Of a stretch of DNA of 64,000 bases, positions 1-64,000 are shown piece by piece. The first letter of the stretch is position 1. The number at the start of each line of letters is the position of its first letter. Under the pieces are notes generated by a model. The model had not been told where the DNA came from. It worked only from the letters and a program-made list of their open reading frames with translations, and ran no database searches. The translations under genes and the position numbers were made by a program. Source of the stretch: Nitrospirales bacterium (GTDB lineage Bacteria > Nitrospirota > Nitrospiria > Nitrospirales > UBA8639); the NCBI GenBank assembly GCA_031315915.1, contig JALDRK010000020.1, forward strand, positions 211 to 64,210. Direction: 5' to 3'.

Positions 1-100
1 AGATGTGAATACATCCCGAAGAACAGGAAGGCAGAGGCTTGGCAGGACAATCCAATTATCACCCGGAAAATCCTGGACGTGCTCTCCAATGACTCACTGT

Positions 101-493
101 TTACCGGGTACTCGCTTCGCCTTGCCAAAGCAAGTCGTATCCCAGTTCCTTGGTTTCCATACACAAACTGGCAATGGCGCTGAACGTCTTTTGAAAAACG
201 GCATCGGCATGAGATTTTTCATGATGCTCAAATGAACGCCAATACGTCACAATCGCATAATGGGCATCGGCGCTTTTGGAATCACTGAGTGAACCCTCTG
301 CCGATATAAACCCGGAAAATTTCAACACCTGCCCGGCGATGAATCCGCCCATGTCTCCGCCATACTTTTCCTTCACAACCATACACATTTCCCCAACGGC
401 CATCTCTACCTGATCGAAACTGACGCCCGGTTTTAGTTTAACGGTATTGAATAGCATTTTCGCACCAAATGGGATGGTAATGGGTCCGAACAT
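101..493 (-). CDS. hypothetical small protein (possibly ABM-like alpha/beta barrel; fold guess only)
   Basis: ORF 101..589(-). I prefer the internal ATG at 491-493 because AGGAGG lies just upstream (gtgAAGGAGGctgtcATG). No diagnostic motif recognised. Confidence 0.5.
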   Translation of the reverse strand: MFGPITIPFGAKMLFNTVKLKPGVSFDQVEMAVGEMCMVVKEKYGGDMGGFIAGQVLKFSGFISAEGSLSDSKSADAHYAIVTYWRSFEHHEKSHADAVFQKTFSAIASLCMETKELGYDLLWQGEASTR

Positions 494-760
494 GACAGCC
501 TCCTTCACTGGACACCAGGTCCTAGCCGCTAGATCGTTAAGAGTTTTTACAACATACACCAATGCCTCCAGACTACCATAGACCCGCATCCGATCAGTTA
601 GACTTTTGCATTGACCGCATCTATCTCTCTCGTTATGATCCCTTTACGAATGCACTCTTCCTGACAAACAACCCCACACATCAACATCCAAAATTTAAAC
701 AGTCCACACGTCACCGAAATCATCCATACGATTGAAAGACTGCAGGAGATAAGGATTATT

Positions 761-1177
761 ATGTTGAAAAGAAAATCACTGAAAACCATGACCGGCGTCT
801 ATGTCGCCGTGGAAGAGATGGGACCGGAATTCAAAGGGACCTTAACCCGAAAAGATGTCCGGACTCGTGTCGAGGCCCAGCTTCGCACCGCAGGCATTCG
901 TCTCATCAAAGAAAAAGAAGCCGCGAGATTACCCGGCGAACCGTATTTATACGTCAATCTGGCCGCCCTTCCTCTCAAATCAAAAACGTTTGCTTGCCGT
1001 ATTGACCTTGAAGTTCACCAATTAGTCGCCCTCGTGCACGACCCCAAAGGCGGTCACGCCATTACCTGGGAACAAGGCATGCTGACCGTGGGCGGCATGG
1101 AGGTCATTACGAAGCACCTTGATGAACTGGTATTTGAATTTATCTGCGACTACCTGGCTATGCATCCCGGCGTGTAA
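761..1177 (+). CDS. hypothetical protein
   Basis: 138-aa ORF with AGGAGA upstream of the ATG. No recognisable motif. Confidence 0.5.
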   Translation: MLKRKSLKTMTGVYVAVEEMGPEFKGTLTRKDVRTRVEAQLRTAGIRLIKEKEAARLPGEPYLYVNLAALPLKSKTFACRIDLEVHQLVALVHDPKGGHAITWEQGMLTVGGMEVITKHLDELVFEFICDYLAMHPGV

Positions 1178-1305
1178 GGCCATAGCCTGTTCCAACCCAT
1201 CCCCGGAAAGACACTTATCAATACCTTCGAACAGCATTTGACCTTGACCGGGTAATCATGGGACAAAGGCTTTCATCACTCACTTTTTTCCATAAGGAGA
1301 CTCTC

Positions 1306-1587
1306 ATGGCCAAAGCACGTGCCCGTCATATTCTTGTGCCCACAAAAGAAAAGTGTGAAGAATTAAAAACGCAAATCGAGACCGGTGGCGACTTTGCCGC
1401 CATTGCGAAAACCCATTCGACCTGTCCGTCGGGTAAGCAGGGCGGAGATCTTGGGGAATTCGGGCCCGGTCAGATGGTGAAAGAATTTGATTCGGTGGTC
1501 TTCAACGGAGAACTCGGCAAGGTTCATGGCCCGGTTCAAACACAATTCGGCTACCATTTACTGGAAATCACCAGCCGCACGCCTTAA
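1306..1587 (+). CDS. ppiC: parvulin-type peptidyl-prolyl cis-trans isomerase (Par10/PpiC-like)
   Basis: 93-aa product from ATG 1306 (AAGGAG upstream). Full-length resemblance to PpiC: ARHILV, CPSGKQGGDLGEF, TQFGYHLLEI. Confidence 0.9.
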   Translation: MAKARARHILVPTKEKCEELKTQIETGGDFAAIAKTHSTCPSGKQGGDLGEFGPGQMVKEFDSVVFNGELGKVHGPVQTQFGYHLLEITSRTP

Positions 1588-1600
1588 GCAATTACAATAG

Positions 1601-1637
1601 ATCGGTCGGGCATGACAACACATCATGCCCGACCGAT
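1601..1637 (+). terminator. 15-bp perfect hairpin downstream of ppiC (putative terminator)
   Basis: atcggtcgggcatga / caacaca / tcatgcccgaccgat. Only a weak interrupted T tract follows (gagttttctttatc). Confidence 0.45.
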
Positions 1638-1845
1638 ACTCCAAGAGTTTTCTTTATCATCGTTGTTGTTTGTCCGATCCGGATTGAAATGAAAATTTAT
1701 TTTCACGATCCGGATGGAAGAATGATTCCGATGATTTGTTCGACTCATCACCCACTTCCTGGCGTTTGGCAGGGAGATTTGCCTTCGTGTACACTCTTTG
1801 GACGTAATCACTGGATACGAATACGCACTGACAACCTAGCCGGAC

Positions 1846-3480
1846 ATGACTGTCACCCTCCTGCCTGATAAATCATCCCAGTTTAAGAAATTGCTGCGAT
1901 CTCCACAGTTGGAATTTATCTGTGAAGCCCACAATGGCCTGAGTGCCAAGATAGTGGAAGAAGCCGGATTCCAAGGCATTTGGGCGAGCGGTTTGTCCAT
2001 TTCTGCCCAATTTGGCGTACGCGACAATAACGAGGCCAGTTGGACACAGGTCTTAGACAATCTGGAATTCATGTCCGACGCCACGCGCATTCCCATTCTT
2101 TTGGATGGCGACACCGGGTATGGCAATTTCAATAATATGCAGCGCCTGATCCGGAAACTGGAACAGCGGCATATCGCCGCCGTCTGCATTGAGGACAAGC
2201 TGTTCCCCAAAACCAATAGTTTCCTGAAAGGGGAAGCCCAACCCCTTGCCGACATGGAAGAATTTTGCGGCAAGATCAAAGCGGGTAAGGATGCCCAGTC
2301 GGATCCTGATTTCTGCATCATTGCCCGCGTGGAAGCCTTTATTTGCGGCTGGGGACTGGCCGAAGCCTTACGTCGTGCCGAAGCCTATCACCAGGCCGGA
2401 GCTGATGGCATCCTGATCCACAGCGCACTGGCGGTGCCCGATGAGATCCTAGCCTTCAAACGTGAATGGGGCGACCGCTGCCCGGTCGTGATTGTGCCGA
2501 CGAAATACTACGCCACCCCCACGGATGTGTTTCGGCAGCATGGCATTTCCCTGGTTATTTGGGCCAATCATATGCTTCGGGCGTCGGTCGCCTCTATGCA
2601 AGCTACGGCCCGTACTCTTCAGGAGCAAGAAAATTTATTGTCGATCGAGGACGAAATCATTTCCGTCTCGGAAATTTTTCGATTGCAAGGCGCGGCCGAG
2701 CTCTTAGAAGCTGAAAAACGTTATCTTCCCAAAACTGCCGAACGGGCTTCGGCCATTGTCCTGGCAGCATCCCGCGGCGATGAACTCGGGGAACTGACGG
2801 AAGACAAACCCAAAACCATGGTCAACATTCGCGGCGTGCCTCTGTTGTCTCACATTGCCGACGCGTACAATAGCATGGGCATCAAAGATATCCTGGTGGT
2901 ACGGGGATACAAAAAAGGAGCGGTGAATCTGCCAAACCTGCACTATGTCGATAACGACGAATTTGCAGACACCGGCGAATTGTATTCTTTACGCAAAGCC
3001 CTTCAGGCCAAACGTTCCCATCCACAAGATACCATCATTTCGTATGGGGATGTCTTATTCAACACCTATATTCCACAGGCTCTGCTTCAGGCCAAGGATG
3101 ATTTCGTGATTTTTGTGGATAGCGACTGGAAGGAAAAAACCAGCTACAACCGTCTCGGCGGATTTGCGGAATGTACCGCTCCCAACTCCCGTAAAGCTTT
3201 CAATACCCAGATTCATCTCACACAACTGGGAACGGCCATCGCTCCGGACAAGATTCACGGTGTGTGGATGGGATTTTTCAAAGTCTCCGCACCAGGACTG
3301 GCGCCTCTACAGGAAATCCTAGCTGATCTGTTAAAGAACCCCGCCCACCGCAAAGCCGGCATGGCCAGCCTATTTCAAGAAATGCTGAAAAGACGCTATT
3401 CAATTAGAGTACTGTATACGGTGGGGCACTGGTTGGACATCAATAGCCTGGATGACGTCGTCCAAGCCGGCAGCTTTTAA
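1846..3480 (+). CDS. pepM: phosphoenolpyruvate mutase fused to a C-terminal nucleotidyltransferase domain
   Basis: The N-terminal ~290 aa carry [10 protein letters not shown] and the PepM-discriminating EDKX5NS motif ([10 protein letters not shown], aa 116-125). The C-terminal ~240 aa carry an NTP-transferase signature ([31 protein letters not shown]). Confidence 0.85.
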
Positions 3481-3538
3481 TTCCCTCTTTGGCTTTCTTC
3501 GGCAATCGTTTAATTTAACATTCCCACAAGACCAAGAG

Positions 3539-5158
3539 TTATTTCAGCGGGGGTTGAAGCTTAGCCCCTACGACGCCCAGCAGCACTTTGGCCTTTAGAT
3601 AGGGGGATGACATGGAGTTTGCCCACGTCAAAACTTCAGACCAGTCTCCTTGAGTTGCAAGCACCCGAGAGAATCTCTGTAAGGCCTCTCCCTTTTCCTT
3701 AGTACCTGAAATAGAGGCGAGGGTTTTTTTCGCTTTTTCTATCTGTCCTTTTCTGGAAAACGCCACGGCTAGTTCCTCTCTAGCTAATGCACGCCAAATA
3801 TTGGGAAGCTTGGATAGGGTATATTCCGCCCCTTCCAAATCGTCGTTCTCAATTTGGCAACGGGCAATTCTTTCGAGACTATAATACATATCCCGGGGGT
3901 CTACATCATTGTCCCTGGGAATATTCGTTAAAGTTTCTAATGCGCCTTTACTATCTCCCATTTGGGCCTGCCCAAGGGCAATTGGATCATACGGAGAAAA
4001 TTCCTTCGTCTGAATTTTTCCCGTCTCGACAAGCTTCATGGCTTTGGATACCTGTCCGGAAGCAGCCAGATCCATCAAGATATACCAATAGGGGCTGGGA
4101 AATGCGTTTTCCTCGTTAAAGCGTTCAGCAATGTGCAAGGCTTTTTCCACGTGTCCCGATTTGGATACTTCGGCGACAATATCACGAAGGGCGGAATGTT
4201 TATGTCCTTCAATCTCGATCAGATCCACTGTTTGAAGGGCCTTAGAGTAATCCCCAGACATAGCCAACCCCTGGGCAATCCTCCAATAGATATCAGAGCG
4301 GGCAAAGGAATTTTGAATGGCCTTGGCCCCGGCCAGTGCCAGTTCCAGACTGGACAGACTGGCTTGGCGACTGCCAGCTTCCAATTGAACCAAGGCAATA
4401 TCTCTCCATGCACTGGCGCTGGCATAGCCATGGGGAATTTGTTTGGCCATTTGGACCGCAGCGGAAGATTGATTGTTATCCAAGTGAGCATTTACGACTC
4501 CCCACAGGGCAAACTCCTGCACAAGAGGGTCAGAGATTTTCTGAACCTCTTTCAAAAATTCATCCACATGGCCTTTTTTCACTTGTTCTTTGGCAGTTCC
4601 CCAGAGGGCATAGGACACATGATCAGCTTGAGCAGCTATTTGAATACCTCCATGCAGGTCCCCCCTTTGGGCCTGAAATTCCCCAATCGCTATCAAGGCG
4701 TTTTTTTTTGCCCGAGTTTTCTCTTTAAAACTTTCTACTATCGCCAACGCCCCCTCAATATCGCCTGACTTGGCCATAGCAACAGCAATCCCCTCTTTGG
4801 CATAGTCCCGCTCAAAATTTTGGATGGAGTCTGCGACTTTTAATGCCCCAGAAAACTCGTTAGCCTTGGCGAGGGCTAACGCAATTTCTTTTTTCAGGCT
4901 AATGGCCAAATAGTCTTGCTGAAATCCCACTGGAATGTGAGAAAGCGAAACTTTAGCATCCTTAATCCTGCCAACTTTTGCCTGTAGTTCCCCTAATTCT
5001 TTGAACAGAGTGTATCTATCTGGGCCATCCGGCAATGATTCCACCAAGGTACGCACCTGTTCCAGGAGCGCGGGGACATCGATTACATTGCTTGAAGTCG
5101 CTTGCGACGCTGAAGGGCAAAGGAAGAGATAAAACAGGAAATAGGTCAGAGGCATCAT
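3539..5158 (-). CDS. secreted TPR/HEAT-like helical-repeat protein
   Basis: ORF 3539..5257. Start moved to MMPLTYFLFYLFLCPSASQA, a signal-peptide-like N-terminus. The body is made of repeated ~35-aa helical units (..A.A.IQ....RA..W.IAQGLA.SGD...AL..). Confidence 0.7.
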   Translation of the reverse strand: MMPLTYFLFYLFLCPSASQATSSNVIDVPALLEQVRTLVESLPDGPDRYTLFKELGELQAKVGRIKDAKVSLSHIPVGFQQDYLAISLKKEIALALAKANEFSGALKVADSIQNFERDYAKEGIAVAMAKSGDIEGALAIVESFKEKTRAKKNALIAIGEFQAQRGDLHGGIQIAAQADHVSYALWGTAKEQVKKGHVDEFLKEVQKISDPLVQEFALWGVVNAHLDNNQSSAAVQMAKQIPHGYASASAWRDIALVQLEAGSRQASLSSLELALAGAKAIQNSFARSDIYWRIAQGLAMSGDYSKALQTVDLIEIEGHKHSALRDIVAEVSKSGHVEKALHIAERFNEENAFPSPYWYILMDLAASGQVSKAMKLVETGKIQTKEFSPYDPIALGQAQMGDSKGALETLTNIPRDNDVDPRDMYYSLERIARCQIENDDLEGAEYTLSKLPNIWRALAREELAVAFSRKGQIEKAKKTLASISGTKEKGEALQRFSRVLATQGDWSEVLTWANSMSSPYLKAKVLLGVVGAKLQPPLK

Positions 5159-5272
5159 TGAGAAATTAGGAAACTCTTTGAAGTATCTTGGCCACATACT
5201 CACTATACATGAGGTTTTCGGCAAACTTCCCCAATCCTGAAGAGGTGGGAATGCCAAGCCTGTATTATGCTG

Positions 5273-6520
5273 CTATCGCAACATATGAATAAAGAGGCCG
5301 TCGCGGAGCTTGGGTTCGAACCACGTACTTTTGGGCGGCATGATTTGATCAGCATCAGACACGGCCATGAGTTGATCCACTGTCGTCGGAGACAGCCAAA
5401 AGGCAACGGCCCATTCACCCCGATCCACCATGGCGGCCAATTTCTCAGGCCCTTTGACCCCACCGACAAAATCAATTCGTACATCCGATCGTTGATCTTT
5501 GATCCCTAACAAAGGATCCAGCACCCGTTCCGTCAACACCGCCACGGCCAAATCCCGAACCGGATCGTTCTTGATCGCATCCAATTCCGATTGGGAAAAT
5601 TTCGGTTTCGCTCGATGCCATCGGCCTTCAACATACATATCGAATCCCAGGTCAGGTGGATGCCCCGGTTGAGAGGTCGACTGCACCTCAAAGCGTTCCC
5701 CAATCGCCTTGAGCAATTGAACCGATGTGTGCCCGTGTAAATCCCGCACCACCCGGTTATAAGGGAAGATTTGTAATTGATCGTGCGGAAAAATCACCGC
5801 TAAAAATCCATCTTCCGGTTTGAATGCCCCGGATTTGGCTGACTCTTGACGGGCCGCACGCACACGGCTGGCGGCAGCGGATCGATGGTGCCCGTCGGCA
5901 ATATACAAAGCCGGAATAGTCCGAAAGGCTTCGACAATTTGTTGAACTCGGGATTCCTCACGAACGCTCCACACCGTATGCTCAACAGTATCCGATGCGA
6001 CAAACTGCACATCCGGCTTGGCGTTCGTCACTTGCTCGAACCAGTTGTCGACGGCGGGAGTATGGCGGAAAAACAGCAGGACAGGACCGGACTGCGATTC
6101 ATGGGTTTGGATCAGCTGAACACGATCATTCTCTTTCACCGGTCGAGTCAGCTCGTGCTTTTTGATAATCCCCTGATCGTACTCTTCCACCGAGGCCAGA
6201 GCCACTAACCCCGTTTGCATATGCGTGCCCCATTTCTGTCGATAGACCCCCAATATTGGCCGCGCCTCCCGGGTAAGGATTCCGCCTTGAATAAGCTCCT
6301 GAAGTTTCCGGGCACCATGTTCATACACCTCCGGCGAATAGGGGTCGATGCCATTCTGCAATTCCAGCTCAGCCCGGCTAATACGCAGGAAGCTATGTGG
6401 ATTACCCTCTGCCTGTTGACGAGCCTCCTCCAACGAGACCACGTCGTAGGGAGGCGCGGCCACTTGCGCAGCCTGTTCAGGTCTGGGTCTCAACGCACGA
6501 AAAGGTGTAATCAGAGCCAT
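5273..6520 (-). CDS. DUF1015 family protein
   Basis: 415 aa. The N-terminus MALITPFRALRPRPEQAAQVAAPPYDVVS is typical of DUF1015. AAGGAGAGG lies upstream of the ATG. Confidence 0.8.
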   Translation of the reverse strand: MALITPFRALRPRPEQAAQVAAPPYDVVSLEEARQQAEGNPHSFLRISRAELELQNGIDPYSPEVYEHGARKLQELIQGGILTREARPILGVYRQKWGTHMQTGLVALASVEEYDQGIIKKHELTRPVKENDRVQLIQTHESQSGPVLLFFRHTPAVDNWFEQVTNAKPDVQFVASDTVEHTVWSVREESRVQQIVEAFRTIPALYIADGHHRSAAASRVRAARQESAKSGAFKPEDGFLAVIFPHDQLQIFPYNRVVRDLHGHTSVQLLKAIGERFEVQSTSQPGHPPDLGFDMYVEGRWHRAKPKFSQSELDAIKNDPVRDLAVAVLTERVLDPLLGIKDQRSDVRIDFVGGVKGPEKLAAMVDRGEWAVAFWLSPTTVDQLMAVSDADQIMPPKSTWFEPKLRDGLFIHMLR

Positions 6521-7391
6521 ACGGTTCCTCTCCTTTAGTATTTCAATTCACAACAACATCCGGGTCCTGTTCTTACCATAACTATCCAGGACCTGGATAT
6601 GGGAATTTCCACCCATTCAGATGGAGTCCTTTATAGGTCGGATTGCCCACACCTTTCGTCAATTTTTTCAATGGTGGGCAATTTCCGGAGAATACGGTAT
6701 CGGGATGTGAGAGGTATTTTCGGACCTAGCCCAGACTGACAAGCAAGCTGTAATGACCGGAAGCCTCTATCGGGGCGTTTTACTATTCACTCTCTGTTTT
6801 GGCAACCTGCTCCCATTATGGTTTTATGGCATTCTCCATCTACGCCTCTCGAAAACCGTGAAATCCTTATTACGCCAATGTCACCGAGACTCAAGACTGT
6901 TCTATAGATTGATATTGACAAGATCCTTTCAAGTAGTATTTTATAGCCTTGAGTCCGTATGGGAGGATCATCACTCCTCCAGCCATCCGCGATCAACCCT
7001 TGTTGTATGCGTGTTTCCAATACCACCCCCCCTCCTCTCTCCCGGTTTGGCCAATATTCCTGGTTGTGCCAACTGCTTGGATGGTCCCTATTCTTGGTAA
7101 GCTGCAGCCATCAGGTGGTAAGGACGGATCCCGACTCCATGATTATCAAAAATCATGGAACCCGCCCCATCACCAAACTCATCGTGAAGCCCTGCAACAA
7201 ACCGGCCCGGGAGTTTAAGGAAATGGCCCAAAATATCAGGCCAGGCACCATGAAGTTTATCCTCCTCTATCCAGGCTGCTTTGATGCAGATGCCCTGGAT
7301 GAAAACGGAGAAATTATGGCCACTCAATATAAGGTACGGATTCCACCCCAACTACGGTGGAATATTTATTAAATCGGTTGGTGTCTTTGTA

Positions 7392-8342
7392 ATGACATCC
7401 CCAATTCGTCATGGCTTCACAGGCTTCTTCCTGATTCTCGTCTCTCACATATTCCTAGCCTGTAGTGCTCCTTATTACCTGGTGACCTCTGACTTTGTGG
7501 TGGCGGACAACCAGGAAGCCCCTCCGGAAATCGTGGAAAGCCCAAGTTATCTTTCAGCCATACCTCAGATTCAATATCTGACCGTGAAAGCTCCTGAGGG
7601 TTGCGCCAACGAAACCGCCACACAAAGTTCCGGAGAAGCCGTAGGACAGAGTCTGCTGCTCAAAACGACCTGCGGCATCGAAATGTCCGAACTGGAGCGC
7701 GCACTCACGAAAGCGGGATTCCAGGTCATTTCGTGGAATGTGCTTCAAAACAAAGTCGCGAAAGAGGAACTGACTCCTCATGCCGCTTCCAAGGAACTCG
7801 GAGCGGAAGTCTTGTTTCAAATAAATTCCCTGGAACGGTCGATCATCCAAGCGGGTCACAATGCACGGTGGGAAAGGCATTTTTACGAATCCAATCCAGA
7901 AGGCGAGCAACTGAAACCCGTGTCTTTGCCGCCCAGGGAAGGCCACCAACTCCTGGACCATATTAAGGAAAAAGAGACTTCTCTTCTCAGTCAAGAACGG
8001 TTAGGCGTCACGATGAATGCCAGTGCTTCATCTGTCAAAACAGGAGAGACTATTTGGTTTTACGAATGGACACATGCCGAAGCCCGTGAGGACAACGAGG
8101 CCGTGAAGGTATTAGCCGTCTGTGATAACGGAACATGCCGGGCAATCTCCCGACAAGATCAGAAGAAATCGGAAGAGGCAGCATTGATATCAGGTAGTAC
8201 CGAAGCCATTTCCAAGCAGAAAAGCGTCAAGGATCGACAAAACGCCATCTACCATAGACTGTTGCGTGCATTGGTCACGAACCTGGCTCATTCATTTAAA
8301 CACCCTTCCCTGACATCTCCCCACCAGCCACAGAGTCCATAA
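7392..8342 (+). CDS. putative lipoprotein, function unknown
   Basis: ORF 7281..8342. Internal ATG 7392 gives MTSPIRHGFTGFFLILVSHIFLAC|S, a lipobox-like sequence. Confidence 0.6.
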   Translation: MTSPIRHGFTGFFLILVSHIFLACSAPYYLVTSDFVVADNQEAPPEIVESPSYLSAIPQIQYLTVKAPEGCANETATQSSGEAVGQSLLLKTTCGIEMSELERALTKAGFQVISWNVLQNKVAKEELTPHAASKELGAEVLFQINSLERSIIQAGHNARWERHFYESNPEGEQLKPVSLPPREGHQLLDHIKEKETSLLSQERLGVTMNASASSVKTGETIWFYEWTHAEAREDNEAVKVLAVCDNGTCRAISRQDQKKSEEAALISGSTEAISKQKSVKDRQNAIYHRLLRALVTNLAHSFKHPSLTSPHQPQSP

Positions 8343-8910
8343 AAATACTTTTCTGACATTCGTAACCTCACGGCCATCAAACTGATTGAAAGACAAGTCC
8401 GTCCGAGCGATCCGGAAATGCTCACTCAAAGAAATACCCTCCTAATGGGGTATAAAATATTTCTATTCGTTTCCTCCCAGCTCAACGAGCTGCCGAAACC
8501 TTGTTGCCCCTAGAAACAAAACCTTCAATAGCCAAAATTGAACCCAACGGAGTGCCTTTCAAGGCTCCTCGATATCCCTGATCAGAGGCGCTGCCGAGAG
8601 CGATTAGAATATTGTTTCATTTTTCTGTTGGTTTGTTCAGATTTTTTCACATATTTATGACTTTCGGTTTTCCTAATATAAGCACATATACCCCTTTTGA
8701 GGTATGCACCATCCATCAGACTTCCCCATAATTTCCCCTGTCAAACTCAGTCGCCTTCGTTGATTTTTCCCCGAAAATATCTCTCTTAACTCTTTAGAAA
8801 ATTTTTACGTTCCCTCCACGCCATTTCTCTTGTATTTTTTTTCATTTGTGTGGGATGATATGAAAATCAATAAGGGCTTAATTTTTCCTCATTTTTATAG
8901 GGAGGTCGTG

Positions 8911-9099
8911 ATGGCTGGAATTTCCCACAAAAAAATTTTCATGGAACCACAATTAACTCCACAGGGCTCATGGCAGGATTTAACTGGAACCTTCGGCCGT
9001 TACAATACCAGCGGCGGCCATAACCACAGCGGAAAAAAATGGGGAGGTTGGGAACGTATTTTAAATAGCTTGTGGAGTCATTGGAGGGGATCGCGCTAA
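8911..9099 (+). CDS. 62-aa candidate RiPP precursor peptide with a lasso-type leader motif and a Trp-rich C-terminus
   Basis: ATG 8911 lies 5 nt after GGAGG (8901-8905). F10-x2-P13-x-L15-x3-G19-x5-T25-x fits the YxxPxLx3Gx5Tx motif. A strong terminator and RRE/kinase genes follow. Confidence 0.6.
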   Translation: MAGISHKKIFMEPQLTPQGSWQDLTGTFGRYNTSGGHNHSGKKWGGWERILNSLWSHWRGSR

Positions 9100-9125
9100 A
9101 CGATTTCAACCATTGGCATTTGAAA

Positions 9126-9154
9126 GGGGGACCTGGTGGTCCCCCTTTTTTTTT
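9126..9154 (+). terminator. rho-independent terminator after the peptide gene
   Basis: GGGGGACC-tggt-GGTCCCCC followed by nine T, 27 nt after the stop codon. Confidence 0.8.
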
Positions 9155-9354
9155 GATCGCCCACCAACCCGACCCTTTTTTTTCCTCACTTTCTATCCGA
9201 CAAGACTGTTCAGAACAATCCTTTCATACACAAAGGCCTGGCAGCCCAGCCATGCCGAACTTTGCATATTCATAGAGACAGGCGCGCACATTTATGAATT
9301 TATACTTTCATGGCGTGTAATCCGTAATGTAAAAGTTTCGATTCCCGTACATTC

Positions 9355-10350
9355 ATGCGTCAACAATTCTCTTTTCATGATTCCTCTCTTATCCTTGAAG
9401 TACAGGGCTTGGACGAAATGCCTCCGCCTTATCTGGTCGGACTTCTTTTTGATTTTTGTTGGGAACCTTATTCGGGAGATCTTCCTTCACTACTACGCCT
9501 TGAGATCATTGACGGTTCACCGCCTCCTTCGAGCGACGGTCTGGCTTCGCAGGAAGTGTTCAAGTTACCCGACGGGGTACGATTGTCATTTTTCGGAAAA
9601 AATGCGCTGATTCAACTCCATGACATTCAAGGTCGCCTGAAATTTTCTGAAGGCCGGTGTTCAGTCTACGTTAACTCCCAATTTCCGGAGTACTCTCCGG
9701 AAGCCTTTTGTTCGTTTTGGATGGCCATCCTGATTTCCCTTCTTCAAAGCCGGGAAACCTATATGATTCATGCCGCGGGACTCGGGACTCCCGAGGGAGA
9801 AGGAGTCATCTTCGTGGCCCCCTCCGGTAGCGGAAAATCCACATTGACCCTTGGACTTATTCGTAAAGGATGGACCTATCTTTCAGATGACATTTTGTTT
9901 CTTCGATCATCGGGCGCCTGCATTGAGGCTTTTGCAGGACGGAAGACTTTTTACGTCGTCAAAGAACGGGCAGAGCAATACGAAGATTGGCCGTTTGGAG
10001 AGTCTGATTGTCCCGACCGGGATGGAAACCCCAGGCAGGAGATTCTTGTTCACCAACGGTACCCCATGCAATTTCATGGAAGGACCAGGCCTGGTGTCGT
10101 CGTTCTTCCCGCCATTGTCCGCCGTTCTAAAAGTTGCCTCATCCCGCTGGAGCGGGGGGCGGCCATCAAAGATATGTTACGGGAAAGTTCGATCGGTTTG
10201 ACCGGGCAACAGATCTTGCCGGGACAACTCGCGGTGATTTCCAGGCTGGTGGGACAATGCCAAGTCTTCAGGCTGGAAGCGGGAAAAGATCTTTATCAAC
10301 ATCCTGAATTTTTTTCAGATCTTTTGACACGGCAGAGTATTCGATCTTGA
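9355..10350 (+). CDS. HPr kinase/phosphorylase-related kinase (HprK-like, peptide-kinase type)
   Basis: 331 aa. The central segment HAAGLGTPEGEGVIFVAPSGSGKSTLTLGLIRKGWTYLSDDILFL matches the HprK C-terminal P-loop domain. The start codon is uncertain because there is no clear RBS. Confidence 0.75.
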   Translation: MRQQFSFHDSSLILEVQGLDEMPPPYLVGLLFDFCWEPYSGDLPSLLRLEIIDGSPPPSSDGLASQEVFKLPDGVRLSFFGKNALIQLHDIQGRLKFSEGRCSVYVNSQFPEYSPEAFCSFWMAILISLLQSRETYMIHAAGLGTPEGEGVIFVAPSGSGKSTLTLGLIRKGWTYLSDDILFLRSSGACIEAFAGRKTFYVVKERAEQYEDWPFGESDCPDRDGNPRQEILVHQRYPMQFHGRTRPGVVVLPAIVRRSKSCLIPLERGAAIKDMLRESSIGLTGQQILPGQLAVISRLVGQCQVFRLEAGKDLYQHPEFFSDLLTRQSIRS

Positions 10351-10388
10351 AACCAAGAATACCTCCGGGACCTCAAGGAGCATTGCCA

Positions 10389-10676
10389 ATGGTGACTATC
10401 CAATCAATCCTTCAACCACAGGCCTCTGTGGTCTACACCGAAATGAATGAGGAAGAAGCTGTAATTTGGCACATGGACATCCAGGAAATGTTCACCCTCA
10501 ATTTAACCGGCATACGCATTTGGACGGGGATCCAGGAGGGTCTGTCCGTTATGGCCATCAGTCATCGGCTGGTCCAGGAATTTGAGGTTGAAGAAGCCCA
10601 GGCCACGGCGAGTGTGATCGCGTTAATTCAGGAATTGCTGACGCGTGATCTTGTCACCATTCAAGAGCCTGCGTGA
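10389..10676 (+). CDS. PqqD-family protein (RiPP recognition element-like)
   Basis: ORF 10347..10676. ATG 10389 is preferred (AAGGAG 8 nt upstream). ..FTLNLTGIRIWTGIQEGLSVMAISHRLVQEFEVEEAQATASVIALIQELLTRDLV is a typical PqqD/RRE pattern. Confidence 0.75.
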   Translation: MVTIQSILQPQASVVYTEMNEEEAVIWHMDIQEMFTLNLTGIRIWTGIQEGLSVMAISHRLVQEFEVEEAQATASVIALIQELLTRDLVTIQEPA

Positions 10677-10830
10677 GGAGGCAGGCCAATCCTGAGCCTC
10701 TATCCCCCCACCCGGAATTTTCTCCAGCGAGTCATCACTCCTCTCCCGGTATGCGACTGTTCACCAATTTCCATACACCGGAGAGCAATCCATCCTGAAT
10801 CCGAAACCTCACCTATAAAGTAGATGACCC

Positions 10831-11487
10831 TTATGATGCCATTTTAATCAGTTCCCGGATGGCCCCGCTCACACCCTCAAAAATCTGATGGGGCTTCGCC
10901 GTGCCGTACATATACGCCGGAGTGGTGATGACTTTATTGCTGTGATCCACCACATATTTTTCCACCGCGCAGTTTTGATGTTTGGCCCCGGTCTTTTCGA
11001 GTTCCGACGCCGTGCCCGCATCCTCTCCAATGGTCACGTTCACCCCTTTATCTCCTAAGGCCAACGCCATGATAGCCGGTGCGATACAAATGGCGGCAAT
11101 CGGCTTCCCACTGCCGCTGAATTCTTTGACGATTCTGGCCACTTCCGGATCAATCTGCCCTCCGCTGCCTTGCTTGGCAAAATCACAGAGATGCAACGCC
11201 GCACCAAATCCTCCGGGAAACGCAAGGGCATCAAAATCCTGGGCTTTGAGTTTTTCCAATGGCTGGATATCTCCACGAGCGATGCGAGCGGCTTCCTGCA
11301 AAGCATTTCGCTTCTGAACGGTAGATTTCTGCGTCAGATGATTGACTTCGTCCACCTCCTTGTTGGGAGCGAACACGCGATAACTCGCTCCGTTTTGACC
11401 AATGGCGATGAGCGTACTGATGGCCTCGGTGATCTCGGCTCCGTCCAAAAATCCACAACCTGAAAGAATGACGGCCACGTTTTTCAT
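10831..11487 (-). CDS. elbB: DJ-1/PfpI family protein, ElbB-type
   Basis: 218 aa with MKNVAVILSGCGFLDGAEI..., FDALAFPGGFGAA and PIAAICIAP, an ElbB-like arrangement. Confidence 0.85.
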   Translation of the reverse strand: MKNVAVILSGCGFLDGAEITEAISTLIAIGQNGASYRVFAPNKEVDEVNHLTQKSTVQKRNALQEAARIARGDIQPLEKLKAQDFDALAFPGGFGAALHLCDFAKQGSGGQIDPEVARIVKEFSGSGKPIAAICIAPAIMALALGDKGVNVTIGEDAGTASELEKTGAKHQNCAVEKYVVDHSNKVITTPAYMYGTAKPHQIFEGVSGAIRELIKMAS

Positions 11488-11706
11488 AATTCCCTCCTTT
11501 GCAATAAACCATAACCTTGGGAGATCGGCGTGAGCATCTGAACAGTCCCAATTTTTGTCGTGATGTATTACGCTAGTATGACTCCATTCAAAAGGTCAAT
11601 CCGGTTTTTCCTTAAAGACTCTCTCCTGACCACAAGGGTCGAAGACAGATGTCATCATGGTATTCTTTCCAGCAGAGATGAACAACCCTTTTATGGGAGG
11701 TGGAGG

Positions 11707-12033
11707 ATGAGCCACAATCGGTTTGATTTTCGCGGAACGGGATTCAGTTGTCTCTGGCTGTTTATCTGGACCTGGGTACTCACCGTGATGACGTTCGGTT
11801 TGTTTTTTCCCTGGGCCTACTCGGCGCAACAACGTTGGATTTCGGAACATACCTTCATCGACAATCGACAACTGGTGTTTTGGGGAACAGGATTTGGCTT
11901 CTTTGGAAACTGGCTGCTGATCATGGTGCTCACCATCATCACCTTCGGCTTGTACATGCCTTGGGGATTTTGTCGCCTGAAACGCTGGCAGACCAACAAT
12001 CTGGCCTTTGCCGATGACGTGCACACAGGGTAA
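11707..12033 (+). CDS. small membrane protein, DUF898/YjgN-like
   Basis: ORF 11560..12033. ATG 11707 is preceded by GGGAGG. Two hairpin-like TM pairs are present (LTVMTFGLFFPWAY and LTIITFGLYMPWGF). Confidence 0.55.
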   Translation: MSHNRFDFRGTGFSCLWLFIWTWVLTVMTFGLFFPWAYSAQQRWISEHTFIDNRQLVFWGTGFGFFGNWLLIMVLTIITFGLYMPWGFCRLKRWQTNNLAFADDVHTG

Positions 12034-12051
12034 GCCCACACAGGTCATTCC

Positions 12052-13311
12052 ATGAACATTCTCATCTTAGCTGTTGGCAGTTATGGCGATGTGTTGCCCC
12101 TGGTGGGACTAGGGCGTGAATTGCGTACACACGGACATACCATTACGCTTTTCACCAACGGCCACTTCGCCTCTCTCATGGAACAGGCACAATTGCATTT
12201 TGTTCCCTTGGGATCGGCGGAGGATTATGATGACATTGCCGACAACCCGGATTTGTGGCATCCCCACAAAGGCTGGCGGCTTATTATGCAACGCCTGGCC
12301 TCGCCACAGTTACGAGAGGCCTATCGCGTCCTGTGCCGACATATCCGACAGGGAGACACCATCATGGTGAGTTCCACATTGGGCTTTTCAGCCAGACTGG
12401 TCCAGGAAACCCATAGCATACCCCATGCTACAGTGCATTTTTCTCCCGGGGTGTTCCATTCCGCCCATGCCCCGCCCAAAATGCCCAATCTCGTATTACC
12501 CGATTGGCTGCCCATCTGGTTCAAGCGAGGGTGCTGGTCCCTAATCAATCACACCGTGATCGATCCGGTCCTCAAACCTTATCTCAACACGTTTCGCCGG
12601 GAACTTGGATTGCCTCCGGTTTCACGGATTTTTCATTCTTGGGCGCATTCGCCAGACCTGGTGGTGGGCATGTTTCCCGACTGGTTTGCGCCGGTTCAGC
12701 GGGACTGGCCTTCAGGCACACACCTCACCGGCTTCCCACTGTATGACGAAGCCCATGATGCCGAACTCACAGCTAGCGTTGAGCTGTTTTTAGAAGCTCA
12801 CTCTCAGCCCTTGGTATATACACCGGGTTCGGCCAATAAACATGGACGATCATTTTTCAGAGAAGCCGCCGAGGCATCTCAACAACTGGGGCGCCCGGCA
12901 ATTTTTCTGACGCGATATCCCGAACAACTCCCTCCCTCGCTTCCGAAGTCCATTCGACACTTTGCCTATGTTCCGCTCAGCCGGCTCCTCCCACACTGTA
13001 CGGCACTCATTCATCACGGCGGCATCGGTACCTGTTCGCAGGCCATGCGGGCCGGAATCCCTCAGCTCATTCAACCTTTGGCGTTTGACCAGTTCGATAA
13101 TGCCGCGCGAACGGTCACATTAGGAGTCGGGAAAATGATTCTATCACGGGCATTCCGTAGCCCGCTCATCGCCCGCACATTGGAAGGCATGTTGGCAAAT
13201 CCTGATACCCATCAACGATGCCAACACCTCGCCCAACGCGTACGGGAGACCAATGGCCTCTCTTTAGCCTGCCAGATAATCCAAAAGCAGCTCATTAATC
13301 GAATCTTCTGA
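12052..13311 (+). CDS. GT1-family (MGT/UDP-glycosyltransferase-like) glycosyltransferase
   Basis: 419 aa with N-terminal MNILILAVGSYGDVLPLVGLGRELRTHGH and C-terminal HHGGIGTCSQAMRAGIPQLIQPLAFDQFDNA. Confidence 0.8.
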   Translation: MNILILAVGSYGDVLPLVGLGRELRTHGHTITLFTNGHFASLMEQAQLHFVPLGSAEDYDDIADNPDLWHPHKGWRLIMQRLASPQLREAYRVLCRHIRQGDTIMVSSTLGFSARLVQETHSIPHATVHFSPGVFHSAHAPPKMPNLVLPDWLPIWFKRGCWSLINHTVIDPVLKPYLNTFRRELGLPPVSRIFHSWAHSPDLVVGMFPDWFAPVQRDWPSGTHLTGFPLYDEAHDAELTASVELFLEAHSQPLVYTPGSANKHGRSFFREAAEASQQLGRPAIFLTRYPEQLPPSLPKSIRHFAYVPLSRLLPHCTALIHHGGIGTCSQAMRAGIPQLIQPLAFDQFDNAARTVTLGVGKMILSRAFRSPLIARTLEGMLANPDTHQRCQHLAQRVRETNGLSLACQIIQKQLINRIF

Positions 13312-13379
13312 GGCTTCCTCTGATTTTGTCTTCTTTTAACTTGATGAACTTTGCAGGGCCTTGGTAGAGTGCCTTCGCT

Positions 13380-13913
13380 GTGTCTGATCCTGTAACGTTC
13401 CAATTCAAGAAGAAAAATCCGAAAGCCACTATCTCCACCAAGTTGGGAGATATTGAAATCCGGTTTTTTACCGATGACGCCCCGCGTCATGTCGAAAATT
13501 TTTTAAACCTGATCAGACTGAAATTTTATGACGGTTTGTCCTTTCACCGCATCATCCCCGGCTTTATCATTCAAGGCGGGGATCCCTTCACCAAAGAACC
13601 GGATCGGAGCCTTCACGGCACCGGGGGACCGGGCTTTAGCCTTCCCCCCGAAACCAGCGACCGGCCGCATCGGCGTGGAGCGGTTTCCATGGCCAAAGTC
13701 CCCAGAACCGAGGACTCGACCCGCGACGTGGCCGATAGCGGATCGCAATTTTTCATTTGTGTGGAAGATCAGGGCAGTCTGGACCGGAGATACACGGTCT
13801 TCGGCAAAGTGACGAAGGGCATGAACGTGGTGGATACCATTGTCGCCCAGGCAAGAGATGAGCGGGACAACCCACTGGACCCCGTCCGAATGACCATATG
13901 GGCAGAGGAATAA
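13380..13913 (+). CDS. cyclophilin-type peptidyl-prolyl isomerase
   Basis: GTG start. Contains FHRIIPGFIIQGGDP, SMAK and GSQFFIC cyclophilin motifs. Confidence 0.85.
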   Translation: MSDPVTFQFKKKNPKATISTKLGDIEIRFFTDDAPRHVENFLNLIRLKFYDGLSFHRIIPGFIIQGGDPFTKEPDRSLHGTGGPGFSLPPETSDRPHRRGAVSMAKVPRTEDSTRDVADSGSQFFICVEDQGSLDRRYTVFGKVTKGMNVVDTIVAQARDERDNPLDPVRMTIWAEE

Positions 13914-14487
13914 CCAGTGACAAACCCTTTCACTCTTGTAAACCCGTCCAGGCAAAGACTTATCCGGAGATCACAGAATGGCACACAGGGGTGTTGCGGC
14001 ACCAACAATTTTTTCATCCACCGACAAGCAACATTCGCTCTTCATCACTCAAATGACACCCTGAAGACTCTCTGGACGACTTAGAGGCGTCTCTTCGCAT
14101 TCCCCCTCCCCGCCGCACTCGCGATACCACCATTCGACCAACTTCGGTAAACGAGGTGGTGGTTCATGATAAGGAGTTCGGCAACGTTCAGAAAATCAAT
14201 GGTTTACAGCAAAAGACATCGATCGAATCTTAAATTTCGTTTTCCTCAGAAACACTCCCGCATTTTTAAAAGCCCTCACCAGAGTCTTCGTTCCGTAGAA
14301 CCCTTCTCCTCTCCCCTTCCTTCCAGAATCATGCGAGAGATTCCAAGCACCTCGTTTTGACGGTCCATCAAGCCGACCAATAAAATATTACTATGGAAGG
14401 TGTCTGGGTAATCGGGAGTTCATGAGCGCCGGCCATTCCTCCTGACTTTCTCTAGAGTGGACGGCGTTAGGAAAGGAAGGTGGGATT

Positions 14488-15333
14488 ATGATGCGCGGAA
14501 AACGTCGTCTGTGCCATACCTTGGGAATAACAGGATTTCTTTTAGTGGTACTCACAGACATCGGGTGTGTCGCGATCGAAGCTGGCCATGAAGGGGTATT
14601 GGTGGAGCAACCGTTCTTATTCGGCCATGGCGGAGTCGATCCTGTTCCCACCACGACCGGTCGGGTAATCGTTTCCCCAACGACGAAGGTCATTGATGTC
14701 GACATCCGACCAATTCAATACTCGGAACATTTCGATATTATTTCAGCGGAAAATGCCCCCGTGTCTTTCGATGCTTTTCTAATCGCTAATGTTGTCGAAG
14801 GCCGATCCCCGGAACTGATTTCAAAATATGGGCCCAACTGGTATCAGAACAACGTTAAAGAAGCTTTCCGGACCTTCGTACGGGAAGAAGTGCAAAAATA
14901 CCCGCTTTTTCAGTTAACAACCGATCCGACCACAAGGGCGAAGTTGCAGGACGCCATTGCACGAGAGATCCAGACAAAGCTGATTGAAAAGCAGGGCATC
15001 CCAGTGCGATTGAACCGCGTGGTCGTCGGGAGTATCCTTCCTCCGAAAGGGGTAGTCGAGCAAACGACACAGACCATTATTCAAGAGCAGCGCAAGATTA
15101 CGATGGTGGAGTTCCAAAAGGCGGAAGAAGCGCGCGAAAAAGCTGAAAAGCAGCGCGGAATCGCAGACCGGGCTTATCGGGAATCCCTGGGCTTAACAGC
15201 CCCCGAATTTGTGGACCTGCGTCGTATCGAAGTACAGAAGGAAATCGTCCAACATTCTCCGACGGCCTTGACGGTCATCATGGGCCTAGAGCGGGTGGGA
15301 ATCAATATACCACCGTTATCGGGGAGCAACTAA
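14488..15333 (+). CDS. SPFH/band-7 (prohibitin-like) domain membrane protein
   Basis: 281 aa. GGAAGGTGGG upstream. N-terminal TM/lipobox-like LTDIGC, SPFH-like core, and a coiled Ala/Glu-rich tail (QKAEEAREKAEKQR). Confidence 0.7.
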   Translation: MMRGKRRLCHTLGITGFLLVVLTDIGCVAIEAGHEGVLVEQPFLFGHGGVDPVPTTTGRVIVSPTTKVIDVDIRPIQYSEHFDIISAENAPVSFDAFLIANVVEGRSPELISKYGPNWYQNNVKEAFRTFVREEVQKYPLFQLTTDPTTRAKLQDAIAREIQTKLIEKQGIPVRLNRVVVGSILPPKGVVEQTTQTIIQEQRKITMVEFQKAEEAREKAEKQRGIADRAYRESLGLTAPEFVDLRRIEVQKEIVQHSPTALTVIMGLERVGINIPPLSGSN

Positions 15334-15422
15334 GGAGGATCTTTTTTCCACAACGATTGGGGGAGTGGGTAGATCGAGCATCCGCTCCCTACCATTTTAG
15401 CTTAGAATGGTGCCACTCTCAG

Positions 15423-15710
15423 CTACTTCACCAGCCGAACCTGAGCGGTCTTGGCGATTGCAGGTTTGACAAATTTGAGCACGGCCATGGCATCAAGGCT
15501 CATAATGTCTTCTCCTGTCGATGTTTTTCTGGCCGGATGGAGTTCAGTCTTAACCAGGAAGCTTTGCTCGTCGGAGAAATCCACCATGATGTCGGCTGAT
15601 TCTCTGAGTCCACCCTGGTAGTGTGTGTCCAACCAATCCAGTCGCTTCAATGCCTGATATTGCACGGCAATGATGCCGCCACTTTCTTCACGAACACTGA
15701 GAATGCGCAA
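15423..15710 (-). CDS. hypothetical protein (weak call)
   Basis: 95-aa ORF with a TTG start and no good RBS. It is open and in frame all the way back to the TAA of the upstream Memo-like gene. Confidence 0.3.
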   Translation of the reverse strand: MRILSVREESGGIIAVQYQALKRLDWLDTHYQGGLRESADIMVDFSDEQSFLVKTELHPARKTSTGEDIMSLDAMAVLKFVKPAIAKTAQVRLVK

Positions 15711-15803
15711 CTTTTCAATTATGGCTTGGATGATCGGAAGACGCTGCCTTGCCTCAAGCTTACAGGCCCCAGTTGCGAGACTTCTACCAGACTTTATTAC
15801 ACC

Positions 15804-17066
15804 TTACACAAACACAATACTGGCGTAGGTCACCGTCGAATTGAACTGATCGGTAATTCCCCTGTCATACCGCAGCACCTGCCCCTTCAGGGGAATCTCA
15901 TCTCGTTTCAGCAACTTCAACAGTGAAAAAATCGCGGAAAAGCCCAAAATTTTCCGGTGGTCCCCTTCCTTCAGAATAAATTCAGCAAATCCTTCAGGGT
16001 CGGTCTCTTCGACTTTCTTCAACATTTCCAGATCGGTTTGCATGCACTTATGGAAGGAATAGTCCGTCGGCGGCTTTTGATCGCCGTACCGGATGCCGAT
16101 ATGCGCCAGATTGGCACTGGCAATCACGCACACCTGCTGTTTCGTGGATTCAATGGCCCGCTTGGTAACGGCAATAAACTGGTCCACCCGTTCAAACAAG
16201 CTTTGAAATTCCCCGCCGGTCAAGGTGGCAGGCGGAAAGGAACAGAGCACCGGCAAAATGGTGAAGGCACGGCCCTCGCCCATGGCATGTTGCAGAAAGG
16301 GTAACTGCAATTCCAGGCTATGCTCCCGAACGTGGGCCAGTTCCTCCTGAAAAAACGTGTCTCCCGTTTCTTTGCGGATAAATTCCACCAGCGGGCGATT
16401 GACCGGCACCCGGCCAAACGGCGTGTCAAAATCCTTATCCGTAAACGCAATCCCACCCTCAAGCCCGGCATGACAGGTTCCAAGAACGATAAACACATCC
16501 GGTGTTTGCCCTTCACGCACTTCCTTATAGCCCCAGGCATAAATCGGCCCGGCTTCCTTCATGTCGAAACTCGGCGCTACCAGTCCTTTAATCAATTTTC
16601 CGGCATTGTCCGAGGGAGTTTTTCCGGCCCCTCTTTCGATTGATAAAATCCGTCTAGTTGCGCCCGCAGTTTGACAGGATCGGCCTCATATTGTTTGCCG
16701 GCAAAGGCCATGGGGCGCACATCCTGCTTCCGGTAGGTCTCTAAAGCTTGATGCGCCTGTGCAGCCCGCTCCCCTTCCAGAAACATTTTATTTTCCAAAT
16801 CCTCAACCAGCTTATTCAGCCGGTCAGGCATCATGAATTCGCCATATTTTTTGAGATATTCGGCCCCGACCTGCTCCAACGAATGTTCCCCATCAAAAAA
16901 CTGAAACAGATAAAAAGTTCAACGGCAACACCAGCTTTTCCGTTGACAACCCGGACGGGTCCCACAGAACAATATATTGCTCTTCTCCCTGTTTCAGGGG
17001 TGAATATTGCAAATTGCGCAACAGCGGGTAATTTTTTGAATCTTTTTCAACAATTTCGGTACTCAT
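15804..17066 (-). pseudogene. Memo/AmmeMemoRadiSam-B-like protein with a ~150-aa N-terminal extension, interrupted by two frameshifts
   Basis: Three consecutive reading frames: 17066->~16910, 16879->16592 (VRPMAFAGKQYEADPVKLRAQLDGFY, a typical Memo N-terminus) and 16595->15804 (LGTCHAGLEG, EHSLELQLPFL, SANLAHIG). The frame changes map to a plus-strand A5 run (16912-16916) and a T4 run (16596-16599). Confidence 0.65.
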
Positions 17067-17299
17067 AGTGCCCTATCCTGATTTCATTGGAGGTTTTTGT
17101 TATAAGTCAGTCATTATACGGATGCCTTGTTTGGCCCCGCAACCAATATTGACAAGGGATTTACACGAAAGCCTTAAGAGGTCTAAATGAAAGGCTTTAC
17201 AGGCATTTTGAATTCTGAGAGTAAGAGGCACTCAAGCGGCAAGAAAATAAGTCAATGATTGGCTGGGTACTGCTGAGGATGATGTGGTGAGACAGACAA

Positions 17300-18958
17300 T
17301 CAGGTCTTCTGTCCGGCCATGCGTTTGGCCAGGCGCTGGGCTACGCGCTTCATGGCGGTGGACCGGTCACCGGGATCAAGGAAGACATTCAGCACATGAA
17401 CTTGTTTGTGGTCCTCAATGGCGGTTGTCAAGGCCTTGACCAATTCTCCAAAGGTGGCCACCCGATGGCCCACACCGCCACCGATGAGGTCGCAAACTTT
17501 TTCGTACTGCCATTCATGAATATCATTGAACGGACCTTCCAGAATTTCACGTTCAGTCGAATACCCATGATTATTCAGTACCACGACGATGGGTGCCTGC
17601 CCATGGCAGATGCAGGTGGATAATTCGGTGCCGGTCATTTGAAAGGCCCCATCACCCACTATCACCAGAGACCGGAGGGTCGGATCGGCAAATCCGGCAC
17701 CAAGCGCAGCGGGAACACTGAATCCCATTGACGTGTAATAAGCCGGAGACAGAAACTCCGCGCTTTTCCGTACACGCAGATCGGCGGCGGCAAACAGCGA
17801 TTCCCCGACATCGGCAATCACCACCGTCTTATCATTCAGCAGCCCGTCCAGATACCCGAACACATTGCGGAGCGTCACTGCCGCTTCCGGTCCTGGCTGA
17901 TCAAACCGGACGCTGTCTCGAGGGGGGAGCGTCCGCGGGGGAAAGGACGGCAATGGCGACGCGACCAAGGCCCGGATAAAATCTTCAAAGCGGACATCGG
18001 CATAGGTATGGTGCTTGATGGCCACAGCATCAGGCGTGGCATGGATGGTGCGGCCGGCAGCCAGGAGGGTGGAGTGCGCCTTCACATCTTCAATATCCGT
18101 GAGCAAGGTTCCCAGGGTCAGCAAACAATCGGCGTTTTCCACAAAATCCAGAATTTCTTCCCGCCCCACCAGTCCGCCATACACCCCGATATTCAAGGGA
18201 TGATCCTCACGGATCACCGACTTTCCCAACAGAGTGGTCCCAATAGGCACATGCATACGTTCGACCAGGTCGGTCAGCGTATCTTGAAGACCGAACCGGT
18301 GAATCTCGGCGCCTGCCAGAATAACCGGACGCTCCGAGCCGGACAAAATACCCCGAACTTCCGCCACGGCTTCCTTGAGCGCCGCCGGATCGCTTTGGCA
18401 GACCTGTTCTTTCGGCGGATCGGAAGAGACGGCCTTCACAGGGGCAAGCACGAGGTCCCGTGGAATTTCCAAATAGATGGGCCGCTTGTATTGGAGCAAC
18501 GCTTTCAAAGCCCGGTCAATTTCCCGTTCGGCGGTATGAGGGTCATCCAGAATGACGGAGGCAACGGTAACCTTTTCGAAGACATCCCGTTGGGTGGAGA
18601 AATCACGGACCATATGATGAAGGTAAGGATTATTCACGCGTTCGGACAACCCCGGAGAGCCGGAAATGAGCACCACGGGCGACCTTTCGGCATAGGCACA
18701 GGCAATCGCATTCACCATGTTCAGGCCACCCACGCAATAGGTCACACAGGCTCCGCCAATTCCGTGAATGCGGGCATAGGCATCGGCTGCAAAACCCGCA
18801 CAATCTTCCCTGGTCGTGCCGATGTGCCTGATGGGAGATTCTTCGATGAGCTTAAAGAGCGTCAGCACATAATCGCCGGGAATACCGAATAGATGGCCGA
18901 GACCTAACTTATGCAAGCGGTCCAGCAGAAGGGAGCCGATGGTGTAGGAATTACTCAT
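17300..18958 (-). CDS. thiamine-diphosphate-dependent 2-keto-acid decarboxylase (indolepyruvate/pyruvate decarboxylase family)
   Basis: 552 aa with three-domain architecture. N-terminal GIPGDYVL...TTREDCAGFAADAYAR and a TPP motif VGDGAFQMTGTELS...VVVLNNHGY. Confidence 0.85.
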   Translation of the reverse strand: MSNSYTIGSLLLDRLHKLGLGHLFGIPGDYVLTLFKLIEESPIRHIGTTREDCAGFAADAYARIHGIGGACVTYCVGGLNMVNAIACAYAERSPVVLISGSPGLSERVNNPYLHHMVRDFSTQRDVFEKVTVASVILDDPHTAEREIDRALKALLQYKRPIYLEIPRDLVLAPVKAVSSDPPKEQVCQSDPAALKEAVAEVRGILSGSERPVILAGAEIHRFGLQDTLTDLVERMHVPIGTTLLGKSVIREDHPLNIGVYGGLVGREEILDFVENADCLLTLGTLLTDIEDVKAHSTLLAAGRTIHATPDAVAIKHHTYADVRFEDFIRALVASPLPSFPPRTLPPRDSVRFDQPGPEAAVTLRNVFGYLDGLLNDKTVVIADVGESLFAAADLRVRKSAEFLSPAYYTSMGFSVPAALGAGFADPTLRSLVIVGDGAFQMTGTELSTCICHGQAPIVVVLNNHGYSTEREILEGPFNDIHEWQYEKVCDLIGGGVGHRVATFGELVKALTTAIEDHKQVHVLNVFLDPGDRSTAMKRVAQRLAKRMAGQKT

Positions 18959-19347
18959 ACGAATCCAGTTTCTTTATCATTATATCGGATTCTCTCTTCA
19001 TAAAAAGAGGCACCGCAATAGGGATTGCACTTAGACCTGGCTCAACGAAAAAGAAATAGGAAGGATATTCCGGGAAAAATTAAGGTTGTACTATCCAGAA
19101 ATTGGACGAACAATTTGTGGGCAAAGGACTTCTCAACTAAATTGTCATTCTGAGCCACCGGCTAAGAATCTGTGCCAGGTGGAGAAACCAGGGCCAGACG
19201 TATACTCTGTTCAGTCAACCGAATACCCACGCATTCAAGCTTTAAAGGTCTCGTCATGGCTGGAGGATAATCTTAAATGTAGAAATATGATAACTAGTGA
19301 CCACAATTCCTAATTCGATTTTCTCGGGTTCACTCTATAAGAGTTGC

Positions 19348-20522
19348 TCATCCAATCACCGCAGGGAGTGAATCGGGCGATAGGAGTTCTGGCTTAAACC
19401 TGGCTATCTCTCGTCTGACTCTCATGAAGGAACCCTGGCACCTCATTCCGTTTGCCTGATCCGATCGAAGACAGAGAGCAGCCAACCGACGTGCATGCAA
19501 CCATGCCGCGGCTTCATTCAAATCCAGCCCTGCCATGTCACCATATAAAGGGGCGGTGTCGAACAAACGAACGAAAAGAGAGCAGAGTCGTTCAAGGGTT
19601 TCAGGAAGGAACTCCTCAAGTTCTCTAAGATCGAATTGAACGGCTTGAACATTTTCCTTGAAGTGGACAATATGTTCCGGCAATAAGTCTACATAGATAC
19701 CCCGGATAGCCCGTTCAATAAGAAGATAGGCATGTACCATCTGCTCATCGCTGGTGAGCTTTGATTCCATATCAAGTGCGGCTTCCGGATAGTGGCATTC
19801 TGAAGTCAAAACACCTCGTTTGAAACAATACCTTCCGTGGTATTCAGTTTTTCCTTCTCGCTGAAAAGTGACCAAGAAGGGAAGCTCCAGCCGAGAAAAC
19901 CACCGATCATCAGGCTGATCGAAATGCTTTCGGTTCATGGCCCATAAAAGAAAATCTACCACCTGCAGACCAGGATTTTCCTTTCTTCCAATTGACGGTT
20001 TAATTCGTGGAAAGATTGCTGGCATCATAGGTAAATCCGCAACGGAATGTTCCATTGTCTGGTAGAACCTTTCGACCCAGCCTTGAGTGCTGAGGCTCCA
20101 AACTGTGGTCGAGCCTCAACACAGAGATGTACACATGTGTCCAGCGTAAGAATTCCGATGGTGTTAAGACAGAGTTCTACTTCCTGTAGGTAGGATACTG
20201 TCTGGTCTATGTTGGGGGGCACGATAGAGTATGAGTAGTGGAAGTTACCAACGATGGACGCGTTAATGCTACGACAGAAGTGACTATGACCGTTCTTACT
20301 GTCATCGCTAGCATGGAAATATTGTCTCCTAAGTGTCCGTGAGTCGCGTTTACGAAAATCGTCCTTGTGGCGGTCAGGGTCATCCTTAAGGCCCGCGAGT
20401 GCCGTAGAAACTATAGCGTGGGAAATGGGTTGCTCACACACAAGCAATCCGACTCCGACTAAACGCTTGTTTTGAGAAAGCTGGCATTCAGTTTCGTCGG
20501 CATAAACATACAAGTTTCGCAT
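19348..20522 (-). pseudogene. DUF3800-like protein split by a frameshift
   Basis: ORFs 20025..20522 (LYVYADETE N-terminus) and 19348..20055 (GLQVVDFLLWAMNRK) overlap in different frames and together resemble one DUF3800-type protein. Confidence 0.5.
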
Positions 20523-20789
20523 ATGGTTATCTCAAACAGAATATCTATTGAATAGATGGAGAAACATGAAAGCTAACTCAGTCAGCAACCTCCTGTCTGA
20601 TTGTCGTCTTGATTTACAAACTTGTCAACGCTAATTGCCGCATAGAGTACAGCAAGATCTCATAAAATTTCTCAAAGATTTTGCTGAACTCTATCCGCTT
20701 TACTAGGGCACAGATCCTTCGCCGACGGCTCAGGATGACCTACTTCATCGGAAAGGGAGTAGATGGGATATGGTTGGATGGAAATTCAT

Positions 20790-21788
20790 TTATGGATACA
20801 AGTGGCACCAGACCTGGTGGCCTTTTTCCGGCGGTCCGATCTGGGTCAAATGTGGTTCTACCGTTTTGCAGACATCCATGACATGCGGACAACGCGGATG
20901 AAACCGGCAGCCTTTGGGTGGATTGAGCGGCGACGGCACATCGCCGGGAAGGATGATCCGTTGGGACGCAGCCGTGGGATCGGGAACCGGATTGGCGGAG
21001 AGCAGCGCCTGGGTATACGGATGCTTGGGATCGGTGAATAAATCCTTGGCCGGAGCCACCTCGGCCAATTGTCCCAGATACATGACCGCGATGCGATCGG
21101 CCAGATATTGCACCACATTTAGGTCATGCGTGATGAACAAATAGGAAAGATGGAATTCCTGCTGAAGGTCACGAAGCAGATTCAAGATTTGAGCCTGGAT
21201 GGACACATCCAACGCCGAAACCGCCTCATCGCAGACAATGAATTTGGGATTGAGTGCCAGGGCGCGGGCAATGCCCACACGCTGGCGTTGGCCGCCGGAG
21301 AATTCATGCGGGTAGCGTGATTGATGTTCGGGCCGCAACCCCACACGCATGAAAAGCTGATCCACCTGATCCTGAAGAGCCTTGCCCTGGGCAATGTGAT
21401 GAATTTTCAAGGGTTCGCTGACGATGGACCCGATGGTCATTCGTGGATTGAGCGAACTGTAGGGATCTTGAAAAATGAGCTGCATACGGCGCCGCATTTG
21501 CCGCAATTCCTTCGATCGTAGCGCCAAGACATCTTTCCCCTCGAAGATGACCTCGCCCGCCGTCGGCTCCACCAATCTGAGAATGGCCCGGCCCACCGTG
21601 GTCTTCCCACACCCGGATTCCCCGACCAGCCCCAATGTTTCACCTCGATTCACGTGAAGCGTAATATCATCTACCGCCTTCACCCAGGCCGAGACACGGG
21701 AAAAGAGCCCGCTCCGGACGGGAAAATATTTTTTCAATCCTGTGACTTGGAGCAATGGTTGGGTGGACTCGGTCATGTGTACCATCAA
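20790..21788 (-). CDS. oligopeptide/dipeptide ABC transporter ATP-binding protein (OppF/DppF-type)
   Basis: Walker [10 protein letters not shown], signature FSGGQRQRV, Walker [13 protein letters not shown], and a C-terminal oligopeptide-transporter extension with Cys/His residues. Confidence 0.9.
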
Positions 21789-21847
21789 ATCCCTAGATTA
21801 CGATGAAGCGTTTCTCTGCAACGCATAATGTCTGAAGATCGTTCGCC

Positions 21848-22829
21848 TCATGTCCGTTTTTCGTCATACAACCAACAAACGGTTTCATGCGATTCCCCGA
21901 CCCGTACCGTCGGGGGTGGCCGATGAGGACAATGCTCCATCACATCCGGACAGCGGGAGGAAAAATGACACCCGGGCGGATACTGCAGAGGAGACGGAAC
22001 CGTCCCAGGGATGGCTTCCAGCTTGGCCTGACGTTCCCCCGGCCGGGGCAGCGAGTTTAATAACGCCTTGGTATAGGGATGACTGGGGTTCCGAAATAAC
22101 TCTTTCACCGTGGCCCGCTCGGCAATTTTACTGGCATACATCACGATCACATCTCGGGAAAATTGCGCCACCACGCCCAAATTATGGGTTATCAGCAGTA
22201 TGGCCATGCCCAGATCTTTTTGAAGTTCCGCCAGCAGATCCAGAATCTGCGCCTGAATGGTCACGTCCAACGCCGTGGTCGGTTCGTCCGCAATCAACAA
22301 ATCGGGCTTACAAGCCAAGGCCATGGCAATCATCACCCGTTGCTTCATGCCACCGGACATTTCATGGGGATATTGATCGACCCGGCGTTCAGGGTCGGAG
22401 ATCCGCACTTTTCCCAGCAGACCGATGACCTCCTGTCGAATGTCGCGGTCCGAGAGGGTGGTGTGAATGTTGAGCACTTCCCCGATCTGATCGCCGATCG
22501 ACATCACCGGATTCAGCGAAGTCATGGGCTCTTGAAAGACCATACCGATGGACCTTCCTCGAATGCCCCGCATGGTCTTTCGGGAAGATCAGCAGATTCT
22601 GCCCTTTGAAACGGATCGAGCCGCCGATCACGCGACCGGGGGAAGCGATCAGGCGCATGATGGAGAGGGCCGCGACGGACTTTCCGCACCCCGACTCTCC
22701 CACCAAGGCGAGCGTTTGCCCGGCATGGATGAAAAGCTACATCATCGACGGCTTTAATTTTCCTTTGTCGGTAAAGAAGGAAGTCCGCAGGTTGGAGACG
22801 TGGAGCAGTGGGTGCACGCGGGATTCCAT
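21848..22829 (-). pseudogene. oligopeptide/dipeptide ABC transporter ATP-binding protein (OppD/DppD-type) with three frameshifts
   Basis: The N-terminus (MESRVHPLLHVSNLRTSFFTDKGK), the Walker A piece ([13 protein letters not shown] 22389..22706) and the C-terminal 241 aa (ORF 21848..22573) lie in different frames. The shifts map to runs at 22758-22761, 22732-22735 and 22578-22580. Confidence 0.75.
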
Positions 22830-22883
22830 CTATCGACTTCGCAATTTGGGGTTTAAGGCCTCCCGCAGACCTTTCCCACCAGG

Positions 22884-23819
22884 TTAAAGGCCAGAACGAC
22901 GATAAAAATCGCCAGGGCTGGAATGAAAATAACCGGGGGCGTCAAACACAAACCCCTTCCCATCCGAGAGGATATTGCCCCATGTCGCATAAGGCGGAGG
23001 GACACCAAAACCTAAAAAACTTAATCCTGACTCCGTTAAAATAGCCGTCGCCACACCGATGGTCGCCGAGACGAACACCGGGGCCAGCGCATTCGGCACC
23101 ATATGGCGAAAAATAATCCGGCCCTCAGGTATCCCGAGGGCTTTTGCGGCCGTCACATAATCCTGCTCACGAATGGACAAGAATTCGGCCCGGACAAACC
23201 GGGCCGTTCCCATCCAACTGAATAAGCCGATAATGATCATGATGGTATAAATGCTGGGCGGGAGAAGGGCGACAGCAGTTAGAATGAGGAAAAACGTGGG
23301 GAAGCACATCATGGCATCGGTAAACCGCATGATCAGAGTATCCACCGTGATAAACCATAATTTGACGTGCCCGTAAAAACCGGACAGTCCTCCCAGGAGG
23401 ATGCCAATACCCAGAGAAATGCCGACGGCGACAAATCCGATGGACAGGGAGACAAACGAGCCCTGGAACATCCTGGCAAACACATCCCGCCCCAGTTCGT
23501 CTGTGCCCATAAGATACACGCCGGCAAACGGGCGATCTGCCGGGATGCTGTCCGGAGAAGGCACAGAAAGCGGAGGAAGAAATTTATCGGTGAGACGGAC
23601 TACCTGAGGATCGAAGACCACCCACCATTCCGTCAACGCCTTCCCGGCCAATGCCGTGATTAACAGGAGGACCAACACCAAAAATCCCAGCAAGGCCTGA
23701 TAATCTTTTTTAAAGATTCTGAGAAATTCCTCCCAAGGAGTTTCCGGGGGAGCCAGACCTTCGGCATCCAAATTCACCGCTCCTGCGTTGCGTGGAACAT
23801 TTGGTTTCGCTTGATCCAT
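22884..23819 (-). CDS. ABC transporter permease (OppC/DppC-type)
   Basis: 311 aa, multi-TM, with a BPD-transport EAA-like region (AAKALGIPEGRIIFRHMVPNA). Confidence 0.9.
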   Translation of the reverse strand: MDQAKPNVPRNAGAVNLDAEGLAPPETPWEEFLRIFKKDYQALLGFLVLVLLLITALAGKALTEWWVVFDPQVVRLTDKFLPPLSVPSPDSIPADRPFAGVYLMGTDELGRDVFARMFQGSFVSLSIGFVAVGISLGIGILLGGLSGFYGHVKLWFITVDTLIMRFTDAMMCFPTFFLILTAVALLPPSIYTIMIIIGLFSWMGTARFVRAEFLSIREQDYVTAAKALGIPEGRIIFRHMVPNALAPVFVSATIGVATAILTESGLSFLGFGVPPPYATWGNILSDGKGFVFDAPGYFHSSPGDFYRRSGL

Positions 23820-23844
23820 AAATGAACTTTTTGAACGCTCTCGT

Positions 23845-24807
23845 TTAATGCAAGCGGATTCTCGGATCCACCACCGCGTACAGAATATCCGAGAGAAGTG
23901 TTCCCAACAACGTCAACACCGCCACGATAAAATTCAAGGTCATAATGATCGGAAAATCCCGTGCGAGAATGGCTTCAAAAGCCAACCGCCCCAATCCCGG
24001 CCAGGCAAAAATCTGTTCAAAGATGACGGAGCCGCCAATCAAGCCAGGAAGCAGAAGGCCGAACATCGTCACAAACGGCAACAGGGCATTTCCCAGCGCA
24101 TGTCCATAAATGACCGTATCCTCCTTCAGACCTTTCGCCCGGGCTGTCCGGACATAATCCTGCCCCAACACTTCCAGCATCTGTGACCGGACATATCGGG
24201 ACAATATGGCGATGCCCCCTATCGCCGCCATGATCGAGGGAATCACCAAATGCCAGACCCGATCCATCGCCTGGTAGATTGGCTCGGCATGTTCCATCCC
24301 GAATGTTTTGATGCTGATCACTGGAACCCCGAACCAACCCACGACCCATAAAATAGCTAAAAAGGACAGAAAAAACCCCGGCACGGAAATCAACGCGTAC
24401 GATGAAAACACGGTCAATCGGTCATACGCTCCCCCTCGATGCACGGCTCCGTAAATCCCGGTCGGAAAAGCCCACGTCCAGATCAAAATGGTGGCCAGAA
24501 TAAACAACGGCAGGGAATTGAGGAATCGATCCCAGATTTTCGGAAGCACCGGCTGACTATCCTTGAACGACTTCAATTCACCTGTGGCTAAATCCCGAAC
24601 CCAATAGACATATTGCATATACAGCGGATCATCCAAATGAAAAGCCGCCCGAATTTTGGCGATATCTTCCGGCTTCATTCGGGGATTCATGGGGTCTACT
24701 TCGCTGGGCTCTCCCGGTGCCAAATGAATAAACGAGTGCGCCAGAAAGGACACAATGACCAGCAGGATCAACCGTTGCGCCACGTTACGAATAATAAAAT
24801 TCCACAT
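23845..24807 (-). CDS. ABC transporter permease (OppB/DppB-type)
   Basis: 320 aa with MWNFIIRNVAQRLILL... and TARAKGLKEDTVIYGHALGNALLP. Confidence 0.9.
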   Translation of the reverse strand: MWNFIIRNVAQRLILLVIVSFLAHSFIHLAPGEPSEVDPMNPRMKPEDIAKIRAAFHLDDPLYMQYVYWVRDLATGELKSFKDSQPVLPKIWDRFLNSLPLFILATILIWTWAFPTGIYGAVHRGGAYDRLTVFSSYALISVPGFFLSFLAILWVVGWFGVPVISIKTFGMEHAEPIYQAMDRVWHLVIPSIMAAIGGIAILSRYVRSQMLEVLGQDYVRTARAKGLKEDTVIYGHALGNALLPFVTMFGLLLPGLIGGSVIFEQIFAWPGLGRLAFEAILARDFPIIMTLNFIVAVLTLLGTLLSDILYAVVDPRIRLH

Positions 24808-24849
24808 ACTCGGTCACGTATCAAAGAACATCCGGCTTCGCTTCATCCC

Positions 24850-26982
24850 CTAAAAATTGGGCGTAAATTCGAGTTTTCGCCATTTATGGAAATAGAAGGT
24901 GATGTCGCCGCTCTTGATGGGAAATATCTTTTTATACTCTTCTTGTCCATCCGGACCTTCTTCAACCAGCACGATTTTCTTATCCAGGACCCGCGTACTG
25001 AGCGGTGCATACAGAAAGGTATAGGGTTGATCCTCATGAATCAATCTGTGCAGTTCATGCGTCAATTGTTCTTGCCGATCTCTATCGTATTCTTGCCGGA
25101 TCCGGACGATGATTTCGTCCACTCGTGGATTGTTGTATCCCACAAAATTCAGTTGTTGCGGACCGGCTTGGCTGGAATGCCAAATCTGATACAGATCGGG
25201 ATCGATGGTCATGCCCCAACCCAACACCACGGCATCGAAATCTCCCGTATTCACAAAATCGTTGAGAAACACGGCCCACTCGAATACCTGGGTATTGGCT
25301 TTGACGCCGATTTTTTTCCAGGCATTCTGCGCAATGGTCATGAGGTTTTTTCTGATCGGGTTCCCGTTGTTCGTAATGAGATTAAACTCGAAAATCTTTC
25401 CATTCTTTTCGAGCCACCCATCGGCATTCATCTTCCATCCGGCACTTTCCAAGATGTCGCGTGCCCCTTGAGGATCATACGGCAACGGTTGGATAGACGG
25501 ATCGTACCATTCCGTATTTTTGGGATAGGGGCCGGTCGTCCGTTCTCCTTCGCCATACACGAGATACTCGATAATCTCATCGACATTAATCGCCATCCCC
25601 AAGGCCGTACGGATCATCGGTTCGGCAAATAACGGCTTTCGATTGTTGTAGCCAATGTAGGTATAGGCAAAAGCCAGACTGCTAAACCATTGGTAGGTAG
25701 GATCGTTTTTATAGCGGTTCACCTGATGAGGCTGAGCGCCATAAAGATCGACGGCTCCCGTGCGAAATTCCACTTCCTGGGTGAACAGTTCGGGAATAAT
25801 GCGCATATAAAAATCCTGATATTGCGCCGGGCCCTCCCAATAGTCCTCAAACCGGCGAAGATGAATAAATTCATCCCCCTGCCATTCGATAAACTGAAAG
25901 GTTCCGCTGCCGATAGGATGCCTGTTGAATTGGCTCTCCCGCATGCCGAACGTTTTTTGTGCCTCCTCCGATAATCCGCGTTTCTCTTTCTCAAGGGTCA
26001 AGGCCGCTTCATTGAGCAGATGCTCCGGTAAAATTCCCATGGTCCAGGCATTGATGGCCGGGGAATACAGCCGTTTGTACACGATTCTTACCGTGAAAGG
26101 ATCGAGAATTTCGACGTGCTTAATCGGCTCGAAGTCAGGCGTTCGGGGAGATAAATTTTTTGGATTCATGATGGATTCATAGGTAAACTTCACATCTCCG
26201 GCATCGAATACGTGACCATCATGAAATTTCACCCCCTGGCGGAGGCGAAACAATATGGTGGGGTTATGCTCCCCAGCCGGCAAAATCTCAGGATATTTTT
26301 TCTTGAGCGACGCCTCTACCTCCTGATCAACCGTTTCTTGAGGATGAATAAATTCCTCATACGGGAAATGTTCGAAGTAGCGTTCGCCCAAAACCGGGGT
26401 GAGGCGATTGAAGAGATCCTGGTCAACCTGTGTGAGGTAAAAGGCCACTCGTTCGGGAACCTCGACCCTCAGCGGAATTTCCACAATACGAGGCTTCCCT
26501 TGTTCATCCAAAAGTACAATGGAAACCTTTTCCATCCGTTGACCGGCGGGAAGTAATTCCGGGGGCCGCGTCATGCCGGGCATCTCCTGGATGAGTCCGG
26601 CCTTCAGAGCCTGCGTGATCCGCTGGAATAATTGCGGTCCGGTCACCTCATGTCCATCTGGAAACCGATGATGAGGGTTCACCAGGAGATAGGCGCCCTC
26701 CGTAATACTCCACTCCGTCGCCAGGCGTCCACGAAGATTCAAGTTTTCATCCAAATCCAACAGGCCCTCGAAAACCCGGCTCACAATATTAGAACTGGCA
26801 GCATCCGCATTCAAAATCGGATTCAGAATTTTGGCGTCTCCGATCGACGCCTCAATATACGTGCGGAGACGACCCGGATTACCGACGGATTGACTTTCGT
26901 ATGTGGGCACCCAAAAAAATGATTGCAGGAGAAACAAGACCAGAACGAGAGGAATGAGAAGCAGGAGGCGTTTAGTCAACAT
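24850..26982 (-). CDS. ABC transporter substrate-binding protein, family 5 (peptide/nickel type), unusually long
   Basis: ORF 24850..27102. Start moved to MLTKRLLLLIPLVLVLFLLQ (signal/anchor). Family-5 SBP features run throughout. Confidence 0.85.
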   Translation of the reverse strand: MLTKRLLLLIPLVLVLFLLQSFFWVPTYESQSVGNPGRLRTYIEASIGDAKILNPILNADAASSNIVSRVFEGLLDLDENLNLRGRLATEWSITEGAYLLVNPHHRFPDGHEVTGPQLFQRITQALKAGLIQEMPGMTRPPELLPAGQRMEKVSIVLLDEQGKPRIVEIPLRVEVPERVAFYLTQVDQDLFNRLTPVLGERYFEHFPYEEFIHPQETVDQEVEASLKKKYPEILPAGEHNPTILFRLRQGVKFHDGHVFDAGDVKFTYESIMNPKNLSPRTPDFEPIKHVEILDPFTVRIVYKRLYSPAINAWTMGILPEHLLNEAALTLEKEKRGLSEEAQKTFGMRESQFNRHPIGSGTFQFIEWQGDEFIHLRRFEDYWEGPAQYQDFYMRIIPELFTQEVEFRTGAVDLYGAQPHQVNRYKNDPTYQWFSSLAFAYTYIGYNNRKPLFAEPMIRTALGMAINVDEIIEYLVYGEGERTTGPYPKNTEWYDPSIQPLPYDPQGARDILESAGWKMNADGWLEKNGKIFEFNLITNNGNPIRKNLMTIAQNAWKKIGVKANTQVFEWAVFLNDFVNTGDFDAVVLGWGMTIDPDLYQIWHSSQAGPQQLNFVGYNNPRVDEIIVRIRQEYDRDRQEQLTHELHRLIHEDQPYTFLYAPLSTRVLDKKIVLVEEGPDGQEEYKKIFPIKSGDITFYFHKWRKLEFTPNF

Positions 26983-27414
26983 GGTACAAAAAAATGTTAA
27001 TGAAGAACACTCCATGGTATCAAGAACTTGGGGTGGATGCCATCCCGACCTACTGGGTATAGTCCCTGACATCTGGAAGGGGTTCTGTAAAGAGGTTGTC
27101 AAAGATGCCGACCACGATTTTTTCCGTTATCTGCCTTGAAGTCTTTTTTCTGTTTCGTTAGACTCGCCGTTCCTTTCCTTTTACTTTTCATAAACCGGTG
27201 CGGCAGTGAATAACTCATCGTTTTCCCCTTCCAGGTTATTAGTGTGTCCATCTGACTGGCGCCGATGGCCTTCCGTCATGTGCTCGGATTCACTCTCCAT
27301 TCATTACTGTTTCCAGAGGGTCTCTTTCATTCATTCGGTATTATCTCACGGTTCGACCCTTTCCCATCCGATCGGGACACCCACTCTGGTTCAGGTTATG
27401 AAGGAGGGAGCTCT

Positions 27415-29385
27415 ATGGATCCACAGAGGATTCCGCGCACTATCCTCATTATCGATGACCATCAAGGTCTCATCGCGCTGATTCAACGCTGCCTTTCTCG
27501 GGAAGGCTATCACACGGTCGTGGCATATAGCGGACAACAGGCGTTGTCCTGGCTGTCCACCCAAAAGGCCGATCTTCTTCTCCTCGATCTCCATCTCTCC
27601 GATATGCATGGGGAGGAACTCCTCCTTCAACTGAAAGCCCGAAACCAACAGATTCCGTTCATTGTCATTACCGGACAAGGCGATGAACGCCTGGCGGTCA
27701 AGATGATGAAACAGGGCGCCAGAGACTATTTCATCAAAGACAGTTCGCTGCCCAGCCTGCTGCCGTCCATCGTGGCGCAGACCTTTGAACAAATCCGTCA
27801 AGAACAACGGCTGGCCGAAATGGAAGAGACCCTCCATACGGAACAGAAACGATCTGCCGTCACGCTGGCTTCCATTGAGGAAGGCGTCTTCACCACAGAC
27901 CGCGACGGACGCATTACCTATATGAACCGGATGGCGGAAGATCTCACCGGCTACCAGCCTGTGGAGGCCTTAGGGCAACCCATTGAAGGGATCGTGCAAT
28001 TTGTCGGTTCCGGCTCCAAACCGGTGGAACGGCATCCCGTTTATCAGGTGTTAGAAAATGGGAAACCGCTTCAACCCATCGATCATCAGATGATTCGGCA
28101 GGCGACCCTTCGGGAGCGACCGGTAGCCTATAGCGCCTCGCCCATTCGATGCAAGAAAGAGCGGATATTGGGAGTGGTTCTGGTGCTCCGGGATATGACG
28201 GAGCGTGTGAAACTGGATCAAGAATTGTTAAAGGCCAGTAAATTGGAATCCTTAGGTCTCCTGGCCGGTGGCATTGCCCATGATTTCAATAACCTGCTCA
28301 CCGCCATATTGGGGAATCTCTCTATTTCGAGAAATTGGGCGAATACGCCGGAGACTCTCGACAAATTTTTATCGGAAGCGGAGCAGGCTTCCCTTCGGGC
28401 CAAGAGCCTGACACAGCAACTGCTCACATTTGCCAAAGGGAGTAGCCCCTTTAAAAAACCCCTGAACCTTCGCCTCTTGCTCAGAGAAACCGCGACATTC
28501 GCCCTGCGCGGTTCTTCCACTCGCTGCGAATTTGACCTTCCGGAAGATTTGTGGACGGTTCATGCCGATGAAGGACAAATCAGCCAAGTCATTCATAGTT
28601 TGGCCCTGAATGCCCATCAGGCCATGTCCGAAGAGGGAACCGTGACCATCAAAGGTGAAAATATGGAGATGTCGGTCGACGGCATCACACCGTTGGCCTT
28701 GTCCATCCCAGGCCCCTACCTCAAAATCCAGTTCATCGACCACGGCAGCGGAATTCCCGAAGCCATCCTCCCGAAAATCTTTGATCCGTATTTTTCCACC
28801 AAAGCCCACGGAAGCGGGTTGGGATTAAGCACAGCGTATTCCGTCATCAAAAATCACCATGGAACGATTTTAGTCTCATCCCTTCCGGGAGAAGGCACCA
28901 CCATAACCATCTACCTTCCGGCTCAAATCAAGAGGCCCAAAACGGACAAGGTTCCGAATTCCCTCACTCGCGGCGAAGGGAAAATTCTCATCATGGATGA
29001 TGAACCATCCATTCGCGCCCTGGTCTGTCAAATGTTGGGGTTTTTGGGCTATGAAGTCCATTCCGCATCCGATGGCCAGGAAGCCATCAAACTCTATGCA
29101 GAAGCCCGAAATACACCACGACCGTTTTCGGCAGTCATTTTGGATTTGACGGTCCCAGGCCGGATGGGAGGCAAGGAGACATTGAATCGGCTGAAGCAAT
29201 TGGACCCAGAAGTCAGAGCCATCGTGGCCAGCGGATATTCAAATGAGATGAATCTTTCACATTATTCGGCCTATGGTTTTTTGGGGGCGGTTTCCAAACC
29301 CTTTCACTTTTCCGACCTCAGCCAGATTCTCCGTCAGATCACTCAAGATGCGGAGCCTTCATTCCCCCTTCCATCAACGGGGTAG
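27415..29385 (+). CDS. hybrid sensor histidine kinase (REC-PAS-HisKA-HATPase-REC)
   Basis: ATG 27415 follows AAGGAGGG. Contains ILIIDDHQG...LLLLDLHLSDM, a PAS region (GVFTTDRDGRITYMN), an H-box (IAHDFNNLL), GSGLGLS and a second REC (ILIMDDEP...ILDLTVPG). Confidence 0.85.
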   Translation: MDPQRIPRTILIIDDHQGLIALIQRCLSREGYHTVVAYSGQQALSWLSTQKADLLLLDLHLSDMHGEELLLQLKARNQQIPFIVITGQGDERLAVKMMKQGARDYFIKDSSLPSLLPSIVAQTFEQIRQEQRLAEMEETLHTEQKRSAVTLASIEEGVFTTDRDGRITYMNRMAEDLTGYQPVEALGQPIEGIVQFVGSGSKPVERHPVYQVLENGKPLQPIDHQMIRQATLRERPVAYSASPIRCKKERILGVVLVLRDMTERVKLDQELLKASKLESLGLLAGGIAHDFNNLLTAILGNLSISRNWANTPETLDKFLSEAEQASLRAKSLTQQLLTFAKGSSPFKKPLNLRLLLRETATFALRGSSTRCEFDLPEDLWTVHADEGQISQVIHSLALNAHQAMSEEGTVTIKGENMEMSVDGITPLALSIPGPYLKIQFIDHGSGIPEAILPKIFDPYFSTKAHGSGLGLSTAYSVIKNHHGTILVSSLPGEGTTITIYLPAQIKRPKTDKVPNSLTRGEGKILIMDDEPSIRALVCQMLGFLGYEVHSASDGQEAIKLYAEARNTPRPFSAVILDLTVPGRMGGKETLNRLKQLDPEVRAIVASGYSNEMNLSHYSAYGFLGAVSKPFHFSDLSQILRQITQDAEPSFPLPSTG

Positions 29386-29446
29386 TGCCCATGTTCCATG
29401 CGAGGGTCTGGAGATGACCTTGCTAAGGAGCATGTTGGGTTCGGTC

Positions 29447-29752
29447 TTAAAGTTCGACCTGGATTTCTCCGCCTTCAACCCTGGCCGGATACACTTTCAC
29501 ATGCCCGGACGGATTATTCACGCAGTGCCCCGTTTTCACATTATATTCCCACCCATGCCAGGGGCACGACACCACATCGCCATCCAGATCACCCTCACCT
29601 AACGGGCCTCCCCGATGCACACACGTATTATCAATCACGTGAAACGCCCCACCGACGTTGAACACTGCCAGACATTTCCCCTGGCTCTCCACAACAATTC
29701 CTTTGCCTTCCTCCACTTCCTCCGTTTTCGTAATGCCAACCCACTCAGCCAT
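29447..29752 (-). CDS. small Rieske [2Fe-2S] protein (NirD-like)
   Basis: CVHRGGPL-x15-CPWHGWEY Rieske motif in 101 aa. Confidence 0.85.
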   Translation of the reverse strand: MAEWVGITKTEEVEEGKGIVVESQGKCLAVFNVGGAFHVIDNTCVHRGGPLGEGDLDGDVVSCPWHGWEYNVKTGHCVNNPSGHVKVYPARVEGGEIQVEL

Positions 29753-29788
29753 CCCAACCCCTCCTTTTTGTCTTTATCGATTTGTTTT

Positions 29789-30694
29789 TCAATGTTTCTT
29801 TAATGGATCTTTAATTTTTTTCAACAGATTAGCCATGGAGGATGCTTCGCCACCCTGTCCTTGTTCGGCTTGGATCAGTTGGTCTGCCAGAGTTTTGGCA
29901 ATCTGCATAAATGCCTGGGATTGAGGAGACGACGGATTATTCGTCATAATCGGATTCCCGGCATCGCCCGATTCCCGGATCGCCTGGTCGATCGGAATCC
30001 GTCCCAGGAACGGAACGGAAAACTTCTCCGCAGCCCGTTCGCCGCCGCCAAAGGAAAATATTTCACTCCGCTCCCCACAATGGCCGCACACAAAGAAGCT
30101 CATATTTTCGATCACTCCCAATAAGGGGACGTTCACTTTTTTAAACATCATCATCCCTTTTCGCACATCGGATAGCGCGACCTCTTGTGGCGTCGTCACT
30201 GTAATGGCCCCCGTCAACGGCACCAATTGCGACAAGGTCAACGGAACGTCCCCTGTTCCCGGAGGTAAGTCTATCAGCAGAAAATCCAACTCTCCCCAAT
30301 TGACATCCCGAAAAAACTGTTGAATGGCGCCATGCACCATCGGTCCGCGCCAAACCACCGGAGTTTCCTCCGGAACGAAAAATCCCATGGACATCACCTT
30401 GACTCCCTGTCCATCAGCCGGATGAATTCTTTCTCCCTCTTTCACCGGCGGCACCGTGATACCCATCATCATGGGAATATTAGGACCGTAAATGTCAGCA
30501 TCCATCAACCCTACCGCAAACCCCAATTGGCGAAGAGCCACTGAGAGATTGACGGTCACCGTGGACTTCCCCACTCCTCCTTTTCCACTACTTACCGCGA
30601 TAATGTGCTTGACCCCAGGTAAGCTATGTCCTTCTTGATGGCCCGGAGAGGCTTCAGTTTGCCCCGTGGCCTTCTGTGAATCGTGCTCAGCCAT
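29789..30694 (-). CDS. apbC: Mrp/ApbC/NBP35-family Fe-S cluster carrier ATPase
   Basis: SSGKGGVGKST deviant Walker A, DLPPGTGD and CGHCG motifs. Confidence 0.9.
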   Translation of the reverse strand: MAEHDSQKATGQTEASPGHQEGHSLPGVKHIIAVSSGKGGVGKSTVTVNLSVALRQLGFAVGLMDADIYGPNIPMMMGITVPPVKEGERIHPADGQGVKVMSMGFFVPEETPVVWRGPMVHGAIQQFFRDVNWGELDFLLIDLPPGTGDVPLTLSQLVPLTGAITVTTPQEVALSDVRKGMMMFKKVNVPLLGVIENMSFFVCGHCGERSEIFSFGGGERAAEKFSVPFLGRIPIDQAIRESGDAGNPIMTNNPSSPQSQAFMQIAKTLADQLIQAEQGQGGEASSMANLLKKIKDPLKKH

Positions 30695-30933
30695 ATTTCA
30701 TCTCCTTTTAAACGTAAATTGATTTCAGAGTCGAATGAACCACCCCTTCGATTAAAAAAAAAGAGGCATGCGCCTCGGAATCCCGAAACAGCATGCCATT
30801 CTTTTTACAAATCCAGCAACCCTTTTCGTGGGAGCCGTCGGTGTGAACAACTCACCTCTGAAGGGAGGAAAATTCAAAAACCCGCTCTATATAATCATAA
30901 ACTGTGGAATTTTCTTTGCCCTATCTCGAAACC

Positions 30934-31137
30934 CTATCCAAGCTGGGTTGCAAACTTTTTGCGTGACCGGCCCAGGAGAGGCTCGTGATGATTGGTTCGA
31001 TTGGCAAAAATCACCGGGTCTAAAATTTCACCGCACGTGATACATCGCCATCCTGAAAAATACATGGCCCCCGCTTCGTCGGCCACGTCGCCAAACTTAT
31101 CGGATACCATTACGCCTTTGCATCGTGGACAATCCAT
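30934..31137 (-). CDS. 67-aa zinc-ribbon protein
   Basis: ORF 30934..31311. ATG 31137 follows GAAGGAGAG. CPRC...CITC four-Cys arrangement. Confidence 0.6.
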   Translation of the reverse strand: MDCPRCKGVMVSDKFGDVADEAGAMYFSGWRCITCGEILDPVIFANRTNHHEPLLGRSRKKFATQLG

Positions 31138-31217
31138 ACCGTGCTCTCCTTCCCCATAATATCGATGATTAAAAACAGGAAAAAACATAAATGGACGATG
31201 AAGTACCTTAATGAATG

Positions 31218-31233
31218 AGCAAACTATATGCCT
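31218..31233 (-). promoter_or_regulatory. candidate sigma-54 (-24/-12) promoter for the Zn-ribbon gene
   Basis: The minus strand reads aGGCATatagtTTGCt. GG and GC are spaced exactly as in TGGCAC-N5-TTGCW. The element lies ~80 nt upstream of ATG 31137. Confidence 0.45.
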
Positions 31234-31292
31234 ACAATAATGAATCATAAGTATTTGATATATATATAAATTTTTATTGATTTTATTTAACG

Positions 31293-31311
31293 ATGTTTCA
31301 TTATGAAACAT
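31293..31311. promoter_or_regulatory. perfect 9-bp inverted repeat (possible activator binding site)
   Basis: ATGTTTCAT-t-ATGAAACAT in the AT-rich spacer, ~60-80 bp upstream of the candidate -24 element. Confidence 0.35.
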
Positions 31312-31439
31312 ATAATTTTCATTGGAATTGATAAAATATGCCTAAGCACTTGATTTAAATATATTAAGTCATAACTGTAACCAATTAGTAACCAACTGTA
31401 TTGTTTTGGAACACACTTCATTTATTACCATTATTACCA

Positions 31440-32804
31440 TCAATCTAAACCCAACTCTTTGACCTTTCTCCATAATGTTGTTCGACTAATACCTAGTTGC
31501 TGGGATGCCTGACGCAACCGACCGCTGGAATTCCTCAATGCCACTCTTATAGCCTGTCGTTCCAAATCACCCAAGGATTTGGCTTTCCCGGACCGAGGCT
31601 TTTTCTGTACGACGTTCTGGATGTCCTCGGGAAGGTGAGCCAACTCCACCATATCTTTTTGACAGCAGACAAATGCATGCTCCATCACATTTTGCAATTC
31701 CCGAATATTCCCAGGAAAGGCATAGTCCAATAAAGCGGTGAGACATACCGGAGACAACCCGACGATCTGCTTGCGCATCACTTCATTAAATTTGAGACGA
31801 AAATGATTGGCCAACAGGGGGATATCCTCTTTCCGTTCACGAAGCGGAGGAAGTTCTATGGGAATGACGCGAATCCGATATAATAAATCTTCACGAAAGC
31901 GACCGGACTGCACGTCATGTTCGAGATTTCGATTTGTGGCCGCCACGATCCGAACATCCACGATTTGAGTTTCATTGGAACCAACCCGCTCAAATCGTCC
32001 GCGCTCCAACACTCCCAGTAATTTGACTTGAGTCGCCGGGGACATTTCTCCGATTTCATCGAGAAAAATTGTCCCGCCATCGGCCATTTCAAATCGTCCG
32101 GGTTTATCGAAAAACGCGTTGGTAAACGCACCCTTCACATGCCCGAACAATTCGCTTTCCAACACTCCCTCCGACAGAGAGGAGCAATTCACTACCACGA
32201 ACGGGGCCTGGCTTCTGGGACTGTGGGCATGGAGGGCTTGGGCAATCAACTCCTTCCCGGTCCCGCTTTCCCCGGTAATGAGGATCGAGGCTTTGGACGC
32301 AGCGATCGTCGGCAACTTGCCAAGAATCTCCTGTAGTTTGGGAGAACGACCCACAATATGATTTCCAATGGTCTGCTCGCCCAGGCAATGTCGTAACTCC
32401 GAGACCTCTGCCGTTTTTTGGCAGAGTTGCCGAGCCCAGGACATATCCCGAATGACTTCAACCAATCCCACCATCTTGCCGTCCTGATCCAACAAAAAAT
32501 CGGTACTGATATTGACAGGAATTAATACGCCATCCCGTCGGCGAACCATGGCTTCGAATTGCGTCACCCGATCCCCCTGCAGCGCACGCTCGAAGACACA
32601 ATCCTGACTGGAGCAAATGGAACTTTGCACGAGCACATCACAGGCTACTAATTGTTCCTTCACGCCCTCCTCATAACCCAACATGCGTTGTAAGGCTCGA
32701 TTGGCAAAGGTGATCCGTTTATGAAGATCGATGGTCATGACCCCATCGCTGATGCAATCCAAAATCGTTTCGGCGCCCTGAGCCCGAGAATTAGAATCAA
32801 ACAC
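31440..32804 (-). CDS. sigma-54-dependent transcriptional activator (PAS - AAA+ - Fis-type HTH)
   Basis: PAS N-terminus, Walker [15 protein letters not shown] loop (GAFTGA variant), FLDEIGEM, and a C-terminal HTH ([19 protein letters not shown]). Confidence 0.9.
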
Positions 32805-33057
32805 GGTCCTGTCCCCTGTAATTGATGTTGGGTTTTTCCCTCTTCACCGCGTGACCTTTCCCTCGGCAATCGGCTATGCTGCCCCTTAATAACCGTGGCC
32901 CGAGCCTCAACTTCTAATAGGCAGTGTAAGCCAACCCAAGAGTCTTCCACAAACCTCGAGTCATTATCCTGTTGCCAACCATTCACTCATACCCATATCT
33001 TGCTCCGGGACAGCTATTAAGTGACTCTTTCGTACCCATGGAGAGGATATATTTCTA

Positions 33058-33897
33058 ATGGAATTCGCGTTCTTGGGGACCACTTTTGCCGCCATACCCT
33101 ATCCGGAGATCGACCCGGTATTCTTCAGGATCGGCCCCTTAGCGTTCCGCTGGTATGGCTTGATGTATTTGCTGGGATTAGGGGCGGCCTATTGGCTGAT
33201 CAAATCGCGAGCTACGAACAAGAACGTTGCCCTGACTCCCCAACAACTGTCCGATTTAATCGTCTTTGCGGCATTTGGCGTATTTTTGGGAGGCCGGCTT
33301 GGCTATATCCTTTTTTATAACCTCTCTTTTTACCTTCAAAACCCCTTGAAAATTTTTGCGGTGTGGGAAGGCGGCATGTCCTTTCATGGGGGACTCATCG
33401 GAACCTGCGTGGCCATCTGCCTCTTTTGTGTCAAACGTGGCTTGCCGATTTGGCCTATAGCCGATTTGGCTGCCGGGGCGGCTCCAATCGGCCTGGGGTT
33501 GGGGAGATTGGGAAATTTCATTAATGGGGAATTGTTCGGAAGAACCACGGACGTGGAATGGTGCATGGTCTTTCCACAGGGGGGGCCGGACTGTCGCCAC
33601 CCGTCTCAATTGTACGAAGCGGGACTGGAGGGCATACTCCTCTTTACCGTGCTGACGATTATCTGGCGTCGACCGGCTCCGCCAGGAACCATCTTCTGGT
33701 CATTTATCTGTGGGTACGGAATCGCCAGATTTTTCGTGGAATTTTTTCGACAACCTGACAGCCACTTGGGCTTCATCGTTCAATGGATCACCTTGGGACA
33801 ACTGCTGTGCCTACCGATGATTGCCGGTGGCTTGTTCATGGTCTTGAGAGGCTATCGAACGACTCCGGTTTCTGCGTATTCCCCGCAGTCTCAATAA
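33058..33897 (+). CDS. lgt: prolipoprotein diacylglyceryl transferase
   Basis: IDPVFFRIGPLAFRWYGLMYLLG, GGRLGYILFYN, GGMSFHGGLIG and GRLGNFINGELFG. Confidence 0.9.
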   Translation: MEFAFLGTTFAAIPYPEIDPVFFRIGPLAFRWYGLMYLLGLGAAYWLIKSRATNKNVALTPQQLSDLIVFAAFGVFLGGRLGYILFYNLSFYLQNPLKIFAVWEGGMSFHGGLIGTCVAICLFCVKRGLPIWPIADLAAGAAPIGLGLGRLGNFINGELFGRTTDVEWCMVFPQGGPDCRHPSQLYEAGLEGILLFTVLTIIWRRPAPPGTIFWSFICGYGIARFFVEFFRQPDSHLGFIVQWITLGQLLCLPMIAGGLFMVLRGYRTTPVSAYSPQSQ

Positions 33898-34367
33898 CCT
33901 CCGGCGCCGCCTCCAAGCCCTCCAGGACCACCAATCCCGCCAAACGCCGGCATGGCCGGCGCGGCCGCCGGTTGCTGCGGGGCATCAGGCACATTGCCAT
34001 ATCGCCGGAGCGGAGGGGAATTCCAAATAACTTTATGGCCAGGGGCCAGGTTGGCCGCTTCGATATAATGTTTCTTGGCATTGGCAGCATCTCCCAACCG
34101 TTCCAACGACAACGCCAAATTGTAGTGGGCTTCCGCTAAATCGGGTTGTTGATCAATAGCGGCTTCAAATTGCCGACGAGCCGCCTCCCACTGCCCCTCT
34201 CCGAAACGTTGATTCCCTTCTAACAACAGTGTCCGAGCCTGCTCTTGGGCATTGGGAGGCGGTTCCAATACGACAAGGGGAACGGGTTTGTTATCAGACG
34301 CACAACCAGCCACTCCCCATAGCAGCAAACACCATCCCAACATGCTAATCCACCATCGTCCATTCAT
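33891..34367 (-). CDS. TPR-repeat lipoprotein with a Gly-rich C-terminus
   Basis: Lipobox LWGVAGC|A, a TPR unit (AEAHYNLALSLERLGDAANAKKHYIEA) and the tail GGIGGPGGLGGGAGGY. Confidence 0.7.
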   Translation of the reverse strand: MNGRWWISMLGWCLLLWGVAGCASDNKPVPLVVLEPPPNAQEQARTLLLEGNQRFGEGQWEAARRQFEAAIDQQPDLAEAHYNLALSLERLGDAANAKKHYIEAANLAPGHKVIWNSPPLRRYGNVPDAPQQPAAAPAMPAFGGIGGPGGLGGGAGGY

Positions 34368-34382
34368 GTGATCCTCCTGTTC

Positions 34383-37300
34383 TTACATCCTCTCAATTTT
34401 CGTACAACCGTTAGAGGCCAAGGGGACGACTTCTATCCGGTCCAACCGTAGAAACAAGAGTTTACACCCTTTTACTTCCAGACCCAAGCTCTGGGAAACC
34501 GCTTGGGCATAGAGTTCCGCCTGGCAGCGGTATTCTTCTAACCGGGATGGCACCTGCCTTTCGTCAATGGCATCGGTTTTGTAGTCGCCTACCCAATAGT
34601 CCCCGTCTTTTTCATACACCACGTCCAACACCCCTTCCAGGATTCCCATGTTAGCCGGGTCGGATGGACCCGTTCTTTGCGTATGAAAAACCCATGGAAC
34701 GGTCACCGGAACTTCCCGCCCTAAGATCCGTGCTTGCTGCAGTTCACGAAAAATCCGTGTCCGAGGAAATGCGCTCAACATCTCCTTCATCTCCAAAAAC
34801 AATGTACTTTCGGATTCCAAAGAGAGCGCGGCGCGTGGAATCCGGCAAAACTCATCAAGGGAGCGATGAAACGTCTCCTCATCTTGAGAAAAAGGACAAA
34901 GCTCGAGAAATCGATGAATCAGAATACCCAACTGCGGACCGGTTCTGAACTCGTTGCCACTAGCCCAGTCCCAGGCATTTGCTCTCCCAGGTTTTTGCCA
35001 GGAGGAAGGTGTCGTCCAAGCCATCGATTCCTGAGCCTTCCGCCATCGTTCCTCGCGTGCTTTCCATCGATCTGAAGAGGGAGCAACGCAACCAGCCTCC
35101 GCCGGCGAATTCTGTCTGCTCCCCACGGTTTTCGGTTGGCTTGATCGGGAACCCACGACGGTTTGGGAAAAAGAGACCGGCCCCACCTGTACAATTGAAC
35201 AATGGGGATTTCCCAAGTCCTCTCCAATCATTTCACGCAACAACCCCAAAGGCGTCGCACCTCCTCGCTGAGCGGTCAATCCGCCGGATAAGACCAATCG
35301 GTCTTTTGCCCTGGTCATACCCACATACAGAACCCGACGTTGCTCGGCTTCCTCCTGTTCCCGTTGTTTTTCCCAGAGAGGCAACTGACTCGCATTGCAC
35401 CAACGTGAAAACGTGCATCCATACAACCCGCTGATCCAATCCCGTGTCAAACTCGCGCCACTCTCCTGTCCTCCGGCTTTCACATGCAAGCCGGGCAATA
35501 TCACAACGGGAAATTCCAATCCTTTGGCTTTATGGATTGTCAGCACCCGAACCGCATCCAGCGAGTCTTCCGCCAAGGGCGCTTCGGCTTCTTGAGGATG
35601 CGTACGCAGATGGTCGACCAACCGACTTACGATCCCGGAAATGGTCAAGGCCGAATCCCGACCCATCTCCACGATCATGGCTCGCAGTTTCCATAGGTTG
35701 ACCACGGCTTGTTCGCCATGACTGGATGCGGCCGCTAACTCTACCAGAGGAAGCTCGATAAACAACTGATTCAGAAGGTGTGAAATGGAGCACCTTTTTG
35801 ACGACCGGTGAAGGGCTGCCAGACGCTCACACAGGCTACGCACGGATTCCTTTCGGTCACTCTGCCAGGCTTCCAGCCATTGCAAATGGCTCACATCCAG
35901 ACGAACGCCTGCAGAATCCTCGCGCGCCAATGCCATGATGTCCGAATCCGGCACCCCACCCAACGAGGACCGAAGCATTCCGATCAACGCGATGCTATCC
36001 GCCGGGTCATCGATAAGCCGCAGGACGTTGACCAGATCAATGACTTCTTGTCGCTGATAAAAATGTCGTTCCCCATCCGTCACATAGGGAATGCCTCGAC
36101 GCCGCAACGCCTCGACATACCATTGGGCATTCGTCAATTTTCGAAACAACACCGCAATATCTCCTGGGCGTATTGACTGCATCGAGGATTTGTGATGCTC
36201 GCTTCGCCTGCCTAAACTGAGTGACTCCTGTATCCAATCACCCAGCCACTCGGCCTCTGCCCTTGAAGCCCGCTCCGTATCCCATTCTCGCTCTCCTTCA
36301 GGTTGTGCCAAGACGAACAGTTCGACCCCTGCTCCCTTCCCCTCCTTCGACTCGCGTCCAGCCTGGAGCGGAACATGAGGGGGCTGGACCTGATCTTTCT
36401 GGATCAACAGCCGGTCAAACACCGCATTGACGACCTGAAGAATCGTACGATGGCTTCGAAAATTGGTGGTGAGGGTACACATCAGCGCCCCGGCTTGAAC
36501 CAGTTTATTCACCACCTGATCAAAAGCCGCAATGTCCGCACGACGAAACGCATAGATGGATTGCTTCGGATCGCCCACAATAAACAGTTTTCCCGGTACC
36601 ACCTGAATGTCTTGCCAGGATCGGACATGCTGACCGGAGCACTCGGCCAAATACAGCAGAATTTCATATTGCAACGGATCCGTATCCTGGAACTCATCGA
36701 TGAGAATGGCTTGATACTCCTGTTTCATCTGTTCCCGCACCAAGGGATAATCACGCAACAGATTCCGGACATTCGTCAGAAGTCCATCAAATCCGATCCA
36801 TCCCTGCACCCGATATCGTTGACGCACCCGTTCGACACAGGGGCTGATGAGCGCGAGCACCTGTTCCAATAGCGAATGGTTAATTTTGAGCACATGTTGA
36901 GCCGATTGGATGATTCGCTTAGCGAGTTGGAATTCCGTGGGATCCCAGTCGCGGGGAGCGGTTCCCACCGCCGACTCCAGGCCACCCTTTCCGCTCTCCA
37001 CCAAACCTTCGGTATCCAGCGTTTCACGATTCATCGCCTGCTCAAATATTCGGCATGCGGCTTCGAGACTCCGTTCGATTTTTCTGGGTTTCGGTCGTCG
37101 GTAAACCCGGAGAATCGCCTGAGCTTGTTCAGCCTTATTCATCAGCCACCGGCCGAGCACCCGCTGTTGGTGAAAATCGTTCGCTAAAACCGAAGTCCGT
37201 AATTCAGTCAATTCGCAGTCCTGGCGGGCAATCATCAACGCCAGCGACCGAACTTCCTGAATAGGTAGCCGTTGCAGTACCGATTCCCAACGGGCATGAG

Positions 37301-37853
37301 TGAGACCTCCGGGTCCTAATTCCCCCTCCAACCATGAGTCCCACATCTGGTCGAATAGTTCTTCAAAATGAGATCCGGCATCTTCCTGAAAATTTGGGGC
37401 CACGTGAGCCTCCAAAGGGTACAGGCGCAAGACCGACGCCGCAAAACTGTGCAGCGTGCGAATATGAGCCTTTTCCAGATCTTTCAAGGCCATTTCTGCG
37501 CGATCCCGAATCTTATCCGTGGAGAGAAGATACCGATCCTGAAACGCTCGCAACCCAGCACAGCCAGCCACATCCCCTTCACGCTCGCCCCGACATTCAT
37601 CCAATATCGCCTGAAGCCGCTCACGCAACCGGAGCTTCATTTCATTGGCCGCTTTATTGGTGAAAGTCAACGCCAATATATTCTCCAGCTTGATGGGGTG
37701 CGGTTCACCCAACACAGCATGCAGAAGGCGATTCACTAGCAAGGTTGTTTTCCCCGTACCGGCTCCCGCCAACACCACTACATTCCGATCGAACGTCGTT
37801 TCGGCAGCTTCGCGAGCGTCCGCATCGGGAAGATGGACTGACTCAGTCACCAT
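34383..37853 (-). CDS. addA: AddA-type ATP-dependent helicase/nuclease (UvrD-like helicase plus C-terminal PD-(D/E)XK nuclease)
   Basis: ORF 34383..37958. Start moved to MVTESVH, which gives an 11-nt overlap with addB. Walker A LAGAGTGKTT, LIDEFQDTD, and nuclease motif GVLDVVYEKDGDYWVGDYKTD. Confidence 0.85.
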   Translation of the reverse strand: MVTESVHLPDADAREAAETTFDRNVVVLAGAGTGKTTLLVNRLLHAVLGEPHPIKLENILALTFTNKAANEMKLRLRERLQAILDECRGEREGDVAGCAGLRAFQDRYLLSTDKIRDRAEMALKDLEKAHIRTLHSFAASVLRLYPLEAHVAPNFQEDAGSHFEELFDQMWDSWLEGELGPGGLTHARWESVLQRLPIQEVRSLALMIARQDCELTELRTSVLANDFHQQRVLGRWLMNKAEQAQAILRVYRRPKPRKIERSLEAACRIFEQAMNRETLDTEGLVESGKGGLESAVGTAPRDWDPTEFQLAKRIIQSAQHVLKINHSLLEQVLALISPCVERVRQRYRVQGWIGFDGLLTNVRNLLRDYPLVREQMKQEYQAILIDEFQDTDPLQYEILLYLAECSGQHVRSWQDIQVVPGKLFIVGDPKQSIYAFRRADIAAFDQVVNKLVQAGALMCTLTTNFRSHRTILQVVNAVFDRLLIQKDQVQPPHVPLQAGRESKEGKGAGVELFVLAQPEGEREWDTERASRAEAEWLGDWIQESLSLGRRSEHHKSSMQSIRPGDIAVLFRKLTNAQWYVEALRRRGIPYVTDGERHFYQRQEVIDLVNVLRLIDDPADSIALIGMLRSSLGGVPDSDIMALAREDSAGVRLDVSHLQWLEAWQSDRKESVRSLCERLAALHRSSKRCSISHLLNQLFIELPLVELAAASSHGEQAVVNLWKLRAMIVEMGRDSALTISGIVSRLVDHLRTHPQEAEAPLAEDSLDAVRVLTIHKAKGLEFPVVILPGLHVKAGGQESGASLTRDWISGLYGCTFSRWCNASQLPLWEKQREQEEAEQRRVLYVGMTRAKDRLVLSGGLTAQRGGATPLGLLREMIGEDLGNPHCSIVQVGPVSFSQTVVGSRSSQPKTVGSRQNSPAEAGCVAPSSDRWKAREERWRKAQESMAWTTPSSWQKPGRANAWDWASGNEFRTGPQLGILIHRFLELCPFSQDEETFHRSLDEFCRIPRAALSLESESTLFLEMKEMLSAFPRTRIFRELQQARILGREVPVTVPWVFHTQRTGPSDPANMGILEGVLDVVYEKDGDYWVGDYKTDAIDERQVPSRLEEYRCQAELYAQAVSQSLGLEVKGCKLLFLRLDRIEVVPLASNGCTKIERM

Positions 37854-40800
37854 GAATACCCTGTTTTTTGAGGAAACGAAATTCTCTTGCCAGAGGAAAT
37901 CGTTGCACTCTTGCCCAGGAAGGATGGTGCCGAGATCGACAAGCACCGGCCCAGGCACAATTGCGGCAATGGGTTCCCGAGATGAAAAAAAACTTGCCTT
38001 CTTTTATGGCATTGGTCCATTTGAAAATATTTTGCGCCAGTTGCTTCCCCGCTGCCCCGACCCAGATGTCCGCGGCAAAGGAGGCCGATCCTATTGAAGA
38101 TATTTGGTAGGGCCGGATAAAACGAAACTCCACGACTTTGACCGGCACGGAAGTTTCCGCATACTTTGAACGAGGCTCCTCGCTTTGAAACGAAGAGAAC
38201 AACGCATAGAATGGAGCCTGGAGCCGTTGACCCCGAACCGCATCGACGAGTAAATCGGGGTCCGGGATATCTTTCGCGCGACTCCAGGAAAATTTATAAT
38301 CCACGATGCGGACCCCCTGCCCGGCCGACCCTTGATCGACACGATCCACCCGTCCGAAAATGGGCAAATCATGTTCTTGTTCATGGGACCATGGTGAAAA
38401 TCTTCCTGTTCCTTCAGCCTCATGTAAGATGGGCACCCAGCCTTGTTTCACAAATTCTTCTTGATCCAGGGCCACCACATTTCCGATCAAACCGCTCAAT
38501 CGCTTGAGCAGACTTCGCCAGAGCATGAGGTATCCCGTTCCATACACACGGGCATAGATCCGGGTCTTCTGCTGAATGAATTCATGAATCATTTCTCGGA
38601 GATGTCCACCTTCAATAGGCTCGCCCGGCCATCCGTCCTGTGCCAGCTTCTCATATACGGTCTGCAACATCTCGTGTCCCAATTGGCCCCAGACGCGAGC
38701 GGGAAGTTCCCTGGTCACAGGATCGCGGATATCTTGTGTCCTTAACACTTCCTGCATCCAATACCGCAACGGACATTGGACATAGCGCTCCAGTGCCGTG
38801 GGCGATAAACCTCGTATCTGCAGATTTTGCCAATGGATATGATCGGGTTCCACAAGACCGTCGAACGAACCAACGGCCAAATCGCTTCGCTCAAGAACCG
38901 CCAGAGCCCGCAGGCCATTGTCCAATATCACTTGCCATTGACTGGGACCCGAACGATCTCCGAAGTATAGTTGTCCTTGCAGCAACGAAAGGAGGCGACC
39001 TTCTTGTGGAGTATACAATTCAGCCGCACAGACTGAATGGGTTTGACGCTCCACCAGGCTCAACGGCACATGCAGAAGGGAAGGGTTCACGACACCGGAA
39101 TGTTGAATATCCCTTGAAAGGAAGGAAGACGGAATGAGAGGCCGCCCCTGACTATCGGCTCGTTGGTACAGTAAATACATGCGCTCTTTCGCCGAATTCT
39201 CCAACAGGGCAAACAATAACGCTTCCTCATCGAGGCCTTTCAATTTTTCATCAACCTTATAGCCTAAACTCTCCGCCAGGACCCGGCGATCCCGATCTCG
39301 TAAAAAGGCATCTTCCCTGACCACTCGAGGAAACACCTGATCATTCAATCCGAGTATCATCAAGGCACGAAACCCACATCCTCTTGCCGCCATGACGTCC
39401 ATCACCTGAACCCCAACCTGACTTTGGCCCGGAAGAGGCAGTCGCTCTTCTTCCAGGAGTTCCCGAAATCGCTCCACCCAGAGTTCGGCCGTGATCTGTT
39501 TTTCGAAGCGATCCCATTGTCCAAGCATCCTCATGATACGCTGCACACATTCGCCGAGCTGTTGGCCAAGAAGTTCCTCATTCGGATTTTGACCCGGGAC
39601 CTGAGAATCATCTGGAACACATAAACAATTCTGACACATTCGTTCGAAATGAGCGGTCATTTCCCCCACCGACCCGGATGAGGGACACGAGTCAACTTCC
39701 TGGATCAACCGCATCAGATCATGGACGAATGCGCTCACATCGTCTTCCAGCATATGAGGAGGCAAACGATGCGAACCGAACAACTCTTGAAGGGAGGCCG
39801 CATCTCTCAACAAGTCGGACAATCGTTCCCAGTCAGCCAACCCTCGGACTATTCGCGTCTGTCGAACCAGGCGCCACCACCAATGAGCATTCTCCGACAA
39901 TGAGCGGGAAGACTGTTCCCTGGAACGGTAATAGGGAGACGTCAGAATATCCATGACCGCCTGAACCGGAAAATCGTCCTGCTTCAAACCGGCCAATTGC
40001 CACCAAATTTTCGCCCAGGGTTCTTCGAGAAATGGTCGGGTCCCTGTGGTCGAAAAAGGAATCCGATGCTCATGAAAGATCCTGCTCAGATACGGACTAT
40101 ACCCTTCCAGGTTTCTGGCCACGATGCCTATTTCGTGAAAGGCATAGCCATCGGTTTCCACCAAACGCAGAATGGATTGACACGCGAAATGTAATTCTCC
40201 TTGCTCCCCAACCGCACTCACGATGTGCTTGGTCGGCCGCATGGACATTGGCTGCTTACCCACGTGGGCAGTGCGACCAGTCCCCACGTATTGACGCTCT
40301 ACTCGCCCTTTCAGCAAGTACCGTTCAAGAAACCGTTGCGCAAACTGATAGGCAGGTCCTTCTTCCAAAGGAAAGAACACTCTCACGGGCCTGGCACGGG
40401 CCACTTCTTCCAACAGAGACAACTGCACCTGGGTTAAGTCATAAAACCCGTAATAAAAAATATGTGACCATCTCGAAATAAGAGAAGAGTGAGAAACCCA
40501 TGGAAGAATCGATTGGGCCAGATCATCAGGCAATCCCACATTGAGGTGCCGGCTCCATTGTCCAACGGCAGCCTGGATAGAAAATACATGTGATAGGCGC
40601 TCGCGGCTCGGATCCTCAAACATCCCTTCTTGAATGGCACGCGACCCGACCTCAGGGTCGACTTGCCCTTCTTGCAGATCTCGAATGGTGCGCCAGATGG
40701 CCTGACGCATTCCCCGTGAGCGGTCGAGTGAACCTTCAGAGCCAAAGGACAGACCCAATTGCCCCAATAACCATGGCACCATCCATTCATACCAGCGGTC

Positions 40801-41085
40801 ATCGACCAATTCGAGAGGCGTGGCGGAGGAATCGACAGATCGGTCGAGGAGAGCTCGTTCGGCATGCAGGCGGAGGGCCAATTGATGGAACGTCAAAAAA
40901 GACACATCAAAGAGGGAGAGGCCCTGCTCGACACATAAAACCCATTGCACACGTCGCCGCATGACATCGGAGGGAACAATGATCGCCAGGGGGACTTGTA
41001 TATCATCCGCTTTAAACAGACGGACCGACTCAACTAACGATGTTTCGAGAGAAGGGTAAAAGGAGCCCGTCAGCAGAGTAAACAT
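37843..41085 (-). CDS. addB: AddB-type helicase-nuclease subunit with a C-terminal Fe-S 'staple' nuclease domain
   Basis: 1080 aa. Nuclease motif RIVDYKFS and terminal CRNCAWAGAC (C-x2-C-x5-C). Located directly upstream of addA. Confidence 0.8.
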   Translation of the reverse strand: MFTLLTGSFYPSLETSLVESVRLFKADDIQVPLAIIVPSDVMRRRVQWVLCVEQGLSLFDVSFLTFHQLALRLHAERALLDRSVDSSATPLELVDDRWYEWMVPWLLGQLGLSFGSEGSLDRSRGMRQAIWRTIRDLQEGQVDPEVGSRAIQEGMFEDPSRERLSHVFSIQAAVGQWSRHLNVGLPDDLAQSILPWVSHSSLISRWSHIFYYGFYDLTQVQLSLLEEVARARPVRVFFPLEEGPAYQFAQRFLERYLLKGRVERQYVGTGRTAHVGKQPMSMRPTKHIVSAVGEQGELHFACQSILRLVETDGYAFHEIGIVARNLEGYSPYLSRIFHEHRIPFSTTGTRPFLEEPWAKIWWQLAGLKQDDFPVQAVMDILTSPYYRSREQSSRSLSENAHWWWRLVRQTRIVRGLADWERLSDLLRDAASLQELFGSHRLPPHMLEDDVSAFVHDLMRLIQEVDSCPSSGSVGEMTAHFERMCQNCLCVPDDSQVPGQNPNEELLGQQLGECVQRIMRMLGQWDRFEKQITAELWVERFRELLEEERLPLPGQSQVGVQVMDVMAARGCGFRALMILGLNDQVFPRVVREDAFLRDRDRRVLAESLGYKVDEKLKGLDEEALLFALLENSAKERMYLLYQRADSQGRPLIPSSFLSRDIQHSGVVNPSLLHVPLSLVERQTHSVCAAELYTPQEGRLLSLLQGQLYFGDRSGPSQWQVILDNGLRALAVLERSDLAVGSFDGLVEPDHIHWQNLQIRGLSPTALERYVQCPLRYWMQEVLRTQDIRDPVTRELPARVWGQLGHEMLQTVYEKLAQDGWPGEPIEGGHLREMIHEFIQQKTRIYARVYGTGYLMLWRSLLKRLSGLIGNVVALDQEEFVKQGWVPILHEAEGTGRFSPWSHEQEHDLPIFGRVDRVDQGSAGQGVRIVDYKFSWSRAKDIPDPDLLVDAVRGQRLQAPFYALFSSFQSEEPRSKYAETSVPVKVVEFRFIRPYQISSIGSASFAADIWVGAAGKQLAQNIFKWTNAIKEGKFFFISGTHCRNCAWAGACRSRHHPSWARVQRFPLAREFRFLKKQGIHGD

Positions 41086-41149
41086 GAGAACCTGACCTTA
41101 CCAAATGGCAACGGCCAGCAACAGGAGAGATTGAGAGAAGAAAGTGGGA

Positions 41150-41356
41150 TTACCCGGTTTCCGGGCCGATTAATTCCCCATTGCAATCGGAACATCCCCA
41201 ATCGCCATCAATCATCGTCATCGGATCACCACAGAAGGGACAATCTGGCGGAGGGCCTGAATCGATCCGAGGGAGAACGGGAAGCTCAATATCAATTTCT
41301 GGTTCTTCATCTTCAACATGCATAAGAATCACCCAATCCACTAAAGATCTCTTCAC
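41150..41356 (-). CDS. small acidic zinc-ribbon protein (start uncertain: GTG 41356 or ATG 41323)
   Basis: CPFC-x13-CSDC arrangement with an acidic N-terminal stretch. Confidence 0.45.
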   Translation of the reverse strand: MKRSLVDWVILMHVEDEEPEIDIELPVLPRIDSGPPPDCPFCGDPMTMIDGDWGCSDCNGELIGPETG

Positions 41357-41432
41357 ACCAAAACCCTTTCGCCCACTGAGACTTCACTTGTCAAACAGGA
41401 CAGAGGCCAACGGGCAGACGTGTCGTCTTGGC

Positions 41433-41717
41433 TTATTCGTCCTCATCGTCTTCCTTAGGCTTGGGTTTGGCTTTGGCCTGAATCGCCTTTTCGGCACTTT
41501 GGCGAGGCGGCACACCGATAAAGGTCAGCCGTCCATTGATGATGGTGGCCGGAACAGCCCGAATGGCATGACGTTCGGCAAGTTCCTGGCCGGCCTCCGA
41601 TCCAATATCAATTTCTCGATAGGTGAAGCTGTATTTCACCTTCATGCCCTTCCACAGCGTCTTCGCCGAAGGGCAAGCGGGACAGGTCTTCGATACCAAC
41701 AAGGTCACACTCGCCAT
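41433..41717 (-). CDS. thioredoxin/glutaredoxin-fold protein
   Basis: CPAC redox motif near the N-terminus, cis-Pro context (AVPATII), and a charged tail KAKPKPKEDDEDE. Confidence 0.7.
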   Translation of the reverse strand: MASVTLLVSKTCPACPSAKTLWKGMKVKYSFTYREIDIGSEAGQELAERHAIRAVPATIINGRLTFIGVPPRQSAEKAIQAKAKPKPKEDDEDE

Positions 41718-41891
41718 AACTGATCACTCCTCTTTGCCAAAGGCTATCGATAAGTCATACTAGCACCGACCAAAAACCACGGGCAAGGTAATGGAGAACA
41801 AATGAATGTTCGTATGTAGCCAGTGGGCGAAACCATCGCCATGCTGCGCGGATCATCACACAATAGGCGCCTGGATTGGGTGGCAGTCGCT

Positions 41892-42653
41892 TTAGGGGTT
41901 CCGAGAAGAGGAATCTTTCTGTGCTTGCCCGGTCATGGGAACAAATCGTACGGGCAACAATTCAGATTGTTGGTGACCTTCTTCGGTTCGTTGCATCAAG
42001 AGCAGTTTTTGAGTATGCCCCCCCACCGGAACAATCAGACGCCCACCAATCGCCAATTGTTCTAATAGTGGTGAGGGCACATGACTCGGGGCCGCAGTTA
42101 AGATAATGGCATCGAAGGGACTTTCGTCCGACCATCCCTGATAACCGTCCCCCGTTCGCACTCTGACCGTGTCATAACCCAACTTCGAGAGGATAGCTTT
42201 GGCACGCAAAGCAAGTGGCTCAATAATTTCAATGGAAAACACATGGGCGCCGAGTTCGGCAAGAACAGCGGCTTGATATCCTGAACCTGTCCCGATCTCC
42301 AACACCTTTTCGCCGGAATTGAGTTTCAAGGCTTCCGTCATATACGCGACAATAAACGGCTGAGAAATCGTCTGGTTGTGTCCGATCGAAAGGGGAAAAT
42401 CTCCATAAGCCCCTTCGACATGTTCATCTGGAATGAAACGATGGCGTGGAACCCGCCTCATCGCGACTACCACCTTGGGATCAGTAATTCCTCCCCCAAC
42501 GATTTGCGTATTGACCATCCAATCCCGTTCCGCCTGCCGTGTGTCTTCATTGCCTTGACTCATAGCCTGATTTCCATTTCCGCATCGGGTCACGACGCTC
42601 CCTAGTCCTATGATGAGCAATACCGCCACCAATGACATTTTTGGTCTAAACAT
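41892..42653 (-). CDS. pcm: protein-L-isoaspartate O-methyltransferase with an N-terminal membrane/signal segment
   Basis: TISQPFIVAYMTE and VLEIGTGSGYQAAVLAEL. Start moved to MFRPKMSLVAVLLIIGLG. Confidence 0.85.
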   Translation of the reverse strand: MFRPKMSLVAVLLIIGLGSVVTRCGNGNQAMSQGNEDTRQAERDWMVNTQIVGGGITDPKVVVAMRRVPRHRFIPDEHVEGAYGDFPLSIGHNQTISQPFIVAYMTEALKLNSGEKVLEIGTGSGYQAAVLAELGAHVFSIEIIEPLALRAKAILSKLGYDTVRVRTGDGYQGWSDESPFDAIILTAAPSHVPSPLLEQLAIGGRLIVPVGGHTQKLLLMQRTEEGHQQSELLPVRFVPMTGQAQKDSSSRNP

Positions 42654-42938
42654 CCCTGTCTTTCTATCGGACAAGAGCTGGGAAGAAGGGGGTTCGCAGG
42701 CTATAACGTGGACATCCAAAAGCGTGCACGGGATTCAATCGATTGACATCAAAGATATGGAGGCCAAAGTCGAAAACAACAAATATCACGAAATATCGGA
42801 TTCACGCCAAAATCTCTTTTTTGCTGGATTAGACCGAGCAGAATTACAACAATGCTCTCGAATAACACCGTCGCCCCTAACCGTGTTTCACCTGCCGCAC
42901 CCATGGCGATGAAATCCTGAAAGAGCACGGATCGCTCG

Positions 42939-44732
42939 CTAGTCGAGAATCCGCACGTCCACGAAATGCATGTCGGCCCGCTCTTTTCCGATGTAGGCAT
43001 GACCGCCAGGGGGTGCGCCGGCCGGCGCGGTGTCAATGGTATTAGATGCCCGCAACACGGTAACGAGTTTTCCGCTTTTGCCCCCCTGCTCAAGCCGGAC
43101 TACGCCTACCCCTGGACAACTGCCCTGGGCAGCGTGGTTGGCAGTGATCGGCGCCGGCCCACGGAGCGCAATAAACAAGTAATCTCCGTTGGGGCTTCGG
43201 GATATCAGGTCAGGGGCCGGATCGTTCAGAGGCATACCCGGATCGTCCTGGATGCTGGCGGCGGCACATGGACCGATCCCGCGGCCATTCCCATTCGCCG
43301 ACGTGAGATCGTAGGTTTCCTTCCTCTTGGATCGCCCCGTCGTCTTGACCACCTCAACGTTGTTGCGGATCCGGTCCCCTGTGTGGACGTATTGCTCATC
43401 GACTGTGGCCACCACCCCGTGGGCATCCCGACGGGTGGTAACGCCCGGCAACTGGCCCGTCAGGTTAGGGGCAGTCCCACCGATATTGCCATTACTTTCA
43501 GTATTGGCCATGTCCTTAAACACAACAACAGGGGCCGGTGTATTTTCCGGGTTGAATTCCGACGCGAACGGGAAACCGGCGTGTCGCAGTGTGTAAACGG
43601 TAAACGTCGAGTGGACAGCTCCTGCCGGCGAAGCCGCGACCCCGGCATCCAAATGGATAAGGCCGTTGGCCTGGGCACCGGCGCAGCCCGCGCCGTTGAT
43701 CACCTCGTTGCCATATTCACCAACGATGGCCATCGGAGTGGCCGCCGAGTCAACTACGAGCAGGCCACCGCCGGCCAGCGTCACATAGATAAGGGAGTTG
43801 TCATAGGCCGGAATGGGGCAGAGGATTGCCGTGTTCGGCCTGCCGCCGGAAGACCCATTCAGGCCAGAGACGCAGCCGTTCTCCTTGCAGAACCCGTTCG
43901 GGGTCAGATCGCTAACATCAGGTAATCCCGCTTGAATACTCCCAATTAGCGGGTTGTTGATCGCGTTGTTGCCAAGGTACACGCGCGGGGGTTCCACCGT
44001 AGCTTGCCCCTTGCCAACGCCAAGAGCCGCCCCCATATTGTAGGTTAATCCGGTGATCTCGCCGTTTGCAGTACGGGTGACGTCGATTCGCTCGACGATC
44101 CGCCCGTCCAGGTTACATACAAGAATGGCGAGCCCGTCAAACCGCCAGAAGCTCATGTGGTTGGTGCGACCCGTCCCGGTCTGAGTCGCCCTGAACAGAG
44201 CGATCCCCTCCTTGTTCTCGGCATCCATGATCCCGATCATTCCCCCGCCCGGCGCAAAGAAGCTCAACAGCACATATTTGCGCTGAGGATCAATGAACGA
44301 GGAATGCAAACGGCCCGTGGGAGGTCGAGTGCCCCCGGTCGGGTTATTAAACTCGTTGTGCTCGGCAAGAGCGGACGGGAAAACCAGATTCGTATCACAT
44401 GGCGCGCTGGTTCCTGCACAGGGTAAGGGTTGGGCCATCGGACCACCCTTGATTTGCTTCTCCACGTCGTCACTATGCCAAATCCAGACAAAACTGCCGT
44501 TCAGGCCTAATCCGGTCTGGCCGGCAACGGAGTTGGACTGGTCGCTTCCCCACAGCTCGTAACGAATCAGTCTATCTTGATCGTGTCCGCCCTCCTCCTG
44601 ACTATGGCCCACCTGGCCGTCTTGGCGACTTTCCTTTCCTGACTTGGCATCAACAATGGGAGTTAGCAACAGCATCGGACACAGGAATGCTGCCACAAAA
44701 AAAACGCTACGACATCGTGGGGTAATCATCAT
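42939..44732 (-). CDS. secreted protein of unknown function (beta-propeller-like repeats suspected)
   Basis: 597 aa with a signal peptide (FFVAAFLCPMLLLTPIVDA). Gly/Asn/Thr-rich, strand-like periodicity. Visibly GC-richer than its neighbours. No catalytic motif recognised. Confidence 0.65.
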   Translation of the reverse strand: MMITPRCRSVFFVAAFLCPMLLLTPIVDAKSGKESRQDGQVGHSQEEGGHDQDRLIRYELWGSDQSNSVAGQTGLGLNGSFVWIWHSDDVEKQIKGGPMAQPLPCAGTSAPCDTNLVFPSALAEHNEFNNPTGGTRPPTGRLHSSFIDPQRKYVLLSFFAPGGGMIGIMDAENKEGIALFRATQTGTGRTNHMSFWRFDGLAILVCNLDGRIVERIDVTRTANGEITGLTYNMGAALGVGKGQATVEPPRVYLGNNAINNPLIGSIQAGLPDVSDLTPNGFCKENGCVSGLNGSSGGRPNTAILCPIPAYDNSLIYVTLAGGGLLVVDSAATPMAIVGEYGNEVINGAGCAGAQANGLIHLDAGVAASPAGAVHSTFTVYTLRHAGFPFASEFNPENTPAPVVVFKDMANTESNGNIGGTAPNLTGQLPGVTTRRDAHGVVATVDEQYVHTGDRIRNNVEVVKTTGRSKRKETYDLTSANGNGRGIGPCAAASIQDDPGMPLNDPAPDLISRSPNGDYLFIALRGPAPITANHAAQGSCPGVGVVRLEQGGKSGKLVTVLRASNTIDTAPAGAPPGGHAYIGKERADMHFVDVRILD

Positions 44733-45002
44733 TTTACCTCCTGGGGAATCCGAGAAGGTGGATTGGACAGAAAGACTTTCGGGGGAGGTGGAATTTACAT
44801 AAAGCCGGATCTTTAGTCAAACATGCTGTGGCACGATCAAAAACATTCTAATCGTGCTTAAAGTAAGAATCCCAACCCAGGAAAAAGAGGTCTATAGTCT
44901 TTCAGGGAAAAAAGGCAGAGGAAATCGTCAGATCAACCGTGCAGAGAGCCCGAATCAAAGAAACACCTTGTTTCACTCGATCGGTGAACAAGAGGACAGC
45001 CA

Positions 45003-45680
45003 CTAGGTCGGGCGGGGTTCAAGTTCAATAATCCCTTTTCGAATGGCCAGAATGGCGGCCTGGGTCCTATCGTAGACCTGCAATTTGTGAAAGATATTTC
45101 TGACATGATTTTTGACGGTTTTCTCGCTGAGATCCAATACATTGGCAATTTCCTTGTTGGTTTTTCCATCTGCAACGAGACGCAAGACGGTGATTTCCCG
45201 TTCCGTCAAATCATGCTCTAGAATACCCCGTTTTCTCCCTTTGCCTTCCGATAACAGGGAAAACTCCGCGAGAATTTTGCTGGCCACGGACGGATGAATC
45301 AAGGATTCGCCTTTGCCGATCGTCCGAATCGCGGCCACAATTTGGGCCGAATCACTGTCTTTGAGCAAATAGCCGGTCGCCCCCGCCCGCACCAGATCAA
45401 AAATATATTGCTGCTCCTCATACATCGTCAGGGCCACAACCCCGATGTGAGGGAACTCCCTTTTGATCAGCCGCGTCGCTTCCACCCCGGTCATACCCGG
45501 CATACTGACGTCCATTAAAATTACATCGGGCATCAGGGTACGTGCCTTTTCTATGGCCTCCCCACCGTCCTTGGCTTCGCCGATGACTTGAATGTCGTCT
45601 TTGGTTTCTAAAATTGCCGAGAGTCCTTCACGGACAACTCGATGGTCATCGACGATGAGAACTTTAGTCCTTTTGGCCAT
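45003..45680 (-). CDS. NarL/LuxR-family response regulator
   Basis: Start at [16 protein letters not shown] domain ([12 protein letters not shown]) plus a LuxR HTH ([35 protein letters not shown]). Confidence 0.9.
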
Positions 45681-46788
45681 AGGATCGCGTCTCCTTTCCG
45701 GCAATCGGGACATGGAAGGTGACCGTGGTCCCTTTGCCGGTCTCTGAATTCCACCGGACTTCTCCCCCGAGCATACGGGCACGTTCCATCATGCCCCTGA
45801 CACCAAAATGGTCCCACTTTTCGGGATTCTGACATTCCGCCTGCACATCAAACCCCACTCCATTATCCGACACAATGGCTTCCAGCATCTGCTGCTCCAA
45901 CAGAACTGGAGACCTTCACCTTGGTCGCTTTGGCATGCTTGGCCACGTTACTCAATGCTTCCTGTACCATGCGAAATACAAACACCTTAGTCTTCGGAGC
46001 AATTTGAGGTTCACGGCCTGCGGTTTCAAATTCTGTCTGAATCCGGTGTTGCGCTTCATACGATTTCAAATAATTCGCAAACGCCGGCAAGAGTGCCAGA
46101 TGATCATACTGCCCTGGACGAAGATTGTACACCACCTGCCGGGCTTCTTGAATGGCATGCTTCAGTTGATGGGTCGTCTCGCTCAACAGCTCCAAACATT
46201 TGTTCGGCTCTTCCGAGACCAATTCCCGGCATCGTTCCATTTTAAAATTGACGCCGACCAACGTCTGAACAAGGCCGTCATGGATTTCACAGGCAATTCG
46301 CGTCCGTTCTTCATCGACGGCCCCTCCGCCTCTTCCTTGACATAGAGACGGAACAGCGACTGATACCGGGTCAACGTCTGTTCAATTTCCGCTGAAGCCC
46401 GTATACGCGCTTCGATCAACTGCCACATGAATTTGGCACTGGCCCCGCCGACGAGCCAGATGTGGGGCTTCAACCTGCAATAACACCCGTTCCACCTCAG
46501 GATCGCCGGTGACATCAATGACCAAATCAACATCCTTGAGTTTCAGCAAGTCGTGATAGTTGCGAACCACGGGAATGTGTAATTTTTTGGCCAGACGCAC
46601 TCCAGCGGTTTGCGGACGAATTTCGCCAACCCCACCACTGTCACCAATGGATCCTCGGCAAAAATCTCCATCAGGGCGGTTCCTCCCCGTCCTCCACCGA
46701 TAATCGCTACTCGGCTCGTGGTGATACCGGATTTCTTCCTACGGGTCTTCGGAGAAGCAGAAGCGTTCGATAGTGCGATTTTCGGCAT
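45664..46788 (-). pseudogene. NarL-partner sensor histidine kinase (N-terminal Rossmann-like GGGRGG domain - HisKA_3 - HATPase) carrying at least four frameshifts
   Basis: Five consecutive frame segments. These are ORFs 46543..46788, 46382..46600, 46183..46533, 45863..46261 (H-box RIACEIHDGLVQTL just upstream in the same frame) and 45664..45900 (SDNGVGFD...GGEV...GKGT). Confidence 0.7.
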
Positions 46789-46899
46789 GGGAGAATCGGA
46801 AAGATCTGTTTTCTGAGGCTCAGCGTCCCGGCCAACCGGACCACTCGTCTATCTGATACAGAAAAAAAGAAACGGGTTGAAAGGGATACCTTCAGCGAT

Positions 46900-47370
46900 T
46901 TACGTCGACGTCACCCGAGTATCATGCGTCAGGGCACGAATGGTATCCATGAACTGATCGATATCTTTAAACTCGCGATAGACGGACGCAAAACGGACAT
47001 AGGCAACCGGATCCAAATCTTTCAATTCCCGCATAACTTCTTCCCCGACCGTCCGACTTGGCACTTCGGTTTCACCTAGATCCTGGATACGTTTTTCAAT
47101 TCGGTCGGCGGCCGCACCCAACGTCCCGATACTGACAGGGCGTTTTTCGCAGGCTTTTTTCAAGCCTGCAAGAATTTTTACCCGATCGAATGGCTCTCGC
47201 CGGTTATCCTTTTTCACGACCATCGGAAGGTTTTCTTCAATGCGTTCATACGTGGTAAAGCGCCGCTTACAACCCAAGCATTCGCGACGCCGACGAATGA
47301 CCTCCCCCTCCCGGGCGGTTCGGGAATCGATCACCTTATCCTCAATTAGGTCGCAGAAGGGGCATTTCAC
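46900..47370 (-). CDS. nrdR: transcriptional repressor NrdR
   Basis: MKCPFC...[12 protein letters not shown] zinc ribbon plus an ATP-cone. Confidence 0.95.
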
Positions 47371-47424
47371 AGAACGGATTCCTTACCGGCTAAGTTTAGG
47401 TGGGATCTGACTCGCCAGCGTTAG

Positions 47425-48687
47425 TTAGTAGGTGTGAAATATGGGAAAGCGGGAGCACAAACCCTTCACGTCCCGCAGAATTCGTTTATGCACAGCCGAA
47501 TCCTGAGGGTGCAGGATGACCTCATCCATCCAGGTCAGCAATTGTTCCATCTCAGGCTTTTGCATCCCACGCGTTGATACCGTGGGCGTGCCAATTCGAA
47601 TCCCACTGGCAATGGCGGGAGGTTTTTCGTCAAAGGGCACTGCATTTTTATTGACCACAATACCCGAGGCATTCAGTGCAGCTTCGGCGTCTTTGCCGGT
47701 CACGCCCTTATTCGATAAATCCAGAAGAAACAAATGGTTTTCCGTCCCGCCAGACACCACATGATAATCCCGCTTGATAAATCCCTGGGCCAAGGTTTTG
47801 GCATTGGCCAGAACTTGCTTCTGGTAGGTTTTAAATTCGGGAGCCAAGGCTTCTTTGAAGGCCACCGCTTTCGCGGCAATGACATGCATGAGTGGGCCGC
47901 CTTGCGTACCGGGAAAAATAATTTTGTCGACAGCTTTGGCATGCTCTTCTTTACACATGATGATGCCGGACCGTGGCCCTCGCAACGTTTTATGAGTGGT
48001 AGTCGTGACAAAATCGGCATAGGGCACGGGGCTGGGATGGAGACCCACGGCGACCAAACCGGCAATATGCGCGATATCCGCTAGCAAATAGGCTCCCACT
48101 GATTTGGCGATGCTTTGAAATCTCGGAAAATCGAGAATTTTGGAATAGGCGCTGGCTCCGACCACGATCATCCGTGGCCGGACTTCCTGAGCTTGACGCT
48201 CCACGGCATCATAGTCGATTTCCCCTGACTCCCGATTGACTCCATAGGAAAAGGCTTGAAACAGTTTGCCGGAAAAACTCACTCGGCTTCCATGTGTGAG
48301 ATGGCCACCATGGGCCAAGTCCATCCCCAAAATGGTATCGCCAGGCTTTAACACGGCGAGATACGCCGCCATATTGGCCTGAGAACCCGAATGAGGTTGA
48401 ACATTGACATGATCGCACCCGAAGATTTCTTTGGCGCGGGCGATGGCCAGATCTTCAACGATATCCACATACTGACATCCGCCATAATACCGCTTCCCGG
48501 GGTATCCCTCGGCATACTTATTGGTCATTAGGGATCCCTGAGCCCCCAGAACCGCCGGACTGGCATAATTTTCAGAAGCAATGAGGACAAGGTTTTCACG
48601 CTGTCGCTTCTCCTCGGCGCGAATAGCCGCGTACACTTCATAGTCGGTGTCTCGAATGGCTTTGAGTGTTCCAACAGAATGACGCAT
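47425..48687 (-). CDS. glyA: serine hydroxymethyltransferase
   Basis: Full-length SHMT, including the [14 protein letters not shown]-lysine motif. Confidence 0.95.
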
Positions 48688-48690
48688 GGG

Positions 48691-49206
48691 TTATTCAGCC
48701 TCGGACTCTTGATCGACGAAAGGCGCGGATTCCACGACTTCGGGAGCAGCTACTGCCTCTCCGTCTTTTTTCGCAACCGTGACGCTAATTTTCGACACAA
48801 TTTCTCGATGAAGCTTTACCGGTACGGAAAACGTGCCAAGCTCCTTAATCGGTTGAGCCAACTGAATTTTTCGTCGATCAACCTCGATGCCCTTGGCCGC
48901 CAATTGTTCGGCAATGTCTTTGGTCGTGACTGACCCGAATAACTTGTTGTCCTTTCCCGTTTGAACTTCAAAGGTCAAGGAAACCCCGGACAGTTTTTTC
49001 CCAAAGTCGGTTAAAGCCATCAGCTCTTCTTTGGCTTTTCTCTCAACTTGCCGTTTGAGATGCTCAAACATCTTCTCCTGACGTTCATTGGCCACCACCG
49101 CCTTTTTTCTGGGCAGCAAATAATTTCTGGCATACCCTTTGGCAACATCCAATACATCCCCTAGATAACCCAATCCATCAATGTTTTCTTGTAAAATCAC
49201 CTTCAT
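48691..49206 (-). CDS. rplI: 50S ribosomal protein L9
   Basis: Start at MKVILQENIDGLGYLGDVLDVAKGYARNYLLP (AAGGAGA upstream). An acidic C-terminal extension is present. Confidence 0.9.
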   Translation of the reverse strand: MKVILQENIDGLGYLGDVLDVAKGYARNYLLPRKKAVVANERQEKMFEHLKRQVERKAKEELMALTDFGKKLSGVSLTFEVQTGKDNKLFGSVTTKDIAEQLAAKGIEVDRRKIQLAQPIKELGTFSVPVKLHREIVSKISVTVAKKDGEAVAAPEVVESAPFVDQESEAE

Positions 49207-49460
49207 GCACATTTCTCCTTGATAACGGGTAAATAGGGAAAACATCTTAAGACCGAGTGTGCCAATTGTCAATTTATAATAAACGATATCACCTAGGTAG
49301 AGTAAGATTTTCTTTAAGCTGTTGCTTGTGAACTACGCCTGTAAAAGCCTATATTTATAAAGGCTTTAATGCGCTTCGGAGGATATCGGACCGGACGGCT
49401 AAATTCTCTGCCGGAAGTCCGAGTCCGGTTCATAAGGACAGATAAAAAACGGGGCTCTCC

Positions 49461-49970
49461 TTGAATCAGTTTGGTTATCTTATCTTGCTTCCCAAAATCT
49501 CTTTCAACCTATTGGCAACAGTCCTGCTCATTTTCCTTTTGCATTCACCTTCCTCTCTTAGGGCCGAAGGTTCTGAGAGGACGGGAGTTCCTAATCCGGA
49601 ACATGACTTTTCCTCTTTAAATATCAGAATGAGTAACCGCCCGGTTTCTCCTCCGCCGAACCTTATAAGAACAACCATTTCCCTGGAAGGCATTTCCGTC
49701 GCACAGCCCTTTGTAACACCAGCACCCCAAGCCGCCATCATTGAAAATGATCACCGGCAGCGTGTTGCGCTTCTTTCGCAAAATCAGGAAGGCATCTGGC
49801 TTCTCCATCTCTTGGAACCCATTCCACTTGATCCGCAACTTCCTGCCCTGTTTCAATGTGCCAACGCCCGGCAATGTGAATCAGATCGCATGCCCATGAC
49901 TGGAGGGTTGGCTTGTCTGGCTCTTTGCGTCAAAGAACTCATTGAGGCGACAGTCATGGAAAACCATTGA
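49461..49970 (+). CDS. hypothetical secreted/membrane-anchored protein
   Basis: TTG start and a hydrophobic N-terminus (LLATVLLIFLLHSPSSLRA). Its stop overlaps or abuts the next ORF. Confidence 0.45.
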   Translation: MNQFGYLILLPKISFNLLATVLLIFLLHSPSSLRAEGSERTGVPNPEHDFSSLNIRMSNRPVSPPPNLIRTTISLEGISVAQPFVTPAPQAAIIENDHRQRVALLSQNQEGIWLLHLLEPIPLDPQLPALFQCANARQCESDRMPMTGGLACLALCVKELIEATVMENH

Positions 49971-51484
49971 CCATGAAACTCGACGACCTTCTCACTCACA
50001 CAGCCGCCAGTTTATTGACGGAACGGGAAACAGCCATGAGCCGGGGACTCGACGCTCCGTTGGATATTCCTACCGCCACACACCTTCGCACAGTGGGGTC
50101 TCTTCACTTGTATCAATGTCATCTTCCATTCGAACGACTGATCCTTCCGGATGTCCCCATGACACTTCTGCCTGGGAACGACATGGAACCCACGGAAGGG
50201 TATCTGTTGGGAATTTACGAAGGGGCCCTCATCATTCAAACATTTGACTATGTGGGGGAAACACTGTCTCATTGCACAATCATTCCCGACACGTCGGGAC
50301 TCTTGGAGATTGGGGAGACGCGCCTTTCAGACATGGCGAACAAGCCTGATACCTGGACATTGGGCCCCGCTGAACGACTGGTACCCTGGTTGGCTTTGCA
50401 CACCGACACCTACCAGCCGGGGTTTCGAGAAGGGATTCCTTCCGCGGTTTTGACGACCTTTTGGGATCGCGACCGCTCAACCCGCTGGACTAAGTTGACG
50501 ACATTCATCGTCGAGCAGGTACGAAAAAACAAACGGATTCTTCTTTTGGCCCCCGATCATCCGACCATCGACGCTCTTACGGGCACGGTAGCCCGTTCCC
50601 TGAAAATGGCCGCATTGCCCTACAAAAGTCTCCTTTGCCGATTCGAAATCCCGGTGCTACAGGAAACGGCAGGGATTTCTTTATCCGAGCTTGGGTTTGA
50701 AGCCCAGATGTATCAGTTTTTTGCCAAAGCCAGTTCCAACAAAGTGGCCTTGCGCAAAAAATACGACCGGTTCCGCGAACTTACACCCATCTTGGCCTAT
50801 AAACGGGACAAACAAAAAGACCTGAATGAAGTCAAACTGTTGGAATGGCGTCTGCTCACTCAGTTGAGCGAGTGGCAAGGAAAAGTGAAACACATCGATA
50901 AAATCGTCTCCGATTACGAAGCCATTCCCATTTGGAAACGCATCGGGTTGCAAGTGGCGGGAAAAAACATTGACACTCTGGCGGAATATCGCGTGATTTA
51001 CCAATCAAAAATCACCGCACTGATGTCCGAAGTCGAAGTGGCTCAGGCCCGGATTAAGGAACTCATTCCGGAAGCCACGATTCCCAAAAACCTGCGACCG
51101 GAGTATGACGAACTGAAAGAAGAAATCAAACGGCTCGGCGGGACGAAAAAAATTCGAGAAATGCTCACAGCGGGGGAAGGCACCAACCGTCAAGCCTTTG
51201 CGCAGAACAAACGCATTATGGCGACGACACCGGGGAAAATCTTGTCAGACCCACTGTTTCGCAAGGTCCCCTATGATATCCTGGTGATCGACGATGCCCC
51301 ACGTATTTCCGCTCCGCTCATTCTGGCGGCAGCAGGTCTCATACGTGAACGAATTATCTTGAGCGGCGATACCACCGACCTACAGCCGGCTGCAGACGGT
51401 TCAACAGACACAAGAGGCGTTTGGCCTCAACACTGTTTAACCTTGGCACAGACGCCGTCACCTGATCCCACCAGCGTCGGATAA
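49967..51484 (+). CDS. SF1 (AAA_11-like) helicase-related protein with degenerate motifs, lacking the C-terminal helicase half
   Basis: Motif-like segments occur in the canonical order. ILLLAPDHPTID sits where a Walker A is expected, ILVIDDAPRIS where DEAxQ is expected, and IILSGDTTDLQP where vGDxxQLpP is expected. A long coiled-coil insert separates them. The start is TTG 49967 or ATG 49973. Confidence 0.55.
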   Translation: MTMKLDDLLTHTAASLLTERETAMSRGLDAPLDIPTATHLRTVGSLHLYQCHLPFERLILPDVPMTLLPGNDMEPTEGYLLGIYEGALIIQTFDYVGETLSHCTIIPDTSGLLEIGETRLSDMANKPDTWTLGPAERLVPWLALHTDTYQPGFREGIPSAVLTTFWDRDRSTRWTKLTTFIVEQVRKNKRILLLAPDHPTIDALTGTVARSLKMAALPYKSLLCRFEIPVLQETAGISLSELGFEAQMYQFFAKASSNKVALRKKYDRFRELTPILAYKRDKQKDLNEVKLLEWRLLTQLSEWQGKVKHIDKIVSDYEAIPIWKRIGLQVAGKNIDTLAEYRVIYQSKITALMSEVEVAQARIKELIPEATIPKNLRPEYDELKEEIKRLGGTKKIREMLTAGEGTNRQAFAQNKRIMATTPGKILSDPLFRKVPYDILVIDDAPRISAPLILAAAGLIRERIILSGDTTDLQPAADGSTDTRGVWPQHCLTLAQTPSPDPTSVG

Positions 51485-51546
51485 GCCGTTTCAGTCAACG
51501 CATCACTTGACCGACTTTTCCCATTCAACGATAATCGTGAACGCGT

Positions 51547-51633
51547 GCCGAAGTGGCGGAACTGGCAGACGCACTAGATTCAGGGTCTAGCGCCCTCCGG
51601 GGTGTGCGGGTTCAAATCCCGCCTTCGGCACCA
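51547..51633 (+). tRNA. tRNA-Leu (anticodon CAG), type II with long variable arm, CCA encoded
   Basis: Acceptor GCCGAAG/CTTCGGC, anticodon stem CTAGA/TCTAG with loop TTCAGGG, T-arm GCGGG-TTCAAAT-CCCGC, then A-CCA. Confidence 0.95.
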
Positions 51634-51647
51634 TTCCCGTTTCTCCT
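51578..51647. repeat. attL: 70-nt direct repeat (3' part of tRNA-Leu plus 14 nt)
   Basis: 67/70 identical to 60490..60559. The first 44 nt are identical. Confidence 0.9.
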
Positions 51648-51679
51648 AATACATCAGCCCCTTACGCCTCTTCACGTAG

Positions 51680-52750
51680 TTAAACCGCGACCTGGTTCTG
51701 ACCGTCACTCCCACCCATTTTGGCCTCGATTGTCAAGTTTTTGTCAAGTGACCTGACCGCTTCAGCTTTATGGGCAGGGGACAGATGAGCATACCGCATC
51801 GTCATGGATAAGGACTTATGCCCCAATAATTCGCTCACCGTGGCAATGGGGGTTCCTCTCACAACTAACCATGAAGCGAAGGTATGCCGAAGGTCATGGA
51901 AATGAAAATCTGTCACTTTTGCCTCCTTACACGCCCACTCAAATCGTTTCCTCGTATCAGGAAACTTATTCCCTTCTTCGTCATGGAAAACCCAAGGCAC
52001 ATCAATTCTGGTCCGTAACCCAGCCAACACCGACCGAACCGTCTCATTGATAGGAAGGTCCCGTGCTTCCCCGTTTTTGGTATGCGTGAGGCGAATGACG
52101 CCTTGCTTAAGATCGACTTGCTCCCAGGTCAGATTGAGGACTTCTCCCCGTCTCATGCCCGTATAGAGAGCGGTAACCACCAGGGCCTTAAATCCCCCGT
52201 AACAATAGGTGAGGATATTATGCGCTTCCGTCTCATCCTCCAGGTATCGCAACCGACCGGGCGGTTCCTTTTCCTTCTGCACGTCTTTTAGATCTTGGCG
52301 AATATCCTTCCGCACCATTTTCCACGCCACGGCTTTGGTTAAGGCATGCTTAATGGTGGCCAGTTCCTTATTGATCGTAGCTGGTCCGACCTTCTCACTT
52401 CGTCGGGTTTGTCGGTAATCCTCTAACGCTTTCACCGTGAGGGAATGAATGGGAGGATTCCCAAGAATCCGCTTGAAATGCGCCACATGATACCGCTTGG
52501 TTTGGACTCCCCTTTGATGCCCCACATGTTTCAGATATTCCTCGAATAGATGTTCCAAGGAGACCGGCTTGAACGCCAATGTGGGCAAAATGCCATCCAT
52601 GGTTTCCTTCCGTCGATTGATCAGCCGTTTTTCCGCTTCCTCTTTATTGCCCGTTTTACATGATTCAAACCGTTGTTCCCCGAGAGCGTCCCGATAGGAC
52701 ATCCACCACACCGGCCCTCGTTTATAGAGTCCCTTGGTTGATCGTGCCAT
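51680..52750 (-). CDS. tyrosine-type site-specific integrase
   Basis: 356 aa. Contains RRGEVLNLTW, HDLRHTFASWLV and LLGHKSLSMTMRYAHL (R..HxxR..Y catalytic pattern). Confidence 0.9.
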   Translation of the reverse strand: MARSTKGLYKRGPVWWMSYRDALGEQRFESCKTGNKEEAEKRLINRRKETMDGILPTLAFKPVSLEHLFEEYLKHVGHQRGVQTKRYHVAHFKRILGNPPIHSLTVKALEDYRQTRRSEKVGPATINKELATIKHALTKAVAWKMVRKDIRQDLKDVQKEKEPPGRLRYLEDETEAHNILTYCYGGFKALVVTALYTGMRRGEVLNLTWEQVDLKQGVIRLTHTKNGEARDLPINETVRSVLAGLRTRIDVPWVFHDEEGNKFPDTRKRFEWACKEAKVTDFHFHDLRHTFASWLVVRGTPIATVSELLGHKSLSMTMRYAHLSPAHKAEAVRSLDKNLTIEAKMGGSDGQNQVAV

Positions 52751-52766
52751 TTCCTACGCTCCTCCC

Positions 52767-52904
52767 TTATTTTTGAGGGTGGTTAAGTTCCCGATCCAAC
52801 AACGCCCGAATGTACCCACTGACGGTGTAACCCTGAGCCCTCAAACCATCCAATTTGGCCTTCAATGGCTGGGGTAAATGAATTAACATTTTGATCATCG
52901 ACAT
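52767..52904 (-). CDS. 45-aa ribbon-helix-helix protein (possible excisionase/regulator)
   Basis: Below the ORF-track size cut-off. MSMIKMLIHLPQPLKAKLDGLRAQGYTVSGYIRALLDRELNHPQK, with GGAGG 8 nt upstream. The stop lies 14 nt before the integrase RBS. Confidence 0.55.
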   Translation of the reverse strand: MSMIKMLIHLPQPLKAKLDGLRAQGYTVSGYIRALLDRELNHPQK

Positions 52905-52935
52905 CCTTCTCACCTCCTTTCCATAAGAATTTATG

Positions 52936-52969
52936 ATATGTAAAGATAGCTTTATATGTCAAGCGATAG
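52936..52969. promoter_or_regulatory. imperfect direct repeats in the divergent RHH-RHH intergenic region (operator candidates)
   Basis: ATATGTaAAGaTAG (52936-52949) and ATATGTcAAGcgATAG (52954-52969). Confidence 0.3.
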
Positions 52970-53005
52970 TTGATCCTATTGGGGGCTAGTGCTACGGTTC
53001 CGTTC

Positions 53006-53206
53006 ATGCCAAAGACCAGAGCCCCGATAGAACTCAATGACGAACCCGGAACCTGGATTTTTCGGGACATTCCCCGAGACGTGATGCGCCGAGCCAAAGC
53101 TGCCGCAGCCATTCAGGGGAAGTCAGTGAGACAACTGACAATCGATTTGATGGAGGAACACCTTCAAGAGTTGGATAAAAAGGGTATTTTGCCAAAAGGA
53201 AAATAA
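53006..53206 (+). CDS. 66-aa ribbon-helix-helix-like protein
   Basis: ORF 52970..53206 from ATG 53006. ...WIFRDIPRDVMRRAKAAAAIQGKSVRQLTIDLMEEHL is a CopG/Arc-like strand-helix-helix pattern. Confidence 0.5.
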   Translation: MPKTRAPIELNDEPGTWIFRDIPRDVMRRAKAAAAIQGKSVRQLTIDLMEEHLQELDKKGILPKGK

Positions 53207-53736
53207 GGGTTGAACAGATTTCGACCTCATCAAAAGGGATCATGGGCATTTCATTACTTAGTAACTCCAGGTGTGGTAGGCCAGGGAAGCGGCTTCGCCA
53301 TGTTCCTATTGAAGCCGAAAAAGCTGTTGAAATAATCATGTTGGCCAGTCATCTCCTTCGGATCGTGGATTCTGGATCTGTCAGGCCAAGCCCGGTTAGT
53401 CCAGGGAATCTGCCCTGAGCATTCTTCTTTCAGCCTTCAAAGGGTACTTGTCTTTTTTGATAATTTCCGATATTCATTATTGAGCAAGTTTTTACATGCC
53501 TGGCCCCCGACGCGATGGTTCAGATCACGTCGGGGTTGTGTTATGTCGCCAGACAGTTGTATCCCCCAATCGGTGTTGGGGGTCTTGTGACCCTTCATCT
53601 GGGCCACAAATTCTGCCACGCCCGCTTTCAAACCCCGCTCCCTGCTTGGATTATTCCAGATGCCTCCGTGGTATAGGCATAGGTCTTGGTCCAGGTATGG
53701 GGAAGAGTATCAGTATGAGGTTGTGCCTGAGGTGTT

Positions 53737-54213
53737 TTATTCATATGAATCAGTCAGGCGACGGACCAATCCCCGAATAACAGAATATTGGAGGGCAGGC
53801 GGGCGCTCCCACCCTCTCGCGTTTTTGGTCACCGTGACCACATCTGCTAAAAACACCTTTCCCCGAAAAACTTTCGTACTCATTCGATCATAGCGATCGG
53901 GCTTTTTGCCAACAGCCAAAACCCAGGTTTGGAGGAACTTTGAGGAAGAGTGCCATTTTTTTCGACTGGTGATGTCGCATACCAAATAGAGTTGATTGCC
54001 ATGAAATTCCCCTGGGGTAATGATTTGAAACCACAAAAATAACTTTTGTCGTCTGAAGAATTTTTTCTTATCAGCCCTGAGGAATTGAACTTCATAACGA
54101 CTCGGTTGAATGAGAGGGGGAAGGACCACCTCCCCCGTCTCACTCAGTTCAATGTCTTCATTCTCATCTTCAAGGAATTCTTCTTTTTGGGGCTGGCTTG
54201 AGGATTTTTTCAT
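53737..54213 (-). CDS. hypothetical island protein (158 aa)
   Basis: Start at MKKSSSQ. ATGA overlap with the upstream AlpA-like gene. No recognisable motif. Confidence 0.5.
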   Translation of the reverse strand: MKKSSSQPQKEEFLEDENEDIELSETGEVVLPPLIQPSRYEVQFLRADKKKFFRRQKLFLWFQIITPGEFHGNQLYLVCDITSRKKWHSSSKFLQTWVLAVGKKPDRYDRMSTKVFRGKVFLADVVTVTKNARGWERPPALQYSVIRGLVRRLTDSYE

Positions 54214-54410
54214 CGTCCCCTCTCTTTCCCGATAGTTCGTGACTGATCGGCCTGCTCCCTCATCCAGGTTTTCAAAGCTTCTACATCCCAACGGAGTGCT
54301 TTGCCGGCACGATAGGCGGCAGGGATGTTCGGCCAATTCCGGTACAAAAACCATTTACTTAACCCCACTGCCTTTGCAGCGACTTCCGTTGATTCCAGAT
54401 GGCTCATCAT
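54210..54410 (-). CDS. AlpA/excisionase-family helix-turn-helix protein
   Basis: LESTEVAAKAVGLSKWFLYRNW... is a typical short MerR-like HTH of island regulators. Confidence 0.65.
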   Translation of the reverse strand: MMSHLESTEVAAKAVGLSKWFLYRNWPNIPAAYRAGKALRWDVEALKTWMREQADQSRTIGKERGR

Positions 54411-54621
54411 TTTTCCTCCTTGACAAAGGGTTAGTCTGATTAAGCAAGGATTTATCCTTCTTTGGGCTCCTTGTCAGGGAAGCATTATTCTTTTTCAATC
54501 CTACTCATGGGAATGAAAAATTATTTTCATTCCCTACTTGAAAACAAAGGAAAATTTCAAATGAAATATTGGAAGGCTTATAATGAGTGAGGCAGGGTAG
54601 TGGCAGAAGAAGACTATCAAT

Positions 54622-55425
54622 TTACGAACCAAGATATTTTTCTTCAGGAGATTTCTTATGGTCTGGATGATACTGTTTTAGTTCATCTGGCATTGATATA
54701 TAGGTGAAATACCTAAGAAACGCACTTTTAGCCTCTAAGCCAGTATCTAGTTCGCCCCATTCTTCCTCATCCCTGAAATAATCATTATATCTTTTCTTCT
54801 GTTTGGAATTTTGGAAGATCTTTCTGACTGCATCCCCAGAAATATTTGCTCTAGCGCTTTTCTTGACCAGACATAGAATCCTGAAATTTTTACTGTGAAT
54901 TTCATTCGCAATTGATTCGGAAACCATATCACAAGCCTTGGAAAGGGAAATCTGAGGAAAAAAATAGACTAATTTTGCAATTAGATACACAATTCCACTA
55001 TCTCGATCCTTCAGATTTTGTTTGACAATAAAACGTCGGGGACTTGTCGCATTATTTTTAAAACCCAATGTAGTATTGAGGCTTAGCTGAGCCTCAGAGT
55101 CCAAAAAAGAATGGAATGCCTTGGCCAAGAAATTTTGAATAGCAATAGGAGGATTTAGTCCAGCATCAATTGCGTAAACAAAGGTCTGCAATGCGTGGAT
55201 AGGATGACGAGTTTTTTGAAAATCCATATAGCTTAGATAAAATCTACCCCCTTCATCGGACTCTGCTGCTTCGTCTTCTATAAGATATCCATTGGGTAGT
55301 TTTTTGACCTGTTCTTTTCGCATTTTTTTGTCTCTCCACAAAGGGTGCGTGGAAAAGATTGCTCCAATTTTTTCATCACTGTGTTCAAATTGGTATTTGT
55401 CTTTTCCCTCGTATCGCAGATACAT
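54622..55425 (-). CDS. hypothetical protein in the most AT-rich block of the island
   Basis: 267-aa ORF, Lys/Asn/Phe-rich. No motif recognised. Confidence 0.55.
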   Translation of the reverse strand: MYLRYEGKDKYQFEHSDEKIGAIFSTHPLWRDKKMRKEQVKKLPNGYLIEDEAAESDEGGRFYLSYMDFQKTRHPIHALQTFVYAIDAGLNPPIAIQNFLAKAFHSFLDSEAQLSLNTTLGFKNNATSPRRFIVKQNLKDRDSGIVYLIAKLVYFFPQISLSKACDMVSESIANEIHSKNFRILCLVKKSARANISGDAVRKIFQNSKQKKRYNDYFRDEEEWGELDTGLEAKSAFLRYFTYISMPDELKQYHPDHKKSPEEKYLGS

Positions 55426-56059
55426 GCCAATGCCTCCTTCCTAATTGGGTTTGGACTTCCCAGGTGGTAGTTTTGACAGCATGATACTCATTCTGTTTAT
55501 TCGTAACAAAGAGCCATCGTAAGCAAAACAAGGCTTTTTCGTGCAAGTAAAAATGTGACGCACTCCATGTTTAATCTCTTATTCCCTTTCGGTTCCCTTT
55601 TGGGGGAGCGGTTTAACGGAGTTCAGGAATGAAGAAACTGGATTTAATTTTACCTGGGTAGGCCCCATTAAGGTGGCCTTGCTCTTATTCGGCGGTTATG
55701 TCAAGTTTGCTGCTTTAGTGGAGAAGGGCTATGAGAAAAACTAGGTGCGGGAGATGGAGAAGGCATTCATGGAAAGATGTCCCAAAGCTGGTTCGTCAGG
55801 ACCGTAAATGGAGCAGGGCTATTGTAGAGCAGGTGAGCGAGGAGCCTTCCCTCAGGGGAAGATGTGGTGGTCGGGTGGATTGTCATCAATTTGTGACGAT
55901 CCGCCTATTATATGCGATATTTGATGATCTTTTGGGAACCTTTCTTGGTGGGCGCCCTCCTCGTCGGCAGCGTTTCTTCGCTTGAATTTCGGTGTAGTGC
56001 CCAATTTCACCATAAGTTTTGTTGGTTGGCTTTAATCCCTTTGTTGAAACGTGGCCATC

Positions 56060-57586
56060 ATGGGTTTTCGCTTTCGCAAATCCCTAAACGCCGGTCCTTT
56101 TCGCCTCAATCTGTCCAAATCTGGACTCGGGTGGAGTTGGGGCATCCCTGGATTGCGTTGGACTCAAAGGGCGGACCAGCGACAACAGGTAACGTTTAAC
56201 CTACCAGGTTCAGGGATTTCTTATGTTCAAACGTCAAAAAATCGTGGGGTGATCGGTCAAAAACACCCTTCCTCTCCTCTGGCACCTTCATTCTGGAAAT
56301 GGACGTTGACAGGCCTGGTTAGTTACGTCTTGGCCTTTTTGGTCCTAGTTTTCTTGCCGCAATATCCCATCATTTTTGTTTTCCTCGTAATTGTTGGGAC
56401 CACTTGTTTTGTTATTTTTTCTATTGGGGCTTTAATTGCTTGGTTCTCGAAATCTCAGTCGAGTGTGCCTGTGACGGGACATCCTTCCTCCTCGACATTG
56501 AGAAGTGCTTTGGGCCCGGCGGGGGTACTCTTAGAAGAGCTGTTGGTAACTTTACGAAAAGATTGGACGAAGGGGGTGCAATACATTCAAGAACGCATTC
56601 AGGACCCTCATGTCCAAGCCTGGGTCGCTCAGGATCCTGGCCTCCTGTTTCTCATTGGTGTGACCCATCCGTCTGCCGAACAGGCGGGGAGATTTATGAC
56701 ACGATTTCGCCAAATTTGGCCACGTGTTCGCATAGAGCAGCAAGTTCTTTACCAGGAGGTGCTAAGAGAGTCTCTAGTTTTTACCATTCTTCCCCGTTTT
56801 TCATTTGGCCGTCATATAGATTTAAATCCGTGGGTCAGGTGCACCTGCAATCTCTCAATCCATGACCAGTCAGCAAAATTTTTTTTAGGTTATTGTGCCT
56901 ATCAAATGAACCATTACGAGCGAGCGATTCACCTGTTGTCTGGTTTTACAGAATCTTGGTTAGCTTCTCCCGCCCAATTATTGATGGCCAATGCTCATAT
57001 TCAATTGGACCAGATACCCCGGGCATGTGGTTGCTTTCGTTCCCTTGCTGAGCATGAAACCGAAAAAGACCGAAAAGTGGCTTTTTCCATCCTAGAAGCC
57101 TATCTCCGGGCCGACCAAGGTGACAGATGTATTGCTTTGGTGATTGTGCAACGTTACCAGCGGTGGCAGGCTCTGTCCCCTAATTTGAAGAAAATTTTAT
57201 GGTACTTATTGGGATTATGGCTCTATGAAGAAAAAGAGTTCCCACGAGCTCAAAAATGGCTTGAACGAGTTGTCGCTCTTGATCCCAACTTTGAAGATTG
57301 CCAAGAAATTATGAGAACCATGCCATCCAAACGGTCTGGTACTTCCAGCACCAAATTTCAACAGGCCCAAGTAGACAAGGAAAATTCTCCAGATCCCTAT
57401 ACCGTGCTCGGGGTTTCTCGAAATGCCACCAAAGAGGAAATCAGGCAAGCCTATCGAAAAGCCATGAGTGGTTACCACCCCGATAAAGTGGCTCACCTTG
57501 GACAGGATTTGCAAGCATTAGCTGCTCAAAGGGCCAAGAGTATTAACCAGGCCTACGATTCAATCAAACGGGAACGAGGAGGGTAG
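56060..57586 (+). CDS. DUF4236 - transmembrane - TPR-like - J-domain (DnaJ-like) protein
   Basis: N-terminal MGFRFRKSLNAGPFRLNLSKSGLGWSWGIPGLRW (DUF4236 pattern), two TM helices, a helical-repeat middle region, and a C-terminal J-domain (DPYTVLGVSRNATKEEIRQAYRKAMSGYHPDK). Confidence 0.75.
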   Translation: MGFRFRKSLNAGPFRLNLSKSGLGWSWGIPGLRWTQRADQRQQVTFNLPGSGISYVQTSKNRGVIGQKHPSSPLAPSFWKWTLTGLVSYVLAFLVLVFLPQYPIIFVFLVIVGTTCFVIFSIGALIAWFSKSQSSVPVTGHPSSSTLRSALGPAGVLLEELLVTLRKDWTKGVQYIQERIQDPHVQAWVAQDPGLLFLIGVTHPSAEQAGRFMTRFRQIWPRVRIEQQVLYQEVLRESLVFTILPRFSFGRHIDLNPWVRCTCNLSIHDQSAKFFLGYCAYQMNHYERAIHLLSGFTESWLASPAQLLMANAHIQLDQIPRACGCFRSLAEHETEKDRKVAFSILEAYLRADQGDRCIALVIVQRYQRWQALSPNLKKILWYLLGLWLYEEKEFPRAQKWLERVVALDPNFEDCQEIMRTMPSKRSGTSSTKFQQAQVDKENSPDPYTVLGVSRNATKEEIRQAYRKAMSGYHPDKVAHLGQDLQALAAQRAKSINQAYDSIKRERGG

Positions 57587-57690
57587 TGCTTATGCCTATA
57601 AGATTCTGGGAGACCGTCTCAAATTGACTTTTCATGTTCAGTATTCAACGCCCGTTTTCGACACATAGAGACAAGGGAAAACGGGTTACT

Positions 57691-57727
57691 GGGGCACGAC
57701 TTTCTGCAGTCCATAAAAAAGAGGCTG
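57691..57727. repeat. copy 1 of an imperfect direct repeat (core CAGTCCATAAAAAAG)
   Basis: Shares an exact 15-mer and ~27/37 positions with 58289..58324. A second exact 16-mer (TGGACACGATAAAAAA) recurs at 57817-57832 and 58394-58409 in the same order. Confidence 0.6.
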
Positions 57728-57767
57728 TTTTATTGAAATTCTGGGTCATCTTTGAACTGAAAATGGC

Positions 57768-58223
57768 ATGAATGAAGACAGAGAATATTACCAAAAACCG
57801 TTTCAATTAGAGTTTTTGGACACGATAAAAAAGAAGGTCTTTTCCGTATTGAAAAGGGCATTTCCGATAGGGTTGCTTTTGATGGCTTGCACAGCCTGCG
57901 CCTCGGGGCATCTCACCCCAATTTCTTTGGCAGTGGACGGGTTGGTGACTTTGGAAGATCTTTGCGAAGAGCCCATTGAGGATATGCAAACGCTGACATC
58001 TTTAGAAGCAACGGCGGATATGCTGGCCCTCCCAATGTCGATGGCCATCTGGACAGTACGGCTTGTGGCCTATTCCACCGTTGGGATGGGTATGGTCCTG
58101 GCTGGGAAAGATGCGAAGGCTACGGTCGACCAAATCAATTGGGTATTACCGTGGGACTTGGCCGGACCGGATCCTGATCAAGTTCGATATCTCCCGGAAA
58201 TGGTCAAAAAAGAGGGTTGTTGA
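57768..58223 (+). CDS. putative lipoprotein
   Basis: 151 aa with lipobox LLLMAC|T after a charged N-terminal extension. Confidence 0.5.
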   Translation: MNEDREYYQKPFQLEFLDTIKKKVFSVLKRAFPIGLLLMACTACASGHLTPISLAVDGLVTLEDLCEEPIEDMQTLTSLEATADMLALPMSMAIWTVRLVAYSTVGMGMVLAGKDAKATVDQINWVLPWDLAGPDPDQVRYLPEMVKKEGC

Positions 58224-58288
58224 GATTCCATTCAACCAAAAGAAGGACATGCCTTTTAGATAGAGGGGCTGAGAAAAATGTCCGTGTT

Positions 58289-58324
58289 GGGGAAGAGTTT
58301 TCACAGTCCATAAAAAAGGGGTCG
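58289..58324. repeat. copy 2 of the imperfect direct repeat
   Basis: See the entry for 57691..57727. Confidence 0.6.
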
Positions 58325-59287
58325 GAATTTCACCCAAACGGACTTCAGAATGTCAGATTTGTCTATAAGTTAGTTCCGCCACGGGGTAATTACTGGACAC
58401 GATAAAAAAAGGGGGGGAAAGACCGCCTGAAAGAGGTTAAGAGACCGAGGCGGATATAGAGATTCAGGATGGCAGATTCATGGGTCTCAAATCTCCTCCT
58501 ACTGCTTAACCAATCGGGCCAATCGCCTCATGCATCCATTGGCCAGATCGAGGCCAGGCATCCTCTTTGCGCAGGATCTCGCCATGGCGAACGCTCTTGG
58601 GAACTGCCGTTAGGCCATTATGGACACCCGCAGATTACCGTAACTCCTTATGAACTCATGTCGCTCTATGTAGGCTAAGCATGATTTAACTCTTTTAAAG
58701 CGGACGCCTTTTCTGAAAGATCTCGACTCGTTGATTCAGAAAATTCAATTTGGCTTGAAATCGAAAATCTTGAATCATATCGAACGCATTGTTCAGATAT
58801 TTGCTCCTCGCCACAGTCCTGTCTGTCTTTTCGACAAAAAGGGGGAGCTTTTGCGAGAACTGCGACGAACCCTACAACTTCTCAGCGCTCCGAGGTTCTT
58901 TCTCGCCATAAACGGGAATTTGACGAAATAATTCCTCCTCCGGATTGTCTGAAGTTGCCGATCCAATCTTTCTTTGCTCAGATTATAAAAATCTGGAGTT
59001 GAACATTAGGAAGGTTCCAATAACCTAGATTCGTCCCTGCCGCCGAATTCCTTTTATTTCGGCACCTCGATCCCGTCAAATGGCCCGACCAAGTCCTGAC
59101 CCAATGCGAATTCAAGCATCACTCTTACCTCCTCGGTGCAGCATGCGGACGGATCAACCAATATGGTGGTGAATCAACAGCAACCCAGTACCAAGGGAGT
59201 CAGATTGTGATTCTTAAAAAAGACCAGGGATAATATTTGGCGAGAGAAAGGATTTTCTTGTGGGAACAGACTTTTCAGTCGATCAGC

Positions 59288-59497
59288 TTAGGCAAAGACT
59301 AATCGGCCTTTTGGTTGGGGAACAGAGCGTCCCATCTCCTTTGCGGTTTCGAGCCATTCCTGGATGACAATTTCCACATTGCCTAAGGCTTCTTGATAGG
59401 TGGGGCCGTCAGCAGCACACCCGGCCAATTCAGGGACCTCCGCGATAAACGCTTCATCTTCCTGACTCCAAAAAATGATAATTTCATATTTAGGCAT
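59288..59497 (-). CDS. hicB: HicB-family antitoxin
   Basis: MPKYEIIIFWSQEDEAFIAEVPELAGCAADGPTYQEALGNVEIVIQEWLE is the canonical HicB/UPF0150 fold pattern. Confidence 0.8.
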   Translation of the reverse strand: MPKYEIIIFWSQEDEAFIAEVPELAGCAADGPTYQEALGNVEIVIQEWLETAKEMGRSVPQPKGRLVFA

Positions 59498-59750
59498 CGT
59501 CGGACCCTCCTAATTGGTATTTGATTAACACGAGACGGACTTGCTTGACCTGATAGGGTTTGGCTTGCGAGCCTTTGGCTTGAAGGTTGAGGATTTCTTC
59601 CACATGTTCTCTGGTGAAAATATGATGAGATCCCTTGATGCGTTCTTTAAATTTCAGATGAAGCAATAAATTCCGCAAACCCTCGAAGGAGATATGGGCG
59701 TCCGAAGTCCCTCGCAAAATTTGAAGCAGCAGTTTGTCGTATTTGGACAT
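59490..59750 (-). CDS. hicA: HicA-like toxin
   Basis: KGSHHIF motif. 8-nt overlap with hicB, in toxin-first order. Confidence 0.7.
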   Translation of the reverse strand: MSKYDKLLLQILRGTSDAHISFEGLRNLLLHLKFKERIKGSHHIFTREHVEEILNLQAKGSQAKPYQVKQVRLVLIKYQLGGSDDA

Positions 59751-60489
59751 TATGACAGCATATGTTCCTAACCATATCGAATACTATTCAACAGTCTAGG
59801 GAAATTCTTCTTCAAGAGGCAAGGGGATCGAAGCGGGGCACATCCAGTATTATTGAAGATTGTTCACCATATTCAAGTTCCCTTGCTACTTGGTCAATGA
59901 GATTTTCATGGTACCGGCTAATACGAGCGAGGATCCAAGGAGGCACTCGGTTCAGCCGCACTCAATATCTATTATGCGAAATGGATTGAAAGTCGTACGA
60001 AGGAGGAGACCGTGCAATACACGATTCATCAAGCCTGAGGATCGATCGATATGTGGGAGGTTCCGGTGGGGGACATTCTCCAGGTCTCCGGGACAAAAAC
60101 GTCGAGTGGAGGTGACTGGCGCATTGGAAGGAGAGACAGTGGTGGATGCGGTGCGGGTTGTCAGTGCAGGCACGAGTGCGCCGGGGTTTAATATGTCCAT
60201 GCCGATCATTTGGGTAGTCCCCAGAAGATGACCAATGCCAATCAAGCCTTGGTCTAGGATGCAGTGTCTACGCCATTTGGGCAGGTGCACCGAATTACCG
60301 ACACTGTGACGAACAATCAGCGATTCCCGGCCCCTGTAAAATTGTCAAGTAATTGTCTAGTGGCTACCATAACTTGACATCGCCTTTCGTGGCACCCTGT
60401 TACAAGGGAAATGAGAAAACCCTCTTGAATACAGGCCGTAAGCTATGCCAGGCTACGGCGAACAACAGAGGGAAAGTGACCTTCAGTCC

Positions 60490-60559
60490 ATTCAGGGTCT
60501 AGCGCCCTCCGGGGTGTGCGGGTTCAAATCCCGTCTTCGGCACCATCCCCGTTTTTCCT
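60490..60559. repeat. attR: partial tRNA-Leu 3' copy
   Basis: Direct repeat of 51578..51647 with no tRNA 5' half upstream. Confidence 0.9.
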
Positions 60560-60643
60560 CGTCGACGATTTCCGTACCAACCCAATCTTCATGCCCTCAT
60601 TACAATCGTCCTGGCCATAAATAATAGAGATTATTCCATTTGA

Positions 60644-62707
60644 TCAGTTGGGACCCGGCGGTAGATTTCCCATTGGTGAAGAAACAGCCCGAAAGAGAAG
60701 CTGTTCGTTGGCAACCCATTGGTTGTCCTGTTTGTACCAAAACCGGACGTAAAGGGGTATCCCGTTCGTCGGCAATTGGTGGACCACCACCCTGTCCTGA
60801 GAGGCTGGAACGGTCGCATTGAAAATATTTTTAGTAAGCGGATCATTCGGTTGCCCCAGCCCGGTGCCGATTTGCAGGAAATATTCCTGCGCAGTGGGGA
60901 GGGTGCTCCAACTGAAAGTCTCCGTGGAGCCCGAAAGGATGCTCCCCGCAGGGGGAGCAATCAGCGTCGGTGTAAGGATGGGGCTTCTCTCAGGAGAAAT
61001 CCTGGCATTTAAAGAAGCAGCCTTAAATGAAACCGACTCGTTGATAATCCATTGGTCATCCTGTTTGTACCAAAACCGGACGTAGAGCGGCATGCCGTTC
61101 GTCGGCAGCTGGTGGACCGTCATACTTTGTTGGGTGGCCGGCACAGTAGCATTAAAAATATTTTTGGTAAGCGGATCATTCGGTTGCCCCAGCCCGGTGC
61201 CGATTTGCAGGAAATATTCCTGCGCAGTGGGTAGGGTGCTCCAACTGAAAGTTTCCGTGGAGCCCGAAAGGGTGCTCCCCGCAGGAGGAGCAATCAGTGT
61301 CGGCCGAATAATTTTAGGCGCACTAGATTGCTGAATGACACGTCCAAGTTTCTCCGGATTGATCAAGACTTTAGAGGATTCACCCCGGACGGTTCCATTA
61401 TTTTGAAATTCATAAGCTCCGATGTCTGGTGCTTTCCCCTTTGACTTTCCTTTGCCTTTATCATCAAAAGAGATTCCTGGGACAGAAATCCCTTTTTTGA
61501 TGGCAGGGCTGTTAGACTTGAGACGAAAATCCTTGGCTTCGGCATTTTCAAACAAGGGATCCGAGGTAAAATTTTGGGAGACTATCGTACCCGTTTGCTT
61601 CTGAAGTCCTATATTTCTGGCAGAGGAATTATTGGCATTCAAATAGGCAATGTTATTAGTGACCGTTGTATTTTTGGCCTTATCGCCCACAAAAATCCCA
61701 TACACCCCATTTTTGTAGACGGTGTTATTTTCCACTCGTGAGCCCTCTGTTGTTTCGAAACCCACATAGATGCCGTAATACTCATTTTCATACGCGATGT
61801 TATTGAATAATTGGGCGTTTGTCACCCTGGCCTGAATGCAAAACCCCGCGAAATTTCCATAGGCAATATTATCATACGCCATATTGCCTTCTCCGGAGCT
61901 TAAAATGAGCCCACAGGACCATTGCCTACTTTGACTATTATCATGGAACACGTTATTTCTCGCAATATTATGATTGGCAACGCCCGAGAGACTGGCCTGG
62001 AAAAATTTTCCCCCATTGCCCATGTTATGATGAAATCTTCCATCCTCAACCAAATTGCGACTCGTTTGGATGTAAAATCCATGGTCTTTAATACTGCTGC
62101 CATTGTGATGAACATGCAGGTTAATAAATTCATGATAAGTGTCGGGGGAGGGGCCGCTATAGTCGGATGGAACGGTCACCAATATCGCGGAGTGTTTGGC
62201 GTTCTTAATTTCCGTGTTTTGTACGCGGATATGGGTAGGTCCACTCTGGAATTTGAAGCCATGTAAGGCCTGCATTTGGCCATCAACGATAAAGCCATCG
62301 ATAACGAGATATTTGGCTTGTGGGTCTCTGATCCAAAAAAACGCCTTCCCAGGCCCTGGCAAGATGGTAACAGAGTCCCCAGGGTAAGCAGCGATGGTGA
62401 TGGGTTGCTCCCAGCTTTTCCCATTGGGAATCTTCGTCTCCCAACTTAAGATGGATTCCGCATAGGTACCCGAGTGGACCAAAAGCGTATCGCCAGGAGA
62501 AAGGCATCTTAAGCTTTCCCCAATGCTTTGTCTGGGTGTTTTTGGATTTGTCCCTTTTTGACAAAATATTGCATCTTGCCCGTTTTCCGCCACATGGTAT
62601 ACGGAAGCTTGAGTAGGAAGCACCACCACTGAGGTCACAATCAGGGCAGCAAAAACCCCAAATAAGATTATCCCTACATCATTCTGAAAATGCTGATGAA
62701 GTGTCAT
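60644..62707 (-). CDS. membrane-anchored right-handed beta-helix (pectate-lyase-fold/DUF1565-like) protein with two tandem C-terminal ~111-aa domains
   Basis: N-terminal TM segment, YHVAENGQD...GDTLLVHSGTY start, and repeated N/G-rich beta-helix rungs (NNIAYxN, HDN). The C-terminal domains are duplicated. Confidence 0.75.
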   Translation of the reverse strand: MTLHQHFQNDVGIILFGVFAALIVTSVVVLPTQASVYHVAENGQDAIFCQKGTNPKTPRQSIGESLRCLSPGDTLLVHSGTYAESILSWETKIPNGKSWEQPITIAAYPGDSVTILPGPGKAFFWIRDPQAKYLVIDGFIVDGQMQALHGFKFQSGPTHIRVQNTEIKNAKHSAILVTVPSDYSGPSPDTYHEFINLHVHHNGSSIKDHGFYIQTSRNLVEDGRFHHNMGNGGKFFQASLSGVANHNIARNNVFHDNSQSRQWSCGLILSSGEGNMAYDNIAYGNFAGFCIQARVTNAQLFNNIAYENEYYGIYVGFETTEGSRVENNTVYKNGVYGIFVGDKAKNTTVTNNIAYLNANNSSARNIGLQKQTGTIVSQNFTSDPLFENAEAKDFRLKSNSPAIKKGISVPGISFDDKGKGKSKGKAPDIGAYEFQNNGTVRGESSKVLINPEKLGRVIQQSSAPKIIRPTLIAPPAGSTLSGSTETFSWSTLPTAQEYFLQIGTGLGQPNDPLTKNIFNATVPATQQSMTVHQLPTNGMPLYVRFWYKQDDQWIINESVSFKAASLNARISPERSPILTPTLIAPPAGSILSGSTETFSWSTLPTAQEYFLQIGTGLGQPNDPLTKNIFNATVPASQDRVVVHQLPTNGIPLYVRFWYKQDNQWVANEQLLFRAVSSPMGNLPPGPN
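60647..61303. repeat. 333-bp tandem duplication inside the beta-helix gene
   Basis: Units 61303..60971 and 60970..60647. Long near-identical DNA stretches occur at a 333-nt offset (for example 60841 onward versus 61174 onward). Confidence 0.85.
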
Positions 62708-63266
62708 ACCATTAAAAGTCTGGAGATAGAATTTCCCTGCCCATTAAAAATTCTCCTCTTTATGAAAATACTCTCCCTAAAAACTTAACAAAATTATGGA
62801 CCCTCTACCAAATAATTTCTAATCCTGAGAATTCACTTTTAACAATTTCCTGCCATTTTCCCTGAGCCTTTCATACAGAACGTGCATACAAGGACTTTTT
62901 ATTGACGAGCAGTGAGTCGAAGTGCCTAACCATTAAGTTCATTTTTCTTCCAGTATGCTAATGCTTTGGAAGAATGGGAATTGGCACATTTTTAACCCTA
63001 AGCCTTTGAAAAAATTGACTGAATTAAATTGCATCCCCTTTTTTCATATATGCGCTATCCCTCTCTTCCATAAATCAATTAGACCTCCTGCCGGTTAATC
63101 CGAGAGTTTAGGACACGTCTAAAAACATGAGGATTGGCCCGACCCCACCAGGAAGGATGGGAAGTCCCCTTTGAAACCGAGCCCTGGAGAGTTGGGAAGC
63201 GGCGGAGAAATTTTCGTTTTGTGTTAGCCTCATGGTCTTCCCCCCTGGACCTCCGGATTACGCGAC

Positions 63267-64000
63267 TTACCGGCGCGTGGGCAATGTGAGCCGGAGAACC
63301 CGGTGAAAATTATAGGCGAGGTTCTGGAGCCCAAGTTTCGCCCGAGCCCGGACCAGTCCGACTGTGCGAAGGAATTTGCCGCCCGTGACCATGACGTGAT
63401 GGCCAAAGACATGTTCGACGCGCGCACAAATACAAGCCCGACGCTGATAGCTCGTTCTCTGCGGAGGTATGAGGGAGATATTTCGGGATCCTTTGTACTG
63501 AATCCGGGAGCGCAACTGTCGCCGCTTCCGTTGGGCGTCGATGGACTGCGAACGATAAGCCGCATCCACCCAGACGTCACGGCCAGCGGAGTGGGGACGT
63601 AACACCCTATTGAGGACTTGACTGTCATGTCTCGCCGCACCCATGACCATATAGCGTCAAATGAGTTTAGAGGGGTTGCTTATCTTCACAGGGTTCTTGT
63701 TGTAGCCATAGTGACTCACGCCCTACTTCATGTTCACCGCGCCTGCGTCTCTTTCGGGTGCTGCTTGGCCAGCTGCACCTCCCCCCGGCAGGGCAAGTGC
63801 CCACTTGGATCGTGGTGTTTTCTTCCCGTATGTTGCGTTGGGTTGGCACCGGGACCAGCGAGGCACCAGTCACATAGCCGCCCCGGACTTGCCACCCGTG
63901 CTGCGCGAGCTACCGATCCAATTGTTGAAAGAATCTCTCGACAACTCGAGCTTGCGCTAAGGTCTTTTGAGACAACCAGATGGTCTTGACATCGGAAATC
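63267..64000 (-). mobile_element. IS5-family (DDE) transposase gene, frameshifted and truncated by the window edge
   Basis: The C-terminal part (ORF 63267..63650) contains VEHVFGH...GLVRARAKLGLQNLAYNFHR. Upstream pieces (LVPVPTQRNIREEN; SHYGYNKN) lie in other frames. Confidence 0.7.

Follow-up and report, generated by a model that had tools for sequence, protein, structure and literature searches.

A lasso-type leader peptide, a B1-like RRE and an HprK-superfamily enzyme form a candidate peptide-phosphorylation cassette in Nitrospirales

What becomes of a ribosomal peptide that carries a lasso-type leader and is encoded beside a lasso-type RRE and an HprK-like enzyme, where neither the lasso protease nor the lasso cyclase is at hand? 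This question is raised by a locus in a 64,000-nt stretch of DNA, referred to below as the window (Nitrospirales bacterium, assembly GCA_031315915.1, contig JALDRK010000020.1, forward strand, positions 211 to 64,210). We favour, with moderate confidence, the answer that the three genes make up a RiPP-type cassette, complete in itself and descended from the machinery of phosphorylated lasso peptides, in which a linear peptide would undergo RRE-guided Ser phosphorylation. The features concerned are the following, in window coordinates.

8901..8905, + strand: Shine-Dalgarno sequence GGAGG, 5 nt ahead of the precursor ATG at 8911, read off the sequence
8911..9099, + strand: precursor peptide gene, 62 aa plus stop (ORF translation; eight orthologues with the leader kept and the core varied)
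8911-8988, + strand: predicted leader, residues 1-26
8938..8988, + strand: leader recognition unit F10-M-E-P13-Q-L15-T-P-Q-G19-S-W-Q-D-L-T25-G26, lasso-type YxxPxLx3Gx5Tx with Phe replacing Tyr
8989-9096, + strand: predicted core, residues 27-62
9007..9015, + strand: core T33-S34-G35, equal to core positions 7-9, with Ser34 the predicted phospho-acceptor (conserved [T/C]-S-G; G-T-S3-G in BsfA)
9122..9156, + strand: intrinsic-terminator-like hairpin directly 3' of the precursor gene, 12 bp stem with 7 G-C pairs, plus T-run
9355..10350, + strand: HprK/PEPCK-fold P-loop protein, 331 aa, predicted peptide kinase (HprK-type matches, motif, fold, BsfK homology)
9769-9771, 9823-9843 and 9886-9891, + strand: catalytic-core residues H139, S157-T163 (P-loop) and D178-D179
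10389..10676, + strand: PqqD-family RRE, lasso-B1-like, 95 aa (Pfam PqqD 5e-13; alternative TTG start at 10347)

The precursor gene, its leader and its core

The ORF at 8911..9099 translates as MAGISHKKIFMEPQLTPQGSWQDLTGTFGRYNTSGGHNHSGKKWGGWERILNSLWSHWRGSR (62 aa). It is unannotated in the source MAG, and one of its orthologues (P0070) bears the NCBI name 'putative RiPP precursor'. A first-pass annotation of this DNA had described GGAGG-N5-ATG ahead of the ORF and a leader of the form F10-x2-P13-x-L15-x3-G19-x5-T25-G26. Direct reading of the sequence bore out the ribosome-binding site, and the leader spacing proved exact, with each residue as stated. The GGAGG was unchanged when the sequences ahead of four orthologous precursor genes were aligned. 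In lasso leaders, a YxxPxL motif has been described at positions -17 to -12, and Thr(-2) is the B2 recognition element of lasso systems (PMC10368454). The window precursor has the complete YxxPxLx3Gx5Tx pattern, including Thr at -2, with Phe in place of Tyr. By itself this motif is weak evidence, because the regular expression [FYW]xxPxLx3Gx5Tx matched once in the six frames of the window when 0.24 matches were expected from composition.

Conservation, rather than the motif, is the decisive evidence for the precursor ORF. The expectation that the small ORF would be conserved beside homologous kinase/PqqD pairs was borne out: in L001/L002, L003 (two copies), L016 and L017, the orthologous kinase and PqqD genes are preceded by orthologous small ORFs that share the leader; further precursor orthologues are P0069 and P0337. 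A small ORF with the same leader was also present immediately upstream of every distant kinase-like homologue examined. The 17-residue leader unit aligned without gaps in 15 precursors from 10 loci, all 15 with Thr(-2), and a leader HMM run over ~240 kb of loci matched each precursor exactly once (E 1e-8 to 1e-13) and had no other match. The precursor homologue in L004 scored 18.1 bits against the NCBIfam model lasso_leader_L3, whose cut-off is 19. Between the window and L001, residues 10-28 differed by M11V and three synonymous changes, with no other differences. The terminator hairpin was kept, with altered stem bases, after each orthologous precursor gene (L001, both L003 copies, L016 and L017). 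The motif expectation of 0.24 per window and the missing annotation in the source MAG would suit a chance open frame with a fortuitous motif match, but that explanation, to which we assign a negligible probability, is already refuted by the retention of ORF, RBS and terminator in all orthologous loci and by the single leader-HMM match per precursor.

Among the Nitrospirales precursors, the leader is near-constant and the core tails are hypervariable. The cores read xFGxYNTSGG followed by a long cationic aromatic tail. The tripeptide [T/C]-S-G was found in 8/8 of these cores and also in those of L010 and L011; a shuffle test for it gave 2-6% per peptide. Ser34 is the most likely candidate acceptor, judging from the conserved tripeptide, and the window core has a second S-G at S40-G41. 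Core positions 7-9 read T-S-G, in agreement with the earlier statement that Asp and Glu are missing there, and the first acidic residue of the core is at core position 22, outside the 7-9 interval of a macrolactam acceptor. The same annotation had invoked paeninodin-type phosphorylation of a C-terminal Ser. This model does not fit, the C-terminal residues of these precursors being R, K, F, D or S.

The kinase-like and PqqD proteins

Coordinates and domain matches confirmed the reported gene order, with an HprK-type P-loop gene (331 aa) and a ~95-aa PqqD gene downstream of the precursor on the same strand. The 331-aa ORF contains VIFVAPSGSGKSTL...LSDD. The HprK domain proposed for it was recovered weakly and in the catalytic core only: matches at residues ~130-186 to HprK_rel_A (4e-11), HPr(Ser) kinase (9e-5) and Pfam Hpr_kinase_C (6e-4) were sub-threshold, far under the curated cut-offs, and spanned only ~55 residues. 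A precomputed annotation assigns the protein to Pfam PF27840 'ScmC', in part as a weak match. H139, G158, G160, K161, S162, T163, D178 and D179 were invariant in 30 homologues, and all of these except T163 belong to the lasso precursor kinase motif H...G..G.GKS...DD. Position 155 is Ala in the window protein and Gly in most family members. The kinase profile matched the HprK/P structures 1ko7/1jb1 (E ~5e-6) across the His, P-loop and DD segment, and the AF2 model (pLDDT 87) had PEP carboxykinases as its top Foldseek matches (E 5e-10). Homology to a characterised lasso precursor kinase, BsfK, was detectable by blastp (E 5e-7, 32% identity over 56 aa), by an HMM of the 331-aa family (E 2e-13) and by hhalign (probability 96.7%, 137 columns). 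The dN/dS of the kinase-like gene was 0.12-0.14, and one collected protein (P0001) is identical to the window protein.

Searches of wider collections were also made with the kinase-like family. When a 30-sequence kinase alignment was run against a genome collection with the generic P-loop as pattern, a 47-residue P-loop match in Paracoccus (L008) was among the matches listed. An alignment of five Nitrospirales kinases and a degenerate leader DNA pattern gave no match in JGI metagenome contigs. Because neither the kinase scan nor the leader scan gave matches, the Nitrospirales clade is taken to be absent from that contig collection.

The PqqD protein has the properties of a lasso PqqD-like RRE (B1). 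It scored 49.6 bits against Pfam PqqD (cut-off 23.4), and its best NCBIfam matches were lasso PqqD chaperones, below their cut-offs (40.7 versus 80 and 31.6 versus 70). Its best PDB sequence matches were the lasso B1 proteins 9x90_B, TbiB1 and TfuB1, and its sequence identity was 41% with the PqqD protein of the L004 cluster and 33% over 70 aa (E 7e-11) with BsfB1. The gene probably starts at the ATG at 10389, which gives 95 aa as in the orthologues, rather than at the TTG at 10347. Its dN/dS was 0.02-0.11.

Genomic setting, a proposed pathway and its alternatives

At least six Nitrospirales lineages retain all three genes intact as a unit (kinase identities of 57-100%), and both the kinase-like and the PqqD proteins were under purifying selection (dN/dS 0.02-0.14). 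The claim that the lasso B2 protease and C cyclase are missing from the 64-kb window withstood each search. For B2 (PF13471), there was no tblastn match in the window with three B2-like proteins and none with an HMM of 120 B2-like proteins. No radical SAM or NTP_transf_5 gene was found there by tblastn with two radical SAM queries and one NTP_transf_5 query, and Pfam scans of the ten largest remaining window ORFs gave no Asn_synthase (PF00733 cyclase). In L001 and L003, B2 and cyclase were likewise absent from the flanking 10 kb on each side, and the Pfam lists of both loci are without Asn_synthase. Within the 64-kb window, the kinase-like gene thus lacks the lasso-cluster setting with B2 and C, and no exporter or protease gene is linked to the cassette. 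A search of 5.8 billion proteins gave no Nitrospirales-named protein among the best 120 of 346 B2-like matches, a weak negative since most of these are nameless. One metagenomic contig (L015) carries a stand-alone B2-like gene amid housekeeping genes.

The limits of the cassette were drawn from its neighbours. Two upstream lipoprotein genes were rejected as parts, being without homology to the upstream genes of the distant clusters and replaced by different neighbours in L017, where another gene lies upstream of the precursor. Nor is there support for involvement of the genes that follow the cassette (DJ-1, DUF898, glycosyltransferase and cyclophilin): their synteny is limited to close relatives, and the DJ-1 gene runs in the opposite direction to the cassette. 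Horizontal acquisition of the cassette was not adopted, as there was no compositional anomaly.

From the sequence comparisons, we infer the following pathway. The precursor would be made from its own small transcription unit, with a strong RBS and a dedicated terminator. The PqqD protein, as a lasso-B1-type RRE, would bind the leader through the F-x-E-P-x-L element and bring the bound precursor to the HprK-superfamily P-loop enzyme (331 aa), which would use ATP/Mg2+ to phosphorylate a core hydroxyl. The likeliest acceptor would be Ser34 of [T/C]-S-G, and the serine of the second S-G, S40, may be modified too. Leader removal, if any, would be by a protease encoded outside the window. The product is predicted to be linear rather than a lasso because the 64 kb hold no cyclase gene and the core has no Asp or Glu at positions 7-9; the putative end product is a linear phospho-RiPP. 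The separation of the precursor gene from the enzyme genes by a strong terminator and 205 nt, which may keep them from being co-transcribed, counts against this pathway, as do the sub-threshold, ~55-residue matches to HprK-type models, the short stretch of identity to BsfK (32% over 56 aa), the core position modified by BsfK (3, as opposed to the predicted 7-8), the constant pairing of the nearest relatives with a radical SAM protein, the invariant Thr(-2) despite the absence of a nearby B2, which hints at partners elsewhere, and the absence of a linked exporter or protease. The first-pass reading survives as to a RiPP-type precursor with a lasso-type leader beside a lasso-B1-like RRE and an HprK-superfamily enzyme, and is given up as to the C-terminal Ser as target.

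The cassette might instead be the satellite of a larger pathway, with a B2-type protease, a radical SAM protein, a nucleotidyltransferase or even a cyclase elsewhere in the genome and a product beyond a linear phosphopeptide. Thr(-2) is invariant in 15/15 precursors, including those without a nearby B2, and therefore a protease or other partners could lie outside the window. The closest kinase-like relatives have B2, radical SAM and NTP_transf_5 genes in cis, and L015 shows that a B2 gene can stand apart from any cluster. However, no such gene is present in the 64 kb or in the flanking 10 kb on each side of the L001 and L003 loci, no Nitrospirales name appears among the best 120 of the 346 mostly nameless B2-like proteins (weak as this negative is), and Thr(-2) could be conserved without B2 because the -2 residue also tunes phosphorylation in Bsf. 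We consider the satellite explanation rather unlikely. Decay of a formerly larger cluster, with its product no longer made, appears highly improbable as an explanation. The B2, radical SAM and nucleotidyltransferase genes are indeed missing relative to the nearest relatives, but intact copies of all three cassette genes occur in at least six diverged lineages, with a dN/dS of 0.02-0.14, invariant catalytic residues, a leader kept through synonymous changes, a conserved RBS and terminator and, in L003, a duplicated precursor.

The role of the 331-aa protein could also differ from that of a simple Ser kinase. As an ATP-dependent enzyme, it might modify Thr(-2) or a Tyr, activate Ser for elimination or ring closure, act as a phosphorylase (like HprK/P) or serve as a nucleotide-dependent scaffold. 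The family is uncharacterised and no paper on it was found, the full-length fold is nearer to PEP carboxykinase than to a minimal HprK domain, the kinase-like gene overlaps a radical SAM gene in relatives, and the conserved core Ser/Thr at positions 7-9 is at the site of the lasso ring acceptor. On the other hand, none of the residues on which phosphotransfer by HprK/P and BsfK depends (His, P-loop and DD) varies, the characterised homologues are only Ser (and Thr) kinases acting on precursors, and no lyase or cyclase partner is present. We judge a role other than that of a simple Ser kinase to be improbable, and RRE-guided Ser phosphorylation of a linear peptide remains our preferred explanation.

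Comparison with known and related systems

The proteins nearest to the kinase-like protein along its full length (30-37% identity) are encoded in larger, cyclase-less clusters from soil and other metagenomes (L004-L007, L009, L014). Besides the ScmC/HprK-like protein, these clusters encode a B2-like protease, a radical SAM protein, PqqD and NTP_transf_5, and they include a small ORF that carries the same leader; L010 and L011 are variants without a detected B2. No publication was found on clusters of this composition. They resemble the window cassette in the full-length kinase alignment, the PqqD protein (41% identical), the 17-residue leader unit with Thr(-2) and the absence of an Asn-synthetase-like cyclase. 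The window clade differs in having no B2-like protease, radical SAM protein or nucleotidyltransferase, and its cores read xFGxYNTSGG, whereas those of the cyclase-less clusters read FFGGF[S/T] or FFQxxTSG. Judged by these sequence relationships, the cassette does not stand alone: it belongs, in pared-down form, to a large uncharacterised family, and its nearest relatives there carry a B2-like protease, a radical SAM protein and a nucleotidyltransferase. Because the nearest relatives are always paired with a radical SAM protein, the enzyme may natively work in step with chemistry that the window cassette lacks.

The kinase-like family comprises 1,347 clusters at 50% identity (E <= 1e-30). We tentatively raise a generalisation, plausible though short of probable, that an HprK/ScmC-like enzyme, a lasso-B1-type RRE and a lasso-type leader together mark a widespread, undescribed RiPP class. 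Lasso leader recognition, and sometimes cleavage, would have been kept in this class and the cyclase discarded; phosphorylation of a core Ser (T-S-G or GGF-S/T) would be class-defining, and the Nitrospirales cassette would be the minimal form, making a linear phosphopeptide. In B2-containing relatives, phosphate on Ser/Thr 7-9 might activate ring closure onto the new N-terminus, because these residues sit at the lasso ring-acceptor positions. To our knowledge, RiPP phosphorylation has so far been either a transient activation (lanthipeptides) or an optional decoration of lasso peptides. Were an RRE-guided kinase the sole enzyme of this conserved cassette, phosphorylation would here be the defining modification of a ribosomal peptide. 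The cassette would then offer a tractable three-gene system in which a B1-type RRE hands the leader to a non-protease enzyme, with testable predictions for the acceptor (Ser34 in T-S-G), the RRE contacts (F10, P13, L15) and the catalytic residues (K161, D178, D179). It also opens a large, apparently uncharacterised family in which lasso-type leader handling is combined with radical SAM and nucleotidyltransferase genes and no cyclase, an indication that lasso machinery has been put to use for products other than lassos.

Two systems reportedly defined in silico by Haft also pair an HprK-like P-loop protein with a PqqD-family peptide chaperone: HPr-rel-A (HprK_rel_A TIGR04352, PqqD_rel_X TIGR04353 and a nucleotidyltransferase) and SynChlorMet (ScmC, ScmD and ScmE/F). 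The window proteins fall short of HPr-rel-A (HprK_rel_A 42.5 bits versus 200, PqqD_rel_X 20.6 versus 35), with no PF14907 NTP_transf_5 in the window, and of SynChlorMet (TIGR04249 12.9 versus 125, TIGR04248 25.2 versus 100), with no rSAM/SPASM partner in the window. In two plasmid loci of HPr-rel-A type (L012 and L013), no ORF matched the leader HMM. A literature search on HprK-like plus PqqD systems outside lasso clusters found nothing, with thin coverage of subscription journals. HprK/P itself shares the catalytic signature H...G.SG.GKS...DD and the PEPCK-like P-loop fold. It differs in its N-terminal domain and in its substrate, which is HPr rather than the ribosomal peptide predicted here, and the full-length model TIGR00679 gave only 21.9 bits versus 240, at residues 148-185.

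Kinases of the paeninodin type (PadeK, ThcoK and SyanK) are HprK homologues that phosphorylate the linear precursor before further maturation, targeting its C-terminal Ser with little dependence on the rest of the peptide (PMC8498205). The window enzyme is likewise HprK-related and predicted to be precursor-directed, but the paeninodin-type kinases sit in complete lasso clusters, and the Nitrospirales precursors are mostly without a terminal Ser.

The closest characterised system is BsfK/BsfB1/BsfA of Bradymonas. In Bradymonas sediminis, BsfK phosphorylates Ser3 in G-T-S-G of the leader-bearing BsfA precursor (Duan et al. 2023, PMC10368454). The reaction is greatly accelerated by the RRE BsfB1 and is leader-dependent, the BsfA core peptide alone being no substrate, and the -2 leader residue modulates phosphorylation (PMC10368454). 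This published precedent strengthens the phosphorylation proposal for the window cassette. Besides these genes, the bsf cluster encodes B2, the C cyclase, the D transporter and the N nucleotidyltransferase, none of which is in the window, and its product has a lasso ring from Gly1 to Asp8, whereas a ring acceptor is missing from the window core. At -2, BsfA has Ile and the window precursor Thr, the acceptor Ser occupies core position 3 in BsfA as against a predicted position 8 in the window, and similarity between the two kinases is confined to ~137 aligned columns. The two systems nevertheless share the leader x-x-x-P-Q-L-T at -17 to -11, a discrete PqqD/B1 RRE and an HprK-like kinase of ~335 aa with H...GxxGxGKS...DD, for which the conserved residues in BsfK are H148, G163, G166, G168, K169, S170, D186 and D187 (PMC10368454). 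The T-S-G that holds the acceptor Ser of BsfA recurs in the window core.

The precursor gene and its conservation

Re-reading of the sequence confirmed the coordinates and features that the first-pass annotation had assigned to the cassette. Its parts, including a terminator-like hairpin added by the present analysis, are:

8901-8905, + strand: Shine-Dalgarno sequence GGAGG, 5 bases ahead of the ATG at 8911
8911-9099, + strand: precursor ORF, product MAGISHKKIFMEPQLTPQGSWQDLTGTFGRYNTSGGHNHSGKKWGGWERILNSLWSHWRGSR
9122-9156, 3′ of the precursor ORF: terminator-like hairpin (12-bp stem, 7 G-C pairs, T-run)
9355-10350, + strand: ORF of the 331-aa kinase-like protein, containing VIFVAPSGSGKSTL...LSDD
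10389-10676, + strand: ORF of the PqqD/RRE protein

The precursor ORF, which has no annotation in the Nitrospirales source MAG, carries a leader-type motif (F10, P13, L15, G19, T25 and G26) with exact lasso spacing. This small ORF, proposed in the first-pass annotation as the peptide substrate, proved to be conserved upstream of homologous kinase/PqqD pairs: one was found before the orthologous kinase-like gene (57-72% protein identity) in each of the related Nitrospirales loci L001/L002, L003, L016 and L017. There were two additional orthologous peptides (P0069 and P0337), and one orthologue is named 'putative RiPP precursor' by NCBI.

The sequence K-x-F-[VIM]-E-P-Q-L-[TS]-x-x-G-S-W-Q-[DE]-L-T-G was nearly invariant in the eight Nitrospirales peptides. 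It is followed by a short conserved core start (x-F-G-x-Y-N-T-S-G-G, G-F-S-D-F-Q-C-S-G-K or G-G-A-Y-Q-C-S-G-Y) and then by strongly divergent C-terminal tails: some are made of GW or SGYQ repeats, others resemble an amphipathic cationic helix. Residues 10-28 of the window and L001 precursors differ only by the conservative M11V and three synonymous changes. The RBS is kept among the orthologous precursor genes, as is the terminator hairpin, with changed stem bases; the two tandem precursor genes in L003 each have their own terminator. As judged from the sequences, this is the pattern classically shown by a RiPP precursor and its maturation genes. Synonymous divergence between window 8911-9099 and L001 9450-9635 (pS about 0.3) was far below that of the adjacent kinase-like and PqqD genes (0.62-0.75), which suggests extra nucleotide- or codon-level constraint on the precursor, for example from RNA structure or the level of expression.

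The kinase-like and PqqD proteins

In the source MAG the kinase-like gene bears the label 'hypothetical protein'. Its proposed HprK type held in part: HprK models did match, but weakly and only over residues about 130-186. A profile of 30 family sequences matched HprK/P structures 1ko7, 1jb1, 2qmh and 3tqf (E about 5e-6) across the segment with the catalytic His, P-loop and DD pair, and the family shows no variation at H139, G158, G160, K161, S162, T163, D178 and D179. Although weak, the HprK-model matches are coherent. The AlphaFold model was confident (pLDDT 87, pTM 0.86) and its top structural matches were PEP carboxykinases (E 5e-10, TM about 0.5, about 360 columns), whose fold class includes the HprK/P catalytic domain. 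Pfam's precomputed label for the protein is PF27840 'ScmC'. None of the curated cut-offs of HprK_rel_A, HprK_rel_B, ScmC or HprK/P was reached by this protein or by the three distant homologues scanned alongside it. Clustered at 50% identity, the family numbers 1,347 clusters at E ≤ 1e-30 and 10,626 at E ≤ 1e-10.

The last cassette gene encodes a PqqD-domain protein (Pfam 5e-13), annotated 'PqqD family protein' in the source MAG. Its true start is most likely the ATG at 10389, because this gives 95 aa with a GGAG 8 nt upstream, matching the orthologues. The top NCBIfam matches were two lasso PqqD chaperone models, both under cut-off, and the top matches among solved structures were the lasso B1 proteins 9x90_B, TbiB1 (5v1u) and TfuB1 (6jx3).

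Relatives and neighbouring genes

Using proteins from relatives, tblastn found no B2 (transglutaminase-like leader protease), radical SAM or NTP_transf_5 gene in the 64-kb window. An HMM of 120 B2-like proteins, which recovered every B2 of the other loci (E 1e-37 to 1e-72), detected none in the window, L001, L003, L016, L017 or the metagenome loci L010 and L011. Asn_synthase, the domain expected of the cyclase C, was absent from the ten largest other window ORFs in a Pfam scan and from the Pfam lists for syntenic L001 and L003. These searches bear out the earlier claim that B2 and C are missing from the 64 kb.

The nearest full-length kinase-like homologues beyond the Nitrospirales clade (30-37% identity) are located in larger metagenome clusters:

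L004/L005, L006/L007 and L014: B2-like Transglut_core3 protease, small ORF, kinase-like, radical SAM, PqqD, NTP_transf_5 (L006/L007 stop short of the NTP_transf_5 position; in L014 a DUF4915 gene separates the kinase-like and radical SAM genes)
L009: B2-like protease, small ORF, kinase-like, radical SAM, PqqD
L010 and L011: NTP_transf_5, secreted protein of unknown function, one or two small ORFs, kinase-like, radical SAM, sulfotransferase-like, PqqD

None of these loci contains an Asn-synthetase-like cyclase gene. All their small ORFs carry the lasso-type leader unit F-x-[E/K]-P-x-[L/I/V]-x9-T-x, over which fifteen precursors from ten loci aligned without gaps, with Thr(-2) in 15/15. The predicted cores begin in register after this unit, e.g. 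with FF in two different subfamilies. The L004 precursor scored 18.1 bits on NCBIfam lasso_leader_L3 (cut-off 19). Because these relatives share the leader unit but hold larger gene sets, the Nitrospirales cassette is the most reduced form encountered in a broad family that handles leaders in the lasso manner but has no cyclase, and by parsimony it probably arose via loss of the B2, radical SAM and nucleotidyltransferase genes.

The metagenome clusters (L004 9492-13562; L006 4309-7958; L009 7270-11257; L014 862-6428; L010 3536-9756; L011 4906-11592) represent a recurrent type without cyclase, with NTP_transf_5 in most and a sulfotransferase-like or methyltransferase-like gene in some. Their cores are of FFGGF[S/T] or FFQxxTSG type, and none of their proteins reaches an NCBIfam curated cut-off. 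The predicted core in L009 (7806-7952) has just 8 residues, G-I-A-G-T-F-E-P, with a lasso-ring-like Gly1/Glu7 spacing, yet the locus lacks a cyclase. On Crinalium epipsammum plasmid pCRI9333.04 (L012, record 5896-8559), an annotated triad of PqqD family protein, nucleotidyltransferase and HPr kinase adjoins methyltransferase and glycosyltransferase genes; the leader HMM matched no ORF at this locus.

Immediately 5′ of the cassette lie two lipoprotein-like genes of unknown function (6959-7372 and 7392-8342, + strand) with lipobox-like signals and 72-86% identity to their L001 and L003 counterparts. They have no Pfam or NCBIfam match and are missing 5′ of the precursor in L017, where different genes occur, so the upstream flank lies outside what is conserved with the cassette. 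A 544-aa fusion of PEP mutase and NTP_transf_3 nucleotidyltransferase (1846-3480, + strand), identified by the Pfam labels of its syntenic counterparts in L001 and L003, lies 5 kb upstream and points to the synthesis or activation of a phosphonate. Downstream (10831-13913), relatives share synteny of DJ-1/PfpI (minus strand), a DUF898 membrane protein, a 419-aa MGT/EryCIII-like glycosyltransferase and cyclophilin, the cyclophilin end being visible in L001 and L003 only and the L016 contig ending within the third gene; no evidence ties these genes to the peptide, despite its Ser-Gly-rich core. Elsewhere, a 1191-aa UvrD-helicase/PD-(D/E)XK protein adjoins a 1080-aa PD-(D/E)XK protein (34383-41085, - strand; the two predicted ORFs share about 115 nt), a pair that looks like an AddAB-type helicase-nuclease. 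Large ORFs of 597 and 505 aa (42939-44732, - strand; 49967-51484, + strand) have no Pfam match at E ≤ 1e-5, and a 511-aa protein (56051-57586, + strand) carries DUF4236 and TPR repeats along with a DnaJ domain at its C-terminus.

Candidate mechanism and comparison with known systems

The gene set, motifs, homologies, conservation and lack of B2 and C in the 64 kb, all observed directly, can be read as follows. The B1-like PqqD protein would bind the F-x-E-P-x-L leader and hand the peptide to the HprK-superfamily enzyme, which would move phosphate from ATP onto Ser34 of T-S-G, and perhaps Ser40 too. The product would remain linear, since the window has no cyclase gene and core positions 7-9 hold no acidic acceptor. 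We lean slightly toward this RRE-guided Ser phosphorylation as a whole.

The cassette may instead be a satellite of a larger pathway. B2 genes can lie away from a cluster, because an unrelated contig (L015) has a stand-alone B2-like Transglut_core3 gene (7001-7522) amid housekeeping genes (DAHP synthase, Band_7/NfeD, poly(A) polymerase), with no precursor, RRE or kinase within 7 kb. We regard the satellite explanation as rather unlikely. That the 331-aa protein performs a different ATP-dependent chemistry seems less probable still, as its family keeps the His, P-loop and DD residues invariant. Little weight falls on cassette decay or a chance ORF. By itself the leader regex was weak evidence (one match in six frames of the window versus 0.24 expected), but the precursor ORF stands beyond chance because it is conserved; the kinase-like gene has a dN/dS of 0.12-0.14 and the PqqD gene one of 0.02-0.11.

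The favored phosphorylation mechanism has its closest characterised parallel in the Bradymonas sediminis lasso cluster bsfA/B1/B2/C/D/K/N (Duan et al. 2023, PMC10368454), from whose printed gene sequences we translated the Bsf proteins. The 340-aa, HprK-like BsfK phosphorylates Ser3 in the G-T-S-G-N core only when the precursor still bears its leader; the reaction is greatly accelerated by BsfB1, influenced by the -2 leader residue, and requires H148, G163, K169, S170, D186 and D187 of BsfK (PMC10368454). The invariant Thr(-2) without a nearby B2 could reflect such a -2 effect on phosphorylation or a protease encoded elsewhere. BsfK matched the kinase-like family HMM (E 2e-13; hhalign probability 96.7% over 137 columns) and, in blastp, the window protein (32% identity over 56 residues), and BsfB1 matched the PqqD protein (33% identity over 70 residues, E 7e-11). 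The BsfA leader reads I-Y-K-K-P-Q-L-T versus I-F-M-E-P-Q-L-T in the window. The T-S-G acceptor context of BsfA recurs, as T-S-G or C-S-G, in 8/8 Nitrospirales cores and also in those of L010/L011. Shuffling would yield [T/C]-S-G in 2-6% of such peptides, a figure that is only suggestive because the motif was defined after the data were seen. A C-terminal Ser occurs in only one of the precursors here.

An incomplete literature search turned up no report in which an HprK/ScmC-like protein and a PqqD protein go with a lasso-type leader anywhere but in a true lasso cluster. Related enzyme pairs, for which neither substrate nor function is known, are flagged by the in-silico systems of Haft (HPr-rel-A, SynChlorMet). 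The parts of the cassette are all of known kinds; what is new is their combination into a putative stand-alone RRE-guided peptide kinase cassette, with a wide cyclase-less family behind it.
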